From the IMG/VR virus record IMGVR_UViG_3300034257_000004, positions 1 to 62,945 of that record: 62,945 bases of DNA; one strand, given 5' to 3'. Shown piece by piece: positions 1 through 62,945 of the stretch. The position numbers and the translations under genes are program-made. The notes under the pieces are model-generated. The model was not told the DNA's origin and ran no database searches. It was given only the letters and a program-made list of their open reading frames with translations. Positions within the stretch are counted from its first letter, which is position 1. Every line of letters starts with the position of its first letter. Source of the DNA: a virus. Lineage: Duplodnaviria; Caudoviricetes.

Positions 1-127
1 GGAAGAAGCGGAACCTGTGAAGGCCTGGTTTTGAAGAAGCGGATCCTGTCAGGAGGGCTTTCTCTGGCATGGGTGCGCAGTCAATCCTGCTTCGCGCGTA
101 GTGCATGGCGCGTTACGCACGCGTGAG
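1..127. repeat. 127-bp direct repeat identical to 62819..62945 (circular contig overlap)
   Basis: The first and last 127 nt match exactly; 127 is a common assembler k-mer. Confidence 0.95.
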
Positions 128-345
128 ACGACTCAGAAAGGAGAGAAGACCGAGAGGCGCGGAGCGCGCCCGAGACGAGGCTTAGTGTATATATGTACTG
201 ACTTAGGTGTTCAGAAAGATCTTAAGTCGCTCTCAGGTATATCATATACGCTGAAGTCAGGACTGCTCAGGTCACAGGGGAACTCGGATCACATGGGCAG
301 GTTTAAGGACCATAGCGGGTACAAACTACAGGAAGGACTAATAGC

Positions 346-579
346 ATGCCAGAGGAGAAGACCGAGAGACAGAAGCACTTAGAGTGGTGCAAGGAGAGAG
401 CACTGCAGTATGTAGAGGCGGGAGAGCTGACACAGGCATACTCGTCTATGGCCTCGGATATGCGTAAGCACAAAGAGACCGAGAACCACATGGGATTGGA
501 GCTGGGACTAGGACTGCTTATGGGTGGACACCTAGACACAGCTGCTCAGATGAAGAAGTTCATAGAAGACTTCAACTAA
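346..579 (+). CDS. hypothetical early protein
   Basis: ORF with GGAAGGA RBS; phage-like HLEWCKERALQY segment. Confidence 0.8.
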   Translation: MPEEKTERQKHLEWCKERALQYVEAGELTQAYSSMASDMRKHKETENHMGLELGLGLLMGGHLDTAAQMKKFIEDFN

Positions 580-608
580 CCGTAGCAGGTACAAACCAGA
601 AGGTAAAC

Positions 609-1004
609 ATGGACAGACGACATGAGACCGGTGAACAGGTAGACCCTGACGACTATGTAGATGAGGGCTCGAGTCCAGCGGGTTGGCGACCACCCTCAGA
701 GATGGTAGACCCCTTGACAGAGAATCCACATGGAGTCGAAGAGATGGAAAGAGTGATGAGCGAACAGGCCACAGCTCAGGTAGATAGGAAACCTACAAGA
801 GTGATAGACCTGCTAGACATGCACGTAGAGTGTTCAGAGGAGGACGGACCAGAGCTTCAGACCTTCAGAGAAGACGTAGCTATGCTGATACGTACCTGTA
901 GGATGAAGATGGTAACGAACACCATGTCAAACGGGTACAAGAAGATTCTGTCTGAAACTACCAAGCGGATACAAGCGCAAATGGAGCGTACCGAGAAGGA
1001 GTAG
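609..1004 (+). CDS. hypothetical protein
   Basis: ORF in the co-oriented early array, AAGG RBS. Confidence 0.7.
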   Translation: MDRRHETGEQVDPDDYVDEGSSPAGWRPPSEMVDPLTENPHGVEEMERVMSEQATAQVDRKPTRVIDLLDMHVECSEEDGPELQTFREDVAMLIRTCRMKMVTNTMSNGYKKILSETTKRIQAQMERTEKE

Positions 1005-1005
1005 C

Positions 1006-1134
1006 ATGAGTAGACTGAGACTGTTCTTACATTGTCTGTTCCACCTGCATAGGTCGTATACGGTAAGTGACAACGACTCAGGCAAGATAGTGGAGCGAGG
1101 GTGTTTCACATATAAGTGTAGATCTAAGCTGTAA
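1006..1134 (+). CDS. small hypothetical protein (42 aa)
   Basis: Hand-translated MSRLRLFLHCLFHLH...; AAGGAG RBS; fills a gap. Confidence 0.45.
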   Translation: MSRLRLFLHCLFHLHRSYTVSDNDSGKIVERGCFTYKCRSKL

Positions 1135-1199
1135 GACTAAGCTGCTTAGGTTAGAATGTAGGCTGACCACGTAGGTACAAACGGTTAGGGGGGTTTCCC

Positions 1200-1343
1200 A
1201 TGAGTACTAGGACCTGTGTAGAGCGGAAGTTTAAGAAGCACCGCGGCGGAGCGGTACAGTTGGCGCAGAGCAAAGACCCCTCGAAGGGCGAGTTCTTCAA
1301 GCACTACCTCAGAAGAGAGCTAACGGGTGCAAGATACAACTGA
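1200..1343 (+). CDS. small basic hypothetical protein (47 aa)
   Basis: Hand-translated MSTRTCVERKFKKH...; preceded by GGTACAAAC motif and a G-rich RBS. Confidence 0.45.
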   Translation: MSTRTCVERKFKKHRGGAVQLAQSKDPSKGEFFKHYLRRELTGARYN

Positions 1344-1469
1344 AGGGGTATGAGGGACAGTTCCTGCCACAGTTCTTGGTAGAGCTAGCAGCACTGCTCA
1401 GAGGAGTACCGTTTCAACCAAGGTTCGACTTTCAACATTGACCGAGGGTACAAGCTAGGAGGTTCATCT

Positions 1470-1748
1470 ATGAGTGAGAAGAGGTACATAGGTCTGCATA
1501 GAGTATTCGAGCTGGGCACGTTACTACGAGACTACGTAGTAACGGTAGAGGCGAATGCTATACGGTATGCCTTGTTCTTATCTGGTGGTAAGGTCTCGAA
1601 GGCTGCACAGCTGCTAGGTATGTCGCATCAGACTCTGTCAAACATACTCAAGGATCGTCAGAAGAGTCTGCAGGAGCTTCGACTTCCTGTTAAGAAGCGT
1701 CTGAAGAGTGTGGTACGGCGACCACGGGAGGTTCGTCGTGGCAAGTGA
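1470..1748 (+). CDS. Fis-type HTH DNA-binding protein
   Basis: EANAIRYALFLSGGKVSKAAQLLGMSHQTL matches the Fis/HTH_8 pattern; AGGAGG RBS. Confidence 0.8.
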   Translation: MSEKRYIGLHRVFELGTLLRDYVVTVEANAIRYALFLSGGKVSKAAQLLGMSHQTLSNILKDRQKSLQELRLPVKKRLKSVVRRPREVRRGK

Positions 1749-1929
1749 TACCATAAGCTGCGACCGGTGTGGCAAGCCGGTAAAGGACGACGAGATATGG
1801 ATAGGACCCGACGAGCAGACCGTATGCGAGGACTGCTACTACATCCTACGAGACGGTGACGAGGACGCGGACAACCTGAGGGCCAACGGGCCACACCAGG
1901 CTGTGTTTCACAGGAAGGAGTACGAATGA
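1708..1929 (+). CDS. small Zn-finger protein (start uncertain)
   Basis: CDRC...CEDC pairs. Confidence 0.55.
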   Translation: MWYGDHGRFVVASDTISCDRCGKPVKDDEIWIGPDEQTVCEDCYYILRDGDEDADNLRANGPHQAVFHRKEYE

Positions 1930-2726
1930 CGATCGAATTACAAGACGTCAAGGACGGTGATGTACTAGCCAGAGACGATCAAGAGTATCCGGAAGGCGCG
2001 GTACAGGTAACCGAGGTAGACGGAGAGCTGGTAGGGTACACATTGGGTGGAGGGTTCACGCTGAACCTGAAAGGGCTACTCAAAGATTGGCCATTCCATG
2101 TAGCGACAGAAGAGGAGAAGGTCCTCAAGTACTCGCTGCATACGTACGAGATAGAAGGGATACCTCATAAGTTCAAGGGTTTCGGTGCCGGTATGCACTG
2201 GAATGGCTGGGAGATGCCTATGTTCGACTGGGCTGAGGCCGCGAGATTATGCGGGATCATGCAGTTCGACTGGTGGTACTACCACGAGAAAGACGACGGA
2301 TTCTACACTTTGTCTGAACAAGCGGACGAGATAGACTTCTGGCCGGCAGAGAACATCATGCTCAAGGATGAAGGTTTTGAGGTCAGAGTGTACGGCATAG
2401 GTACGGGTTGTTGGTGTTGGGATCAATGTCCTGAGTGTAATTGTGGAGCGACCAGACACATGAGAGAGCCGGGAACACACGACAGGCGTTGTCCGCTATT
2501 CGATGAGGACCAGGACGAAGTGTTAGACGAACCTCTCGAAGGCCGAATACTGAGGGCAGTCAAGGTAGGTGAGAACGCGTTCTGGAGCGTGATGGCGGAG
2601 AGTTTCCCCGAGGCTAAGACGGGGGATCTGGACCCGCTCGAGTGTGTGAAACTGGAGGAGCGGTTAGTAGAGGTCGCTACCATGTGGGTACGAGCTAACA
2701 CTGACCTACTTGAGGAGAACACATGA
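1926..2726 (+). CDS. hypothetical protein
   Basis: Long ORF, AAGGAG RBS, WNGWEMPMF and YGIGTGCWCW motifs. Confidence 0.8.
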   Translation: MTIELQDVKDGDVLARDDQEYPEGAVQVTEVDGELVGYTLGGGFTLNLKGLLKDWPFHVATEEEKVLKYSLHTYEIEGIPHKFKGFGAGMHWNGWEMPMFDWAEAARLCGIMQFDWWYYHEKDDGFYTLSEQADEIDFWPAENIMLKDEGFEVRVYGIGTGCWCWDQCPECNCGATRHMREPGTHDRRCPLFDEDQDEVLDEPLEGRILRAVKVGENAFWSVMAESFPEAKTGDLDPLECVKLEERLVEVATMWVRANTDLLEENT

Positions 2727-2971
2727 AGGTTCTTTGGGAAAAGACGTTCAAGCAGTCCGGCGTGATAGAGATACCAGACGGGCTGGACGACAAGGCGCAA
2801 CAGGACGCTGCGATCGAGGCAGCGGACAAGGCCATGCCCACACTCGACGAGAATCCGGAGACGGATATACACTGGGTATGGTCTGACTACTTCGCTGAGG
2901 TCACGGACAACGAGGGACCAGAAGACCGCGAGGTAGATGGGGTCAAGTACCAAGAATGGTTCGATATTTAA
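2723..2971 (+). CDS. acidic hypothetical protein
   Basis: ATGA overlap, GAGGAG RBS. Confidence 0.7.
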   Translation: MKVLWEKTFKQSGVIEIPDGLDDKAQQDAAIEAADKAMPTLDENPETDIHWVWSDYFAEVTDNEGPEDREVDGVKYQEWFDI

Positions 2972-2980
2972 GGAGGGACG

Positions 2981-3190
2981 ATGAGTGAAGAAAAGGCTAT
3001 GGACCCACAACGAGTTGTATGTGTGGTCATGCACAACGGCAAAGAGGTCGGACGTGTCAGAGCCGCTGCCCCACATGCGGAGCGGTATATCACAGGACTG
3101 GTAGAACATTACCATAGCCTGCAAGTAGAGTATGTCGAGGTCAGCTCGGACGTAATAAGCACTATGATGCTGGTGGAGCCTAGACTATGA
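2981..3190 (+). CDS. hypothetical protein
   Basis: AAGGAGG RBS. Confidence 0.7.
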   Translation: MSEEKAMDPQRVVCVVMHNGKEVGRVRAAAPHAERYITGLVEHYHSLQVEYVEVSSDVISTMMLVEPRL

Positions 3191-3555
3191 AAATCAAACG
3201 TAAGAGTAAAGCTGAGAAACGGGCAGACCAGCTGATAGAAGCCCACGAGTCCGTAGTAACACATTACGGCGGTCGGTTTTATAACCAAGGTTGGGGCTCG
3301 GGTGGCACGGAGGAAGGAGGAGAGTTCATAAGCTCCAAAACTAGTGTAGGACGTCTGCATTCAGAGATAGACGCAGATGGAGAAGTGACACATCGCTGGC
3401 TACCCGGGGGAGGTATAGGTTTTTCGGCTGACCTGGAGGAGTCGGTAGATGTAGACCTGGCACTTCCGAATCCGAATGTGAATCCAGCGGCGGACCGAGT
3501 AGAGTCAGGTAAAACTACGGTAGGGCAAGAGATAAGGAGGATTCTCAAGAGATGA
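3187..3555 (+). CDS. hypothetical protein
   Basis: ATGA overlap in operon. Confidence 0.65.
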   Translation: MKIKRKSKAEKRADQLIEAHESVVTHYGGRFYNQGWGSGGTEEGGEFISSKTSVGRLHSEIDADGEVTHRWLPGGGIGFSADLEESVDVDLALPNPNVNPAADRVESGKTTVGQEIRRILKR

Positions 3556-3758
3556 GGTACCAAGTGCTGATAGAGTTCGATTCGGACACAGTGACAGATG
3601 CTCAGGCGGTAAGGTACGGACAGACGTTACTGAACGACCTGAGGATAGACCCACATGGTCCAGAGTACAACCCATTCGATAGTGAGTTGGACATAAGGAC
3701 AGACCATCAGTGGGTACGAGTAGTCCGAGACAACATGATAGTAGAAGTCCTGATATGA
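3552..3758 (+). CDS. hypothetical protein
   Basis: ATGA overlap, AGGAGG RBS. Confidence 0.65.
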   Translation: MRYQVLIEFDSDTVTDAQAVRYGQTLLNDLRIDPHGPEYNPFDSELDIRTDHQWVRVVRDNMIVEVLI

Positions 3759-3964
3759 GTGATACACTTAGGGAGCAGCTCGAGGCAGCGAGCGCTAGAC
3801 AAGAACTGAGGCTGCCCAATAGACATGAACGACGGAAGGCAAGGGCCATAGAGAAGGAGCGATATGGGAACCGTCCACAATTTGGTAGACAGCAGACAAA
3901 GCTCGCAGACGAAGAGGTTCAGGTGGAGCGAGGCGGAAAACGGGTTCTACCTAAACGATACTGA
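3755..3964 (+). CDS. hypothetical basic protein
   Basis: ATGA overlap; NRHERRK motif; overlaps the next ORF. Confidence 0.45.
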   Translation: MSDTLREQLEAASARQELRLPNRHERRKARAIEKERYGNRPQFGRQQTKLADEEVQVERGGKRVLPKRY

Positions 3965-4577
3965 CACGGGGCTGACCAGGTACATAGGCACCGGGGTAGA
4001 CATGTTCTGTGCGAGTCCCGAGGAGGGTGTAGAGAACAGAGACTGCCTGAAACCAGGTACCCAGCAGTTCTACGACGCTCTGAACTCATACTTCGAGAAC
4101 GAGCAGAGCACCATAGCCGAGACGTACTTCGGATGGATCATAGGTAAGGTAGAACCTGATACTAAAGTGGCGACTCAGCATACTGTGGGCGCGACTCACA
4201 CCTACCTTAAGCGGAGAGCTGCGTTGCACGCGGAGGCGGTCAAGGCCGACCTCGTAGCTATGATGTCGATGCCCATGAGTCTGATAAAGTTCCTCGGGTG
4301 TGACATAAGCCACAAGCTACAGGAGGCTGTCAAGCTGGGTAACATCCAGTCCTTCGGCGACCTGGGAGACGTGATGGACCACAATATGCTCGGGGACGGA
4401 GACAACGTGCTGGGAGAGCTGACTACTTTACTCAACCCGAACAACGAGGACGACGACCTGAAGAGACAGGCGGTACTGGACGTATTCAATGATGCGTTCG
4501 AGATAGTAGACCTGTGGATCAAGGCCGACGGACTCAAGGAGGTATTATGTCGAGACTTTACGACATTAAGAACTTAG
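3864..4577 (+). CDS. hypothetical protein; N-terminal half paralogous to 8941..9240
   Basis: AAGGAG RBS; shared RFRW...PGT..FYDALN.YF..EQ.TI...YF. Confidence 0.8.
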   Translation: MGTVHNLVDSRQSSQTKRFRWSEAENGFYLNDTDTGLTRYIGTGVDMFCASPEEGVENRDCLKPGTQQFYDALNSYFENEQSTIAETYFGWIIGKVEPDTKVATQHTVGATHTYLKRRAALHAEAVKADLVAMMSMPMSLIKFLGCDISHKLQEAVKLGNIQSFGDLGDVMDHNMLGDGDNVLGELTTLLNPNNEDDDLKRQAVLDVFNDAFEIVDLWIKADGLKEVLCRDFTTLRT

Positions 4578-5224
4578 ACGCTAACACAGGTCCCTTTAAC
4601 TGGGTCACGTACAACACCATTACTGGAAACGAGGTAAGCAAGCAGACGTCGCAGGATATTGCACAACAGATAGCGGACGAGCTGAACTGTAACGCAGAGA
4701 TGCTCAAGCCGTACGAGGACAAGCTGGCATCTAGGAAACTCTATGTGGTATCCGGGTGCACCAGGGGTGAGTTCGACTCTCTAGTCGACGAGCCGAAGAT
4801 GTACGTAGAGGACGGGATGGCACCGGTCGCGTCCCCACAGCTTATGGGTGTCTACTCTACCAGCGAACTGGCGTTAACTGCTGGGACGAAAGAGATTGAC
4901 AGACAGATGAGGGAGGAGGACTATGAGTCCGACCCGGAAACCGGGGAACCGTACCTGCCTGGTACCTGCCCCGTAGATACCTGGAGATGGGTAGACGGAA
5001 AGGGTAAGCCGTACGACCCGAGCTGTCCGTTGGTACAGAGCACGAGAGGTCTTGAGGGTTTCCTAAAGAAGGGACAACCGGGATACGACGAACCGTGGGG
5101 CAGGCCGAGGTACATTGTGTACCTAGAGGAGCCCGAGCAGAAAGGTATAAGAACTAACCCGTACGAAGATGGCAGAGCTGAAGCGTGCGTGGTTGTACAG
5201 GAGGTGACGTTAGATGAACTATAG
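4547..5224 (+). CDS. hypothetical protein sharing a domain with 7671..8672
   Basis: AAGGAGG RBS at the ATG chosen; P.L.GV.ST...A..AG..E motif. Confidence 0.8.
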   Translation: MSRLYDIKNLDANTGPFNWVTYNTITGNEVSKQTSQDIAQQIADELNCNAEMLKPYEDKLASRKLYVVSGCTRGEFDSLVDEPKMYVEDGMAPVASPQLMGVYSTSELALTAGTKEIDRQMREEDYESDPETGEPYLPGTCPVDTWRWVDGKGKPYDPSCPLVQSTRGLEGFLKKGQPGYDEPWGRPRYIVYLEEPEQKGIRTNPYEDGRAEACVVVQEVTLDEL

Positions 5225-5756
5225 ACTGATACAGGACTTGGTGATACACGACAGACCGGAGCGACTGACACAGGTGTGGGTCTCGCCGACCTTCGTTAGG
5301 GGTGTAGACACGGAGACTAAGCACGCCCAAGCGCACAGACTGTGCGCGGACATACTGGAGACGAACGTAGAGGTCTTCAAACAAAGAGGTACCAAACTGT
5401 TCGCCGGGTCAATCTACGTAACGGCCGACGGAGCCGAGAGCTACAGGGTAGTACTTGAGGCCATAGACAACTACGACATGGACAAAGGGCTGATACTAGC
5501 CCACTTCGTACAGAACAACCTGTACAACAAACTGTCTAGAGCTGTCACGGAGCTACCGCTGTCTACGTTCGAGGACGAACAGACTGCGCTAGAGTACGTA
5601 CGACCGTTGAACCGTATGGTAGCAGGACCGTACGGAGGAACGTCAGCGCACGAGAGCCTCTGGGTAGTATGCCCAGGTCCCGACGAGAACAGATGGTCTG
5701 TAATAAGGATCGAGGATGCAATCGAAGCTGGCTTCCTGTACAAGTGGGTAGCCTAA
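5214..5756 (+). CDS. hypothetical protein
   Basis: AGGAGG RBS, operon overlap. Confidence 0.75.
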   Translation: MNYRLIQDLVIHDRPERLTQVWVSPTFVRGVDTETKHAQAHRLCADILETNVEVFKQRGTKLFAGSIYVTADGAESYRVVLEAIDNYDMDKGLILAHFVQNNLYNKLSRAVTELPLSTFEDEQTALEYVRPLNRMVAGPYGGTSAHESLWVVCPGPDENRWSVIRIEDAIEAGFLYKWVA

Positions 5757-5771
5757 GGAGTACAGAACACT

Positions 5772-5981
5772 ATGGACAACACATGGAACCCTGAACTCAG
5801 GGTGCAGATACCATGCAGGATATGTGGACAACAAACGCCACACCTGTTCACTAAGCTCTGCGACCGATGCTGGGAGCTTGAGACCAGGATCCAGGCAGAT
5901 CCACTGATAGCCGGCAAGATCATGCTGTCCGGTTGTAGAAACCACGGCCATACCCGTCGTGTCAGTGCGTACCTGGGATAG
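5772..5981 (+). CDS. small Zn-finger-like protein
   Basis: CRIC...CDRCWELE; AAGGAG RBS. Confidence 0.65.
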   Translation: MDNTWNPELRVQIPCRICGQQTPHLFTKLCDRCWELETRIQADPLIAGKIMLSGCRNHGHTRRVSAYLG

Positions 5982-6191
5982 TAGTAGAGAACATCGTCTA
6001 TGCACCTTGTACCAAGGACAGTCACGACGGACCAAAGGTACAACACGTCTGCTGTGACGAGGGTCACCAATACGCAGACCCTAACGGCGACGTGAAGAAC
6101 GAGGACGGCTTCGTCTGGGTGGACACGCCCAGGTGTGGCACGTGCTGTGAGAAGCATAGGCGTTAGAACGAACGAGATACCAAATGGTATG

Positions 6192-6220
6192 TTTACAGTT
6201 CGTTCGTTCTGTGCTATAAT
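6192..6220 (+). promoter_or_regulatory. sigma70-like promoter
   Basis: TTTACA-N17-TATAAT with extended TGn. Confidence 0.8.
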
Positions 6221-6306
6221 GTAGAACGTGGGAAGTCACTAACCATGGACTACCAACAAGGACCCATGCTGGGTACAAAACCAACTCGGAAGGAGTTTAA
6301 CGAATC

Positions 6307-6738
6307 ATGGCTAAGAAGAATGAAACAGCAGCAGCGACCAAAAGTAAGGCGACCAAGGCAGAAGCGAAGACCCCCAAGGTTACCATCGGATCGACAGCGA
6401 TCGGCTTCCTGAAGGCCGGCAAGACAGCACAGGAGACCTTGGAGCTGACCCAGAAGGCTTTCCCGGATGCAAGCACGACGATCGCCTGCATCTACTGGTA
6501 CGCGAGCAAGAACGGCATCAAGCTGCAACGGCCCGCGAAGGAGAAGAAGGTGGTCAAGGTGCTGAGCGCCAAAGAAGCCCAGCAGAAACGCGTAGCCGAC
6601 AGACAGGCACGAGCAGCGAGTCGTCCCGGAGCATCGCAGCCCTCGGTGGTAGCAGACGTGGTCGAGGAGACCAAGGTCGCGACCAAACAACCGGCCAAGA
6701 CAACCGCTCGACGACCGACAGCCACATCGGCTCGCTAG
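6307..6738 (+). CDS. Lys/Ala-rich protein carrying the recurrent HTH-like domain
   Basis: IGSTAIGFLKAGKTAQETLELTQKAFPDASTTIACIYWYASKNGIKL; own promoter and RBS. Confidence 0.85.
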   Translation: MAKKNETAAATKSKATKAEAKTPKVTIGSTAIGFLKAGKTAQETLELTQKAFPDASTTIACIYWYASKNGIKLQRPAKEKKVVKVLSAKEAQQKRVADRQARAASRPGASQPSVVADVVEETKVATKQPAKTTARRPTATSAR

Positions 6739-6749
6739 TCCACGCAACC

Positions 6750-6793
6750 ATGAGATCAGGGGTCGACGGCACGGGTCGTCGGCCTCGACTCAT
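6750..6793 (+). other. long hairpin downstream of the 6307 gene (terminator or processing stem)
   Basis: ATGAG..GGGGTCGACGGC-acgg-GTCGTCGGCCTC..CTCAT; no U-tract. Confidence 0.45.
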
Positions 6794-6808
6794 TGAGGAG
6801 GTACGAGG

Positions 6809-7456
6809 ATGGGTATACTAGGGTTCATAACCCACGACCTGAACTGTATGATAAACACCGTGGTCTGCGGAGACCACGCTTACTGCGGATGTCCGTGTCA
6901 CCCGAGTCTGCCGGCGATACCGCCGTCCAGGACCAGAAGGCAGGTAGACGACCTGGAGAACCCGGTCAAGACCTGTCCCAAGTGTGGATACACGGCACGA
7001 GAGATGGATGGCTTCAGCCTGTTGGCCGCGGGGTTCAACGGCATAAAGGAGGGAGACCCGGACGACGTAGATCAGCTGGAGTGCGGCAAGTGTGGACAAA
7101 GGTTCGAGCCGCTTAAGCATACGGAGGACTGTATAAGACGATGGAAGTGGTACTGGACGGCGACAAATGCCGACCCGTGCGAGACATGTAGAGGGAAGGG
7201 TGGCAAAGTGATACACCACGACCCGTCTGAAGCTGGTGTCAGCCTAGGACCTGGAACTATGAAGGAATGGGAAGACTGTCCGACATGTTACCCGTTTCGT
7301 ATCTGTCCCAGATGTAAGGGCTGTATGCCGGGGACTACCTGCTACAAGTGCGGCTACGACCACGAAAGACCTGGTCACGAAATGTTAGAGCCGGAGGACG
7401 TAGAGTGTCTGGCCTGCGAGCACTTGGTACCGAGAGAGGACGAGGTGACAGCGTGA
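6809..7456 (+). CDS. Cys-rich multi Zn-finger protein
   Basis: Many CxxC pairs, including DnaJ-like CETCRGKG; GAGGAGG RBS. Confidence 0.75.
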   Translation: MGILGFITHDLNCMINTVVCGDHAYCGCPCHPSLPAIPPSRTRRQVDDLENPVKTCPKCGYTAREMDGFSLLAAGFNGIKEGDPDDVDQLECGKCGQRFEPLKHTEDCIRRWKWYWTATNADPCETCRGKGGKVIHHDPSEAGVSLGPGTMKEWEDCPTCYPFRICPRCKGCMPGTTCYKCGYDHERPGHEMLEPEDVECLACEHLVPREDEVTA

Positions 7457-7674
7457 GAGTACCTAATGCTAGAGACCTCAACAGACTGGAGCAGATCAAG
7501 GACGAGATACTCGAGTTGAACAACGAAGCGCTGACCCTGGTAGAAGGTACCAGCGAAGAGGGTAGGGCCCGAGCCTACTGGGTAGCACACATAAGACAGG
7601 CGGTCTATGCTGGGTGGGGACAAGACACCCTGAAGCACGCCACTGACAGACTAAGGAAGGAGGCACAAGGATGA
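7453..7674 (+). CDS. hypothetical protein
   Basis: GTGA overlap, GAGG RBS. Confidence 0.65.
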   Translation: MRVPNARDLNRLEQIKDEILELNNEALTLVEGTSEEGRARAYWVAHIRQAVYAGWGQDTLKHATDRLRKEAQG

Positions 7675-8672
7675 AGCTGACGTTCTTCAACAAGACGGCC
7701 AGGGACATATCAAAGATGCAGGGAGACCCGGATAACCAATACCACATGGACGTGATACTAGCCGCGGTAGGACTGACAGCAATAGGAGAGGGCGACGACG
7801 CCCGTTACAAGTCGCATACCTATAAGAGCGGGACGACGGTGTGGGCTGACATAACGCACGGGGTAGTAGGCAGGGAGGGCGCACTACAGATGGCGAAGAA
7901 CGCAGAGCAGATACTGGCGGACTTCAAGGAATGGTCCGGGGGTTACTTACCTGGAGAAGCGGAAGACGACATAGACAAGTACGTAGAGTTTGGGCGTAGT
8001 ACATCGTTCGATGCGGTCTACACTGAGAAGGTACTACGTGCTAGCGCAGAGAGCACGCAGGAGGCCTCTTCTGCGCTAAGGACTGAGGTTATACCAACTA
8101 CACAGTACGTATATGTAGTAGGATGTGCGACCTTTAACCTGACGGAGTCCAACGCTGTAGACGGTGAGTCGACTTCCGAGTTCGCTACACCCAAGCTGAT
8201 AGGGGTCTTCAGCACAGAACAGGTAGCGGTGAGGGCTGGCAAGGAAGAGCTGGAGTGGCAGGTAGGTGAGGACCACGACCAAGAACTAGACTGGCCCAGA
8301 CACCTCACCTGGCACGACACGGGCTGGGACAGAGAGGGTCATAGGGAGGTCAGACGAATACACCTGCTGAGACACAAGTCCGAGTTTGAGAACGGCCTAC
8401 AGTTCCAGATGTGGGAAAGGTACGACGACGACCACGGGCTGGAAGGCGCGGTAGTGCTGTACCGGATGCCCATACAGAACGAATCGCCGGCACGCACCAG
8501 ACGGATAGGAGTACAGCCGTCTGTCCAGGCAATACTGTGGGAGACACAGACGGTAGAAGGCATCGAACCCAGGACTCTGGAACTCTACGTAGTAGCCGAA
8601 GGTGAAGACCTATCGGAGGTAGAGGCACAGGTACGAGAGTGGAACAAAGACAGGGGCTACCCTGTAGAATAG
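7671..8672 (+). CDS. hypothetical protein
   Basis: 333-aa ORF, AAGGAGG RBS. Confidence 0.8.
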   Translation: MKLTFFNKTARDISKMQGDPDNQYHMDVILAAVGLTAIGEGDDARYKSHTYKSGTTVWADITHGVVGREGALQMAKNAEQILADFKEWSGGYLPGEAEDDIDKYVEFGRSTSFDAVYTEKVLRASAESTQEASSALRTEVIPTTQYVYVVGCATFNLTESNAVDGESTSEFATPKLIGVFSTEQVAVRAGKEELEWQVGEDHDQELDWPRHLTWHDTGWDREGHREVRRIHLLRHKSEFENGLQFQMWERYDDDHGLEGAVVLYRMPIQNESPARTRRIGVQPSVQAILWETQTVEGIEPRTLELYVVAEGEDLSEVEAQVREWNKDRGYPVE

Positions 8673-8680
8673 GAGGAGCT

Positions 8681-8920
8681 ATGCCGATAACTACGGGCGG
8701 CACAGAAAAGCTGAACGAGAAAACCTATGAAGTGTGGCTGTGGGATAAGACTGGGCAAGGAAAGACCAAAAGAGATTGCCTGAGTCTAGTCAAGGTCAGC
8801 ACCAAGCCGTGGAGGACAGCGCTACTACCAAAGCTGCCGTACAACTGTCCACGAGCTAAGAGCTTACGGAGAGCGGCCAGGGACATCGTGGAGAACATCC
8901 TGCTCCACGGTAAGGCCTGA
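8681..8920 (+). CDS. hypothetical protein
   Basis: AGGAG RBS. Confidence 0.6.
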   Translation: MPITTGGTEKLNEKTYEVWLWDKTGQGKTKRDCLSLVKVSTKPWRTALLPKLPYNCPRAKSLRRAARDIVENILLHGKA

Positions 8921-8940
8921 CTACAGGATAGAGGTTGCCT

Positions 8941-9240
8941 ATGACAACATACGATGGCGGACAGCACGAGCAGACTGGCCGCTTTAGGTGGCGAGAGGTC
9001 CAGGAGGAAGGTCTGTTGGTCTACTACGTGGACGACTCCGATACAGAGGAGACCGTACGCATGGAGGACGCTGCGGACCTGTTCTGTGGAGCGGACGGGG
9101 AGGACGACGCACTGACCCCGGGAACACCTATGTTCTATGACGCGTTGAATCAGTATTTTCAGCATGAGCAGGAGACTATAGAGAAGGTCTACTTCCAAGG
9201 TCTAGCAAAGGAGGTGATACATCATGGAACAGTCATGTAA
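8941..9240 (+). CDS. acidic protein paralogous to the N-half of 3864..4577
   Basis: Shared motif; GAGG RBS. Confidence 0.75.
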   Translation: MTTYDGGQHEQTGRFRWREVQEEGLLVYYVDDSDTEETVRMEDAADLFCGADGEDDALTPGTPMFYDALNQYFQHEQETIEKVYFQGLAKEVIHHGTVM

Positions 9241-9676
9241 GTGCAGGTATACCAAGTGTGGCAAGTCGTACGACCCCAAGAAGTCGGGGGTAGCACTAGC
9301 AGGCTATTGCTCCATGAAATGCGAGAACAAGATGGTAAGGGCGCTCGACCCTAGCCGCAAGAGCAAAGGCAATCTAGAGGTACTGAAGTCGCACAACCAG
9401 TTAGGGCACGTGAAGACAGTCAAGGTAGGGAAGAACAGGTACCTCGTGCTGAAGTCGTTCACTGTAACGGAGACGTACGACGTCAGGGCCGACACACCAG
9501 AGGGTGCAGTCCGGTTCACGAATACAACAGGCTCACCATGGTCAATACCGGTAGACGTAGACAATGGTCAGATATTTACGGAGGTCTACCCTTACAAGGG
9601 CGAGTCGGAGCCGGACACCAGCATGGAGGATCCAGTGTTGACCTTAGGAAACAGGATATACCACGATGAAGAGTAG
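9224..9676 (+). CDS. hypothetical protein with N-terminal Cys cluster
   Basis: C.C....CGK...YCS..C; AAGGAGG RBS. Confidence 0.7.
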   Translation: MEQSCKCRYTKCGKSYDPKKSGVALAGYCSMKCENKMVRALDPSRKSKGNLEVLKSHNQLGHVKTVKVGKNRYLVLKSFTVTETYDVRADTPEGAVRFTNTTGSPWSIPVDVDNGQIFTEVYPYKGESEPDTSMEDPVLTLGNRIYHDEE

Positions 9677-9887
9677 GTTCAACATAAGCTACAGGCATGG
9701 CAGTCACAGGGTATATGCCTGCGACATAAACCGTAGAACCTTGCATCCTTGGGGTTTCTATTATTGGAAGAGGATAGCCACGATCCCGGTGAACTTCGAT
9801 GACAGGTTGGAGGACTTACCTTGTCCTAGCTACGCACTGAAACTGCTGGCATGGCACGAAAGGAGGTTGACCACAGAGTTGCACTAA
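9666..9887 (+). CDS. hypothetical protein
   Basis: Operon overlap. Confidence 0.55.
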   Translation: MKSRFNISYRHGSHRVYACDINRRTLHPWGFYYWKRIATIPVNFDDRLEDLPCPSYALKLLAWHERRLTTELH

Positions 9888-9914
9888 GGACACCGAATGG
9901 TATGCGACCAAGAG

Positions 9915-9944
9915 TGTACGAACGGCACCCCCAGGGTGTATAAT
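9915..9944 (+). promoter_or_regulatory. sigma70-like promoter
   Basis: TGTACG-N18-TATAAT, intergenic, upstream of the ATPase. Confidence 0.6.
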
Positions 9945-9988
9945 AATAACCGGCTAGCGGTTATCACAACTCGAAAGGAGTTAGAAGC

Positions 9989-11152
9989 ATGGCATCTATC
10001 AAAGAGTTCGTGCTGGAGACCTTCGCGGAGGACCCCAGGATAACGAACGAAGAGCTTGCGGCACTGTGCCGTAAGCAGTTCCCAGGATCGTCTACTACCG
10101 CGGCGTCCGTGAGCAGTATCAAGAGCACGGCGCGTAGATCAGGCGAGCTGGAGCAGACGGAGCTCGCGGTCATAGACACACAGTTCGACCTCGAGGTTAT
10201 AGAGGACGACGACGGCGAGGACGAGATAACGATAGGAGAACGCATCAAGAAAAGGTTCGCGGCCATGATGCGTATGGCGAACGGCGTTATGACGGGGATA
10301 GTCCCCGCACTGATAGTCTCGGGTCCTCCCGGATTGGGTAAGTCGTTCGGTATCAGGGAGGCAATCAAGATACGTACAGACAAGGCCTACCTAGACGGCG
10401 AGGAGGAGTTCACCCACGACTACATCTCGGGAGCTGTCTCCCCGGTCGGTCTGTACATAGCGTTGTGGAACCAACGCGAGGGTGGGTTAGTGGTGCTGGA
10501 TGATTGCGACGACGCGTTCAAGGATGAGACGTCGCTTAACCTACTGAAGACGGTGCTCGACAGCAACGCCGTACGAGAAGTCAGCTGGAGAAAGCAGTCC
10601 AGATGGCTGGTGGACCTCGGCATAGATCCACAGTTCGAGTTCAAAGGGTCGGTCATATTCCTGACCAACCTAGACTTCGAGAGGTACATTGAGAAGGGCA
10701 ATGCCATGGGCACACACTTCAAGGCGCTCATGGATAGGTGCTTGTACCTGCATCTCACCATCCGCACGATCAAGGACTGTATGGTGAGGATCAAGCAGGT
10801 TATATACGAGGAGAAGATGCTCGAGCAATACAACATGGTAGACAAAGACATCGACTCCGTGGTCGACTATGTATACCGTAACAGGAAACGGTTCTACCAC
10901 TTGAGTCTGAGACTGGTACATCAGATCGCCTTGTGTCAGAAGTCGGACGCAGAGAACTGGGTAGATGACATAAGCATGACCAAGATGCGGGCCTACACGG
11001 AAGACATGGAAGAACCCATGTCCGAGACACCACTACACACCTACGACGAGAACGGTAAGCGGATAGTCGTAGAGTCAGAAGAGGAGGAGACAACGACCAA
11101 TGGTAAGAACAACGGAAGCAAACGAACAAAAACCAGTGGGCAGACCGCCTAG
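9989..11152 (+). CDS. AAA+ family ATPase with N-terminal HTH-like domain
   Basis: Walker A GPPGLGKS, Walker B VVLDDCD, sensor IFLTN, ALMDRC. Confidence 0.88.
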   Translation: MASIKEFVLETFAEDPRITNEELAALCRKQFPGSSTTAASVSSIKSTARRSGELEQTELAVIDTQFDLEVIEDDDGEDEITIGERIKKRFAAMMRMANGVMTGIVPALIVSGPPGLGKSFGIREAIKIRTDKAYLDGEEEFTHDYISGAVSPVGLYIALWNQREGGLVVLDDCDDAFKDETSLNLLKTVLDSNAVREVSWRKQSRWLVDLGIDPQFEFKGSVIFLTNLDFERYIEKGNAMGTHFKALMDRCLYLHLTIRTIKDCMVRIKQVIYEEKMLEQYNMVDKDIDSVVDYVYRNRKRFYHLSLRLVHQIALCQKSDAENWVDDISMTKMRAYTEDMEEPMSETPLHTYDENGKRIVVESEEEETTTNGKNNGSKRTKTSGQTA

Positions 11153-12170
11153 GGTATACCAGGACCTAGCGCCATGGCAGGTACTCAATGAGCAGTCGGA
11201 AGAGACCGAGTCCATAACGCAAGCACTGATAGACTACGACTTGGACTGGACCGTAGACAAGGTGCCGACGTATATCAAGAACCCCAGCGGGGGAGGTTGG
11301 GTGGTAGTACCGGACCGTTCCGCGATAGTCAGGTCGGACACACAACAGATCATCGGTACGGCGGGCAAGCTGTTCACGCCTATACAGAACAGAGACGCGT
11401 TCGGCCAGCTACAAATAGCAATCGACGACCACGGGGCACAAGTAGTCATGGGCGGCTACCTCGCGGACGGCGCCAAGGTCTACATGTTGCTGCAACTCCT
11501 GCCACACGGCAAAGGTGAGGTGGTACCGGGGGACGTGCTCGCACCGTACTGCCTGCTAACGAACGCACACACGTCAGAGAAGTCCTCCACCCTAAGCGCA
11601 CGGTACATGGCTGACAGGCTATGGTGCTCGAACGCGTTGGGTGCAACTATGGTGAACGTGAAAGCGTCCGTGGCCATACCGCACCACAAGAACATTGAGG
11701 AGAGGGCAGAAGAGATCGGCAAGCTGATGGAGACCATGTACGACATCCATGACAAGACGATCAAGGTCTACCGCGGACTGGCTAAGGTGAAGGTCACTCA
11801 GGAGGAAATAGACGAGTTCGTAGAGCTCGTGTGGCCACGCAGGAAGGTGGACCAGAAGGCCGAGGCCAAGGACCTCAAGAAGCTGGCTGCCGACATAGAG
11901 GAGTCCGAGAAAGAGGACAAACGCAACAAGAACGACGAAGCACGAGAGAACGTCCGATGGTTGGTAGATAACGGTAAGCACACCGGACGAACAGCCTGGG
12001 GAGTCTACAACGCTGCCACAGAGTATGTAGACCACGTCTCTATACTCAAGGCGGACGGTTCCTACAGAGCAACCGGACCGGAGCAAGCGATGTTCGGGCT
12101 TGGCGCGTACACCAAGCAACGGGCGTTAGACATAGCACTCAAACTGTGGGGTCCCAATGGCGAGGCCTAA
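11100..12170 (+). CDS. DUF932 / phage-plasmid TIGR03299-like protein
   Basis: LDWTVDK...AIVRSDT...F.PIQNRDAF...GYLADGAKVY...R.WCSN...TAWGVYNAATEYVDH. Confidence 0.8.
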   Translation: MVRTTEANEQKPVGRPPRVYQDLAPWQVLNEQSEETESITQALIDYDLDWTVDKVPTYIKNPSGGGWVVVPDRSAIVRSDTQQIIGTAGKLFTPIQNRDAFGQLQIAIDDHGAQVVMGGYLADGAKVYMLLQLLPHGKGEVVPGDVLAPYCLLTNAHTSEKSSTLSARYMADRLWCSNALGATMVNVKASVAIPHHKNIEERAEEIGKLMETMYDIHDKTIKVYRGLAKVKVTQEEIDEFVELVWPRRKVDQKAEAKDLKKLAADIEESEKEDKRNKNDEARENVRWLVDNGKHTGRTAWGVYNAATEYVDHVSILKADGSYRATGPEQAMFGLGAYTKQRALDIALKLWGPNGEA

Positions 12171-12423
12171 GAACGGTTTTGCTCTCATGAAGAGGGGAGG
12201 CGCCAGTGGAGAGGTGCTTATCCCCTCCGAGATGGTGAACCTAGACATCACAGACCTGCAGTACGTGAGGGGCTTGGTACGCAAGGACCTCGAGTACCTT
12301 AGGAGACGCAGGAAGAAGCGTGCGTTCAAACCCCAGAAGGGGCATACAGACGCGGACGCCACGAAAGTGGCATGGCGAGCCAAGCTGGAGATGAAACTCA
12401 ACAAGCTCTTGGAAGAAGTATGA
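12157..12423 (+). CDS. basic hypothetical protein
   Basis: Operon overlap. Confidence 0.6.
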   Translation: MARPKNGFALMKRGGASGEVLIPSEMVNLDITDLQYVRGLVRKDLEYLRRRRKKRAFKPQKGHTDADATKVAWRAKLEMKLNKLLEEV

Positions 12424-12902
12424 GAGCGTTGACACCTAAGGAAAGGAAGGAACACAACCGAGCCAATGCGGCTCGATGGAGAAGTGTGCACTCTGAACAG
12501 GCCAAGGAGGTCAATAGGTTGGCAAGTGAGAACTGGCGTAAGAGAAACCCAGAAGAAGCTAAGGCCAAGAGTAGACAGTCTAGCCCTAAATCACGGCTTG
12601 ATATAAGCTACAGGTTAAAATCTAACCTTAGGACTAGACTGTGGAATGCTCTGAAGGGTAACAGCAAATCTGCTGATACTACAGAACTCATAGGTTGTTC
12701 TATTGAGTCGCTCATGGGTTATATACAAGACTTGTTCAAACCCGGTATGACATGGGAGAACTACGGGCAGTGGCACGTGGACCATGTAGTACCGTGCAGC
12801 AGGTTCGATCTGACAGACCCTAAACAACAGAGGGTTTGTTTCAACTACAAGAATCTTCAACCTCTGTGGGCTGAGGAGAATAAGAAGAAAGGAAAGAACT
12901 AA
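12420..12902 (+). CDS. HNH (homing-type) endonuclease
   Basis: MTWENYGQWHVDHVVPCSRFDL...FNYKNLQPLWAEEN; more AT-rich than its neighbours. Confidence 0.85.
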   Translation: MRALTPKERKEHNRANAARWRSVHSEQAKEVNRLASENWRKRNPEEAKAKSRQSSPKSRLDISYRLKSNLRTRLWNALKGNSKSADTTELIGCSIESLMGYIQDLFKPGMTWENYGQWHVDHVVPCSRFDLTDPKQQRVCFNYKNLQPLWAEENKKKGKN

Positions 12903-13333
12903 TGTCGGAAGAGTTACACGTCAAAAAGGTAGGTACAGACAACAGAGGTAGGGACATCATGCACGTCAAAAATAAGACGCCGTTCGTGCTGTCCAATGAA
13001 CCGTGGAAGCCCCCGAAACGTCCTAGCAAGGACATCCTGGAGGCTACCTACGACGAGGCCTGGTCGGAAATGCGGTCGGAGTTTCTACACGGGAGAAAGG
13101 TATTCTACTTCCATGTGGAGAACATGAGCACCGGATCCGAGTACAGCACCGAGTTGTTCGAGGGATTGAACGGCGAGCCATGCGCAGTCTGTATATGCCC
13201 GTCGGCTGTACCGTGTAAACATATCAAGAACTGTGTGCGCAAGGTCATAAGCGAGATAGACCCGACGTTCGGAGAACAGTACCACCAGACGGACTGGATG
13301 CTGAACGTAGGTCTGGAGGACGCCCCATTCTAA
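12902..13333 (+). CDS. SWIM Zn-finger protein
   Basis: CICPSAVPCKH (CxCxnCxH). Confidence 0.7.
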   Translation: MSEELHVKKVGTDNRGRDIMHVKNKTPFVLSNEPWKPPKRPSKDILEATYDEAWSEMRSEFLHGRKVFYFHVENMSTGSEYSTELFEGLNGEPCAVCICPSAVPCKHIKNCVRKVISEIDPTFGEQYHQTDWMLNVGLEDAPF

Positions 13334-13542
13334 CCCGCCGCCTTCCTGTTCGGGTGTGCCTTCATTCGCAAGGCGCACTCGAACGCCTCTCTCAACTTGT
13401 CCTCATTACATGTCTCGAAGTTCTCACCTATCCAAAACAGCACAGTCTTAGGGCTGGACTCATCCTGAGCTCTCAGGGTGAACAGCTCTTCATCTTCTCC
13501 GGCCTTGTCGTAGCACGGCACGCCGTTTCTCTTCGTACCCAT
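13330..13542 (-). CDS. hypothetical protein
   Basis: GAGGAG RBS; ELFTLRAQD motif. Confidence 0.75.
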   Translation of the reverse strand: MGTKRNGVPCYDKAGEDEELFTLRAQDESSPKTVLFWIGENFETCNEDKLREAFECALRMKAHPNRKAAG

Positions 13543-13623
13543 AGTAGTCTCCTCATACCGATTGTTAAGTGCTCAGGGACCCGAGCTGTCCCGGATCCCT
13601 TCACACAGTCCGTGAGATCCGGG

Positions 13624-14184
13624 TTATTCCGGAATCTCTGTGAGCGGTACCGGCGAACCTATGGTACCGATGGTCGGCTCGCCCGGGCCTGTGACGAACT
13701 CGTCCGAGTCGCCTGCCACGTCGCTGCCCGTGTCCGTGTTCTTGGCGTGGTAGGTCACGGTCACCAGCTCCGTGGTCGGCATTGAACCGCCCGTGATGCT
13801 GATAGGCGCGGTACAACTGTTGCCGTCCTCGCTAAGCACGGTAGGACCAACCTCGACCTGTAGCTGTTCCGAGCTCGACTCGGCCGACAGCTCGATGCCC
13901 TGTGCACCTACCGGTGAACCCTTAGCGCTTCTCAGGTCCTTAACCTCGAGCTCGAAGGAGACGGGTGTCTGGTCTTCGTTGAATCTGTATCTCATGAGTA
14001 GTGTACCTTTCACTGCAGTGTTGCCCTGAGGTAGCTCAGGGGGTTCAAGTTTGGAAATAGCTTTGGCTACCTGTGCAAAGCCTTCCGTCGTCCGACGTCT
14101 ATGGTTGTCTATAGCGTATACCAGTTTGTATAGAAACCTCATAAGCCTGTCGAACTGGTTGTTGGATAGTCGGAAGTCCATCAT
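13624..14184 (-). CDS. hypothetical protein (beta-rich C-terminus)
   Basis: AAGGAG RBS. Confidence 0.7.
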   Translation of the reverse strand: MMDFRLSNNQFDRLMRFLYKLVYAIDNHRRRTTEGFAQVAKAISKLEPPELPQGNTAVKGTLLMRYRFNEDQTPVSFELEVKDLRSAKGSPVGAQGIELSAESSSEQLQVEVGPTVLSEDGNSCTAPISITGGSMPTTELVTVTYHAKNTDTGSDVAGDSDEFVTGPGEPTIGTIGSPVPLTEIPE

Positions 14185-14191
14185 CTCGTGT

Positions 14192-14491
14192 TCACTCCTT
14201 TAGTGACAGCAGTCCTCTCTTGGAATCCAACCTCTCTCGCACCGCGTCGGCGCCAGTTGTCGTCAGCTGTAGGGTCTCTATGTTTCCCTTCAGCCGTTCT
14301 ACTTCTACCAGGTCTCTAACCTCTAGGTCTCTGAGAAGGTTAAAGAACTTACGCCACTCCTCCTTGTCTGTGGGGCAGTCGTCCTCGAGAGCTTGACACA
14401 ACTCTCTGAAGGTAGAAGGTTCCGTAGACCCTATAGAGTCTAATATCTTGTTCTGTAGCTCAGAGTTCTCCACAACGTACTCTCCTTCCAT
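14192..14491 (-). CDS. putative winged-helix protein
   Basis: ILDSI...TFRELCQAL...LLRDLE..DLVEV...LQLTTTG. Confidence 0.6.
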   Translation of the reverse strand: MEGEYVVENSELQNKILDSIGSTEPSTFRELCQALEDDCPTDKEEWRKFFNLLRDLEVRDLVEVERLKGNIETLQLTTTGADAVRERLDSKRGLLSLKE

Positions 14492-14915
14492 ACTCGGCGA
14501 TCAACAGTGCGTCCGCCGACCAGTGGGTTATGTGTTCGTCGGGGAACAGACGCTGCGCCGCGGACTTGCTCACGTTCTTGTCGCCGCCCGTGAGACACTG
14601 CAACGCCCTCTGCCACTTCTCTGGCTGCACGTAGTCGTACGGTATACGTAACGCGAACAGAACGCCGATGAGTAGCCCGTAGTTCTTACCGAACGTGAAT
14701 ATCGCGGGAGCTCCCTGGCCTCTGCCCGGCCACGAGTGTACCTTCTCTAGATATGCGTGAGTCTGCACCCCGTCGACCACGCAGTCCCGCAGGAACTCCA
14801 CCGTGTCGTGCTCCGTGGAATCGAGCTTGAACAGGTCTATCCGTCTCTCGCCGTCCTGGTCCCAGATAGAAGCGATACCGCCGCTCTTACCAGGATCCAA
14901 CCCTAGAATCAACAA
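14460..14915 (-). CDS. RuvC-like Holliday junction resolvase
   Basis: ILGLDPGKSGGIA, YLEKV, FTFG..YG, P..WQ, ADALLIAEYG. Confidence 0.85.
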   Translation of the reverse strand: MLILGLDPGKSGGIASIWDQDGERRIDLFKLDSTEHDTVEFLRDCVVDGVQTHAYLEKVHSWPGRGQGAPAIFTFGKNYGLLIGVLFALRIPYDYVQPEKWQRALQCLTGGDKNVSKSAAQRLFPDEHITHWSADALLIAEYGRRVRCGEL

Positions 14916-15384
14916 AGTCGCCTCCCTCCCACTTGCGCATGAACGTGGCCTTGGCCTCGCTCAGTTTACCACCGGCTCGTGCCGTAAGCCTCAGGGCCAC
15001 CAGTCCCGCCGAGCCTAGCTTCTTCTCCATGAAGACCTTGTAGACCGTCCTCTTGTGGAACTCCCACCCGTCTATCGGGTGTAGGTGACACGTCTTGCAC
15101 AGGGCGTCGGCGTTCCTCAGGTCGTACCTCACCACGTAGACCCCTCGACCGATGAAGTGCGAGCAGTGCAGAGCTTCGGGGTTTCGTTCGAAACTCTTGC
15201 CGCACCCTACGCAGCGCCAGCCGGCGAGTTCTCGGACGATGCCGCTGAAGACCTTGTCGCAGAGGTCGGTGTCGTACTCCTCCTCTTGACCCTGGTCTCT
15301 GCGCCTAGCTACGGCCTTTGTCCACGGCTTCCTCGGTGAAAAGCCTTTCGCCCCTTCTCGTCTTCTTAACCAGTTCCTCTTCAC
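14887..15384 (-). CDS. NinG/Rap-like recombination endonuclease (start uncertain)
   Basis: DKVFS..VR...CVGCG...HCSHFIGR....RYD..NADALCKTCH. Confidence 0.8.
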   Translation of the reverse strand: MKRNWLRRREGAKGFSPRKPWTKAVARRRDQGQEEEYDTDLCDKVFSGIVRELAGWRCVGCGKSFERNPEALHCSHFIGRGVYVVRYDLRNADALCKTCHLHPIDGWEFHKRTVYKVFMEKKLGSAGLVALRLTARAGGKLSEAKATFMRKWEGGDFVDSRVGSW

Positions 15385-16771
15385 CCATGGTCCTCGGTTT
15401 CACGGGCGGCTTGGTGCCGTTCCCGTTGTTGTGCCCTAGCATGTCTGGCGTCCGGAAAGTTACCAACCTACAGTTCATGTCCATAGGCTCTCGGAACTGT
15501 GGCCCCTCCCTCTGCTTCTTAACCAACAGCTCCTTCGTGTAAAAGTCTAGGCCCTCCTCGTGTGGGTCTCCGTGTAAGAACCCTACGAAGTCTGCGTCTT
15601 GTTCTATCTGTCCGGACTCCCTCAGGTCGTACAGCTCAGGTTCTCTGTTACCAGTCACGTTAGCACGACTCAGCTGACTCACCCAAATACCCGAGATCTC
15701 TCTACGCATACAGATCCCCTTCAGACCCCTAGATATACCTGACACCTCCTGTACCCTGCCGTCTCCGTGTTCTCCGGACATGAGTTGCATGTAGTCTACC
15801 AACAGGACGTCGCACCGTTTACCTAGACGTTCGTACTCTCCTAGCCAGCCGTCAACCTCCTGGATACTTATGCTAGAGTCGTCGAGCACTATAGGAACCG
15901 GACGCATGTCGCCTAGGGTCTCGAGTATCTTCTTGTACTCCTTCTCGGATATACCGGCGCTTATGTGGAACCTCTCCACGTCCGACTTGGCCGCTACCAT
16001 CCTGTCTATCAAGGACTCCCTGGGCATCTCCCTAGTCACTATGTAGACTCTACGACCGCTCTGTGCTATGTTACATGCTATGTCTAGCGCTAGTGTACTC
16101 TTGCCCATGGAAGGACGACCCGCAAGAACGTAGGTGTACCCTGGTACTAGTCCTCCGCCTATCATCCTCTTGTCTATGTTAGGGAAACCTGTAGGTATAG
16201 CGTTCGATATTCCTTTGTGAAAGAGCATGTACCGTAGAGCTATGTCGTCGTACAACTCGTCAATGCTCATCGGTCGTCTAGCGTTCTGTAGAGTACCGTG
16301 TGCCTCGGACAACTCTTGTATGATATCCTGGAACATTTTGTCCGGGTGGTCTGCTCCGTCCTGAAGAGCCGCGGCGAACTTGTAGGCCAACCGTATACCC
16401 CGCCGAGCCTTGGCCTTCTCCCTCAGGATCTCGGCGTAGGCGGTCACGTTAGTGAAGTGCGGAAGGCCGTACGTAAGCTGAGTTATGAACGTGATACCGC
16501 CGGCCTTCTCTAACAACCCGTTCTTCTTCAAGTGTTCGCCTATCACTATCGGGTTCAGGTCCTGACCTAGGTTGTTCACCTCGAGCATAGCCTGGTAGAT
16601 GTACCTATGATAGCTTATATGGAACCAGCCCGCGGGTATAAGTCTACGAGTTTGGTCTATCAACACGGGGTCCATCAGTATACCGCCCAGTATAGCGTGC
16701 TCCGCGTCGGCGTTGTGTGGCAACGACCCCTTAAGCAGGGGTTCGTTACTCTGCCTGCTCTCTGGTCCCAC
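15305..16771 (-). CDS. dnaB: replicative DNA helicase
   Basis: LPHNADAEHAILG N-domain, AGRPSMGKS, VDYMQL, SQLSR, DLRESGQIEQDAD. Confidence 0.95.
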   Translation of the reverse strand: MGPESRQSNEPLLKGSLPHNADAEHAILGGILMDPVLIDQTRRLIPAGWFHISYHRYIYQAMLEVNNLGQDLNPIVIGEHLKKNGLLEKAGGITFITQLTYGLPHFTNVTAYAEILREKAKARRGIRLAYKFAAALQDGADHPDKMFQDIIQELSEAHGTLQNARRPMSIDELYDDIALRYMLFHKGISNAIPTGFPNIDKRMIGGGLVPGYTYVLAGRPSMGKSTLALDIACNIAQSGRRVYIVTREMPRESLIDRMVAAKSDVERFHISAGISEKEYKKILETLGDMRPVPIVLDDSSISIQEVDGWLGEYERLGKRCDVLLVDYMQLMSGEHGDGRVQEVSGISRGLKGICMRREISGIWVSQLSRANVTGNREPELYDLRESGQIEQDADFVGFLHGDPHEEGLDFYTKELLVKKQREGPQFREPMDMNCRLVTFRTPDMLGHNNGNGTKPPVKPRTMGEEELVKKTRRGERLFTEEAVDKGRS

Positions 16772-17537
16772 TCTTCCACCTCTTCTCGGCTGCTTCCGAC
16801 CTCTTCTTCCTCACGTCTGTCGGTCCTTTGTTCTTTCCCTTGGACTCGTAGATACCTATGAACCTGTCTACATGAGGGTTGTCTCGACAGATCAGCTCTA
16901 TGTCGTTGTACTTGGTGTTGTTGTCATTCTCGCCCATGTTGTGAGGAGACAGCTTGCAACCGTCTATGGCGTGGAACAGCTGCTCATCCGTATAGTCCTT
17001 ACATCTGCCAGTTATCTTGGTGCGTCTCTTAGAATCTAAACTAGTCCTGGGTTTGTTCATAACCTGCTGCCAGTATTCAAAGATTCTGTTAACCCGTTCG
17101 GTCAAGTTTGTTTTTGAACTTGACATAAGTGTTTTTGTATTATGTTCTTTATCTGTAAGACTCCTTAATGAAGAACCTTGTTCTGAACCCGTGTGCACGT
17201 CGCGATCATCTATGTGCGCGCGAGGGGGATGCGCTAGAAGACGCCCGGGCGTCGTAGAAGACGCCCCCTCAAAATTCTCGAACAGTAGTTGATACTTATG
17301 TGAGCCGTTAACTCCTTTACCATCTTCTATATGCACCAGGTCGGTCTTCTGAAGTTTTCTTATTATCCTTTGGACTTGTCTCTGTAAAAGTCTAGCCTTG
17401 GTACCTAGTTCCGGTATACTTGGCGGGTAGGATATACCGTTGTCGTCCGCATTGTCTGCCAGTGCTAGAAGGATTATCAGTTCGCTACCAGTACACGGTG
17501 CAAACCTCCATACAAGATCCATCATTTTACTACTCAT
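16746..17537 (-). CDS. phage replication initiator (N-terminal HTH, low-complexity linker, C-terminal domain)
   Basis: ILLALADNADDNG.SYP.I..L N-terminal pattern; directly upstream of dnaB. Confidence 0.8.
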   Translation of the reverse strand: MSSKMMDLVWRFAPCTGSELIILLALADNADDNGISYPPSIPELGTKARLLQRQVQRIIRKLQKTDLVHIEDGKGVNGSHKYQLLFENFEGASSTTPGRLLAHPPRAHIDDRDVHTGSEQGSSLRSLTDKEHNTKTLMSSSKTNLTERVNRIFEYWQQVMNKPRTSLDSKRRTKITGRCKDYTDEQLFHAIDGCKLSPHNMGENDNNTKYNDIELICRDNPHVDRFIGIYESKGKNKGPTDVRKKRSEAAEKRWKSGTREQAE

Positions 17538-17563
17538 AAATTATCCTTGAAGACAGAAGTAGA

Positions 17564-17704
17564 AAGCCCTTAGTTGAGGGCTCTGGTACCCTTGGCAAAT
17601 TCACTTTTGACACACGGGCGGCATCAAAAGCAAAAGAGTTCAGAGCACCTCAACTAAAGGCTTGCCCGTAACCTTGTTCGGTTGCCACCCGAAGTTTGTG
17701 TCGA
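17564..17704 (-). ncRNA. structured 5' leader of the initiator-dnaB operon
   Basis: ~22-bp stem 17564-85/17641-63, inner stem 17604-10/17624-30, loop complementary to 17664-69. Confidence 0.5.
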
Positions 17705-17706
17705 AT

Positions 17707-17736
17707 ACTATACACCGTAGGAGGTAATCTTGTAAA
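17707..17736 (-). promoter_or_regulatory. sigma70-like promoter
   Basis: TTTACA-N18-TATAGT. Confidence 0.65.
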
Positions 17737-17745
17737 CCTTTGATT

Positions 17746-18210
17746 TTAGTAGATCTTCACGACCTCTATGTCTACCTCGCACAGGAACACTTCAGTAATA
17801 GGCCACAACTTGGTCCACTTGTCCTCTACCCCCTCAGTCAGTGCTACCTCTTGGAAGACTATCCGAGACACACCAACTTGCGACAGGAGCATAGCGCAGT
17901 GCAAACACGGGAAGAACCCATAGATGTATATGGAGCACTCGTACAGACTTATGCCCGTCAATGAAGCGTTGCAGATAACATTCTCCTCGGCGTGTATAGT
18001 AAGGGAGTAGTCGTTGGCCTGCCTCTTACGCTCTTCGTCTACTACTCCACGTGGGTATCCGTTGAAACCGCTCGCCTGGACCTGGCCGAACGGTCCTATC
18101 GCTATAGCACCTATCCTTATCTCCGGGTGCTTAGAGAACTGGGACACAGCCTTGGCCAAGTCCATGTACAGCAGACGCCACTTATGGCTCTGTTTCCTCT
18201 CGTGTCTCAT
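17746..18210 (-). CDS. dCMP deaminase
   Basis: GFNGYPRG, HAEEN, PCLHC Zn motifs. Confidence 0.92.
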   Translation of the reverse strand: MRHERKQSHKWRLLYMDLAKAVSQFSKHPEIRIGAIAIGPFGQVQASGFNGYPRGVVDEERKRQANDYSLTIHAEENVICNASLTGISLYECSIYIYGFFPCLHCAMLLSQVGVSRIVFQEVALTEGVEDKWTKLWPITEVFLCEVDIEVVKIY

Positions 18211-18502
18211 AGTGCATATCCTTTCGTACTATAGGTGGTAGTTGGTTGTGCCGCTGTTTAGACGGACACATTATGTCCAGACGCTCAGCAAGGTCGTTGA
18301 GCTCTGATATTTTTATGTCTATCTCTGCTACCAGATTCGGACCGCCTTTGTCCCTGGACTCGTATGCCCGTACCAGACCTCCTGTGAGGTCAACCAGTGC
18401 AGAGTGAATCTTGGAGTATAGAGCACGACAAGCCTCATATATCTCCTTCTGCTCCTGCTCGTTAAGTGTCTTGGTCATTTGAGCATTCTCCTCTTTGCTC
18501 AT
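18182..18502 (-). CDS. hypothetical protein
   Basis: Operon overlap. Confidence 0.65.
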   Translation of the reverse strand: MSKEENAQMTKTLNEQEQKEIYEACRALYSKIHSALVDLTGGLVRAYESRDKGGPNLVAEIDIKISELNDLAERLDIMCPSKQRHNQLPPIVRKDMHYETREETEP

Positions 18503-19248
18503 TAGAAGTGTTCTTCTTCTCCCCAGTTTTTCTTAGGATTATTGAACAAATCCATTTGGGTATCCTGCCCTTGCATCTTACCTTCCAGCCACTCAACCAT
18601 GAATGAATAGTAAGCCATAGCGTCTCCACAAGTGTCGATCAATGACTCAAACTTCGGTTCCTGTCCTTCTCTTATATTGCCAAGCACAGACCTGAACCGG
18701 AGCATCTTCTTGTTGAGCTCGTACTCAAGATCGTTCACCCCGTGTATAAAGTACTCACCCTTCATTACTCCACTGGAGTTATAGTCTACAGCTTTGTCCA
18801 ATATATGCTTCTTGATAGCCTTCATCATGAACAAGGCACAGTATGGAAACGACGGAGCCAGTTGCCCAGAACTCATCTCTAGTAGTCCTACATTGTCGTC
18901 GTGTCTCGGTGCTACCCAACCCTCAGGTTTCACTAAGTCTTGTCCATCGGATCCAGGACGAGTAGCGTTTGCGCCCGAGACCTTCTTCATGTTGGCCTCG
19001 AATACCCGGTCCCAGGCTCTTTGTCCGTCTACTTTTGCTAGATCCAACAAACCTATAGTCACCACCATAAGGTCTATCAGTCCGTCTACTATATCCTCTG
19101 GTCTACCCTCGTCCGCCGATGTTATAGTCTCTGTCAACTCTTCTAGACAGAAGGCAAGTCTGAACCCCAGGAAGTGTGGGTCCATCCTCTGCTCGTGCCC
19201 GTAGTGTTTGTGCATGTCTGCGATGTCTTTGAAAAGGTCCTTGCTCAT
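18502..19248 (-). CDS. MazG-like NTP pyrophosphohydrolase fused to a DUF1599/Nmad1-like domain
   Basis: EELTE..D.VDGLIDL..V..ANM.K..KPEGW; C-terminal K..DY...KKMLR...ESLIDT..D...Y. Confidence 0.75.
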   Translation of the reverse strand: MSKDLFKDIADMHKHYGHEQRMDPHFLGFRLAFCLEELTETITSADEGRPEDIVDGLIDLMVVTIGLLDLAKVDGQRAWDRVFEANMKKVSGANATRPGSDGQDLVKPEGWVAPRHDDNVGLLEMSSGQLAPSFPYCALFMMKAIKKHILDKAVDYNSSGVMKGEYFIHGVNDLEYELNKKMLRFRSVLGNIREGQEPKFESLIDTCGDAMAYYSFMVEWLEGKMQGQDTQMDLFNNPKKNWGEEEHF

Positions 19249-19607
19249 TTGGTCGCTCCCTTGTAATGTTTGAGGCAGGCCTCAAGGTTGTAGACTACTC
19301 TCTCCTCGTCGTCCTGCCAGAACATGCCATCAAGGTTACCCTTGTTCCTGTGCATATAGAGAGAGCTCCTAGATACGGATGTACCCTGTAATTCTAGCTT
19401 GGTCATAAGGTCCTTCTCGCTGACCAGCGTGATGCCCTGGAGATTGTGCTCCTGCACGTACCTAGCGTTGTTGAGCCTCAGAGCCTCGGTCAGAGCCTTA
19501 TCCAGGGACGTACCCCTCACGATCGACAGGTTGTTCATAGTATCTAGTGCCTCTAACGCCCTGTCGTCTGTGATGTTCCAGCGAAAGTTCTTCTTCACCT
19601 CTGCCAT
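19245..19607 (-). CDS. putative DNA-binding protein
   Basis: GGAGG RBS at ATG 19607; C-terminal wHTH-like VSRSSLYMHR. Confidence 0.65.
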   Translation of the reverse strand: MAEVKKNFRWNITDDRALEALDTMNNLSIVRGTSLDKALTEALRLNNARYVQEHNLQGITLVSEKDLMTKLELQGTSVSRSSLYMHRNKGNLDGMFWQDDEERVVYNLEACLKHYKGATK

Positions 19608-19676
19608 ACTGTTCCTCCGTGAACTGTATGTTAACACACATAGTGCCGCATCGTATACACTTATTTTGTTTTTTTG

Positions 19677-19705
19677 TGTACATACAGAACAAAACGGTGT
19701 ACACT
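19677..19705 (+). promoter_or_regulatory. promoter for the DNA polymerase, in a divergent AT-rich gap
   Basis: TGTACA-N17-TACACT. Confidence 0.5.
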
Positions 19706-19716
19706 GTCGTTCACTT

Positions 19717-21570
19717 ATGAAGCATAAACCCCAACTCTTCATGTCCAAGGAGGACTACCCGGGTCTACGGACAGACACATGGGTCGTCACCAACAGCCAG
19801 CTAGTGAAGGGCTGTTTGGAAAGAGTCACTGGGAAGTACGCCGGCGTAGACTCTGAGACTACCGGGCTAGACCCGCTCATGCCACCGGTGAGGACACGAC
19901 TCATACAGCTGTCGAATGGGATCAATACTGTACTGTTCGACTTAGACTGTCTCGGGGTACGAGCCAAGACTGCCATAGCGAGGTGGCTTGAGGATAGGAA
20001 CAGGGTCAAGATCATCCACAACGGGAAGTTCGACCTCAAGTTTCTCATACACGATCTATCGGTAGGAGATGTTGGACCGCTATTCGACACGCTAATAGCC
20101 TCGCAGCTGTTGACTCTAGGAGACCGTACCATCAGACACAAGCTAGAGGCGGTAGCTCAAAGGATGGGCATAGAAGTCGACAAGGAGTATCAGCGGTCGG
20201 ACTGGTCAGGACCCCTGTCTATAGGACAACTGATATACGCATCGAACGATGCCTCGGTTCTATTACCTATCAGGGAGCGACAAGTGGCGGAGTGTAAGAA
20301 GAACGGACTGGTGAAGGCCTTCCAGCTCGAGTTCGAGGCTGTGCAGCCCACGGCACAGATGGAGCTGAACGGTATGCTGCTGGACAGGAAGAAGTGGATG
20401 AGACTTCTCAAGGACTCCCAGGAGCGATGTCAAGAGGTAGAGGAACAACTGTTCCAGCACCTGAAGCCTAGGGCCGGCGATACCCTGCCTATGTTCGAGG
20501 GTATAGGAGTATTCAACCTGAACAGTAATGACGAGCTCAAGTTAAGGCTCAAGGAGATAGGAGTCAAGCTGCCTACTGTCTTGGACGACGAGACAGGTCT
20601 GGAGAAGGATACCACGCTGCTCGACAAGATGGCCCAGATAGCAGACACACACCCTGTTATCAAGTTGGTCATAGAGCACAGGATACTTCGTAAACGAATA
20701 ACGAGCTACGGCCTCAAGTTTCTCAGGCACATTAACCCGTACGACGGACGGGCACACCCAGACTTCAAGCAAATAGGTACGGTCACTGGACGGTACACCG
20801 CGAAGGAACCACCGCTTCACGGTATACCTAAGCGCTCCGACCATCGAGAGTGCCTCGTTGCACCGGAGGGATACAAGCTGGTATGGGGAGACTACTCACA
20901 AATCGAGCTGAGGATACTCGCCGAGCTCTGCAAGGACGAGAACGTCCTAGAAGCATTCGCGTCGGGCAAAGACTTCCACGAGCACACGGCCAGCCAAGTC
21001 TTCGGTGTAAGGATGGACTTGGTTCAGGACGTACAGCGCAGAAGAGCTAAGGATCTGAACTTCGGAGAGGTGTACGGGGTCGGCGATAAACGGTTCGGTG
21101 AGAGAGCGGGTATAGGACAAGATGAGGTCAAACGTATAAGAGCAGCGTACGCCAAAGCCTATCCTCAGCAGAACAAATACCTCACCAATGTTGCACAGAA
21201 CGCCGTGGTACAAGGATATTGCAGAACAATGTCCGGGAAGATCATCTGGTTCCAAGTGAACAGGAACGATAAGCAGCAGGTGGCAGCGGTAGGGAGACAC
21301 GGCAAGAACTACCCGATACAGGGAAGTTCAGCGGACATCACCAAGAGAGCTATGCGGTTGGTCCACGACGCGATACAGGGCAAGGACATCCTCTTAGTAC
21401 ACTGCGCACATGACGAGCTGGTTCTACAGGTAAGAGACGACCTAGTACACGAGGCCACGGTCCTGCTGAAGACCTGCATGGTACAGGCCGGCGAAGAGTA
21501 CCTGAAGATCGTCAAGGTGGTAGTAGATACACAGTTCAACCAGTTCTGGGCCAAGGTGAAAGAGGACTGA
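19717..21570 (+). CDS. polA: family A DNA polymerase with 3'-5' exonuclease (start 19717 or 19741)
   Basis: Exo DSETTG, HNGKFD, YASND; motif A DYSQIELR, motif B RRRAKDLNFGEVYG (Phe762 type), motif C HDEL. Confidence 0.95.
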   Translation: MKHKPQLFMSKEDYPGLRTDTWVVTNSQLVKGCLERVTGKYAGVDSETTGLDPLMPPVRTRLIQLSNGINTVLFDLDCLGVRAKTAIARWLEDRNRVKIIHNGKFDLKFLIHDLSVGDVGPLFDTLIASQLLTLGDRTIRHKLEAVAQRMGIEVDKEYQRSDWSGPLSIGQLIYASNDASVLLPIRERQVAECKKNGLVKAFQLEFEAVQPTAQMELNGMLLDRKKWMRLLKDSQERCQEVEEQLFQHLKPRAGDTLPMFEGIGVFNLNSNDELKLRLKEIGVKLPTVLDDETGLEKDTTLLDKMAQIADTHPVIKLVIEHRILRKRITSYGLKFLRHINPYDGRAHPDFKQIGTVTGRYTAKEPPLHGIPKRSDHRECLVAPEGYKLVWGDYSQIELRILAELCKDENVLEAFASGKDFHEHTASQVFGVRMDLVQDVQRRRAKDLNFGEVYGVGDKRFGERAGIGQDEVKRIRAAYAKAYPQQNKYLTNVAQNAVVQGYCRTMSGKIIWFQVNRNDKQQVAAVGRHGKNYPIQGSSADITKRAMRLVHDAIQGKDILLVHCAHDELVLQVRDDLVHEATVLLKTCMVQAGEEYLKIVKVVVDTQFNQFWAKVKED

Positions 21571-21851
21571 TGAAGATACCTCGAGACATACAGGTCATGA
21601 AGGTAGCATGTGAGACCTGTCCGTTCGAAGGAGCGCACCCAAATCTATTGGAGCAGGACGTGCTACTAGAGTATACCCTGAAGATAGTCAATCTAGAATC
21701 CCAACATCTCTGTCATACAGTAGATAACAAGAAGGTATGCAGGGGTGGAAGGAATATCATGCTCCGTGTCATGTGTGCTAAGGGTCTACTGACCCAGCCG
21801 ACTGATGAGTGCTTCGACGAGACACGGGCTAAGTATTTACCAAAGGAATAG
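21570..21851 (+). CDS. Cys/His-rich hypothetical protein
   Basis: CETCPF...HLCH...CRG. Confidence 0.7.
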   Translation: MKIPRDIQVMKVACETCPFEGAHPNLLEQDVLLEYTLKIVNLESQHLCHTVDNKKVCRGGRNIMLRVMCAKGLLTQPTDECFDETRAKYLPKE

Positions 21852-21856
21852 AAGAT

Positions 21857-22258
21857 ATGAACCTTGTATATAGACACTCTGGTAAACCACCTGAGACACC
21901 AATAATTCATGGAAGGGCCTCTACCTATACTAACCTTGGATGTAGATGTGGACCATGCACCCAAGCTGTCCGTGATTATAATAAAAAGAGTGGTAGATCT
22001 AGAATAGCTAGCAGAAAACTAAGTGGTTGTGAAGAAGTATCAGAAGAGTTTTGTGTAAACCTGTTCAATAAGCAAGGCGGTAAGTGCGCAATCTGTAAAA
22101 GAGAATTGGTATGGCCAGATAAGAACACAAACGTCGACCATGACCATTCGACAGGGAAGATCAGAGGCATTCTTTGTGGGAAGTGTAACAGAGGACTAGG
22201 GTCATTTCAAGATGACGCTTCGATACTTCGTCGAGCTGTAAAGTATCTTTCGAACTAA
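21857..22258 (+). CDS. endonuclease VII-family protein
   Basis: QGGKCAIC...VDHDHSTGKIRGILCGKCNRGLG. Confidence 0.9.
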   Translation: MNLVYRHSGKPPETPIIHGRASTYTNLGCRCGPCTQAVRDYNKKSGRSRIASRKLSGCEEVSEEFCVNLFNKQGGKCAICKRELVWPDKNTNVDHDHSTGKIRGILCGKCNRGLGSFQDDASILRRAVKYLSN

Positions 22259-22260
22259 GG

Positions 22261-22289
22261 TTTACATTTAGTTCGACTAAGTGTATAAT
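22261..22289 (+). promoter_or_regulatory. sigma70-like promoter
   Basis: TTTACA-N17-TATAAT. Confidence 0.8.
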
Positions 22290-22331
22290 GAACGCGGCCT
22301 TGGCCGAACCCGACAGAAAGGACATAAGAAT

Positions 22332-22619
22332 ATGACCGGCGAGAAGCTAACCATGAAGCGTACCCACAGGCATACCGTAGAGGTTACCGGACCTTGCCCC
22401 TTCCCGGTAGACATGCTGCGGTACGACGGGTGCTGGCCCGCAGAAGAGCGTGACTCAAATACCATAGCTCGTACACTCAACCCTATGGAGGACAACTGGA
22501 ACGTGCCGTACACGGTGCGTCTTGTGAAGTTCGACACAGCGAAACCTACCTGGGGTACAGCACGCTGGGAGAGCTTCAAGGCAGAGCTTAAGGAGGTAGA
22601 CTTCTATGAACCCAAGTAA
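22332..22619 (+). CDS. hypothetical protein
   Basis: FPVDMLRYD.CWP motif; GAAAGGA RBS. Confidence 0.75.
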   Translation: MTGEKLTMKRTHRHTVEVTGPCPFPVDMLRYDGCWPAEERDSNTIARTLNPMEDNWNVPYTVRLVKFDTAKPTWGTARWESFKAELKEVDFYEPK

Positions 22620-23013
22620 CGAACCATTCAAAACCTTCGGACAAGAACCCGTAGACTACGTGTACTCCTTCAAAGGTCTAGGCAACTTCCCGTCTAAGTG
22701 TCGGATCCGTATATTTAAGAGTAAGAAGGAACATTTCAAGGACGCGGTAGTTGTGGTAGCCACGGAGTTGAAGGAAAACCCAGGCACCTCCGTCACTAAC
22801 TTCGCGGAGCAGCTAGCTACACTGGTAGCTGCTCGTCACAGGATAGACCTGTACAAGTTGGTATGGGTAGAACACTACCGCCCTAACGAACGCGACGAAT
22901 CGTTCGATAGGGTAACCTTCAATCTAAGACCGGACGGTAAGACGCTGTACGAGGCAAAGTGGAACGAGCTGACCAGGACCAAGGTACAGGAAATAGTAGA
23001 GGGCTCGCTGTGA
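22606..23013 (+). CDS. hypothetical protein
   Basis: ATEL.ENPGTSVTN.AE...WVEHY; AAGGAGG RBS. Confidence 0.8.
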   Translation: MNPSNEPFKTFGQEPVDYVYSFKGLGNFPSKCRIRIFKSKKEHFKDAVVVVATELKENPGTSVTNFAEQLATLVAARHRIDLYKLVWVEHYRPNERDESFDRVTFNLRPDGKTLYEAKWNELTRTKVQEIVEGSL

Positions 23014-23456
23014 CCGACCAACAGGAGTGGCCCTACGATCGTCAGGAACGACACGCCCTGTGGAAGACCATGAACATGGCTACGCTGAGGTCCAGCGGGC
23101 TGACGTTCAGGGAGACCAACAACGGCGAGACGATCCTTTTCAGAGAGAAGTCTAAGCCTATGGTAGACTTCTTCCCTTCAACCGGACGGTGGCGGATAGT
23201 AGGTCGTCACCCCAAAACCTTCCGCGGAGGAGCCAGAGCGTTCCTGCCGTGGTATAAGAAACAAGGAGCAACACCTATGAGTACCAAGAAACCGGGCACT
23301 CAGGAAGAGACAGCCCACACAGAGAACGTACCGGACGGTACACAACAAGACCAGGGACAACCGCCAGTACAAACCGATCAAACGGCTGAGCGTAAGCCGG
23401 ATCGGTTAGAAGAACGGCCTTGGCACGAGCGCACGGACGCAACAACTAAGGAGTAA
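23010..23456 (+). CDS. hypothetical protein
   Basis: GTGA overlap; VDFFPSTGRW; possible internal start at 23277. Confidence 0.65.
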   Translation: MTDQQEWPYDRQERHALWKTMNMATLRSSGLTFRETNNGETILFREKSKPMVDFFPSTGRWRIVGRHPKTFRGGARAFLPWYKKQGATPMSTKKPGTQEETAHTENVPDGTQQDQGQPPVQTDQTAERKPDRLEERPWHERTDATTKE

Positions 23457-23512
23457 CAAGGGGAGGCACGGGGCGAGCCCTAGTCGCCCCCTCAACCAAG
23501 GAGCTTAACACG

Positions 23513-23932
23513 ATGAGATGCCCAGACTGTCGAAAGTTCACCGGGTTCAATACGGAGACCGACCCCGACGTGAACGATTTAGAGGTCGCGGATGATAAGG
23601 TAACCGCGACAGTAGAGATAAAGAACACGTGCTCGGAGTGCGACATGGACCTCAAGACCGCGTCGCTCGAGGTCAGCACTGACCTGACGGACAAGGAGAA
23701 CGTGGAGTGGGAGAAAGACCAGAACCTCGAAGACCATGCGGGTCATACGTTGAGCGTGGAAGAGGGCGACCTCACACGTACCGAGAATACTGTAGGCGCT
23801 GGACGTGCGGCCAAGAAGTTCTATGGAGCCGAGGTAGAGGTAGCGCTATCATGCGGAGACTGTGACGACGTCAAGCTGGCGACCGTTACCCTCAAGGGAG
23901 AGGTACAGGCGTCTGCTATGGAGGACGTGTAG
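23513..23932 (+). CDS. acidic Zn-ribbon protein
   Basis: CPDC, CSEC, CGDC; AAGGAG RBS. Confidence 0.75.
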   Translation: MRCPDCRKFTGFNTETDPDVNDLEVADDKVTATVEIKNTCSECDMDLKTASLEVSTDLTDKENVEWEKDQNLEDHAGHTLSVEEGDLTRTENTVGAGRAAKKFYGAEVEVALSCGDCDDVKLATVTLKGEVQASAMEDV

Positions 23933-23934
23933 CC

Positions 23935-24147
23935 ATGGGCCTCATAGTCAGCCCAGTACCATTCATAGTGGTGTTAGCCCTGCTGGAGGTAGGGCTGACA
24001 CTCTTCTTCGGGTATGCTACCAAGGTTCTACATGACGAGGGTGACAAGGCCAGGACCACCGGTACATTCGTTATTACAGGAGTTATGGTGCTGATACTTC
24101 TGTTCTCCTTCTTATGTATCTATAGTTACGCTGGAGCATGCCCATGA
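23935..24147 (+). CDS. small membrane protein (2 TM)
   Basis: Two hydrophobic stretches. Confidence 0.7.
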   Translation: MGLIVSPVPFIVVLALLEVGLTLFFGYATKVLHDEGDKARTTGTFVITGVMVLILLFSFLCIYSYAGACP

Positions 24148-25130
24148 GAGAAGAGTTCTACCACTGCTACAAGCCACACAGGTTCACACCTGGAGTCAAG
24201 TCTATAATAGACCAGGCGAACCTGTACATAGAGGAGTACCAGAAGAAGGGCTACACATTGATCCTCAGACAGCTGTACTACAGGTTCATAGCCAAGGACT
24301 CCTTCCCTAACTCATGGATAGACCGTCAGTATAACCTGAGACACGGTCTCGACCCTAACACCAAGAACACTCTAAAGAACTACAAGAGGTTGGGGGACAT
24401 GATAAACCACGGTCGTGAGGCCGGACTGATAAGCTGGACAGCGTTCGAGGACCGTAACAGAACACTATACGGTACCAACCCAGTAGAGAACCCCGAGGAC
24501 CTGTTGGAGTTCCTAGAACACAGATTAGTGCTGGACTGTTGGAGGGAGCAGCCCAACTACGTAGAGGTCTATGTGGAGAAAGACTCGCTGGGGCAGATAG
24601 TAGGTAGACCGGCGGATCTATGGCGTGTACCACACATGGCCTGCAAAGGTTACCTATCAGCCAGTCAGGCCTGGAAGGCAGGACTACGATTCAGGAAGGC
24701 TATAGATAACGGCAAGAAGGTCACACTGATTCACCTAGGAGACCACGACCCTAGCGGACAGGATATGACACGTGACAACCACAAGCGGCTCAACATGTTC
24801 GCTGAAGCAGGCGTAGCCATAGACAGGATAGCTCTGAACATGGACCAGATAAAGGCACGTAACCCACCGCCTAACCCGGCTAAGGTGACGGACTCTAGGT
24901 TCGCGACATACGTATCCGAGTATGGTACCGACTGCTGGGAGCTAGATGCTTTAGAGCCACAGGAGCTCTACGATATAATCTACGACACGGTCGAATCCTA
25001 CGTGGACAAGAAGTTATGGGACAAGACTATGAAGAAAGAACGTAAGGAGCGCAAACGGGTGAAGACCTTCCTAGATGGTGTTAGAACCAACTGGGATAAA
25101 GTCGACAAGTTCCTTAAAACAATAGACTAA
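24138..25130 (+). CDS. Topo VI-A/Spo11-like wHTH + Toprim protein
   Basis: LRQLYY, VYVEKD, HLGDHDPSG (DxD), WELDAL. Confidence 0.75.
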   Translation: MPMREEFYHCYKPHRFTPGVKSIIDQANLYIEEYQKKGYTLILRQLYYRFIAKDSFPNSWIDRQYNLRHGLDPNTKNTLKNYKRLGDMINHGREAGLISWTAFEDRNRTLYGTNPVENPEDLLEFLEHRLVLDCWREQPNYVEVYVEKDSLGQIVGRPADLWRVPHMACKGYLSASQAWKAGLRFRKAIDNGKKVTLIHLGDHDPSGQDMTRDNHKRLNMFAEAGVAIDRIALNMDQIKARNPPPNPAKVTDSRFATYVSEYGTDCWELDALEPQELYDIIYDTVESYVDKKLWDKTMKKERKERKRVKTFLDGVRTNWDKVDKFLKTID

Positions 25131-25147
25131 CTGGAGAAAGTAACACC

Positions 25148-26155
25148 ATGGCCAAAGAACCAACCGATAAAGTGAAAGTGGTACACGGAGAGATGGTAGG
25201 CAAGGAAGGTCAGGCGCTGGAGAAGGTAGGACGAAAGAAACCACTAGCTAAGACCCAACCAGTCTCTACTAAGGGTACCGACGAGTACCTACAACTCATC
25301 ATAGACGCCGCTAGAGATCCTAGCGTAGACGTTGAAAAGCTGAAGACCCTGCTCGAGATGAAAGAGCGTATGCTCATGAAGGTAGCCGAGGGGGAGTACA
25401 ACCAGGCTATGTCTATAGCACAGGGTGAAATGACCAGGGTTGGCCGAGACGCTAAGAATCCACAGACTCAGAGTAGATATGCGTCGTACGCTGCTCTGGA
25501 CAAGGTCCTACGACCCATCTACACCAAGCACGGCTTCTCACTCAGCTTCGACACGGCAGAGAGCCCGTTGCCAGAGCACGTTAGGATACTCTGTGACGTA
25601 GCACACAAGGCTGGTTTCAAGAGTACTAAGCACATAGACATGCCGAACGATGGCAAGGGAGCCAAGGGCGGCGATGTCATGACCAAGACCCATGCTACCG
25701 GTGCAGGGGTAACCTACGGCATGCGCTACCTGCTTAAGATGATCTTCAACGTAGCGATCGGTGAGGACGACACGGACGGCAACAGGCCTACAGGTGGCGG
25801 TGGTCAGGACCACAGATACCCGTCCAAGGGCAACGAGGACGTACGGGCTCCACAGTCTAAGTCGGAACGAGCAGCAGCTACTAACAAACCTGCTGATACT
25901 GCTACACAGAGCAGCAGCAAACCTGCTACTACGGAGAAGGTAGCACAGACCACGAGACCTACGGGTGGTATAGAACCCGCACCGGACGCTGTCTCCAGGG
26001 TAACTGCGTCGAACGTCAAGACTCTCAAGTCCCTGATGACTCGAGCCGGTATAACTGAGGACGAGTTCGACTCCAAGTTCGGGTTCAAGATAGAATACCT
26101 CGATAAGAAAGACCTAGGGCCGGTCGCAGACTGGATAAAAGAGAATGGCAAGTAA
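25148..26155 (+). CDS. ERF-family single-strand annealing protein
   Basis: N....SRYASY..LD..LRPI..KHGFSLSF...H.AG...G..VTYG.RY...IFN...EDDTDG. Confidence 0.88.
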   Translation: MAKEPTDKVKVVHGEMVGKEGQALEKVGRKKPLAKTQPVSTKGTDEYLQLIIDAARDPSVDVEKLKTLLEMKERMLMKVAEGEYNQAMSIAQGEMTRVGRDAKNPQTQSRYASYAALDKVLRPIYTKHGFSLSFDTAESPLPEHVRILCDVAHKAGFKSTKHIDMPNDGKGAKGGDVMTKTHATGAGVTYGMRYLLKMIFNVAIGEDDTDGNRPTGGGGQDHRYPSKGNEDVRAPQSKSERAAATNKPADTATQSSSKPATTEKVAQTTRPTGGIEPAPDAVSRVTASNVKTLKSLMTRAGITEDEFDSKFGFKIEYLDKKDLGPVADWIKENGK

Positions 26156-26375
26156 AACCAAGTACGAGTTCATCGTGTTCGTACGGCCGGAAAACGACGA
26201 CCTAGTCGTGATAATAGCTGCCGGGCATAAAAACAAGGAGACCATGACTGAGGCCTGGAGGATCGCCTCCATGATGCTGAAGAACGGTCAGGTCTCAGGG
26301 TTCATGGCCACCGACGTCAAGACAGGTGAAATCATGGGAGAGAAGGGAGAGACCGAGTGGACTTCGAAGAGCTAG
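26145..26375 (+). CDS. hypothetical protein
   Basis: Operon overlap. Confidence 0.6.
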   Translation: MASKTKYEFIVFVRPENDDLVVIIAAGHKNKETMTEAWRIASMMLKNGQVSGFMATDVKTGEIMGEKGETEWTSKS

Positions 26376-26995
26376 AGCTAGAGTTCGACCCGGACACACA
26401 CACGTATGTATGGAACGGCGCCAAGAGACCGTCGTGTACCGAGGTACTCACCCTAGCACGTAAGCCACTAGATAGGATACCCAAGGATGTACTCGACAGA
26501 GCAACTGAGCGTGGCAAGTCCGTACACCACGCAGTACATCTACACACTATCAAGGACCTGTACAAGCCATCTATGACACAGGCCATCAGGCTTAGGATCA
26601 AGTGGTGGGAGTGGTTTCTAAAGGAGTACAACGTCAAGCCTATACCTTCCAAGCAGCTGAAGGGCGGGTTTATATCGGAGGTTCCACTGGTACATCCTAT
26701 CTTCGGGTTCGGCGTCACACCCGACTTAGGCGCCGCTATGGTTCTCGACGTACCGTCGGTGGTAGAGGTCAAGGCCGTGTCCGTGCTGAACGACTCCACG
26801 GCTTTACAGACCGCAGCACAGCTCAAAACGGTTCAGCACATATTCCCAGAACTAGAGGTACAGGACAGATATGTCGTACAGCTGTTCCCAGATAAGAGAC
26901 CGAACGTAGAGTGTTACAGAGACAGCACTGACTGGGCTACGTACCTGTCTTTCATGAATGTCTTCAACTGGAGAAGAAGTCACAAGGTAGACTGA
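26357..26995 (+). CDS. PD-(D/E)XK exonuclease-like protein
   Basis: FDPDTHTY..G...PSCT.VL, RG..VH, SE, TPD, VEVK, LQ.A; next to ERF. Confidence 0.8.
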   Translation: MDFEELELEFDPDTHTYVWNGAKRPSCTEVLTLARKPLDRIPKDVLDRATERGKSVHHAVHLHTIKDLYKPSMTQAIRLRIKWWEWFLKEYNVKPIPSKQLKGGFISEVPLVHPIFGFGVTPDLGAAMVLDVPSVVEVKAVSVLNDSTALQTAAQLKTVQHIFPELEVQDRYVVQLFPDKRPNVECYRDSTDWATYLSFMNVFNWRRSHKVD

Positions 26996-27006
26996 AGGAG
27001 AACTGT

Positions 27007-27183
27007 ATGCGGCTTACCAAGGTACTACGTGTATGGAGAAGAGCTAGCGACCAGGACCTACGCGAGACAGCCAAGATGTTCGGTATATCGTCCGCTACTC
27101 TGTGTCGCTTGGAGAAGCGAGGTAGCATGGACGGCAAGACGTTGGCGAAGATACTTATATGGTTACTAGGAGAGGACAAATGA
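27007..27183 (+). CDS. XRE/Cro-type HTH protein (58 aa, not in the ORF track)
   Basis: Hand-translated MRLTKVLRVWRRASDQDLRETAKMFGISSATLCRLEKRG...; AAGGAG RBS. Confidence 0.8.
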   Translation: MRLTKVLRVWRRASDQDLRETAKMFGISSATLCRLEKRGSMDGKTLAKILIWLLGEDK

Positions 27184-27647
27184 TGTCACAACAAGTAGAC
27201 CCAGAAGTGGTGCGTTTTCTACACATACTGGCCCAGCTGGCCAACCACCATCCGAAGTTCGAACGATACATAGATAAGTTCGCTAGAACGTTTCTGATAG
27301 AACACTGCAAGGAAGGGATCGAGTCCTATGGGGACGAGGAACAGTTCGCGGACTACTTCGCTACCTCTCCACAGGTAAACACAGCACCGCCAGACCAGTA
27401 CGAGGTAGACAGGTTCGCCGACGATGTGAACTCCGTCACCCAAGTCTACCCCCAGTTTGTACGACGTATAGCTCTGTGGTTCTACGAGATAGGCAAGATA
27501 CTTTACCCACGGTGTGACGACCCAAAGTGTTTGTTCTGTTCGTGTAAGGATGCGGAAGAGTACGCCGACATAGCAGAGGCCGCAGCCAAAGAATTGACGC
27601 GTGTAACGGCTCAGGATAAGATGAGAAGTAACGCCCACAACAACTAA
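27180..27647 (+). CDS. hypothetical protein
   Basis: ATGA overlap, GAGG RBS. Confidence 0.7.
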   Translation: MMSQQVDPEVVRFLHILAQLANHHPKFERYIDKFARTFLIEHCKEGIESYGDEEQFADYFATSPQVNTAPPDQYEVDRFADDVNSVTQVYPQFVRRIALWFYEIGKILYPRCDDPKCLFCSCKDAEEYADIAEAAAKELTRVTAQDKMRSNAHNN

Positions 27648-27659
27648 CGAAGGAGTGAC

Positions 27660-28493
27660 ATGGCAAAACGAACCAAGAAGACAGACGAGAACACAGAGGC
27701 TTTAGAACAAGTACAGGTACAGACTAACCTGGCTATACTACAAGACCAGACTCAGATGACTATAGAGTTATCTCCACCCGGTAAAGAGATGATACGCCTG
27801 TTGATGTTCCCGGATAAGATACTAGAGGATGCCAAGGAGATAACTATCGAATCCGACGACGAATACAGATTAGCGGATGAACAACAGTCCGCATGGAAGA
27901 GGGAGGCGGTCGAGATAGAGAGTGGCAGAACCGCTGGTGCGGGACCGCTCACGAGGCTAAAGAAGCTGTGGGATAACCCCTTCACGTCCGCGGCCAACAT
28001 ACGCAAGCAAGCTGCACTGCTCGTACAGCAGACTATGACAGCATACAGAGTCAAGAGGAAAGCCGACGAAGCAGCTAAGAACCAAGAGGCCGAGAAGTTA
28101 GCCAGGGAGGAAACAGAACGTCTGAGGTCAGAAGCGGAGGCAGCACGTGCCAAGGCTGCTAAACTGAAGTCGCCAGCCAAGAAGGAAGCATTGCTGGAAG
28201 AGGCAGCTAAGTTGGAACAAACCGCAGAGATGATGCCTCAGACCTTCACCGCACCTCCACAGGTGTCACTCACCTCTGATGTCAGCAGTGCGGGTGGTAA
28301 GTGGGTAGGCGAGGTCACAGACCCCAAGCTCTACCTAGGCTACCTTATAGAGAATGACGACTTCCTGGGCATGGTCGTAAAGTTCATGCAGTCTGGGCTC
28401 AACGCACACGCTAAGTCCGTGAAGAACAACAAGGTCATACCTGGGTTCAAAGCCACAGACCAAGACGTCTATCGTAACAAGCCAGTTAAATAG
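27660..28493 (+). CDS. coiled-coil protein of the recombination module
   Basis: Helical A/E/K-rich centre, C-terminal IPGF; AAGGAG RBS. Confidence 0.75.
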   Translation: MAKRTKKTDENTEALEQVQVQTNLAILQDQTQMTIELSPPGKEMIRLLMFPDKILEDAKEITIESDDEYRLADEQQSAWKREAVEIESGRTAGAGPLTRLKKLWDNPFTSAANIRKQAALLVQQTMTAYRVKRKADEAAKNQEAEKLAREETERLRSEAEAARAKAAKLKSPAKKEALLEEAAKLEQTAEMMPQTFTAPPQVSLTSDVSSAGGKWVGEVTDPKLYLGYLIENDDFLGMVVKFMQSGLNAHAKSVKNNKVIPGFKATDQDVYRNKPVK

Positions 28494-28500
28494 ACGGACT

Positions 28501-28941
28501 ATGGGCAAACTAACGCTCGATCAATTACACAAAAGTAGACTCATCAAGGTTAAACCTTATGGGTGTCAACTGACTGTAGAAGAAAGAAAAGCATCTAGGA
28601 CGGATACTATGACTAGATATGTAGCTAAATACAGAAAGACAGAAGCTGGGATAGCAGCGACACGCAGAGCTTCTCGTAATGCTGCTAGAAAGAAAAGACT
28701 TGGGAAACCAGTCACAGAGGAGTTCTGTATTATCTTACTAGCAAAGCAGAACAATCAATGTGGTATCTGTCATAAACACCTATTATGGCCGGACAAAGAT
28801 ACCTGTTTAGACCATGACCACAAAACCGGCAAGGTCAGAGGCATACTCTGTAGTAGATGTAACAGAGGACTAGGACATTTCCAAGACAATGTAGAATCTT
28901 TACGACAAGCGGTGACCTATTTAACTATGGACCGAAAATAG
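28501..28941 (+). CDS. endonuclease VII-family protein (paralog of 21857..22258)
   Basis: QNNQCGIC...LDHDHKTGKVRGILCSRCNRGLG. Confidence 0.9.
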   Translation: MGKLTLDQLHKSRLIKVKPYGCQLTVEERKASRTDTMTRYVAKYRKTEAGIAATRRASRNAARKKRLGKPVTEEFCIILLAKQNNQCGICHKHLLWPDKDTCLDHDHKTGKVRGILCSRCNRGLGHFQDNVESLRQAVTYLTMDRK

Positions 28942-28944
28942 CTG

Positions 28945-28973
28945 TTTACTTTGTTATCGATTCGTGTTACAAT
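28945..28973 (+). promoter_or_regulatory. sigma70-like promoter
   Basis: TTTACT-N17-TACAAT with TGn. Confidence 0.65.
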
Positions 28974-29013
28974 CGGATCGTAGCTTAAAGAACCGACCGA
29001 CGCAGGAGACCAT

Positions 29014-29973
29014 TTGACCAAGAAGCAGGAAGAAGAACCAAAGGTAGTAGGGATAGCGGTGGAGGTAACCAGTCTTCCCGATGGACCGTGCAACGTAGAA
29101 GTACGGTACGACCGCGGAGAACCTGGTACCACCGCCTACGACCTGTGGAGACCCGCTATCTATGCCGCCTACGTCACAGCCCACAAGAACGAACTAGTAG
29201 AGATAGAGTTGGTGTTCACAGGTACACAGCACTCACTCTATATGTCGGTGCCCGAGGAGGCATCGGAGCTGACGTCCAAACCTATGAATGAGGTGGAACG
29301 TCAGATAGCCAGGAAGGGCTTTGAGACAGGCTACCTGAGCGGCGGCAAGTGGAAGGTCCATCAGCCGGACGCAGCGGTCGGTACCCCTGACTGTGTCTAC
29401 AGGCCCAGGGGGTACTTCACACAAGAACAGATGATAGCGCTCGCCACGTCGACCCACGAGACTATCGTCGAGGAGATACAGGTCTCCTCAGAAGCCAACG
29501 GGTCGAGCACTAGGCGTTATCTACACATGAGAGGAGCCAGAAACATGGCGAAGAAGACCGAGGTCGAAGAGACCAAGAAGGTGCGGGCGACCGCCAAGTC
29601 CCTGAACGGCGTGGAGGTTGAGATCTCCCCGAAGCAGGAAGAGATGTTGGAGTTGATTCGTAAGCGATCGGCGTCAGGTAACCCGGTCGGCAGCGACCCC
29701 GAACGACTGGACGACCCGTCTAGTATCGCGGCTATGAAGCTCGCTACCAACGAGGTGGTCACCCGCGGTAAGTTTGGAACCAGATGGTGGTACTTCGCGA
29801 ATGCCAAGGATCTAGCGGCTGCGGTCGCAGCTGCGGAGAAGGCGGCAGAGGAAGAGGCCGCGGCCAAGAAGAAACCCGCCAAGGCTGCACCAGCCAAAGC
29901 AGCGGCAGGTTCCGCAGCAGCAGCCAGCGGCAAGAAGGTCGCCGGTCGGTTGAAGAAGCCCAGCGAGAAGTAA
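29014..29973 (+). CDS. hypothetical protein with histone-H1-like tail; in-frame internal start at 29545
   Basis: TTG start after AGGAG; GAGGAG-ATG at 29545; AKKKPAKAAPAK tail. Confidence 0.75.
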   Translation: MTKKQEEEPKVVGIAVEVTSLPDGPCNVEVRYDRGEPGTTAYDLWRPAIYAAYVTAHKNELVEIELVFTGTQHSLYMSVPEEASELTSKPMNEVERQIARKGFETGYLSGGKWKVHQPDAAVGTPDCVYRPRGYFTQEQMIALATSTHETIVEEIQVSSEANGSSTRRYLHMRGARNMAKKTEVEETKKVRATAKSLNGVEVEISPKQEEMLELIRKRSASGNPVGSDPERLDDPSSIAAMKLATNEVVTRGKFGTRWWYFANAKDLAAAVAAAEKAAEEEAAAKKKPAKAAPAKAAAGSAAAASGKKVAGRLKKPSEK

Positions 29974-29990
29974 GCTCGGGCGCAGCACAG

Positions 29991-30035
29991 GAAAAGGGCG
30001 AGGGTAACCGGTATGGTCCCTCGCCCTTTCTGTTT
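29991..30035. terminator. intrinsic terminator between convergent transcription arms
   Basis: AAAGGGCGAGGG / CCCTCGCCCTTT stem flanked by A and T runs. Confidence 0.75.
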
Positions 30036-30126
30036 CCCCACCTACCTATATCGCACAAGAACTGCGTCCTAACACCTAACACATACAAGGCTACGTGTAG
30101 ACGCCTCAGAACGTCGTAGAACTGAC

Positions 30127-30795
30127 CTACTCGTCAAGAACTATACCGTTATGCTCCTCAGCATGCTTGGTAGCCGTAGACTTGACCGTAGTAGTCACCA
30201 ACTGCACGTCCGTAATCTTGTCCGACGTGCCCTGCTCTACTTGCTTGGTGACGAGCTGGTCTATCCGTATGATGATGGGCAGACCTTGAGCTATCAGTTT
30301 CTCCATCTCGTCTACGTGTGGGCTATCCAAGTGTGCACGTTTCTCGAGGACTGGAAGCAGATCGTCCCATTCTTTTAGTGTCAGCGGTACGGAATCCCTG
30401 ACTCTACCAATGATAGCGTCGTCTTCATGGAACTCGCCCGACGGGTGTATAAGACCGTCTACCCACTTCTGCTTCAACGCCGTAGTTATGGGAAGCATCT
30501 CTGCCTTGAGCAACTGTAAGGTCAGTGTGTCACCAGACTGAGTCTTAGTTATCTGCTCGTTCTGATCCTGTAGGTCTTTGACCTGCTTTACCAAAGCTTC
30601 GTGACCTACCTCGATTGCCTTCCTCTTACTCTCCTCTACCTGGGCCTGAAGAATAGCCTTTTCGGCATTCTCTGCCAGTCTCACCTTCTCTTTCTTGTTG
30701 GCTCTCCACTGTAGGTAGACCACCAACGGTCCGGCGAGTAGACCGATGATAGCCATAATGGTGTTGAGGTCTGCCCTAGATATGAGACATAGCAT
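30127..30795 (-). CDS. membrane protein (N-terminal TM + coiled coil), possible lysis function
   Basis: IMAIIGLLAGPLVVYL followed by a helical region; end of the late operon. Confidence 0.65.
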   Translation of the reverse strand: MLCLISRADLNTIMAIIGLLAGPLVVYLQWRANKKEKVRLAENAEKAILQAQVEESKRKAIEVGHEALVKQVKDLQDQNEQITKTQSGDTLTLQLLKAEMLPITTALKQKWVDGLIHPSGEFHEDDAIIGRVRDSVPLTLKEWDDLLPVLEKRAHLDSPHVDEMEKLIAQGLPIIIRIDQLVTKQVEQGTSDKITDVQLVTTTVKSTATKHAEEHNGIVLDE

Positions 30796-30861
30796 GGTGT
30801 TGCTCCCGTAGTTGTATGGACCCTGGTTTAATGTGGGAGTAGCAATCTCTCCGTAGCTGTC

Positions 30862-31725
30862 TTATGGACCAAGCGTCCTAAGCAACGAGTTGCTCCTGAC
30901 CTCAGCCGCCGGCTCCGTAGTTATCCATGCTCCTCGTATCGAGACTATCGCCACCATCCGCATGAACTGTTTCGTCTCAAGTGCCGTCGGTGACTGCTTC
31001 TGTGCCGACGCCGTGTAGTTGCTCCACGTTGTGCTGTCGAACACTGCATCGCTAGGGATGAATATCACGAAGGTCTCGGAACTCTTAGGACCTACTATGA
31101 TACCCTGCCTATAGCTATGATCTACCAGTTGCTCCAACTGCTTCGGCGACTTGTCCGGAAACATCCGAGCCAGCGCGGGTATGCCTACACCTGCCATTCC
31201 TGCTATAGTCGCACTCTGCGTTACGTTGAGGTATGGCGCGAATATAGGCGCTACCCCAGTGGCAAACTCTAGAAGACCGAACAACCTAGTTCGCATAGAC
31301 TCCGCCGTGCCTACCCTCGACACGGCAATGAGTACTCGTTGGTCCGTTGGTGCTGCAGCGTATGGATACCTAATCATCCTGTTGTAGGTGTCGTGACAAC
31401 GCTTCAGGTCGAAGGCTTGATTCATAGACTTGGCCAGATCGCACTGGGACAGGTCGAAGCCAAATGTGACTCCTCTCAGCCAGTACGGTCGTTCGTCGTA
31501 GTTCTCTACGTTCAGCTGCACGGCCAGATAGCGAGCGGCTATCCTTCCTCCGTACACATCTCGTACGGCACCGTAGTCCATGATCGACGGGTCTATGGCC
31601 GTACCCTGTACTTCTGGTTGGTTGACCACGGCTCGTGCCACGGTAGGTTCATCCTGGGCGTAGATAGGAACGGCGCAGAGCACCAACACCAACAGCAAGC
31701 AGATCGAAAGTTTGATTCTATACAT
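30862..31725 (-). CDS. exported protein with signal peptide
   Basis: MYRIKLSICLLLVLVLCAVPIYA|QD; GAGGAG RBS. Confidence 0.75.
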   Translation of the reverse strand: MYRIKLSICLLLVLVLCAVPIYAQDEPTVARAVVNQPEVQGTAIDPSIMDYGAVRDVYGGRIAARYLAVQLNVENYDERPYWLRGVTFGFDLSQCDLAKSMNQAFDLKRCHDTYNRMIRYPYAAAPTDQRVLIAVSRVGTAESMRTRLFGLLEFATGVAPIFAPYLNVTQSATIAGMAGVGIPALARMFPDKSPKQLEQLVDHSYRQGIIVGPKSSETFVIFIPSDAVFDSTTWSNYTASAQKQSPTALETKQFMRMVAIVSIRGAWITTEPAAEVRSNSLLRTLGP

Positions 31726-31729
31726 GTGG

Positions 31730-32083
31730 TTACTCCTCTGTCTGCGTAGACCCTCGGTCCACTTTAGTCTTGTCGTCTAGCGAAGTAGTTGCTTTCTCCG
31801 CCTCTATCGTAGCCAGTGCCTCGACCTTGGCCACTGACACGTCCCCGCGTCTGTCGATGTACTTCCACCCCACAGCTCCGGCTGTAACTACCGCCGGCAA
31901 CACCACGGTCCTAAGTACCGACAAAAGTATTTCTCTGACCCCTGCGTCCTGTGTATACCGTAGACCCAGTAATACTACCACGAGTACCAGGACAGGCGTC
32001 AGAGCGGATATGACCGCTATCTTGAAGCTGGACGTTTTACTGCCGGTCTGAGGTTTCAGTGAGTCTAACAACTGGTCTGACAT
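31730..32083 (-). CDS. putative holin (2 TM)
   Basis: Two TM segments, charged C-terminus, follows the tail genes. Confidence 0.55.
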   Translation of the reverse strand: MSDQLLDSLKPQTGSKTSSFKIAVISALTPVLVLVVVLLGLRYTQDAGVREILLSVLRTVVLPAVVTAGAVGWKYIDRRGDVSVAKVEALATIEAEKATTSLDDKTKVDRGSTQTEE

Positions 32084-32095
32084 GACTCCTCCGTG

Positions 32096-32413
32096 CTAAG
32101 GGTTAGGCGTGACCTTCACCTCAAGTATCTCTCTCTGTATCGCGGCCACAGTGTCATTATGCACCTTTAGGTCAAACCTCGCCACCCCCGGTGAGTCAGG
32201 GGACAAGTCTATGGGGTTTGTGTACAGGTCTAGGAAGGTATCGGCAGTCCCGTTACGTCTCGCTAGAACTTGTGCGTCTGGGTGCAGAGACGACGTCAAC
32301 CAGTACCCATCAGGACATGGAGTCTCTATAACGAAGACTTGGCTGTCGGCACCTCCCTCTATAGCCAATGGGACCATGCTTATGATGTTTCCGTCGATGT
32401 CTGTTATATTCAT
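32096..32413 (-). CDS. hypothetical (tail-associated) protein
   Basis: GAAAGG RBS; position. Confidence 0.65.
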   Translation of the reverse strand: MNITDIDGNIISMVPLAIEGGADSQVFVIETPCPDGYWLTSSLHPDAQVLARRNGTADTFLDLYTNPIDLSPDSPGVARFDLKVHNDTVAAIQREILEVKVTPNP

Positions 32414-32426
32414 CGGTTCTACCTTT

Positions 32427-33689
32427 CTACTCAGGAGCCCATACTACGCCCCACTCGGGTACCTGTATATTAGCATATATGTCCTGTTGGTGTGTACCTA
32501 GGCTTATACTCGTCCGTCTCCATACGTACCTGACTTGTTCGCCGATTCGTATAATAGCGCACAGGTCACCCGTGTATTCTGGTCCTACCATCCAGATAGC
32601 TGTCGCATACGCATGTGGCGGAGTACCTGCAGCGTGTGACCCTCCGGACACTATAGGACTTCTCAGAAGAGAGTACCTCATAGAACCAGACAGGGGAGGT
32701 ATACTTCCACTGTCGTACTCAGCATAGGCTGGGTAAATGGTGAGTCTGCCTATCCAGTCTGTCTCGAAGACAGTAACTGGAGGATTAGCTTGTCTCTGGT
32801 AGAACCAGTGGAAACCCCACACTTTGGGTTTAAGGTATATCTCCGTAGACTTACCTATACTTACGGATGCCTCATCAGCTGCGAAGTCTGGCTCTGCAGT
32901 TACCTTGAAATTAGCTGTGTCCGAGACGTCGAAGTGTACGTAATATCTCTCGAAGTCATTGCTCGACCTGATACCTACAGTGTTGGGTTTGACAGCGAGG
33001 TCGAAGTGACCGTCCCTTAGTGTCAACCCAGCAACTAGGTTAGAAGGGTTCCACAGCTCGGTAGCATCAGCCGGTGTAGTCTCTCTCAGTTTCCACTCGG
33101 GATCCTGACCTCCTACCGTCCATAGATAATGATGGTTGGGAGGAGCGACTAACGCGATACTGTTGAGCGGCTGGTAGAAAAGGTAGTCGGGATCGTAGCC
33201 ACGTATGTCGTAGGGTAGCGGCATACAGAAGGGTAGAGAACGCCCAGTCACGTTGGCGGGGTACGAGGACAGCGGGTTAGTGCCCAACAGCACTGCGTCG
33301 TAGGCTTTTATCTGGCCCGAGGTCGGGTATGCCTTGTTGGGGTAGGTAGCCTCAACGAAAAACGCGGCCGCGGCCTTGTCTAATAGGATCTCTATATACT
33401 CATTATAGTAGGCGTCGTTCCTGACCGGTGCTACTACAGAGTCATCGGGGATGTACCCCAACGGGCCGCTATACATAGGTACGCTCCTCAACCGCACGCC
33501 TAGGTCAAAGAACCGTATGCCGACGGCCTTCTTACGTCTTATGTACCGTGGTTCATCGTCTGTTATACCGGCTACTACGTCCTGAGCTTTCTTGGTATGT
33601 ACGGTACGTCGCTTGGGAACCTTGTTGCGTCTGAGCGTAGTCTTGACCGTCTCCCCCACCTTGGCTATTATCTTTTTTTCGTCCCCCAC
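32427..33689 (-). CDS. putative tail protein
   Basis: 420-aa ORF in the tail module. Confidence 0.6.
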   Translation of the reverse strand: MGDEKKIIAKVGETVKTTLRRNKVPKRRTVHTKKAQDVVAGITDDEPRYIRRKKAVGIRFFDLGVRLRSVPMYSGPLGYIPDDSVVAPVRNDAYYNEYIEILLDKAAAAFFVEATYPNKAYPTSGQIKAYDAVLLGTNPLSSYPANVTGRSLPFCMPLPYDIRGYDPDYLFYQPLNSIALVAPPNHHYLWTVGGQDPEWKLRETTPADATELWNPSNLVAGLTLRDGHFDLAVKPNTVGIRSSNDFERYYVHFDVSDTANFKVTAEPDFAADEASVSIGKSTEIYLKPKVWGFHWFYQRQANPPVTVFETDWIGRLTIYPAYAEYDSGSIPPLSGSMRYSLLRSPIVSGGSHAAGTPPHAYATAIWMVGPEYTGDLCAIIRIGEQVRYVWRRTSISLGTHQQDIYANIQVPEWGVVWAPE

Positions 33690-36032
33690 TCAGCCTACCT
33701 CCTCTACCTGCACGGACGTTGATATAAACATAGCGTGTAGTTTGCCGGAAGATGTCTCTCCGTGTATAGACAACCCAACACACACCCTGACACCTAGTCC
33801 GTGTCCATCTCGATGGTACAAGTCGAATACGCTACCCCTGTGTATAAGTGGGTCGAAACCTGCTGCTAACGCAAACTCACCGCTGCTTGGCGGGTTGTTC
33901 AACATACGGAGTTTCCTCTTAGCTAAAGCTATGGCTATGTTTCTTGGAACGCCGAGTGCACCTAAGGTAGCTACCACCCTAGTAATAACGGTCTCAGGTG
34001 TCAGTTTTAGCAGGACTTCTCGTTGTACACCGAACTCTCCGCCGTCTACTATGGGCAGCCCAGTCCGTGGTTCGCTAGTGCTGAAGGCAGTCGTGTTGGC
34101 TACATGGTCTACAACCGTTACTTGTGTATCCAGAGTCCTGTCAGGTTTGACTCTAAGACGTTCTATCCTAGTACGTAACGGACCGTAATCCGTAGACTGG
34201 TTAGCAGACGACTCTATAAACCCGTTACGATGAGCATCTACCCATGGGAGACGAAAAGGCTGGTCTCTATAGGTATTATCCTCGTCTACCAGTATCATAC
34301 CCCTGGTAGATATAAGGCAAAGATCTTGCAACGTCTCCGCAGTGTTGAAAGGGTTTCTAGAGTATGATACAGTGCACTTCTCGTCTAACGCTGTAAGAAG
34401 AGCGAGTGCATCAGTATCAGGGTCTGGAACTAGAGACTCGACCGTTCTAGTATGTCCAGTCTTCCTACCCCTGTCATCTAGTTGGTCCTTTTGCGTAGCA
34501 CGATGTACTATGGTTAATGTAGTATCGTAAACAGTTGTGACCTCCTCTACTAATACTTCTCGTATAGTAACTGCAGGAAGTGCCGTATTATAATACTGAC
34601 GAACCTTTCTTTGAGTCTCTGATCTAGTGTACCCAGGAGAACCGTAGCCGCCAACCGGACTTTCTGTAGACTCTAGTGCAAGGAATACCTCTCTGAATGC
34701 CTCTCCACCCTGTTCTGTATATTGCAACAGTATGGCCTCGTTTCTATCTCCTGCATCTTTAGTGTCTGAGTAGGTTAGGTAGTTCTTGGCTAGTACGATT
34801 CTAGGTACGAAACCAACTGGCAAAGGCTGCAACCTATCTAATATCCACAGTTCATTTGTAACATCATCTACAAAGTAGATCGGATCGTATGGTGCTACTA
34901 GTCCAGCTACTCCACCATGCCATCCAGAAGTGAGCGTGAAGTCTGCTTGCATGACCGGATAGTTTGCTATATTCGTCCTTATATCTGAGAAGCCACAACC
35001 TGTTACATAAGCTCTTCTCAGAACGTCGTACAAATACAATGGTGACCTAGGTTCGAATAAAGGAGTTATAGGTGTACCATCTTCAGTCCTAAGTATATTC
35101 ATAGGATCTACAACAGTATTCATGGCTACCCTAGACGCGTCGTACATAATCACCGGCCGTGCAGGACCTAATTTCCACTTATCCGCCAATGGATTCGCTG
35201 CATTGAAGGTCAGAGTGTCTGCCGGACCACCAGACGTAGACTGCGACTTTCTCCACCCTAGAGAATAGGTTCTACCAAATAGTTTACCGTCCGCTACTAT
35301 TGTCTTCCAATAGGTAGTAGCTCCATCTGCAGATACTATACCTATTTCAAACGAGTACATTGAAGCGAATGCTAATTGTGTCAGGTCTGGGTTTACTAAT
35401 GTGACACTCAGACTAGCGCCGAGAGTATCTTTTGGTTGAGTATACTCAAAGGCCTTAAAGGGAACCTCTTCGCCGTTTATCTTCAACCTCCCGTGGTACT
35501 CTGCTGCCCTACCAGCAACTGTGGCCGCTGCTGGGTAAGCGTCAATAACTATGGTGAACCCGAACTCATCGGACGGAATTGTATACATATCAAGTACCGC
35601 TAAACATGTGGACACAAAATATGCGGTCTGTCCGGTACGTCTACCAAGAGACACGATAAGTGCTGAAACAGAGTCTGCCGTCATACCGTCCAGTAGAACT
35701 ACGTTGGACTCACCTACTACCCTGGGTACCGGTGAGAAGATAGCATTAGTTAATAGTTCTACACCACCTAGTTGTCTCTTGACCCCTAGAGAAACGGTAA
35801 CAATACATTCTGAATTAACTGCACACCTTGTCAATATATTCAGGATTGATATAGGTCCACCACCAGGCCATACCTGTAGTTCGCTATCAGAGTCGAAGTC
35901 TACCCCTTGCAGAGATGTACTATAAACCAGTGCTACGGCTAGTGTAGAGGTAGCTAGAAATACAGCTTCTACTACGGCCTCAGGGCTATCAGCTTCTCCA
36001 GCATAGCCCTCTTGTAGTAGTAACAGACTCAT
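33690..36032 (-). CDS. putative minor tail / baseplate hub protein
   Basis: 780-aa beta-rich ORF downstream of the TMP. Confidence 0.65.
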   Translation of the reverse strand: MSLLLLQEGYAGEADSPEAVVEAVFLATSTLAVALVYSTSLQGVDFDSDSELQVWPGGGPISILNILTRCAVNSECIVTVSLGVKRQLGGVELLTNAIFSPVPRVVGESNVVLLDGMTADSVSALIVSLGRRTGQTAYFVSTCLAVLDMYTIPSDEFGFTIVIDAYPAAATVAGRAAEYHGRLKINGEEVPFKAFEYTQPKDTLGASLSVTLVNPDLTQLAFASMYSFEIGIVSADGATTYWKTIVADGKLFGRTYSLGWRKSQSTSGGPADTLTFNAANPLADKWKLGPARPVIMYDASRVAMNTVVDPMNILRTEDGTPITPLFEPRSPLYLYDVLRRAYVTGCGFSDIRTNIANYPVMQADFTLTSGWHGGVAGLVAPYDPIYFVDDVTNELWILDRLQPLPVGFVPRIVLAKNYLTYSDTKDAGDRNEAILLQYTEQGGEAFREVFLALESTESPVGGYGSPGYTRSETQRKVRQYYNTALPAVTIREVLVEEVTTVYDTTLTIVHRATQKDQLDDRGRKTGHTRTVESLVPDPDTDALALLTALDEKCTVSYSRNPFNTAETLQDLCLISTRGMILVDEDNTYRDQPFRLPWVDAHRNGFIESSANQSTDYGPLRTRIERLRVKPDRTLDTQVTVVDHVANTTAFSTSEPRTGLPIVDGGEFGVQREVLLKLTPETVITRVVATLGALGVPRNIAIALAKRKLRMLNNPPSSGEFALAAGFDPLIHRGSVFDLYHRDGHGLGVRVCVGLSIHGETSSGKLHAMFISTSVQVEEVG

Positions 36033-37090
36033 ACTTTACCTCCCATCATTATTGGCTCCGTAACAAATACCCTAAAGCAGTCACAATAGAACTCTGCTGT
36101 CAGAGTGCTATCGGTGTTGTGTATCAAGAAACCTACTTCTGCCGGAGTGAATGGCAAAGTGCCCGTGTACCGTAGCTGCCAGAAAGGTACTCTCCTGTCA
36201 GGCATAGAGTACATATCGTAGTTGGTCCCAGTCTTTACTATCTTGAACCACTGCCACAGGCTATCCTTCATATCTGTGGCTGTACCAGTGTTAGATGCAG
36301 CATCATACCCAGACAATGGAGCTGCCCCACCGTTATGGTTGGTCCAACTGAAGCCACCGGTGAAAAAACCAGTAGAGGCTATACGTTGCCCGAATATAAC
36401 TAAGTCGCAAGTGTTTGGGTTACCAGCAGCATCTTGTAGTAAGGCTATCGAACCCCACATAGACCCGTCGGACACAGAACTAAGGGGTGTATTTGTCAAC
36501 AAAGCCGTACGTACTATGATAGTCCAATCACCACTAGGCACAGGTTGAAAAACACCAGACAACATGTAGGCACCTGACCCTTGTGGTCCTTGTACTAACT
36601 TTAGACAACTATCCTGTACAGATACCGAGGCATCTGCCGGTTGAAACAAAGTCCACAGCGGACCGAGTGCTAAACCATTAAACTCGTCGTTCTGGATATG
36701 AGGTAGCTCAGGTGGTGCTTGGTCCATGTAGAACGTTCGTTGTCTGTCCTCTAGTTCTAACACTACGCTAAATGGAGCTCCGATCCCCGTAGCATCTACC
36801 TGGTCTAGGTCTATGGACAACAAGTCTCCTGGCTCTAGTGGCAAGCTAAGTCCAGTCACCTCACCCTCGGTATCGCCATCTAGTATCCTGGGACGATCGC
36901 CCTGATCTGTAAACAGTGTGGTGCCATTGTTGTGTACGTCTACTATGACTGCCGCAACATCTGCTGCCATACCACTGTAGAGTCTAACTGCTTTTAGTAA
37001 CGCCTTAACGGGTACTACCATTTCGAAGACATCTACAGCCGGCACATCTAGTGCTGCTCCTCGTTTTATTGGGTTGGCTATAAGTAACAT
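36029..37090 (-). CDS. putative receptor-binding tail protein (lectin-like C-terminus)
   Basis: AAGGAG RBS at 37090; GDLLSIDLDQV; NDEFNG..L...W beta-sandwich start. Confidence 0.6.
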   Translation of the reverse strand: MLLIANPIKRGAALDVPAVDVFEMVVPVKALLKAVRLYSGMAADVAAVIVDVHNNGTTLFTDQGDRPRILDGDTEGEVTGLSLPLEPGDLLSIDLDQVDATGIGAPFSVVLELEDRQRTFYMDQAPPELPHIQNDEFNGLALGPLWTLFQPADASVSVQDSCLKLVQGPQGSGAYMLSGVFQPVPSGDWTIIVRTALLTNTPLSSVSDGSMWGSIALLQDAAGNPNTCDLVIFGQRIASTGFFTGGFSWTNHNGGAAPLSGYDAASNTGTATDMKDSLWQWFKIVKTGTNYDMYSMPDRRVPFWQLRYTGTLPFTPAEVGFLIHNTDSTLTAEFYCDCFRVFVTEPIMMGGKV

Positions 37091-37098
37091 AGGGCTCC

Positions 37099-37503
37099 TT
37101 AATCGAATGAGAAGGTGATACCATTGATACTCACCGTAAGCTCGTCTCCTATGCCTATAGTTTTGTAGGGTGTAGGTGCAGCAGCCCAAAACAGTAGGTT
37201 ACCCCCTGTTAACGCATCGAATATTCCCACAGCTACTATGGTACCCCATATTGCCGAAGCAGCAGGAAACGTCAGAGCAACCGCATTTCCTTTAGAGCCA
37301 GCTACAGCGGCAGGAAAGTTGGTAGAGTTGTTGGTGACTGCAGCCCTAGCATACGACCCGCCAGCAACCTCTGTACCACCGCCGGCGTCTGTAGGAACCG
37401 CTGTATATAAGGCTACATAAACCGTCGCTGGTCTGGCATAGTCCGCACCGCCCAGTATGTGGTCTAGTAGTTCATTCTCTAAGAAGTCGCTCATGGCGCC
37501 CAT
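37099..37503 (-). CDS. phage tail fibre-like structural protein
   Basis: SDFLENELLDH...YVALYTA.PTDAGGGTEVAGGSYAR...WGTI..VGIFDA.TGGNLL. Confidence 0.8.
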   Translation of the reverse strand: MGAMSDFLENELLDHILGGADYARPATVYVALYTAVPTDAGGGTEVAGGSYARAAVTNNSTNFPAAVAGSKGNAVALTFPAASAIWGTIVAVGIFDALTGGNLLFWAAAPTPYKTIGIGDELTVSINGITFSFD

Positions 37504-37515
37504 AATCTATTCCTC

Positions 37516-37947
37516 CTAAGCGCCAGCTGCGACGCTTTCGAACCTGAAAGTTACATCCTTAACGAACTCCAACCCCGGGTCTCCGGAGTAAGGACCCGTC
37601 TCTAACCACTCGTCCGAGGCAAATGCCTGAACGTCTATGTCCTTTGCCGTAATACTACTGGCCCTAACACGTACTGTACCGAGTGCGGCCTTGGCCGCTT
37701 CCACCTCCGCGATCGCCAGGTCTAATACCGACATCGGCAGCTGGGCTACCTTCAAGGAGAAGGACCTTCCCTGCATAGCGAGTGTAAACCGTTGTTGAAA
37801 CGGCGTGCCGTCGCTGGCGTGTTCCGTTTGTGTAGCATACGTCGAACGGAACCCTGCACCTCCGTCTATCTCTGCCCTGACATCTCTGTTCCCGGCGTCC
37901 TTCAGAGCGACCGTTCCTATTATAACGCCTGTAGCGAATCTTGGCAT
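37516..37947 (-). CDS. putative distal tail protein
   Basis: Immediately after the TMP. Confidence 0.55.
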   Translation of the reverse strand: MPRFATGVIIGTVALKDAGNRDVRAEIDGGAGFRSTYATQTEHASDGTPFQQRFTLAMQGRSFSLKVAQLPMSVLDLAIAEVEAAKAALGTVRVRASSITAKDIDVQAFASDEWLETGPYSGDPGLEFVKDVTFRFESVAAGA

Positions 37948-37957
37948 ACTCTACCTC

Positions 37958-40900
37958 CTACTGCTGTGCCGCGGGTAGTCTACCCAGTGTAGCCTCTACT
38001 CCATACGAGTCGTAGCGCTGAGTTATGGTCACCAGCAGGTTTCTGTCTCTGCTGACTAAGGCCTGGAGCATCTGTCCTATCATACCACTCTTTCCGTCGG
38101 TTCCCACCAGACCGTCCCTTAGTGCTAGCGTAGCAGTCATAGCAGCGTCGGCTCGTTGCTCCTGTCCTCTAGTGTACTGAGCCTCCTCCTGAAGTGCTGC
38201 TATACGACCCTTGAGCAAGTCAGGTGTCATCTCTTCTCTAGGCAACGCACCAGTGATAGCCAAGAACTGTCCACGAGTCGCTGCTCTAGCACCTTCGTTG
38301 TCGGGCGCGTTGCCAGAGAGTCTAGCTAGTTCTGACAGTTGAGCTCTGGCCTGTTTGACTGCTCCTCTGCTAACCTCTGCCCTGGCCTTGACGTCTTTGA
38401 CCTCCTCCTCATTCTGTAGTATCTGGTCACGGAGCGCCTCTGCTTTGTATTGCGCGAGCTCTCTTCTCTTAGGGTCTCCGAACCGATCCCCCGGAGTTAT
38501 GCCCGCGGTCTGCTGTAGAACAAACTCGTTGAGCTGCTTGTTTATCTGCCGTCCTAGTGCCGTGTCATTGGACGGCCTGTCACGAGCGATCGAGCGTACG
38601 TACTCGAACTGTTCGCGGTCTCTCTGAAAGACGGACGTCGGGTCGAAACCTCTCTCGTATAACTTGGCCTCTCGCTCTAAGTTTCTGTTCTGGTCACGTG
38701 CCTTAAACTCAGCTTGCCATACGTCTAAGGAACGCTTCATCTCCCCTGTAAGCTCTCGGAACGGCTTAGCTAAGTCTGTCGCCTCGAATTCCAGTGACAC
38801 CGCCCTCATACCGTCAGTGATTCTCTGCTGGTACTTGCTAACAGCCGCTGCTTCTAGGTTCGCCGCCTGCAGCTTAGCTACTACCTCGGGTCCGAACTGC
38901 TTGAACTTCTCCTGGGTACTCTGTAGTGCTGCGTCCGCGTCTAGGGCGAGCTTTACGTACGGGTTGCTCTCTCCTATCAGCTGTAGCTGCGATAGCTCAT
39001 TGAGAGAACCCAGCACCGTGCGACCAAGCTCTTTAATCTTACCATAGGCGTCCTTATACGGTGCGTCCTCTACCTCTCGGTTCTGAACATTCAACGCAGC
39101 ACCACGGTCCTCTAGCTGGAACCGCATGGTCTCTACTGTGTCGGTAGAGAGGTTGGCCTTGTTCTTCTCCAGGTAGTCCCACTGGTCCGCTACGTCTTTG
39201 AACTGAGCCGACAACAATGACAGCTGGCGAGCATTGCTCTCTAGTACGGTCGAGCCTATAGCATCAAAACTCTCGGAGGTACGTTTAGCCGCGATTCTCT
39301 CGTCGTCCATGAACCGCTTCTTAAGGTCTCGCTCAGCCTTCTCTGTGGCCATGCGCTGCTTGGTCTCTGCAATCTTCTTAAGAGCTATCTCTCTGCTGAT
39401 CTTGTCATTAGCTTCTGCCGCAGCCGCTTCCCGCTTGTAGACTTCCTCTGGTCCCTGGAACTTCATCTGATCCCAGAACGCTTGTCCCCACTTAGCTAGT
39501 CCCGAAGATATGGAGTTCCATAGAGACGACGCAGCTGCTTCTACCGTGTTCAGTCTCTGGGCAGCTAGGTTCGCGTAACCAGAGGACTCTTTCATCGCGG
39601 CATTAGTAAGTATCTGAGCCTTCTCCATCTCCGTCAATCTAGACGTGACAGTACCGGCTGCCCTCGCGTAGTCCTCTAGTATTACGTCCCCACGAAGACC
39701 CGTCAGTTCCTTGAAAGCGTCAGCACTTCCTTCGCTCAGTCCCTTAAGTGCCGTAGCTGTAGTGTCTGGTGAGAGACCACGGGCAGTAGCCATCTTGACC
39801 AAGGCTTCACCCTGTCCCGCAGTGAAGGTCTGACCCATGACCAGCCTTAGTTCGCCAAAGGCTAAGGCCACGGCCGCAGCCTCCATCCTGGTAGCTATCA
39901 TGGAACCCAGGAACGTGTCTATATTAGCCTTGGCCTCGGAGTAAGACTGTCCTGTATCTCTGGCAGTAACGTTGAGCTGAGCCTGCTCCTTGTTAGCCGC
40001 GGCAACGAGCTTGACTATTCCAGCTACAGCGAGACCTGCGACCGCTATACCACCTATTGCTCCGGCAGCGGGACCAGCCGCTAACGCCGACTGCAAGGAG
40101 CCAAGACCCGTAGCACCTATGAACGGTCCGGCGAAGCCTAGAGCGCTTGACACACCTGCGAGGTTGCCTTGAGCTCTAGCATATCCCCCTGTACCCCCAG
40201 TGCTCTGACGACCCTTAGGCGGGTTGGCTGCAAGCCTCTGTGCTTGCTGCTCCTTGTTATGGATTCTTATGAGAGCGTCACTTCTCTGCTTCTGTAAAGA
40301 TAGAACAGCAGCGTTGTTCCTTTTCTCTAACGCTAACTCCTCGCCCTTGTGTTTTGTATAATCCTTGCCCATCTGAGCACGGATCTTACTTTCTTGGGCA
40401 TACCCATAGTTCTCTCGTTGCGCCCTATTCTTGGCGTCAGCTTCTTCCGATCTTACTATTTCCTTCTGGAACTTCTTAGCAGCATTCACACGCTGTATAA
40501 GTTGACGCTCGTACTCTGCTCTATCTTGCTTCCATAGTTGATAGAGAGCAGCACTCCTCTGACGTTGTAGACTTATCTCCGCATTCTCTTCCGGACTTTT
40601 CTTCCTCTTCCAAGGATCTTCTTCAGGTGGCTGTGGTCCACCAGGAGGTCTAGGAGGTTTGTCTCCACCACCGCCACCGCCCGTACCTCCACCTCTGCCC
40701 CCTCCACCAGTAGAACTTCCGCCACCTATATGAGGTGTTCTACTACCGCCCGCAACTTTAGCTAAAGGTACACCTGCCTCACTAGCATAGGTGTAGATAC
40801 TGTTCATCGTAGTCTTGGCATCGGGGAACTGAGCCAAGACCAGATTCAAAGTATCACGTGCACCTACACCCTGTCTCAACAAGTCTTTGGCGAATGTACC

Positions 40901-42337
40901 TATGCCATGCTTAGCGGCCGTATCTACCTGAGCTGTGGCCAAGGGTTTAATTACCGTTGCGACAGGAGTAGACTGAACAGTTGATGCAGACTTACGTGCA
41001 GACCCCTTTACAACCGCGGGGGACTGAGGTTTGACCCCATATCTACGCTCGAACTCTTTATCGAACGCAGCACGATTAGCAATAGAAGCTGTGAATGCCT
41101 CTACACCTTCTTCGCTACGACCATACTCCTTAACTTTTACACCAGGGAACTTTGCTAAACGTTCGTATGATCTCTCAGCTTCTATAGAACGAGCACCCCT
41201 GGCACCTGTTGGGTCCTCAGAGTACAGACCCTTCATCTTTCTCTCGTGAGACTCTCTGAGTGCTTCCGCGTAGAAACGCCCCCCGTAGCCTTTACCTTGA
41301 TACTGGGTTTTAGCTCTTACTTCATCTACGCTAAGGTACCTGCCCTTTATACCTTGCTCTCTCATCCACGGTGGTATATGAGCTAGATCTAGTCGACCAG
41401 TTACGGCACTCTCGTTGCCTACCTCCAACGTACGTAACGTGGGTGTTCGTTCTATATACTGGGAAGAGGCTAAACGTGAGTCGTAAGGATAACTAGTCTT
41501 ACCTTTAGGCAGAGTCTTAGGTGGTTTGATCGGTCTAGCCCTTACCTTAGCTACTTGAGTCTCTAGGGCCGCAATACCTTCTATCTCTTCTTGGCTGTAG
41601 CCTTCATTGGTCTGTTTAGCTGCTGCTACCGCTCGTAGAAGTCTCTGATTGTCTGTGGGCCGGTTTATAGACCCCGGACCGGCCAGCTTTATCCCGGCTT
41701 GACTCGCGTACGTGTAGATACCCTTGATAGACGTCTTTGAGTCTGGGAACTGCGACTTGACTGCCGCTAGAGTGTCCGCGGCGCTAGTGCCACCCTTGAG
41801 GAGCTGTGTAGCATAGGCTCCTATACCTTGTCCCGCTCTTACGTTCGCCACCTTAGCCTTGGTGTTAGCATTTACGGCAGACGTCTCTCGCTCGATGGCC
41901 AGGGCGGTCTCCCTGGTTGCCGCGGCTACCCTCTTCTCTTCCGCCAGAGTCTCTCGTACGGCGGCGGACCTCTGAGCTCGGATCTTCTGTACTTTGGGTT
42001 GTGTATCAGGAGTCGGCGTACTAGCTAGTGGTTTGTCCTGTGCTACTACCTTCTGGGTCTTGGCTATCTCCTCGCGGAGTTGACGCTCAGTGACCTTACG
42101 TATCTCAAGGATATTCTTCTGCTTCTGCTCCTCGGTAAGAATCTCCGCATCGGCAGCCTTCTTGGCGAAGGCTACCTTCTGACGGTTTACCTCCTCGATG
42201 TCCTTGAGCGAACGTCTGTCTATAGTCTTGCCGCGAAGAGATACCTCCTTCTCTACCCGGTCAAAAGAAGGCCCGTCCATCTCGGCCATGAACTGTAGGA
42301 ACGCAGTGTTCCCTGCTTCTGTGGGTTCGTCTGGCAT
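37958..42337 (-). CDS. tape measure protein with N-terminal HTH-GNAT-HTH extension
   Basis: Longest ORF, after the chaperones; helical A/E/K-rich with a Gly/Ala hydrophobic segment. Confidence 0.85.
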   Translation of the reverse strand: MPDEPTEAGNTAFLQFMAEMDGPSFDRVEKEVSLRGKTIDRRSLKDIEEVNRQKVAFAKKAADAEILTEEQKQKNILEIRKVTERQLREEIAKTQKVVAQDKPLASTPTPDTQPKVQKIRAQRSAAVRETLAEEKRVAAATRETALAIERETSAVNANTKAKVANVRAGQGIGAYATQLLKGGTSAADTLAAVKSQFPDSKTSIKGIYTYASQAGIKLAGPGSINRPTDNQRLLRAVAAAKQTNEGYSQEEIEGIAALETQVAKVRARPIKPPKTLPKGKTSYPYDSRLASSQYIERTPTLRTLEVGNESAVTGRLDLAHIPPWMREQGIKGRYLSVDEVRAKTQYQGKGYGGRFYAEALRESHERKMKGLYSEDPTGARGARSIEAERSYERLAKFPGVKVKEYGRSEEGVEAFTASIANRAAFDKEFERRYGVKPQSPAVVKGSARKSASTVQSTPVATVIKPLATAQVDTAAKHGIGTFAKDLLRQGVGARDTLNLVLAQFPDAKTTMNSIYTYASEAGVPLAKVAGGSRTPHIGGGSSTGGGGRGGGTGGGGGGDKPPRPPGGPQPPEEDPWKRKKSPEENAEISLQRQRSAALYQLWKQDRAEYERQLIQRVNAAKKFQKEIVRSEEADAKNRAQRENYGYAQESKIRAQMGKDYTKHKGEELALEKRNNAAVLSLQKQRSDALIRIHNKEQQAQRLAANPPKGRQSTGGTGGYARAQGNLAGVSSALGFAGPFIGATGLGSLQSALAAGPAAGAIGGIAVAGLAVAGIVKLVAAANKEQAQLNVTARDTGQSYSEAKANIDTFLGSMIATRMEAAAVALAFGELRLVMGQTFTAGQGEALVKMATARGLSPDTTATALKGLSEGSADAFKELTGLRGDVILEDYARAAGTVTSRLTEMEKAQILTNAAMKESSGYANLAAQRLNTVEAAASSLWNSISSGLAKWGQAFWDQMKFQGPEEVYKREAAAAEANDKISREIALKKIAETKQRMATEKAERDLKKRFMDDERIAAKRTSESFDAIGSTVLESNARQLSLLSAQFKDVADQWDYLEKNKANLSTDTVETMRFQLEDRGAALNVQNREVEDAPYKDAYGKIKELGRTVLGSLNELSQLQLIGESNPYVKLALDADAALQSTQEKFKQFGPEVVAKLQAANLEAAAVSKYQQRITDGMRAVSLEFEATDLAKPFRELTGEMKRSLDVWQAEFKARDQNRNLEREAKLYERGFDPTSVFQRDREQFEYVRSIARDRPSNDTALGRQINKQLNEFVLQQTAGITPGDRFGDPKRRELAQYKAEALRDQILQNEEEVKDVKARAEVSRGAVKQARAQLSELARLSGNAPDNEGARAATRGQFLAITGALPREEMTPDLLKGRIAALQEEAQYTRGQEQRADAAMTATLALRDGLVGTDGKSGMIGQMLQALVSRDRNLLVTITQRYDSYGVEATLGRLPAAQQ

Positions 42338-42338
42338 G

Positions 42339-42770
42339 CTATCTCCTACTGCCTTTGAGTTCAGCCTCTCGTTCCTTCTGTCTAGCCCGTATCAGACTGT
42401 ACTTTTCGGCCCTTAGTATGCTGACTAAGATGCTGACGGTGGTAGGCCACTCAGGACTATGACCCTTGCCGTCTACCCTCGCGTCTATGGACGCTACCGC
42501 TCCTACGTCCTTCATCAACTTAGCCACGGACCATGGCCAAACGTACGTGTCACCTTCTCCGGGTCTTACATAGTTCCTGGATACTGCTAGGTCCGCGACC
42601 TCTCTCTCTACATCTTCTATCAGCTCCGAGTACATCTGGGTCACCAGACAGTCGGGGCAACCGTGAGCCATGTCGGCCTCGGGCCTGGTGCAGGACGAGG
42701 GACACCCGTCATAGGTGCCATCCAACTCCAACAGCTGCTCGTTGTAACAGGTCAGCTTCCAGGCCGTCAC
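42339..42770 (-). CDS. tail assembly chaperone, second ORF (probably reached by +1 frameshift)
   Basis: Directly before the TMP, no RBS, open from the CTT-TGA-C site. Confidence 0.7.
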   Translation of the reverse strand: MTAWKLTCYNEQLLELDGTYDGCPSSCTRPEADMAHGCPDCLVTQMYSELIEDVEREVADLAVSRNYVRPGEGDTYVWPWSVAKLMKDVGAVASIDARVDGKGHSPEWPTTVSILVSILRAEKYSLIRARQKEREAELKGSRR

Positions 42771-42780
42771 ACGGAACAGG

Positions 42781-43242
42781 TCAAAGATAGTCTGGCGACC
42801 GGAGGGAGTACCAGTATTTGTTCATCACGGCTTGGCAGATCATGGCCATGCCCTCAGCCTCATCTTTGTCGTCTCGCATGAGATAGTGTCGTATCACACT
42901 TTCCAGAGACTCTCCGTTGAACTCTGTAGGAAAGTCTGGGAAACCCTCGGGCGGCGTCGTGCTCAGCATGGCGATCATCTGCAGGTTATAGAGATAATAC
43001 TCGGATGGTGTCTGCTCGTCGTCCGGCATCCCCAGGAACTTCTCCTGCATAGCCTGGGCGTCCTTATTCAATTGCACACGCATGTGGAACGTGAACGGGT
43101 TCTCGACGGTCTCGGGATAGAGCGCGGGGAAACCTACCTTGACAGGGAAGGAGTTGCGAGGGATGAATCTCAACACGCTCGGAGGGGTCGCTGTAGCTAG
43201 TGCTTCTTGTTCTGTGTCGTTTTCTTTGCTGGCTGTAGTCAT
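42781..43242 (-). CDS. tail assembly chaperone
   Basis: Position between tail tube and TMP; GAGG RBS at ATG 43242. Confidence 0.7.
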   Translation of the reverse strand: MTTASKENDTEQEALATATPPSVLRFIPRNSFPVKVGFPALYPETVENPFTFHMRVQLNKDAQAMQEKFLGMPDDEQTPSEYYLYNLQMIAMLSTTPPEGFPDFPTEFNGESLESVIRHYLMRDDKDEAEGMAMICQAVMNKYWYSLRSPDYL

Positions 43243-43369
43243 GTTGTGCCTCTTCTGCGCGCAGAAAGCGCGTCTGTGACCGTTCTGTGTGCTTACGTGT
43301 AACCTACTCAGTGTGTACGGCCGAAGAACGTGTACGACGTACACAAACGCTCCGAGTAGACGTTGTGTT

Positions 43370-43519
43370 CTACCAGGAGAAGCTGAGGATGGCCGCGTTG
43401 ACCACCCGCTGCAAAGCTAGTCGGCTCTCCATAGTATCCCAGGTGTGATTTACCAGCCACCGTCTGATTGCACGGTCCACCCGTGCCTGTAATCTTAAGT
43501 GGGTTTTTATGTCCAGCAT
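43370..43519 (-). CDS. small hypothetical protein (49 aa)
   Basis: GAAAGGA RBS; downstream of its own promoter and hairpin. Confidence 0.5.
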   Translation of the reverse strand: MLDIKTHLRLQARVDRAIRRWLVNHTWDTMESRLALQRVVNAAILSFSW

Positions 43520-43649
43520 GACGTGTATCCTTTCTCTAGTACGTAAATAGCAAAACACCCAAGAGGTACCAAGGGAGTTACCCTTGCCACGGACTCTTGG
43601 GTGTTCCGCAAGTAGGCTAAAAGAACCTGACCTGACATCGACCGAGACA

Positions 43650-43678
43650 AATATAGCGCGAAAGACCGAGTTTGTAAA
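43650..43678 (-). promoter_or_regulatory. sigma70-like promoter inside the tail operon
   Basis: TTTACA-N17-TATATT. Confidence 0.65.
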
Positions 43679-43682
43679 CCCC

Positions 43683-44174
43683 TTAATTTTGTACCGGGTA
43701 TACAAGCACCTCCAGCGGATACTCGGTCAGCTGACCGTCGGTGTTTCCTTCCGGTCCCTGAGTAACTAGTTCTAGCTCGTCGTCGGACAGACGGGTCACA
43801 CTGTAATTTGCGACTACACCGGACTTGTTGCCGGGTCTTACCTTGTCGCACGTGATGAACAACCTGCCGACCGGAAAGCCGCCCACGGATGTCGCTATAT
43901 ACCGACCGGTTCCTGAATATGACCAAACGGGCGTCTCTACTAAGTCGCTTCTCAGCACCGAATCTACTGGGGAGTTCTGGTCGGTTTGTGTAAGCAGGAC
44001 ACGATACACCTTCACCGGATCCGTGTGCGGCTCGGGGGGCGGACTGTATGGACCTACCAGCTCTGCCCCCTGTTCGATCAAGCTGACCGCCAACTCGTCC
44101 GACACTATGGCCACACCCGGGAGGTAGGTAAGACCCTCCCGTTGTATAGCCTTCTGTATGTTGACTACCTGCAT
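43683..44174 (-). CDS. hypothetical (virion-associated) protein
   Basis: GAAAGG RBS; VYRVLLTQ...W.Y.GTG.Y. Confidence 0.7.
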   Translation of the reverse strand: MQVVNIQKAIQREGLTYLPGVAIVSDELAVSLIEQGAELVGPYSPPPEPHTDPVKVYRVLLTQTDQNSPVDSVLRSDLVETPVWSYSGTGRYIATSVGGFPVGRLFITCDKVRPGNKSGVVANYSVTRLSDDELELVTQGPEGNTDGQLTEYPLEVLVYPVQN

Positions 44175-44186
44175 ATCGAACCTTTC

Positions 44187-45521
44187 TTAGACCGCTACTT
44201 CAAGGAACGGTGTCGACTGTCCCACGAATGCGGACAACGTGAACGGAGTAGTCGCGTCCCCGGGGATCGTCATGTGCTCGATCTGGAGTTCGACCTTGGA
44301 CCGCTTGGCAGTGCCGTCGTACGTTATAGACGGGTTCTTCAGAGATATGCTGGCCTTCGGAAGATCCCATAGTTGACAGTTGCCGGGACGACCTATCCTC
44401 AGTGACATCGGTACCTCTGCTAGCTGCTCACCTAGCTCGAAGATTGGGTCACCTTCCTCGCCCAGTATGCCGAGGTCAAGTGTCCATACACGAGAGTCCG
44501 CACGCTCCAGTCGATGGACGTCCTCGTCCTGTGCAGAGTAAGCGTCGTCGTCTGTGATAAGACCGTTGTTCACGTTCAACTCGAAGTCCTTCCACAGGTT
44601 AGTAGCAGCATAGTCCACGCCGTCTATGATAAGCCCACAGTCCCTGAACCGTGCCGCCCTGAATATTTCACAAGCCGGAACTACGTAACCGGAAGTCACG
44701 ATGTCTACTTCTCCAGAGCCCACCACACCCATACTTGCAGTGATTCTAGGTTGAGCTGCAGACCCTCTGACTACGAACGAGTCCATGACTACGGACTTGT
44801 ATCGCTTCGGTAGACGGGCAGAGTTCCTGAAGCCTGCCACCAGACCGAACGCGGAAGGCTGGTAACCGGTGAGTCTGGATATAGCGTGCATACGTTGAGC
44901 CGCGGCCGTAGTCGCAGTCTGCGTAACCACACCACCCGTAAGACCGGTGTTGTCGATTGCGAATACCAACGAACCGTTAGCTAGGTTGTTCAACAGTGTC
45001 ACAGTCCAAGTGTTAGGTGGACCAGCCGCCAAGATCACGGTGGTATTGCCACGCCCGACCTGAGACAAGTTCTCAATCGCTCGCTTGAAGTCCGCTGCAG
45101 ATACATTCCACGCGAGCCACGGTGTATACTTGGTGAACGCTCCAACTACTACACCTACTCTCCAGAGACCTGCAGTAACGCCAACTCCTCTGGAGAACGT
45201 GGTCACCTGGTTGGCGGGTGTTCCTGTAGGACTAGCTGCCACTGATAGTAGATAAGCAGCATGGATCGTCATAAGGACAGGATCGGCGTCGTAATCCAAG
45301 GTGAACCTCATGATACGACGCAGGAGGTCCTTAGCTACCAAGTCTTCCTGTCGACAGTCGAGTAGACGGTCTATCTCACGGTCTACGTTCGGATAACTGT
45401 CCGAAGTCATAGGCCATGCAGTGTCGAGCGAATCCTCGGGCATCGGCGTATCGAAGTCCGCCTGTATCTTACCTGTGCCGCTAAAGGCGGCCACTAGCTC
45501 GGCTCTTCTTCTAGTCGCCAT
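44187..45521 (-). CDS. major tail (tube) protein
   Basis: Size and position; FELNVNNGL tube-like motif; beta-rich insertion. Confidence 0.7.
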   Translation of the reverse strand: MATRRRAELVAAFSGTGKIQADFDTPMPEDSLDTAWPMTSDSYPNVDREIDRLLDCRQEDLVAKDLLRRIMRFTLDYDADPVLMTIHAAYLLSVAASPTGTPANQVTTFSRGVGVTAGLWRVGVVVGAFTKYTPWLAWNVSAADFKRAIENLSQVGRGNTTVILAAGPPNTWTVTLLNNLANGSLVFAIDNTGLTGGVVTQTATTAAAQRMHAISRLTGYQPSAFGLVAGFRNSARLPKRYKSVVMDSFVVRGSAAQPRITASMGVVGSGEVDIVTSGYVVPACEIFRAARFRDCGLIIDGVDYAATNLWKDFELNVNNGLITDDDAYSAQDEDVHRLERADSRVWTLDLGILGEEGDPIFELGEQLAEVPMSLRIGRPGNCQLWDLPKASISLKNPSITYDGTAKRSKVELQIEHMTIPGDATTPFTLSAFVGQSTPFLEVAV

Positions 45522-45786
45522 TATGCTTCACTCCCTTCTCTTTGAACGGCACATAGATACCAGGGAACTGCTCCAGCAACAACGAGGTTGCATCCTTCCT
45601 TTCGGTCTCTTTATGCCTGAGCGAGTAGGGTGTGAACCCTTCGCGCTGTGCCTCTACCGACGGCAAGAAGACCTTGAGCCCCATGCCGATATTTATGTGC
45701 CCTTCCGCGGTGGGAGGGTTTTTGTCGTTCGCCAGCTTGACAGACTTCTTGTCGTCCGTCGGCAGGTCTTTCTGCTCAGTGCTCAT
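45511..45786 (-). CDS. hypothetical protein
   Basis: GGAG RBS. Confidence 0.7.
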   Translation of the reverse strand: MSTEQKDLPTDDKKSVKLANDKNPPTAEGHINIGMGLKVFLPSVEAQREGFTPYSLRHKETERKDATSLLLEQFPGIYVPFKEKGVKHNGD

Positions 45787-45806
45787 GGAACTTCCTCCGT
45801 TGATGT

Positions 45807-46367
45807 TCAGCAGACCCTTAGATCTACTGTTAGTGTGCCGTCTAGTACGACGGCTGTTCCGCCCTGGTCGTCTGCCGGCGCGAACCTAGGACGCGACGGC
45901 GATTGGTAAAACCTATGACTCACTAGATCATCGTCAAGCCCCAGTCCTTGATTGTCGGCCAATATACGCTCGAACCTCATGTTCAGGGCGACTATCTCTT
46001 TGTACGTTCCGACCAGCGGTCTGGCCTGGTACCTATCCCTAAAGCCCATACTTATAACGGTCAGGTACCTTAGGCTGAGGAGTTTGGCTGTCCTAACATG
46101 ACCCGCGTACTCTACAGCGAAGTATCTATGAATCCTGTACTCGTCCTTAGGAGTCTGCGGCTGCGGTACGACGTCAGGGTCTAACACCGTGAATACGTCT
46201 TTGTAATCTGCTTCCTCCTCTACGTACCTGGGCTCCAAGTGAATCACGTTGGCAGAGAACAAGTAGGGTTCTGCAATCCCTAAGAAGATGTCAGCTATAG
46301 CCTGTCGTATCGCTAGCTCAGCGAGTTCTTGTCCCTCGGGGGTCTCATACTCTGTCGGTAGTGGCAT
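45807..46367 (-). CDS. putative tail terminator
   Basis: Position before the tube gene. Confidence 0.5.
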   Translation of the reverse strand: MPLPTEYETPEGQELAELAIRQAIADIFLGIAEPYLFSANVIHLEPRYVEEEADYKDVFTVLDPDVVPQPQTPKDEYRIHRYFAVEYAGHVRTAKLLSLRYLTVISMGFRDRYQARPLVGTYKEIVALNMRFERILADNQGLGLDDDLVSHRFYQSPSRPRFAPADDQGGTAVVLDGTLTVDLRVC

Positions 46368-46913
46368 CTACTGACCTCCCGTGTTGCCGTGGTTTATTAT
46401 CAGAGCCGCTTTCCACAATGTGTTCTTAACCCCGGTCCGTATCTCAGCATCCCACTCTTCTCTCGTCGATTTGAACGGACGTCTCAGTCTGTCGTTAGGG
46501 TTGGGCATCCCTCGTCGATGTATAGCCCTGGCGACCAGGAAGCTAGTAGCCTCAAGTCGTTTACTATCGGGATTCCAGTACTCGTAGACCCATGCTGCCA
46601 GCATAGACCCAAAACCATACCTCGGGAATACCTTACCTGCCGGAAGTCCTATGTCGTCTATGGCTCCTTGCACCGTAGTAGGTCTTATCGTAAGACCCGC
46701 TCTCTTAGGAGACCTAGTAACCGTGACCTGTATACCTTCCTGCTCTGCACCAGTGTACCTACGCATCTTGCTCCTGATATCCCGTACAAGCGACGGAGCT
46801 ATGTAGTCAAAGTAGTCTGCCACCTGGTCCGCTACCACGACCATCGTACCGGTAGGTCCTTGGACACTCTGTATGTGCGGTCTTATGGTGAATCCCGCTC
46901 GTAAGTTAGGCAT
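46368..46913 (-). CDS. HK97 gp10-like tail completion protein
   Basis: L.AWV...FLVARAIHRRG...RPF. Confidence 0.6.
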   Translation of the reverse strand: MPNLRAGFTIRPHIQSVQGPTGTMVVVADQVADYFDYIAPSLVRDIRSKMRRYTGAEQEGIQVTVTRSPKRAGLTIRPTTVQGAIDDIGLPAGKVFPRYGFGSMLAAWVYEYWNPDSKRLEATSFLVARAIHRRGMPNPNDRLRRPFKSTREEWDAEIRTGVKNTLWKAALIINHGNTGGQ

Positions 46914-47344
46914 CAGCTGGGCCCCATGAACTTGCTTCTGAACTTAGTCTTGACCACGGTCAGCGTCCACACTCTAGGCTTTCCACCCTCGGGTCTGTTG
47001 GCAACCTCGGTCTCGTACCTATCGCTTAGTGTCTCTATGAAGCCAAGGAAAGGACCACCCTCTACCCTAGCCACTACGTACTGGAAGGCTTTGACAGCAC
47101 CCATGTAATCATCTAACACCTCCCCAAGTGCTGAGTCCTCAGCTATTGTCAATACCTCTTCGTCCGCGTTCTTGGACTTGCTAGACTTTTTCGGACGGCC
47201 TATACTCCAGAAGTGGTCCAGTCTCTTTAGTTCTTGACCGCTCTTATCATAGAGTATCAGGACATTGATAGGTGTGTCGAAGTCGTATGCTAGCAGCCTC
47301 GCTGTGTCGAGCATGGTACCCTGTATGTCCGCGGATAATGCCAT
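46913..47344 (-). CDS. putative head closure protein
   Basis: Position. Confidence 0.5.
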   Translation of the reverse strand: MALSADIQGTMLDTARLLAYDFDTPINVLILYDKSGQELKRLDHFWSIGRPKKSSKSKNADEEVLTIAEDSALGEVLDDYMGAVKAFQYVVARVEGGPFLGFIETLSDRYETEVANRPEGGKPRVWTLTVVKTKFRSKFMGPS

Positions 47345-47347
47345 AGA

Positions 47348-47737
47348 CTACCACCTCACCACTGTCTCTGCTGCTCCACCCTCTGTGCCGAAACCTCCGG
47401 CGAACAGCTTGGGCAGGAAGTCTACCCCGTACAGTACCGCGATTGCGTACTCTATATAGCCCTCCCGATTGTTAAGGGTGTCGAAGTCCCCCTCTTGTGT
47501 CTTACCCTGGGCGTCTACCGGTCCTATCTTGTCGAGCAATACCATCGCCTCGTTAAGTTGCTTCGCGCGAAGCGACGCGTCCACTACCCCGGCTAACCGC
47601 TCTACGAGGTCAGAGAAGTTACCCGAATAGGCCGAGTAGATGCGGGAACCTACCAGGACGGGCAGCCAGAGGCCTCGCTCGTTGTCTGTGAAGGTCCCCG
47701 CATTAAGGGTTATCAGACTGGACTTAGGACTGAGCAC
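47348..47737 (-). CDS. putative head-tail adaptor
   Basis: Position; AGGAG RBS. Confidence 0.5.
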   Translation of the reverse strand: MLSPKSSLITLNAGTFTDNERGLWLPVLVGSRIYSAYSGNFSDLVERLAGVVDASLRAKQLNEAMVLLDKIGPVDAQGKTQEGDFDTLNNREGYIEYAIAVLYGVDFLPKLFAGGFGTEGGAAETVVRW

Positions 47738-47740
47738 GTG

Positions 47741-48130
47741 TTACTCCTGTGGTTCGACCAACTCACCAGCGTCGTTCTTAGCTACGAAGCCTGCGGGTGG
47801 ATAGTCCTTGAGGTCGTTCCCGTTATTGACCCACTCAGTAGGGGTAGGACCGTCCTCTCTCAACTCATCCGACGGAGTGTTACCCTCGCCTGGATCGTCT
47901 TGCGCCTGCGACCCACCACCGCTGGCTAGCTGCTCGTCCGTCTCCTCTACGTACTCCTTGACCTTACGCGCTCGTCTGAGGTCGGCCTTGATAGCCTTGG
48001 ACTCTCTATCGTCTACGCGTGCCTTGCCCCCGAAGTAAACCTTGTTACCGGGTGTGATAACGGTCCGTGGTATAGTCAGCACGGTCGTCTTCACTCCGTC
48101 CTTTCTTGAAGTGTCGTTTGCAGTCGCCAT
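47741..48130 (-). CDS. hypothetical protein
   Basis: AAGGAG RBS; DGPT..EWV..G.....YPP.GF. Confidence 0.7.
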   Translation of the reverse strand: MATANDTSRKDGVKTTVLTIPRTVITPGNKVYFGGKARVDDRESKAIKADLRRARKVKEYVEETDEQLASGGGSQAQDDPGEGNTPSDELREDGPTPTEWVNNGNDLKDYPPAGFVAKNDAGELVEPQE

Positions 48131-48160
48131 GTCGCTCCTTCCGAAATGTAGTAAGTCCGA

Positions 48161-48184
48161 TAGGCCCGAGTTGCCCCGGGCCTA
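48161..48184 (-). terminator. hairpin after the major capsid gene (weak terminator or stabiliser)
   Basis: TAGGCCCGGG-GCAA-CTCGGGCCTA; poor U-tract. Confidence 0.5.
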
Positions 48185-48206
48185 CTGGTACCGTAGAGTA
48201 CGCGCC

Positions 48207-49298
48207 TTAGGAGATAGCGCCGATAACCCCGATAGCCTCTGGCTCCGTGATAACCGGTAGACTGGTCTCCCAGCCCTCTCCCTCTACGCGTGGCGGTTTA
48301 TTAGTGAATGCCTCGAGCCGTAGAACACGACCCGGGCTGGACTGGCCGGCTGCTCTACCGACGCCTACGTACCCGAGCGTGCTCTGTACGATCTGCTCTT
48401 CGTCCGCGAAGTCCAGCATCTCGTCTCGGTCCGTCTCGCAAATGAAGGTCATTACGTTACGGGCCAAGAAGTATCCGCTGGCAGTCTGCGTACGGTACTG
48501 AAGGTTGTACTCCTCCAGTGGTGGCAGATCGTTCGCCTGGAATATGCGGTTGAGCGCATCCAGGTTCGCACGCTGGTTGGCGATCGACAGGGTGCCTCCC
48601 AGGTTGATGACAGTAGAGCCGATACGTGCTTGCATCTTGGCGTTGCCCGCCAGGATACTTATAACGGGTCGCGAGGTGACGATGCGACGCACCGTGAACC
48701 CTTTGCCCGCTAGCATGTCGACTATCGGAAGGATGTCCGACTCCATCGGGTCATTAGCGTCGTTGGACCACACCACGCCCGCGTTGACGCGGTGACCGGA
48801 CGGGTTGCTATAGGCTACGTCCTCGACGTACCCGTTATCGCCACGTCTCTGTACGACCGCGGCCACTATGGCCTGCCACCTTTGTCGCTCGTTGTGCTCC
48901 AGCATGGCACGGTTGAGCGTGACATCGGACCAGTCAAGAATACGAGCCATAGCCTGCATGTCCCCGCGGTTGCCCAGGAGGTCAATAAGGGCATCGTACT
49001 CTCTGGATGTGATTTCTCGGCCGATGTCCGACTCGCCGAGCTCTACTGCGAACGAGCCGACGAACTCGCCTTTCTTCTTCTGCACTGGCGAATAGCGAGT
49101 GCCGTCGTTGGCCACCACGGTCCTGTACCGAATAGCGTCCTCTCGGAACATGTTCTGCGGAACCGTGCGCTCCGGCAGTATCTCGGCTCCTATGTACCTG
49201 CGAGCCGATGTTCCGAACTGTGAGAGCGGGTTCGATGCAACGTCCACGAACTGCCCCTCTTCTCTTAGCTGCGCGATGAGTGTGTTAAGGTCTCTCAT
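48207..49298 (-). CDS. major capsid protein (lambda gpE-like)
   Basis: ILPERTV...VANDGTRYSP...ERQRWQA...W.TSLPVITEP; position; host-like codons. Confidence 0.85.
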   Translation of the reverse strand: MRDLNTLIAQLREEGQFVDVASNPLSQFGTSARRYIGAEILPERTVPQNMFREDAIRYRTVVANDGTRYSPVQKKKGEFVGSFAVELGESDIGREITSREYDALIDLLGNRGDMQAMARILDWSDVTLNRAMLEHNERQRWQAIVAAVVQRRGDNGYVEDVAYSNPSGHRVNAGVVWSNDANDPMESDILPIVDMLAGKGFTVRRIVTSRPVISILAGNAKMQARIGSTVINLGGTLSIANQRANLDALNRIFQANDLPPLEEYNLQYRTQTASGYFLARNVMTFICETDRDEMLDFADEEQIVQSTLGYVGVGRAAGQSSPGRVLRLEAFTNKPPRVEGEGWETSLPVITEPEAIGVIGAIS

Positions 49299-49936
49299 TA
49301 GTCGTGGCCCTCCGTACACTCGTAAAGAGCCCTGATCTTCGCGATAAGGGTAGCGGACAGAGTGCTGAACGCTGGCAGGTAGTTTGTCTTGACGAGACCA
49401 CCATGGCGGTAGAACTCAACGTCCGCGTTGTTGTCCGCGTCGGTGACGTCGAAAGCCACGAGGTAGAACTGGTCGTCCGCATCATCTGCGGGACCGAACG
49501 GGGTCTTGGCCGCTGCCTCCGCGAACGTGCGACCTAGAAAAGTGCCACTCGGTATACTCTTCAGACCGCCCGTACCCGGATACAGGTACTCGTCGTTGTC
49601 CTCGATCGCCACGATGAGAGCGTCGACCGGAATAGAGGTGTCACCCTCTTCTACGTCGGCCGTGGTGCGAGCGAACTCGTCCGCAGTGCCGAAGTACATG
49701 TTAGTGCCCGCGGGGATGAAGGCATCCTCGTTGGCATTGGTGAGCGGATCGACTACGAGCGCCGTCGCTCCTATCGCCGCTGTAGCGCTTAGTTTCACTA
49801 GCACACTCTCGGTGCCACGAAACTGAGCCGGATCTACCCTGGCACCGCCCGGAAGCAGGCGTTCAGGACTCATGAAGTCCCCGGCCCACCTGGGCGCTGT
49901 CAGCTGATTCTCAATCTCGCTGAAGCCCTTAGCCAT
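49298..49936 (-). CDS. head decoration / minor capsid protein
   Basis: IPSGTFLGRT..E...FGPA; between scaffold and capsid genes. Confidence 0.65.
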   Translation of the reverse strand: MAKGFSEIENQLTAPRWAGDFMSPERLLPGGARVDPAQFRGTESVLVKLSATAAIGATALVVDPLTNANEDAFIPAGTNMYFGTADEFARTTADVEEGDTSIPVDALIVAIEDNDEYLYPGTGGLKSIPSGTFLGRTFAEAAAKTPFGPADDADDQFYLVAFDVTDADNNADVEFYRHGGLVKTNYLPAFSTLSATLIAKIRALYECTEGHD

Positions 49937-50006
49937 AGGTGGCTCTCCTTTCGTCTGTACGTGTTGGTGGGTCCCGCGCCTTGTCGGGTCTCGTAGGAGG
50001 ATCTAG

Positions 50007-50795
50007 CTACTTCTTGTCCTCGGGTTTACCGATCCCGGGGTACCTCTTCTTGAGGAGGTTCTTCGCTAGGTCCTTGGTGCCGCCTGTCTCAGCCTTGCTG
50101 CCACGCGACTGTCTGACGAACGATGTCCCTTGTGCACCGCTCTTTGCGCTCGCCTCTCCGGCGTCGTCCTTGTTCTCGTCCTTGACGAGAGAAGGCAGGA
50201 ACTCTTGCAGCTCCTCAGCTAGCTTCTTCTTACCTGTGACCGTACCCTTGTCGTCCTTGACGTTCAGGTACCCGCGCATAACCTTGGTCTTTTTCTTCTG
50301 ACCCTCGTTCTCTGGGTCGTCGGTCTCTTCCTCAACCTCTTCTACGCCGAACAATTCCATACCGTTCGTGAGTCTGTCGAGTACCGGGACCTTCCAACCC
50401 TCAGCGTCCGCTATGTCGCGCAGCTTATTGTCACGGGCTAGCTTCTGGTTCTCTGCGCGAAGAGTCGGTTCATCCTTAATTATCTTCTTGAGGTCCTCTA
50501 CCTTCACGTTGAGACCCTTGGCCTCATTGTAGAAAGTGACCTCATCGCCCGTCAGTACCAAAGCACCGGCGGGTGGTAGACCCTTGACCTGTTCATCGAG
50601 TTGTCGTTTCTGTTCTCGTAGCGTTGCGTTCTCCGCCATCAGCGTACCGACGCCTTGCTCCGGATTCAAGTTACGATTCGTTAAGAACTGTTGTACTAAC
50701 TCTCTTACCTGCTCTGGCGTCATACCTGGGGTAATAGCCGGAACAGGAACTGGTGTTGCCGACCCTGTCGGCAATGCACTTGGTGTTGTAGACAT
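50007..50795 (-). CDS. capsid scaffolding protein
   Basis: Coiled-coil, charged; position. Confidence 0.65.
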   Translation of the reverse strand: MSTTPSALPTGSATPVPVPAITPGMTPEQVRELVQQFLTNRNLNPEQGVGTLMAENATLREQKRQLDEQVKGLPPAGALVLTGDEVTFYNEAKGLNVKVEDLKKIIKDEPTLRAENQKLARDNKLRDIADAEGWKVPVLDRLTNGMELFGVEEVEEETDDPENEGQKKKTKVMRGYLNVKDDKGTVTGKKKLAEELQEFLPSLVKDENKDDAGEASAKSGAQGTSFVRQSRGSKAETGGTKDLAKNLLKKRYPGIGKPEDKK

Positions 50796-50844
50796 ATCCT
50801 TGTGTGTCCCTTCTGGTTAAGCGTCCTTGCGCCTACCAGGGTCG

Positions 50845-50873
50845 ACTATAGCGCAGTCGAAGTCAGATGTAAA
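50845..50873 (-). promoter_or_regulatory. sigma70-like promoter for the head genes
   Basis: TTTACA-N17-TATAGT. Confidence 0.75.
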
Positions 50874-50886
50874 CCCCTTGTGTGTT

Positions 50887-52632
50887 CTAGCGTGCCGGAC
50901 CTCCGTGGTCCTCAGCCGGTGGAGGCATGTTGTTATCTCCCGCACCGGACGGCGGTGTACCCTGTCTTGCACGCTCCAGATTGGTCTGGGCGGTAGCCAG
51001 ATTAGTAGTCTGTACGGGGTCGTTCGCGTCCTCCTGTGAAATCTCCAGGAGCTCGCTCTCCGGGTCCTCGTTTATTCTCAGCTCTACCACGGCGTTCTTC
51101 TTGGACCTAAGACCTGCCTGTACCTCTCCTCTTATGGCCGCTCGGTCTACGGCGGACAATGGCCCCGCGTCTACTTGCGAGTCGAACAGTACCTTGAGTC
51201 CGTCGAACAGCCCAGGCTGGCCCATAAACACCGACGCCATCCAGAGAGCAGTCTCCAGCATCCACCTACCGGCTGCGTCCACTCTGGACTTCGTTCGCTT
51301 GAGAGACTTCTCGTAATCGTCCCTAGCCTGCTTGCGCGACTCGCCCGATGCTATAGCATCCCCTGAGATTATCACGTGGAGCTGTCTGGTTCCGTGTAGT
51401 ATGTTCCTGTAAGCTGCCTCTTGTGTATCTACGAAAGTCTTGACGTCTACGGGGTCTCTGAATTTGACATCCGGCTTCTCTAGCAGGGGCTGCTTGCTCT
51501 CCTTGTCTACGCCCTTCTGAGCTCCTTTGATGAACTGAGTGGTCCTAGCACCGGTCTTAAACTTGTCAGGGACGAACCGTTTGCCACCCGGTGCTTTGGG
51601 ATCGTTTACGTACTCCCCTGGTGCTTGTGCCCCTAGGAAGATCCTCTCGAGGTAGCCGGCAAGTACCACGTTGTTGCCCATCATGGTGAGACCCATGACC
51701 AACAGCTTGAGGTTGTCCAGTATAGGACGAGTGACCAAGGGACGAGACCTCATTTCATATATAGTCAGTCTACGTCCTAGCGGCAGCTCTGTACGACCCC
51801 AGTCTACTGGGTCAGACTTACCTGCCGGTTGCTGGGTCTGACCTATGACCCGTATAACCGTATTCCTGTCGACATCCAGGTAGGTCAGCTCAGCGATCTG
51901 TGTAGGCTTGCCAGACAGGGCGTCTACTACCTCATAGACATATACTCCAACGTCCCGCATGGTTACGGGATCTCTCAGGACCACTGCCTGACGCGCCTCC
52001 ACGGCTACCGGCCATACACGATCTAGTGACTCTTGCAAGTCTCCGGCCGGGACTATAATCTCTCCGTCCACTTCCATGAGCTCGCCCTCTGGTACCATCA
52101 GCCTCAATAGTCCGCGTCCGCCGAGCTGTACGTCCATCGCAGCATCCCAGAGCTGAGCTAATGCCTCTTTCGCATCCCACCAGTTTATAAGGGCCACTGT
52201 AGCCTGATCTATGAGTGACTGTTCCTGGTCTGTAGGCTGCTCGGCCTCGTCGTCCGTCTCGCCTTCCAGCAATCCTCCTGTTATAGGGTCGCGCTTCCCC
52301 TTCTTAGCAGGCTTGAGCGCCCTGGCCACGGTCACTCTCCAGTCGGACTCGCTGCCGAGTATAGCATCCACGTGTCGCTCGGTAACCTCATCGAGGGCGG
52401 GACTGGCCACGAGACCGCGCTGTATCTCATCCCATATTTGCTCGGCGTTCTCCTCGTCCTCGTCTACTATGGGGCCTATCCAGCCCTTTCGGTTTTGCCA
52501 GAAGTCCTGGTCCCTATACGCGCGTGCCTCATCGTAGAGCTCGTCAGAGACTAGTAACTGGACCACGTCGTTAAACTCTAGTGTCTCCGGGTCAGCGCTG
52601 AGACTGAACTGGGTGTCGGTTGTTCTCTTCAT
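50887..52632 (-). CDS. portal protein
   Basis: 581 aa after terL; ASGESRKQAR..Y SPP1-like motif. Confidence 0.85.
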   Translation of the reverse strand: MKRTTDTQFSLSADPETLEFNDVVQLLVSDELYDEARAYRDQDFWQNRKGWIGPIVDEDEENAEQIWDEIQRGLVASPALDEVTERHVDAILGSESDWRVTVARALKPAKKGKRDPITGGLLEGETDDEAEQPTDQEQSLIDQATVALINWWDAKEALAQLWDAAMDVQLGGRGLLRLMVPEGELMEVDGEIIVPAGDLQESLDRVWPVAVEARQAVVLRDPVTMRDVGVYVYEVVDALSGKPTQIAELTYLDVDRNTVIRVIGQTQQPAGKSDPVDWGRTELPLGRRLTIYEMRSRPLVTRPILDNLKLLVMGLTMMGNNVVLAGYLERIFLGAQAPGEYVNDPKAPGGKRFVPDKFKTGARTTQFIKGAQKGVDKESKQPLLEKPDVKFRDPVDVKTFVDTQEAAYRNILHGTRQLHVIISGDAIASGESRKQARDDYEKSLKRTKSRVDAAGRWMLETALWMASVFMGQPGLFDGLKVLFDSQVDAGPLSAVDRAAIRGEVQAGLRSKKNAVVELRINEDPESELLEISQEDANDPVQTTNLATAQTNLERARQGTPPSGAGDNNMPPPAEDHGGPAR

Positions 52633-52646
52633 ATCGTATGGTGCTC

Positions 52647-54200
52647 CTACTTGAATGGTCCTTTGCTACTGCTGCCCTCGGCATCCCACGGTAGCATTAT
52701 AGAGTCTGCGTTGAACGCAGCCATAGAGGTACAGACCGCAAGGTCTATCTTCATGGAGCGTTGTCGCTTGACTATCCTTATTCTCTTACCGTCCTCGGTA
52801 GTCTTCCTATCCGCATTGTATACGTGCGTCCTTATGTCGGACTGTCCCACGTGCGCTATGCGTCTGGTGACTATCCTGTCGAGTAGTGCTTTGTCCGACT
52901 GCTCTCTTAGTACTCCCTGGGGAAACTCGGTGGTCATGACACCGGGCCACCACCTTTTGTCCGGCAGCTGACCAGCCTTCCTGAGACGAGTCATCATGTG
53001 ATGCAACTCGCGCGGATCATAGACTATCTCGCCTATGGCGTACTTTAGGCAGACATCCTTTATGTCGGACTCTATATCGTCGAAGTCTCTCTGTACCCCC
53101 TTGGCCTCCCACATCTTATAGCCCCTGATAGCTACCACGTCCTCTTTGAAAGGGTGAGGACCGGCGAGTATCATGGCGAACACATCCCCCTTGCTGGCGT
53201 ACGCTCCATCTACCGCCATGACCAACGGATCGTACGGTGTGAGCCCCGGCAGACTGGAGTCATAGCAAGCGTCCCATAGGGCCATGTCATGCAGGAAGTG
53301 TTGTACGTCGTCCTCATCCTCCCACTGAGCCTCCAGGAACACCCGACGCTCGGACTCAGTCAGTGTGGAGCCTCTGTCCTCAGCATAGTCGTCTGCCAGG
53401 TTCTCCTCGTTGTCTAGCGTGTATAAGGTCACGACCACGGCCTTGCTCTTAAACAGAGCGCGAGGATCGTCCTTCTTGAAGTGCTCCTGACCTACATCCA
53501 TCTCGCCGAACGGGTTAGGTACCCCACCAAAGAAGTCGAACAGCCAATGCTTCTTGGGAGTAGTAGTGAACCAGAGCTGTGGAGGTTCGCCCTTGGGTCC
53601 CGGTATACGGACGCGGCCTGACAGTACCTTGAGTATGTCGGCGTCGTCCTTGCGTCGTACCTCATCACCGTGCGCGAAGCTGACATTGGGACCGTGCCAG
53701 CCGGTAGGGTCGTCCATACCACCGCAGTACAGAGTGCTCAGTCCGCCGTATTCGTTGTGGAAGTGGAGCTCGAACTGCTTGGAAGGTTCCCAGTCCGTCC
53801 TCAGCCTGTAACGCTCCCTCTCTATCACGCTCTCCAGGGGACACCACCTACGGAACTCTGCCCAGAGGCTCTTTTTGAAGTGTTCAAAGTCCGGCGACAC
53901 CATGATGCCCGTCATACCGCGTCGCAAACGCTCGAGGTCCTTTATAATACCGCCGACCGACTTGCCCCCGCCCTCTCCGCCCTTTATCAGAATGTGCTTG
54001 GGTGAGTCGGAGTATATGACGAGGTCTTCGCCCCGGTGTTTCTTGGGCTTGTATGTACGACCGGTCTCCCTGTTGACGTACTCTCTCCACTTGTAGACCG
54101 GTCCTACCTCGGTAGGCGAGAGTATAGAGAGCACAGCGTCCTGGACACGCTGGCGCCCTGTCTTTACAACCGGAGGTCTGTACTGTAGGTTGGAGCTCAC
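52647..54200 (-). CDS. terL: terminase large subunit
   Basis: GGEGGGKS, GPN....GDE, TTTP, AVDG, YDP, KIDLAV. Confidence 0.92.
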   Translation of the reverse strand: MSSNLQYRPPVVKTGRQRVQDAVLSILSPTEVGPVYKWREYVNRETGRTYKPKKHRGEDLVIYSDSPKHILIKGGEGGGKSVGGIIKDLERLRRGMTGIMVSPDFEHFKKSLWAEFRRWCPLESVIERERYRLRTDWEPSKQFELHFHNEYGGLSTLYCGGMDDPTGWHGPNVSFAHGDEVRRKDDADILKVLSGRVRIPGPKGEPPQLWFTTTPKKHWLFDFFGGVPNPFGEMDVGQEHFKKDDPRALFKSKAVVVTLYTLDNEENLADDYAEDRGSTLTESERRVFLEAQWEDEDDVQHFLHDMALWDACYDSSLPGLTPYDPLVMAVDGAYASKGDVFAMILAGPHPFKEDVVAIRGYKMWEAKGVQRDFDDIESDIKDVCLKYAIGEIVYDPRELHHMMTRLRKAGQLPDKRWWPGVMTTEFPQGVLREQSDKALLDRIVTRRIAHVGQSDIRTHVYNADRKTTEDGKRIRIVKRQRSMKIDLAVCTSMAAFNADSIMLPWDAEGSSSKGPFK

Positions 54201-54206
54201 GGGTGC

Positions 54207-54215
54207 ACTATAGCA
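54207..54215 (-). promoter_or_regulatory. extended -10 promoter, probable leaderless terL mRNA
   Basis: TGCTATAGT 6 nt before the GTG; no SD. Confidence 0.55.
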
Positions 54216-54239
54216 CGCGTTGTTGTTACATGGACACTG

Positions 54240-54539
54240 TTAGTCTCGGTGGGCTTTCCTGAGCTTGTCGAAGTCTATGTTCTTACGTTTACCCGTACCT
54301 ATAGGATCTTTTGTCAGTATTTGCTCTGCGGTATCTTGTGCTAAGGTCAGTGACGGCTCGTCGACTGGGGCCCACGGCTTCTGTGTGTGACCAACCCACC
54401 GTCCGGTAGGTTGACGCTCTATAATCGCTAATGCTTGTGCATCGTTGACCGGCGTACCTGTCTTTAGACCTAACTCCGGCACTAATGCCCAACGAGTAGG
54501 GTTATGTCCTATACAATACCACTGTGCTTTAGGTTGCAT
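54240..54539 (-). CDS. hypothetical protein
   Basis: GAGG RBS. Confidence 0.65.
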   Translation of the reverse strand: MQPKAQWYCIGHNPTRWALVPELGLKTGTPVNDAQALAIIERQPTGRWVGHTQKPWAPVDEPSLTLAQDTAEQILTKDPIGTGKRKNIDFDKLRKAHRD

Positions 54540-54596
54540 AACGTGACTATCCTCACTCTTTTACTATTTGCCCCCTTAGCGTACTACGCATGTAAA

Positions 54597-54848
54597 CTAT
54601 ACGGAGAACATAGGTTTGGCATTATCGAAAGGTCCACGAGCGGTAAGTGGTCTACCACACTCCGTACACTTCTCTCCTAACATACTGGTAGGTACGTTCT
54701 TCAACTGTATGTCGCAAGAGTTACAGTAGAGGGTGGTTAGCATCTCCTCGTGCTCATATTCCCTGTTCTCGTCGAACGTCGTGAATCTAGGTTGTCTGGG
54801 TCTTAGTGCTATCTTGCTCCTTGTTGTCGTTTTTGTCGTAGTGTTCAT
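54597..54848 (-). CDS. Zn-ribbon protein (start uncertain)
   Basis: CNSC...CTECG. Confidence 0.6.
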   Translation of the reverse strand: MNTTTKTTTRSKIALRPRQPRFTTFDENREYEHEEMLTTLYCNSCDIQLKNVPTSMLGEKCTECGRPLTARGPFDNAKPMFSV

Positions 54849-55098
54849 CCAATGCAGCTAATGCCATACGTAGCATGGACCGTAAGTCTTGCTTGCCCCA
54901 AAACGTAACTGCGCTCGAATCATCGTCGCCTGCTTGGTGAATAAACGGACCACGTACTTCCCTTGTTGGATCAAACTGTGGCGTAGTTACTGGCAGGTAA
55001 AGATAGAACCGTAACCCCGTAAAGGTCTGCCCCTCAATCTCTTTACCGATAATCTCTATTCGGTCTGTCATTTCCTCAGCATAGATATTTACTCTCAT
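54787..55098 (-). CDS. hypothetical protein
   Basis: MRVNIYAEE...DDDSSAVTFW. Confidence 0.75.
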   Translation of the reverse strand: MRVNIYAEEMTDRIEIIGKEIEGQTFTGLRFYLYLPVTTPQFDPTREVRGPFIHQAGDDDSSAVTFWGKQDLRSMLRMALAALDEHYDKNDNKEQDSTKTQTT

Positions 55099-55108
55099 AG
55101 CTCTCTTC

Positions 55109-55852
55109 CTACCTTTCGTTAGGGAATTTATCGAACAACTTATCTTCCAGCGTAGACAACAACTCGTCTGGCGCTAAGTGTGGACCTGTTATCTCCTGGT
55201 CTATCGCCCTGCCCGTGTTAGGGCCCATGGTCCCGTCTATGTCTCCTATATCGTGACCTAGTCGGATGAGCGCAGCCTGTATCGCTCCTACCGTCTGGTG
55301 GTTCCCGAGCTTATCCACCTTGACACCTATGGAGAGTATCGCTGACGCTGCCATTGCCTCGTACGGTTTGACCGCTGCTAGCCCTAGCCTCTTGCCCTTA
55401 CCGGACCTGTAGTACTGGTATACCAGGTCGTGACTTCCTCTGCGATCGAAGTGCCACGACTCACTGGCTCCGTCCTTCGGTGTAGCTATGATGGGGGTCA
55501 GCCCGTGCTTTTTAGCTATGACCCAGAACTTGTCCAGGCCCATGTTGTCCGCGCCCAGGTCGTAGTCCAAGGCTCTGCCAGCCTCGTGCATGCTAGCTCC
55601 TGGAGGAGGACTGAACGCCTTCTTCCTGCCCGTCTTCCAATCGAGGTGAGACCTGAGCTGCATCTCATAGCTGCGGAAGAGGTCTGACAGGTACAGCTGA
55701 CCTCCAGCTGCCTGTACGTCCAGTGCTATACCCCTTATGGCGAACTCCATGTCGGAAGTGCACTTGTTCATACTCGCAGGGAGCGGTATCCGCTGTCTCT
55801 TTCCGTTCAAGTAGGTAGACATGACTGTCACTGGGTAAAGTCTTCTGCGCAT
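55109..55852 (-). CDS. endolysin: M15/VanY-like Zn peptidase + peptidoglycan-binding domain
   Basis: RSYEMQ, PPGASMHEAGRALD, ESWH; IQAALIRLG....IDG..GPNT..AI. Confidence 0.88.
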   Translation of the reverse strand: MRRRLYPVTVMSTYLNGKRQRIPLPASMNKCTSDMEFAIRGIALDVQAAGGQLYLSDLFRSYEMQLRSHLDWKTGRKKAFSPPPGASMHEAGRALDYDLGADNMGLDKFWVIAKKHGLTPIIATPKDGASESWHFDRRGSHDLVYQYYRSGKGKRLGLAAVKPYEAMAASAILSIGVKVDKLGNHQTVGAIQAALIRLGHDIGDIDGTMGPNTGRAIDQEITGPHLAPDELLSTLEDKLFDKFPNER

Positions 55853-55877
55853 AGTGTTGATCCTTTCTGTTGTTGGT

Positions 55878-56792
55878 TTATACTGAAACTTCCGCGCTTA
55901 TCTTGGGATGCGGATCGTAGTTATGTAGGACGAAGTGTTGGAACTGTATCTGTAACAAGTTGACGAAGTTGTCTTGGCCGGGAGCGCTAGGGGTCGCGTG
56001 CCACATGTCCTTTCCGATGAATACCTCAGGCTTGGGTCTGGGTTGTCTTTCGAGCAAGGCCTTGGCCGCGTCCGTATGCGTGTCGTACAGGTGAAGATCG
56101 CCGAACTGGAACACCAACTGCCGAGGTCTTCGTCCTGTGACCCATGCTAGCATCTCCAACAGCAAGCCGTAGTGAGCTATGTCGAACGGTAACCCTACGA
56201 ACACATCGGCGCTCCGACAGTAGACCAGCAGCGACATCTCGTGGTCGTCGTGCACCTTAACCTGCCAGACCGGCTGACACGGGGGGACCTCTACTTCATG
56301 CAACGTGTAAGGATCCCACTGGGTCACAACGTGCCGACGGCTGTACGGGTCTACGTCCAAGTTGTAACATAGCTCCCACAGCTGGTCATGCCCCTTCCAC
56401 GACTCCGGCATCTGTTCCTGTTTTACCATCGCACGGCGGTCTCTGGTCCGCATATACTTACCGCCATAGAACCTCAACAAGAAGCCGTATGTAGGACCCA
56501 GGTCTCCGGCGTCACGTCCGTATACCTCACACTTCTCCTGTGTGGCCCAAGGAGCCCAGGTCTTCACACCGTGCGCCTGTAGCTCGTGTTCGTCTGTAGA
56601 TCCCGCCAGCATCCACAACAGTTCTGTAGCGATCCACTTGAACGGTATCTTCTTAGTAGTCAGCAAGGGATAGCCACCCCTCATGTCTACCTTGAGAGTC
56701 TCGCCCCAGGTACTCAACGTCCCGCCGTTCCGTCCCTCATAGTGCTCGCCGTCTCTTATAACTCTGCTCAGTAAACCCTGATACTCTATCAT
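55878..56792 (-). CDS. thymidylate synthase-family protein (Asn177-equivalent is Asp)
   Basis: PLLTTKK, ELLW, DLGP.YG, SRR, PPC, RSAD..VGLPFD, HLY. Confidence 0.92.
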   Translation of the reverse strand: MIEYQGLLSRVIRDGEHYEGRNGGTLSTWGETLKVDMRGGYPLLTTKKIPFKWIATELLWMLAGSTDEHELQAHGVKTWAPWATQEKCEVYGRDAGDLGPTYGFLLRFYGGKYMRTRDRRAMVKQEQMPESWKGHDQLWELCYNLDVDPYSRRHVVTQWDPYTLHEVEVPPCQPVWQVKVHDDHEMSLLVYCRSADVFVGLPFDIAHYGLLLEMLAWVTGRRPRQLVFQFGDLHLYDTHTDAAKALLERQPRPKPEVFIGKDMWHATPSAPGQDNFVNLLQIQFQHFVLHNYDPHPKISAEVSV

Positions 56793-57205
56793 GGCAGTTC
56801 TCCTACTCTTATGTAGCCCAACAGAAGTAAGACTCTTTCGGCCTGTTGCTTAGCGGCAGTGGTAACTACATCCCCGCTAGTGAGTTGAAGCACGGAGTAG
56901 GCCTCACGCTCTACTAGGTTGAACAACTCCAACTCCTCGGTTAGGACGAACCTTACGCCTACAGGTTCTGGTACTCGCCACTGCTGTACGACCTCGTTGG
57001 TTCGTATCAGCTTTAGCATGTTATACAGCTCCACACGGGAGTAGCCATCCTCCTCGGTGGTGTCCCTGGAGGTTACTGTTATCTCAAGAGGTTCTAACTT
57101 GAAGGTGTAGATTCTCCTGTTGCCTACTGAGCCGAACCTACCGGGTCTCTGCCACAGGATTATCTTCAACAGTCGTAGTCGAATGTAGGTCAGTACGTTC
57201 CTCAT
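56789..57205 (-). CDS. hypothetical protein
   Basis: AAGGAG RBS. Confidence 0.65.
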   Translation of the reverse strand: MRNVLTYIRLRLLKIILWQRPGRFGSVGNRRIYTFKLEPLEITVTSRDTTEEDGYSRVELYNMLKLIRTNEVVQQWRVPEPVGVRFVLTEELELFNLVEREAYSVLQLTSGDVVTTAAKQQAERVLLLLGYIRVGELP

Positions 57206-57548
57206 CTGGTAGTCTCTCCTTTGTGAAGAATGGTTGGGACAGGTAGTCTATACCGGTTGCTGCACACTCCGCCTCTGTCCGATAGGCGTGTGCTCTGCTG
57301 TTATTGCCCAGCAGCAGTACGTCGCTCAGTGAGCACCCGTCCTTATGGGTCAGGCTACTACGGCCCATCGGACACTCCTCGTCACACTCCGGGCAATAGA
57401 TGTAGGTTGTACCATACTTAGGTGAGTAGCTCTTACACGAGCACCCTTCCGCGGTACACGCCATGTCATTGGTCCGTTCATGTACGTCTACTCGGTGTGG
57501 ACAACATCGCTGTCTGGTCCTGAGCGGACTTCTCTTTTCATCCGTCAT
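57138..57548 (-). CDS. Cys-rich hypothetical protein
   Basis: Several Cys/His clusters. Confidence 0.6.
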   Translation of the reverse strand: MTDEKRSPLRTRQRCCPHRVDVHERTNDMACTAEGCSCKSYSPKYGTTYIYCPECDEECPMGRSSLTHKDGCSLSDVLLLGNNSRAHAYRTEAECAATGIDYLSQPFFTKERLPDEERTDLHSTTTVEDNPVAETR

Positions 57549-57759
57549 AATTAGTACGCCTCTCTACATTGTTCTCTTTTAGGATCTGTCTGGTGGTGTC
57601 GTCGGATATACCGAACCTGTGTCTTATCTGCTTCATGGTCAGCTCATGCTCTACCCTGCACTCCACTACCCTTGCCTTCTCGTCCTCAGTCAGTTGACCG
57701 TAACCCCTGAGCTGTACAGTCCTGTGCGCGGACGTTATGCTACCCGTGTACCCCATCAA
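57538..57759 (-). CDS. small HTH protein
   Basis: LTEDEKARVV...TMKQIRHRFGISDDTTRQIL. Confidence 0.7.
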   Translation of the reverse strand: MMGYTGSITSAHRTVQLRGYGQLTEDEKARVVECRVEHELTMKQIRHRFGISDDTTRQILKENNVERRTNYDG

Positions 57760-58108
57760 GTACCCCCTTACCCGTGTATATCTCGAACGCTACGGACATC
57801 ATATAATCAATGAACCACGCGCTACCCTCTGAACTCTTATAGAATGCTTTATCCCTCATCAGCTTCATGTGGTCAACCGCCAGGAAGTAGACCTTCTCCC
57901 CGGCTCGCTCTTTTATCCTTATCTGAAACATCAGCTCCGTCATACCGGCGTCCAGTTCATAGAGTTTGTCTCTTAGCTTATCCCAGGCTAACTCTGTGAA
58001 CCGTACCCCCTTGGGTGTCAGCATCCAAACCTTGTAAGCCTCGAGTGTGTCAGGGTCGTAGGTAGTACTCCTGACCTTTAACTCGCGCCCATTGACATCC
58101 GTTATCAC
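57740..58108 (-). CDS. hypothetical protein
   Basis: ORF in operon. Confidence 0.65.
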   Translation of the reverse strand: MITDVNGRELKVRSTTYDPDTLEAYKVWMLTPKGVRFTELAWDKLRDKLYELDAGMTELMFQIRIKERAGEKVYFLAVDHMKLMRDKAFYKSSEGSAWFIDYMMSVAFEIYTGKGVLDGVHG

Positions 58109-58140
58109 TGCTTGGTTCTACTTTCCGTGGTCTGGACATA

Positions 58141-58218
58141 GAAAAGGACCGCTCGAAGATCACGTTGACGGTTCCGCAGCCCCCTCGCGAAGGACAACCA
58201 TCAACCGCTCCGAGCGGT
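58141..58218 (-). ncRNA. candidate ~78-nt structured small RNA or attenuator
   Basis: Starts 7 nt after the -10; nested stems; ends CCUUUUC. Confidence 0.5.
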
Positions 58219-58224
58219 GTATGT

Positions 58225-58253
58225 ATACTACGCCGGTTTACACTTTTTGTAAA
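58225..58253 (-). promoter_or_regulatory. sigma70-like promoter overlapped by the palindrome GGTTTACA-N5-TGTAAACC
   Basis: TTTACA-N17-TAGTAT. Confidence 0.65.
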
Positions 58254-58256
58254 CCT

Positions 58257-58691
58257 TTATTTTTTCCGTGCTTCAAACAGCGTGTTGTCGGGCCAACACC
58301 CCATGACTGAGCTGATGTAGTAGAACTTCGACCAGTCCTTGCGGTCCGGGTCTGACGGATCTAACAGCTCACCATTCTCGTCCATCACTACGGAATGTGT
58401 GGTCTCCGCATCTACGTAGACCGACGTACAAACTATGTGAGCTGGAGCAAAGGGTACCAGCATGTGTTTGTTGGAGGAAGCTATATCTAGGTATCCCTCT
58501 ACCTGCTTGAGTATGAGTGACTGACCGTGGTCCTGAAGGAAAGCTTTGATGTGTTCTAGCTTTACACCACTCCTGTTGAAGTCGTTCAGGAACTCGCGCT
58601 CTATGTCGTCATACGGGATACTGGTAACCATGGCCAGTGAGGCTATGGCACAGCCGTACTCATGTTTCTGTCGTACGTATGTTAGACTCAT
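58257..58691 (-). CDS. C39-like cysteine peptidase
   Basis: VRQ....GCAIASLAMV...HSVV......LDP (Q, C, H, D). Confidence 0.7.
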   Translation of the reverse strand: MSLTYVRQKHEYGCAIASLAMVTSIPYDDIEREFLNDFNRSGVKLEHIKAFLQDHGQSLILKQVEGYLDIASSNKHMLVPFAPAHIVCTSVYVDAETTHSVVMDENGELLDPSDPDRKDWSKFYYISSVMGCWPDNTLFEARKK

Positions 58692-59497
58692 CCTACATCT
58701 CCCAGTTCCGTGGTATCTGAGTCGACACCCTGTTGTGCTGCCCAATGTCGGTTAACGTCTGTCAATATCTGGTCCGCAGTGGTCTTGTCGACAGTACGCT
58801 CCAGGACCTCCTTGAGTGAGTTTGCCATGTCCTTGAACATGTTCACGACTTCCTCGGCGGTCACGTACTTATGACCCTCCAGTGCACGTTTGCGTTCGGA
58901 CTCTACCATCTTGAGCCGCTGAGCAAACATCGACTGTATATCGGACCATGATGACCAGTCCCTGGAGGCCACCTCATAAAGCGCCCGCAACTGTCCATAC
59001 AACGCTGCCCCCTTCTCAGTCAGTGACGGCTCTACTTCTATATACAGAGACTCCAGCAGTTTCCGCGACCGTTCCGTGAACTTGGACCCGCCCTCTGCAT
59101 CCAGTCCCTGCATCAGCTCGGCTATGCGTGCGCCTACTACGTTGATGTCGTCCGACAAATCTAGAGGATCACCGGCGGACACGGCCTTGGCCAGCTTCGC
59201 GTACCTGGTAGGAGCAAACCGCGAGAACCTCCCTGTGGTGTAGGCTGGGTTGAGGGCACCTACCCTGGTCTTGCCTCCATGCCTGGAACAGCCCCTGCGT
59301 CCCACCATCCTGTACTGACTGCATAGCACACCGACGGACTCCTCGTTCCGTGTCGTATGCCGACAGTGCTTAGGACACCTGCCATCTTTGTCTAATACCA
59401 ACGGACAGGGCGCACCCTTCCCGCGTACGAGCCCGCACTTGTCCCCAGGTTTTGAGTCTGCCCCGGCCGATCTCTTCGTTACAACCTTGTCATTCAT
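58688..59497 (-). CDS. putative terminase small subunit (HGGxSTG-type)
   Basis: CSRHGGKT..G..NP...TGRFS followed by helices; GGAGG RBS at 59497. Confidence 0.65.
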   Translation of the reverse strand: MNDKVVTKRSAGADSKPGDKCGLVRGKGAPCPLVLDKDGRCPKHCRHTTRNEESVGVLCSQYRMVGRRGCSRHGGKTRVGALNPAYTTGRFSRFAPTRYAKLAKAVSAGDPLDLSDDINVVGARIAELMQGLDAEGGSKFTERSRKLLESLYIEVEPSLTEKGAALYGQLRALYEVASRDWSSWSDIQSMFAQRLKMVESERKRALEGHKYVTAEEVVNMFKDMANSLKEVLERTVDKTTADQILTDVNRHWAAQQGVDSDTTELGDVG

Positions 59498-59711
59498 TTC
59501 CCGTCCTCCATATATCTGCCGCACTGCCTGCGATGGTGCGAGCCCAATAGCCCGCGCATGAACCTGTCCATCATGACCACGGCGTCGAAACTCTCTGGGG
59601 GACATGAGCACCTGGGCCCCATCGTCCTTTCGTCAAACTGTGGTCTCTCTGGTCTGACCGGCCGCATCGAATCGAATCCGCATCCCGGCCATCCCATTGT
59701 CCAGCCGCCTC

Positions 59712-60062
59712 CTACGCTCTTACCCATTTGCCGTCCCTCACCCATCCATGGTCACCGCAGTGGCAGAGGAAGCTCGGACTCAGCGTGGACGCGCTGTCCG
59801 TGCCGGTTAAGTCCCACTGCGGTCTCTCGGAGTCCGACTTCCTGATGAAGCTGGAGCCCCTCAGCCAGAAGGCACCGCGACAGAAGTCCCTGTCCACGCC
59901 TAGCGCCTTATCGGTCTGCTCGTGTATGTGTCTGTGTATTAGGATGCCACCTGTCCTCTCGCCCTCGTACTGCGTCCACCGTAGCCAGTGTCCGTCACCC
60001 AGGTCCAGGTCGGCATTGTCTGGCATGACCGTGCTCGCTTCTTCTAGCTGTGAGTCGTTCAT
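59712..60062 (-). CDS. DUF6527-like protein
   Basis: W..TG.....TLSPSFL...HGWVRDGKW. Confidence 0.65.
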   Translation of the reverse strand: MNDSQLEEASTVMPDNADLDLGDGHWLRWTQYEGERTGGILIHRHIHEQTDKALGVDRDFCRGAFWLRGSSFIRKSDSERPQWDLTGTDSASTLSPSFLCHCGDHGWVRDGKWVRA

Positions 60063-60292
60063 TGCTCGTCGTCCTCCGTAGCGTCGTCATGGTCTGGTGG
60101 CTCAAAGGCGTGTGCTACCCAGACCCCGTTTTTGTCGACCCCGTCCACCGCTCCGAAGGCATGCGCAGGATGGCTGTTGTCCTCACCACACTCAAGACAG
60201 TCCCCGTCCCAGTCGTGTTGGTCGAGGTGTCCTCTCGCCTGCGCCCTGACCAACTCCTCGTGGTAGTCGTTCATGTCACCGTGGTAGCCCAT
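60059..60292 (-). CDS. acidic His-rich hypothetical protein
   Basis: GAAAGGA RBS; ATGA overlap. Confidence 0.6.
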   Translation of the reverse strand: MGYHGDMNDYHEELVRAQARGHLDQHDWDGDCLECGEDNSHPAHAFGAVDGVDKNGVWVAHAFEPPDHDDATEDDEQ

Positions 60293-60295
60293 CAG

Positions 60296-60520
60296 TCACT
60301 TGTCCTTTCCGTGCAAATCGGCTTGCTCCGCGTCGAACCCCCGCTGCCTCTCCTCCCTGGCGTACTCCAGCCCCTGTTCCACTAGCATCTGAGCCAAGTC
60401 GAAGAAGACCGTCAGGAGGAGGACCAGGAGGGCGAACGCGGCATCCCAAAAGTCCGAGGCTTCGAGGGCTACCCCCAGGCGAAGACAGACCAAGAAGGTC
60501 AGCGCACCCCGCGCCTTCAT
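60296..60520 (-). CDS. small membrane protein
   Basis: GAGG RBS; hydrophobic segments. Confidence 0.55.
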   Translation of the reverse strand: MKARGALTFLVCLRLGVALEASDFWDAAFALLVLLLTVFFDLAQMLVEQGLEYAREERQRGFDAEQADLHGKDK

Positions 60521-60569
60521 GTCCGTTTCCTCGGTCTGTATAGCCAGACCAGCGCCAGGAGGCACGAGG

Positions 60570-61400
60570 CGACCGTCACGACCAGACCGACTCGGAAGCC
60601 GTAGAAGTCCCAGGCACCGTCGGGAAGCACCCTCAGGCCATGTAGCAGGATCTGTAGGAACACGCCGTCACCTCCTGGTCTGAAATTTTCCCGGGGGTAC
60701 TCCCTGACGACCGTCGTCGCCCCGTACAGTTAGGGTATTCCCCCGGAACATCGTGCCGTACCCGTAGACCTTCTAGAGACGGGCCGCTCTTAAGCGAGCC
60801 CAAGCCAACCAGTACATCTGGTACGAACTGAAATTTTTCCGGGACAGGTCTCTCAACCGTGCCCACCCATCCCGGAAACCGGGACCCACGCCAGTAGTCC
60901 CGAAGCCGTAGAACCTGTAGGGAGGAGCCGGAGTCCCCCGCGACGTTACAGGCGAGGACCGCGTAAGCTGGCCCACGAACCGTCGCGTTCGTCCCCCGGG
61001 GATGCGCATCTCGCCGAACCAAAACGGCCCGGAGTCCGCCCGGAAGACCTCCGACCCCCGCGCGCATTGTATCACACAAGCCGGCAAGGGGGAAACGGAA
61101 TTTTTCGCGGGGACGTTGCGTACAGTTCCCTACAACGAAGTGACGAAATCTGTCACCCATTTTATTAAAAACATTCAATATAATTGAACTATGACAAAAA
61201 GTGTCATTTGCTAGTGGCAGAATCTGTCGCTTCATCGACGAAACATCATTTCATTAACAGCAAACTATTGAAAACAAACAACTTATATGTTTCATCCATG
61301 AAACGTTGTTTTATAGACGAACGGCACAACAATTGCATTATATATTATAGATTCTGTTATTCTAGAATCTAAGATGTTTGAAAACTTTAGAACTTAAGCT
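60570..61400. other. non-coding divergent control region (GC-rich repeats, then an AT-rich island); candidate genome end / packaging region and early promoter
   Basis: No credible ORF; separates late (-) and early (+) arms; several repeats and palindromes. Confidence 0.6.
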
Positions 61401-61422
61401 AAGTACAAACTTGGAGGTTGAT

Positions 61423-61638
61423 ATGAACATAGGACAGTTTGCTACAACTTTGCTGAAATCAGGCAAGTCGGCTCAAGAAACCTTAGGTACAGTACAGAAG
61501 GTTTTTCCAGGATGCAAGACAAGTATGAAATGCATCTACTACTATGCAAGTAAAGCCAAGATCAAGCTAGGCTCAGGAGCTGTTGCAGATCAGAAGCTTC
61601 TGAAGGCTGAACTAGCCAAGCTGAAGAAGACTGCATAA
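61423..61638 (+). CDS. stand-alone recurrent HTH-like domain protein; first gene of the early arm
   Basis: GGAGG RBS; MNIGQFATTLLKSGKSAQETLGTVQKVFPGCKTSMKCIYYYASKAKIKL. Confidence 0.85.
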   Translation: MNIGQFATTLLKSGKSAQETLGTVQKVFPGCKTSMKCIYYYASKAKIKLGSGAVADQKLLKAELAKLKKTA

Positions 61639-61648
61639 GGACAGAAGG

Positions 61649-61680
61649 TACAAGACTATCATGGTCTTGTATCTTTTTGT
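61649..61680 (+). terminator. intrinsic terminator
   Basis: TACAAGAC/GTCTTGTA stem followed by TCTTTTTGT. Confidence 0.7.
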
Positions 61681-61714
61681 TGTTTCTATACCACACAAGA
61701 AAGGTCTAGTTGCC

Positions 61715-61882
61715 ATGAAAGAAGAAGATAAGGATGAACAAGACAGTCAGACGGAGCTCATGCAGGAACAGATGCTGCAAGACATAACGCCTCAGGTAGA
61801 GGCATGCCAGGCTAGCTGCGGAGACGAGCTGGCAGTCTGTATAAGCAAGCATGAGGAAGCATGGTTGCAGGCCAGAAGGTAA
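61715..61882 (+). CDS. small acidic hypothetical protein
   Basis: GAAAGG RBS. Confidence 0.55.
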   Translation: MKEEDKDEQDSQTELMQEQMLQDITPQVEACQASCGDELAVCISKHEEAWLQARR

Positions 61883-62385
61883 GGTACAACATGGACATGC
61901 GAGGAAGACTGGGTGAAAGAGCCCAGAAGGTCAGGCTATCTAGCGGGTTCATGCACTATGGACCGCCTAGGTCTACACAGGTAAGGCCAGGTAGAGCTCA
62001 GGCCGATCCTGAGGCGCTCAGGTTAGCTCTGATGGAGCTAGGTGTAGCTACTACAGCAGGTAGCACACAGGACAGCTCAGAGGAGCGATCTGTGCACAGG
62101 TTAGCCTACATAGATGATGCTGATAATCTAAGACTGCTCAAGGCTGCTACGGGCAGGCGCAGAAGGTCGAGACATAAGGTAGATCTGAGGTGTGCCGGCC
62201 AGGACGAGTACGGGAAGCGGATATGTGTATGCGGAAAGGCCGAGCTCACTGAGGACTGCAAGACCATGGGCCCTGAGTCGCCCAAGGACTTCAGGCCACA
62301 CCAGGCACACACGGTCAAGATGATCTACAGGATAGGCACGGCTTCAGATGGTAAGGTGTGGCACAGACAAGGACCACTAGATTAA
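61861..62385 (+). CDS. hypothetical protein (start may be 61891)
   Basis: 174-aa ORF in the early arm. Confidence 0.6.
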   Translation: MVAGQKVRYNMDMRGRLGERAQKVRLSSGFMHYGPPRSTQVRPGRAQADPEALRLALMELGVATTAGSTQDSSEERSVHRLAYIDDADNLRLLKAATGRRRRSRHKVDLRCAGQDEYGKRICVCGKAELTEDCKTMGPESPKDFRPHQAHTVKMIYRIGTASDGKVWHRQGPLD

Positions 62386-62413
62386 CCGAGGGTACAAACG
62401 AATCGAGGTAGTT

Positions 62414-62503
62414 ATGGAAGCACTAGAATACGTGGTAAACGGGTTCGTGTTACTGGTAGCGTTTGGTTGTATATGGGCAGACCATAGGAGCACGAGGAGA
62501 TGA
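62414..62503 (+). CDS. 29-aa single-TM peptide
   Basis: Hand-translated MEALEYVVNGFVLLVAFGCIWADHRSTRR; GAGG RBS; ATGA overlap with the next ORF. Confidence 0.45.
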   Translation: MEALEYVVNGFVLLVAFGCIWADHRSTRR

Positions 62504-62838
62504 GCTCGGAATATGAAGGCGAATACCACGACTTCGAGTATACAGGAGAAGAGCGTAGGGCCCAGGTGCGCTATGTAGAACAGACGCAAGAGAGCGTACA
62601 AGCACAGATGGAGGAGGATGGTATGCACACGATGGCGGAGGCTATCAGGATCTCAGGGGCAAGTACCCCGAACAGGCGGGTCCGGAGGGCTATAGCAGCG
62701 ATGAGCAGGGATGCCAGGGTTGAGGAGGAGCCCGAGGTCCTAGAACTGGAGCCCGAGGTTCCCGGAGAAGCCAGGCTGGTCTGTACGGACGGGATAGAAA
62801 GGAAGGTCTGGCGGGTAGGGAAGAAGCGGAACCTGTGA
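62500..62838 (+). CDS. hypothetical protein
   Basis: GAGGAG RBS. Confidence 0.65.
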   Translation: MSSEYEGEYHDFEYTGEERRAQVRYVEQTQESVQAQMEEDGMHTMAEAIRISGASTPNRRVRRAIAAMSRDARVEEEPEVLELEPEVPGEARLVCTDGIERKVWRVGKKRNL

Positions 62839-62945
62839 AGGCCTGGTTTTGAAGAAGCGGATCCTGTCAGGAGGGCTTTCTCTGGCATGGGTGCGCAGTC
62901 AATCCTGCTTCGCGCGTAGTGCATGGCGCGTTACGCACGCGTGAG
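62819..62945. repeat. 127-bp direct repeat identical to 1..127
   Basis: Exact match. Confidence 0.95.

What the first reader, a model, noticed from the sequence alone, without database searches (positions are those of the whole stretch)
40763..41827. Tape measure protein carries an HTH-GNAT-HTH cargo whose HTH-like domain also occurs as free early proteins
Seen: the TMP has an N-terminal extension of ~570 aa ending in a Gly/Pro linker. It holds two copies of a ~48-aa unit: GIGAYATQLLKGGTSAADTLAAVKSQFPDSKTSIKGIYTYASQAGIKL (41685-41827) and GIGTFAKDLLRQGVGARDTLNLVLAQFPDAKTTMNSIYTYASEAGVPL (40763-40906). Between them lies YLSVDEVRAKTQYQGKGYGGRFYAEAL...EAERSYERL. The same unit makes up most of the 61423 protein and the core of the 6307 protein. 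Established: V-x5/6-(Q/R)xxGxG is the acetyl-CoA-binding motif A of GNAT acetyltransferases; TMPs are ejected into the cell envelope or cell during infection; GNATs occur in phage polyvalent proteins. Inference: the virion delivers a DNA- or protein-targeted acyltransferase before any phage gene is expressed, and the free copies made right after entry continue, compete with or partner it. Possible roles are host takeover, anti-defence or protection of incoming DNA. This is my best candidate for an undescribed system.
Basis: partly seen in the sequence, partly recalled or inferred. Interest (0 to 1): 0.9.

Follow-up and report, generated by a model that had tools for sequence, protein, structure and literature searches.

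The report
Tail protein carrying a repeated three-helix cargo
A phage's giant tail protein carries an extra front section in which two copies of a small, positively charged three-helix domain flank an unknown segment; the same domain also forms two free small proteins, but the proposed acetyltransferase identity of the middle segment could not be confirmed.

Summary
ORF 37958-42337(-), 1459 aa, holds two copies of a ~50-aa unit (aa 171-218 and 478-525). The unit recurs in free proteins at 6307-6738 and 61423-61638: 4 of 4 places, E 1e-9 to 3e-52.

With an alignment the unit folds confidently (pLDDT 89.6) as a basic three-helix bundle. Its best structural matches are DNA-binding HTH domains, but only weakly (Z 5.4).

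The unit has no Pfam family. It matches three PHROG families of unknown function, and a profile search found 150 small relatives.

The only detectable homologue of the tail protein (955 aa, locus L010) lacks the whole ~570-aa front section.

The layout also occurs elsewhere. In MuF-ART minor head proteins of phages Xp12, Xoo-sp2 and phiH1, two units flank an HELGH segment, and each genome has 3-4 free copies.

The GNAT reading is unproven. Every profile test was negative, and the fold prediction failed (pLDDT 44). Only a language-model look-alike search and a non-specific motif favour it.

The tape-measure identity rests on size, position and composition, not on a family match.

Verdict: a polyvalent-type injected cargo grafted onto a tail protein, a new variant of a known kind. 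The enzyme claim remains open.

The parts
37958..42337 (-). 1459-aa tail-module protein (tape-measure-type), P0001
   Evidence: ORF and translation. AGGAG plus ATG start, abutting the upstream ORF. Homologue in L010 covers aa 615-1189. ESM features of aa 600-1459 resemble TMP_2, TMP_3 and PhageMin_Tail clusters at 0.93-0.94. No TMP HMM hit.
41828..42337 (-). N-terminal lead, aa 1-170; charged and, by eye, helical-looking
   Evidence: Translation. Weak PHROG 21513 match to aa 114-243, E 0.0031. No similarity to the L010 N-terminus.
41684..41827 (-). Unit copy 1, aa 171-218 (HMM match aa 168-219)
   Evidence: PHROG 17205, 34102 and 38698.
40907..41683 (-). Orphan middle segment X, aa 219-477. 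The candidate domain core is aa ~285-430 (nt 41048-41485) and holds the QYQGKGYG motif.
   Evidence: phmmer against 1.84 billion representatives: self plus one spurious repeat protein. No Pfam match at E<=10. No PDB match. AF2 pLDDT 44. ESM features point to small viral GNAT clusters at 0.93. GC3 0.40 against 0.56 for the tail-protein body.
40763..40906 (-). Unit copy 2, aa 478-525 (HMM match aa 475-526)
40613..40759 (-). Gly/Pro-rich linker, aa 527-575, between the cargo and the body of the tail protein
   Evidence: Translation. G+P fraction 0.41 over aa 527-600.
6307..6738 (+). Free 143-aa protein P0002: unit at aa 23-76, flanked by Lys/Ala-rich basic tails (pI 10.3)
   Evidence: AGGAG upstream.
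61423..61638 (+). Free 71-aa protein (P0036, which is P0003 read from its ATG): the unit plus a C-terminal helix
   Evidence: GGAGG lies 6 nt before the ATG. AF2 with alignment gives pLDDT 89.6.
42339..43344 (-). Two small ORFs (187 and 143 aa) directly upstream, in the position of tail assembly chaperones
   Evidence: No family hit. They lie in different frames, and no slippery heptamer sits at the overlap.
37099..37503 (-). GP4 gp80-like fibre-dimer protein, two genes downstream
   Evidence: PF23140, E 1e-42. Relatives occur in myo-, sipho- and podophages.

Best explanation
The 1459-aa protein is the phage's tape-measure-type tail protein, onto whose N-terminus a polyvalent-protein-style cargo has been grafted. 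The order is a ~170-aa lead, then a cassette 'unit - X - unit', then a flexible Gly/Pro linker, then the ~890-aa body.

The unit is a ~50-aa, positively charged three-helix (HTH-like) domain. I infer that it binds nucleic acid, most likely the phage's own incoming DNA or its end. It would then hold the flanked segment X at the DNA as the tail protein leaves the virion ahead of the genome.

The two free unit proteins, one of them with histone-H1-like Lys/Ala tails, would do the same binding job once the phage genes are expressed.

X is an orphan segment and may be an enzyme. An acetyltransferase is possible but not shown.

Shown: the four copies; the fold and charge of the unit; the add-on nature of the N-terminus; and the recurrence of 'unit - X' - unit plus free copies' in MuF-ART minor head proteins of other phages.

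Inferred: DNA binding, ejection into the cell, the timing of the free copies, and any catalysis.
For: Copies: 4 of 4 places found, E 1e-9 to 3e-52.

Fold: helices at residues 3-12, 17-27 and 35-44, pLDDT 89.6, from a 46-row alignment. The best solved matches are DNA-binding HTH domains:
- small terminase of phage G20C, Z 5.4, rmsd 1.7 over 45 residues;
- then Nur/Fur, Orc1/Cdc6, transposase and GcrA DNA-binding domains;
- Foldseek against PDB gives the same kinds, all at E>=0.7.

Charge: 121 of 124 unit instances have positive net charge, median +3, pI 9.4. P0002 has pI 10.3.

Add-on: the L010 homologue (955 aa) lacks the region. 0 of 57 gp80-type loci carry a unit.

Recurrence in virion proteins:
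- P0004 has MuF, two units and an ART domain.
- Xp12, Xoo-sp2 and phiH1 each have 2 units in the 1194-1203-aa open frame that encodes the 1192-1202-aa minor head protein. Each also has 4, 4 and 3 further copies in small ORFs of the leftward operon that also holds the helicase, polymerase and nucleotide-metabolism genes.
- Both of our units align collinearly to theirs: hhalign probability 96%, E 2.6e-9.
- Their inter-unit segment carries HELGH in 4 of 4.
- 6 of 11 further viral loci show the same two-unit ~1190-1317-aa architecture.

Background: polyvalent proteins are multidomain proteins predicted to be injected with the DNA, and can include GNAT and ART domains (PMC5512222, passages read).
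Against: - No TMP family profile matches the body, so the carrier's identity is circumstantial.
- The structural matches of the unit are in the 'middling' range, which the tool says can reflect a common helical arrangement. No DNA binding was tested.
- X has no detectable relative at all and no usable model. It could be a spacer.
- X is unrelated to the HELGH segment of the MuF-ART proteins (hhalign probability 0.04%). The 'cassette' parallel therefore concerns layout only.
- Apart from this one protein, none of the sets I sampled holds another tail-protein fusion.
- Whether three copies of a folded ~150-aa domain fit inside a tail tube is unaddressed.
Confidence: 0.5

Rival explanations
1. 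One reading: X (aa ~300-410) is a GNAT acyltransferase, delivered by the virion and flanked by HTH domains, which modifies a host or DNA-associated target before phage genes are expressed.
For: - The ESM Atlas feature search of aa 285-430 gave 30 hits. 12 are clusters carrying GNAT Pfam families and 18 are unnamed viral clusters. The best score was 0.93 and every named hit was GNAT.
- By eye, the local pattern YLSVDEV-x5-QYQGKGYG-GRFYAEAL...SIEAERSYERL has the spacing of GNAT strand 4, helix 3 and motif B.
- GNAT domains do occur in injected polyvalent proteins (PMC5512222). One sits in the DarB-like protein P0125 of a gp80-type phage: PF00583, 21.4 bits.
Against: - Pfam hmmscan at E<=10: 0 families.
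- PF00583 and PF13508 in the record: 0 candidates.
- PDB phmmer: none.
- tblastn against 50,697 phage records at E<=10: 1 irrelevant hit.
- BLASTP to the GNAT-bearing P0125: best E 0.67, outside its GNAT domain.
- hhalign to a 6-sequence polyvalent-type GNAT alignment: probability 0.3%. It paired a different stretch, RLDLAHIPPWMREQGI, with motif A.
- The motif occurs 4 times in the protein.
- The ESM shared-feature count of 164 is below the tool's 170 guide. The tool states that a third of shuffled proteins also get ten-of-ten family agreement.
- The AF2 model was helical at pLDDT 44, which is uninformative.
Confidence: 0.3
2. The N-terminal section has no effector role. It is a structural or assembly extension of the tail protein, for example one that holds the last-packaged DNA end at the head-tail junction or sets tail length. 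X is then a non-catalytic spacer between two DNA-binding units.
For: - X is an orphan with no conserved relatives and low hydrophobic content: 0.36 for aa 285-430 and 0.32 for aa 220-284.
- The units are basic and HTH-like.
- From recall, not from a call here: the tape measure N-terminus lies at the head-proximal end of the tail, near the DNA end, in lambda- and SPP1-type phages.
Against: - The L010 relative assembles its tail protein without the section.
- The parallel MuF-ART proteins place a catalytic-looking HELGH segment between the units.
- The ESM lead to GNAT.
Confidence: 0.3
3. The carrier is not a tape measure protein but an internal (ejection) protein of a short-tailed phage. The conclusion about delivery into the cell would still hold.
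For: - A neighbouring gene is a homologue of the fibre protein gp80 of podophage GP4 (PF23140, E 1e-42; PMC13730344, passages).
- No sheath, tube or TMP profile matched any neighbour.
Against: - gp80-like genes occur in myophage Lietuvens, next to sheath, tube, TMP and baseplate genes.
- The same search also hit 49 Mycobacterium phage records and Acidovorax phage ACP17. That these are long-tailed phages is recalled, not checked in a call.
- The gene order here is a 444-aa, then a 163-aa, then two small ORFs, then the giant protein, as in long-tailed phages.
- ESM features of aa 600-1459 point to TMP families.
Confidence: 0.15
4. The long ORF is an artefact: an assembly chimera, or a lost stop codon joining a separate cargo gene to the tail protein gene.
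For: - There is only one record of this protein: a cluster of 1 member on 1 contig.
- GC3 of the cargo differs from the body: 0.49, and 0.40 in X, against 0.56.
Against: - The identical protein is held from two assembly sources, JGI/IMG and Logan.
- The frame is uninterrupted over 4380 nt.
- There is a strong ribosome-binding site at the first ATG and no Met in aa 527-620 to restart.
- The analogous MuF-ART fusions are conserved across many isolates.
Confidence: 0.03

Closest known systems
Polyvalent proteins of phages (Iyer et al. 2017, PMC5512222), specifically the MuF-ART minor head proteins of Xanthomonas phages Xp12 and Xoo-sp2 and Pseudomonas phage phiH1
   Same: - The same ~50-aa unit is present twice in one virion protein, flanking another domain, and each genome holds further free-standing copies.
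- The concept is the same: a multidomain protein packaged in the virion and delivered with the DNA (passages).
   Different: - The carrier here is a tail-module, tape-measure-type protein, not a MuF head protein.
- There is no ART domain and no HELGH segment.
- The inter-unit segment is unrelated (hhalign probability 0.04%).
- 'Tape measure' occurs 0 times in the main text of that paper.
Tape measure proteins with embedded functional domains, such as the muralytic domains of T5 pb2 or mycobacteriophage TM4 (recalled; enterococcal TMP lysins seen only in the abstract listing of PMC10194240)
   Same: A long tail-lumen protein that carries an extra globular module and leaves the virion at infection.
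   Different: - The known embedded modules are cell-wall hydrolases.
- Here no hydrolase family matches.
- The module is N-terminal, ~570 aa long, and built on HTH-like units shared with cytoplasm-directed polyvalent proteins.
GNAT acetyltransferases of phages: Rac of phiKMV-like phages, GNAT domains of polyvalent proteins, and the free GNAT gp63 in the structural module of Bcep22-like phages
   Same: A possible motif A (QxxGxG) and an ESM feature resemblance. The setting is also a virion or structural module (PMC7824862; PMC9144972; passages read).
   Different: No profile, pairwise or structural support for membership.
DNA-end or DNA-binding proteins delivered with phage DNA, such as T4 gp2 and SPP1 gp7 (recalled, not from a call)
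   Same: The proposed working mode: a small DNA-binding module carried in the virion that enters with the genome.
   Different: No sequence relation was tested or seen. DNA binding by the unit is only inferred from fold and charge.

Membership tests
GNAT acetyltransferase superfamily (segment X, aa ~285-430) | Significant match to a GNAT sequence profile | tested here: not met
   Pfam hmmscan at E<=10 gave 0 families. PF00583 and PF13508 gave 0 candidates in the record, while 14 of 14 control genomes hit. hhalign to a 6-sequence GNAT alignment gave probability 0.3%.
GNAT acetyltransferase superfamily (segment X, aa ~285-430) | Mixed alpha/beta GNAT fold with the strand 4 - helix 3 pyrophosphate-binding loop | tested here: inconclusive
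   AF2 on the single sequence gave pLDDT 44 and pTM 0.19. No relatives exist to build an alignment. ESM features resemble small viral GNATs, 0.93 with 164 shared.
GNAT acetyltransferase superfamily (segment X, aa ~285-430) | Motif A, (Q/R)xxGx(G/A) | tested here: met
   Present at aa 345 and 347, but also at 548 and 1339 in the same protein, so it is not specific.
GNAT acetyltransferase superfamily (segment X, aa ~285-430) | Acyl-CoA binding and transfer | not testable with these tools
   Needs a biochemical assay.
Tape measure protein | Match to a TMP family profile (Pfam TMP_2, TMP_3, PhageMin_Tail; PHROG tail families) | tested here: not met
   No hit in Pfam, PHROGs or NCBIfam, or with a two-sequence profile against PDB. 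ESM features give TMP clusters at 0.93-0.94 with 113-141 shared features, which is a lead only.
Tape measure protein | The largest gene of the tail module, after two small chaperone-position ORFs and before baseplate or fibre genes; charged sequence with a Gly/Ala-rich hydrophobic stretch | tested here: met
   Gene order. Hydrophobic Gly/Ala stretch at aa ~735-790. A gp80-like fibre gene lies downstream. Comparable order in myophage Lietuvens.
Tape measure protein | Programmed frameshift in the upstream chaperone pair | tested here: inconclusive
   The two ORFs lie in different frames with a 40-nt open overlap, but no XXXYYYZ site is there.
Helix-turn-helix DNA-binding domains (the unit) | Compact three-helix bundle superposable on HTH domains | tested here: inconclusive
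   The three helices are confident (pLDDT 89.6). Best Z is 5.4, to the HTH of the G20C small terminase; most top rows are DNA-binding HTH domains, but Z lies within the range the tool calls common for helical models. Foldseek against PDB gave no E<=0.001.
Helix-turn-helix DNA-binding domains (the unit) | Nucleic-acid binding | not testable with these tools
   Only indirect evidence: 121 of 124 instances are positively charged, P0002 has basic tails, and free copies sit beside helicase and polymerase genes in Xoo-sp2 and phiH1.
Phage polyvalent proteins (Iyer et al. 2017) | A multidomain virion-delivered protein sharing domains with recognised polyvalent proteins | tested here: met
   The unit is shared with MuF plus ART proteins: P0004 has PF04233 and PF03496. 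Collinear two-unit match at probability 96%.
Phage polyvalent proteins (Iyer et al. 2017) | At least one recognised effector or catalytic domain, and a known packaging domain (MuF, DarA-N and the like) | tested here: not met
   No Pfam family reaches its cut-off in P0001. The carrier is a tail protein instead.

The most novel reading that the evidence does not exclude
The tail's tape measure protein serves as a delivery vehicle for a cytoplasm-directed effector cassette. An undescribed acyltransferase-like enzyme is clamped between two DNA-tethering three-helix modules and released behind a Gly/Pro linker as the first phage protein to reach the cell. Free paralogues of the tether, made from the genome, then take over the same sites. 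The 'unit - enzyme - unit' cassette would be a portable module that phages mount on different ejected carriers: a MuF head protein with a zincin-like segment in Xp12-type phages, and a tail protein with a GNAT-like segment here.
Probability: 0.2. Interest if true: 0.8.

Novelty: new variant of a known kind. Interest (0 to 1): 0.55.

Why it matters
- If the carrier is a tape measure protein, it extends injected polyvalent proteins, so far tied to head-packaged carriers such as MuF, DarA/DarB and N4 vRNAP, to the tail lumen. It also extends tape measure cargo beyond cell-wall hydrolases.
- It flags a widespread, unnamed phage domain. A profile search found 150 relatives, there is no Pfam family, and the three matching PHROG families are of unknown function. 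The domain appears in two settings: paired around a second domain in virion proteins, and free in the operon that also holds the replication and nucleotide-metabolism genes. Isolated phages carry it (Xp12, Xoo-sp2, phiH1), so its function can be tested at the bench even though this phage is known only from a metagenome.

Tried and rejected
**Close relatives**
- megablast of the gene and tblastn of the free protein against phage records: no match.
- tblastn of the body (aa 580-1459) against phages: no match.
- Pattern scan of viral contigs with the body: none.

**Long and short relatives of aa 150-540**
- Only P0004 and P0005, each through the unit alone.

**Segment X**
- The one non-self hit, P0006, is a 2819-aa Ig-repeat protein with 5 stretches; I judged it spurious.
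- tblastn against phages at E<=10: one irrelevant hit.
- To build a GNAT alignment I used the GNAT of the polyvalent protein P0125. tblastn gave only 2 phage and 3 plasmid hits. The resulting 6-sequence alignment did not match X.
- One viral-contig scan was wasted on a wrong reading frame.

**Podophage idea**
- It was raised by the gp80 hit. I rejected gp80 as diagnostic after finding it in a sheath-and-tube myophage, and in many Mycobacterium phages that I recall to be siphophages.

**Pfam on unit proteins**
- Only sub-threshold Gp44_lid matches, in 9 of 46 members, best E 0.0026. I did not take this as kinship.

**Unit self-association**
- A two-copy complex prediction of the 71-aa free protein returned 'no answer'. 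It says nothing either way.

**Literature**
- 'tape measure protein' + 'acetyltransferase' + 'N-terminal': 31 papers, 15 listed.
- 'tape measure protein' + 'polyvalent protein': 6 papers.
- From the listings, and passages of two papers, I saw no description of a tape measure protein carrying a GNAT or this unit.
- The supplementary domain tables of PMC5512222 (LPD1-40) could not be seen. The unit may be one of those LPDs under another name, although no Pfam LPD family hit P0004 at E<=0.01.

Full report
**Setting**

The window is a complete virus record of 62,945 bases whose ends repeat for 127 nt. Genes at 30.1-61.2 kb run on the minus strand. They include:
- a large terminase (52647-54200, PF20441);
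- a major capsid protein (48207-49319, PF03864 and PHROG 29);
- a run of small ORFs, then a 444-aa and a 163-aa ORF, then two small ORFs (187 and 143 aa);
- the 1459-aa ORF 37958-42337.

Two genes further on lies a homologue of the fibre-dimer protein gp80 of phage GP4 (PF23140, E 1e-42). Elsewhere the record has a family A DNA polymerase (19399-21570) and a DnaB-type helicase (15305-16771). Almost nothing else matches a named family, so this is a very divergent phage.

Every quoted string is present at the stated place, give or take one base. The four copies share 16 invariant positions. A search of the whole record with the small free protein found exactly the four places, at E 2.6e-52 (self), 1.9e-14, 6.4e-14 and 1.1e-9.

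The unit matches PHROG families 17205, 38698 and 34102, all of unknown function. It matches no Pfam family. A profile search returned 150 small proteins at E<=0.001, all unnamed or 'hypothetical' apart from one 'Lpp' label and one garbled entry. It scored only the 8000 candidates sharing most words, and 120 are listed. My unit HMM finds the domain in 123 of the 124 proteins stored at that point.

Two forms dominate:
- ~70-aa proteins like the one at 61423;
- ~170-aa proteins with an extra N-terminal region and an Ala-rich tail.

**The unit**

With a 46-row alignment the 71-aa free protein folds at pLDDT 89.6. It has three short helices (residues 3-12, 17-27, 35-44) plus a C-terminal helix.

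- Foldseek against PDB gave nothing at E<=0.001.
- The exhaustive VIA-align scan gave a best Z of 5.4 (rmsd 1.7 over 45 residues) to the HTH of the small terminase of phage G20C. Next came Fur/Nur, Orc1/Cdc6, transposase, GcrA and resolvase DNA-binding domains. The tool warns that such Z values are common for helical models.
- Against predicted viral structures the best rows are relatives in Xanthomonas phages Xp12 and Xoo-sp2.
- The domain is basic in 121 of 124 instances, with median net charge +3. P0002 adds Lys/Ala-rich tails on both sides, giving pI 10.3.

I read this as an HTH-like, probably nucleic-acid-binding module. Binding itself is inferred, not shown.

**The N-terminal section is an add-on**

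- Among 57 viral loci that carry a gp80-like gene, one (L010) encodes a 955-aa homologue of the giant protein. It matches aa 615-1189, starting at its own residue 84 (phmmer 1.7e-39; BLASTP 7.8e-36).
- Neither L010 nor any other of the 57 loci has a unit.
- The L010 record as a whole has none either, though it is estimated at 51% complete.
- The junction falls in the Gly/Pro stretch, aa 527-575.
- The first ATG has an AGGAG 5 nt upstream and abuts the stop of the preceding ORF.
- The identical protein is held from two assembly sources.

I therefore take the fusion as real.

**The middle segment X**

Results against the GNAT reading:
- phmmer of aa 219-477 against 1.84 billion representatives found only the protein itself and one Ig-repeat protein, which I judge spurious.
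- Pfam at E<=10 found nothing.
- PDB sequences gave nothing.
- PF00583 and PF13508 gave nothing in the record, while all 14 control genomes hit.
- AF2 without an alignment gave pLDDT 44.
- I built a small alignment of GNAT domains of the polyvalent-protein type around P0125. That is a DdrB-ParB + GNAT + methylase protein from another gp80-type phage.
  - hhalign gave probability 0.3%.
  - It chose a different stretch of X as 'motif A'. This shows how easily the motif is met.
  - The motif occurs four times in the protein.

Results for the GNAT reading:
- The ESM Atlas feature search placed aa 285-430 next to small viral GNAT clusters, best score 0.93. 12 of 30 hits carry GNAT families, and the other 18 are unnamed.
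- The shared-feature count (164) is below the level at which the tool says family members usually sit.

I put the GNAT reading at about 0.3.

**The layout recurs elsewhere**

The only other long protein found with the unit, P0004, has a MuF domain, two clear units and a C-terminal ADP-ribosyltransferase domain. Full-length homologues are the minor head proteins of Xanthomonas phages (Xp12, Xoo-sp2, Mallos and others), a Variovorax phage and Pseudomonas phage phiH1.

A unit-profile scan of three of these genomes gave:

| Phage | Units in the minor head protein | Further copies in small ORFs |
|---|---|---|
| Xp12 | 2 | 4 |
| Xoo-sp2 | 2 | 4 |
| phiH1 | 2 | 3 |

- In Xoo-sp2 and phiH1, the two records I viewed, the further copies lie in the leftward operon that also holds the helicase, polymerase and nucleotide-metabolism genes. 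In Xp12 they lie on the same strand at similar positions.
- Aa 150-540 of our protein aligns to those proteins through both units at once (hhalign probability 96%, E 2.6e-9).
- In 4 of 4 of them the ~210 aa between the units contain HELGH. That segment is unrelated to our X (probability 0.04%).
- Of 11 more viral loci found with the unit profile, 6 show the same two-unit ~1190-1317-aa protein, 3 are free proteins of 186-300 aa, and 2 are cut at a contig end. None is a tail protein.

So 'two units around a second domain in a virion protein, plus free copies in the same genome' is a recurring design. This phage is the only case I found where the carrier is a tail-module protein.

**Is the carrier a tape measure protein?**

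- No TMP profile matches.
- The gp80 hit first suggested a podophage. However, gp80-like genes sit in the baseplate cluster of myophage Lietuvens, beside annotated sheath, tube, chaperone and TMP genes. They also occur in many Mycobacterium phages, which I recall to be siphophages.
- The gene order, the ~890-aa body with a Gly/Ala hydrophobic stretch, and the ESM lead to TMP families make a tape measure the best reading, at roughly 0.8.
- If it were instead an ejection protein of a short-tailed phage, delivery into the cell would still be expected.

**Comparison with what is known**

- Polyvalent proteins are described as multidomain proteins predicted to be injected with the DNA, with GNAT and ART domains among their parts. 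There are 40 unnamed LPD domains, some also found solo near structural genes (PMC5512222, passages).
- The main text of that paper never mentions tape measure proteins (0 occurrences).
- Two literature searches gave no description of this arrangement. I saw listings and a few passages only, and the supplementary domain tables were not available.
- The cargo known to me in tape measure proteins is muralytic (recalled). Nothing muralytic matches here.

**Verdict**

- The repeated domain and the add-on are real and not ordinary.
- The HTH-like fold is supported, weakly on the structural-match side.
- The GNAT and the 'early partner' ideas remain hypotheses.
- I file this as a new variant of the polyvalent-protein theme on a tail-protein carrier, with an uncharacterised domain that can be tested in cultured phages.

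Noticed in passing
window 37099-37503 (-): A strong homologue of the GP4 gp80 fibre-dimer protein (PF23140, E 1e-42). PHROG 240 labels the same family 'head protein', and several GenBank records copy that label. The 386-aa ORF downstream (36029-37189, TTG start) overlaps it by ~90 nt, so that ORF's real start is probably further in.
   Followed up: partly
L065 1-4395 (-) (virus record G015, contig end): A DarB-like polyvalent protein, over 1465 aa and cut by the contig end. It has a DdrB-type ParB domain (PF18763, E 2.7e-14) and a minimal GNAT (PF00583, 21.4 bits). By eye it also has a methyltransferase-like motif at its end. It lies in a phage that also has a gp80-like gene.
   Followed up: partly
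window 41048-41485 against 37961-40537: Third-position GC of segment X is 0.40, against 0.56 for the body of the same gene and 0.71 for the free copy at 6307-6738. The parts of this system may have different origins.
   Followed up: no
proteins P0005, P0011, P0014, P0020 and others; L005 5728-6147: Most free unit proteins (~170 aa) share a second conserved N-terminal region, 'MS.SELI..YN ... EFKNLAAAR', ahead of the unit, and an Ala-rich tail after it. This region has no Pfam match and is absent from this window's copies.
   Followed up: no
L005 6325-6927 (+): A 200-aa pentapeptide-repeat protein (ANLxG repeats) lies directly downstream of a free unit gene in another viral contig. An HNH-like ORF lies upstream.
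   Followed up: no
Xp12 record MT664984.1 42965-43087 (-); BFVD row F4YXP3: A weaker unit match lies inside a 347-aa open frame in Xp12. A 343-aa 'AAA+ ATPase domain-containing protein' of Roseobacter phage RDJL Phi 1 is a structural look-alike. In addition, 9 of 46 unit proteins give sub-threshold matches to the clamp-loader lid domain (PF21328). A link between the unit and AAA+ lid domains was not examined.
   Followed up: no
window 42339-43344 (-): The two small ORFs upstream of the giant gene lie in different frames with a 40-nt open overlap, but no classical slippery heptamer is there. If they are the chaperone pair, the shift would be +1 or -2 rather than -1.
   Followed up: partly
window 1-127 and 62819-62945: An exact 127-nt terminal repeat. 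The plus-strand genes at 61378-62838 and 101-13785, which include both free unit genes, therefore form one continuous block across the record's ends.
   Followed up: partly
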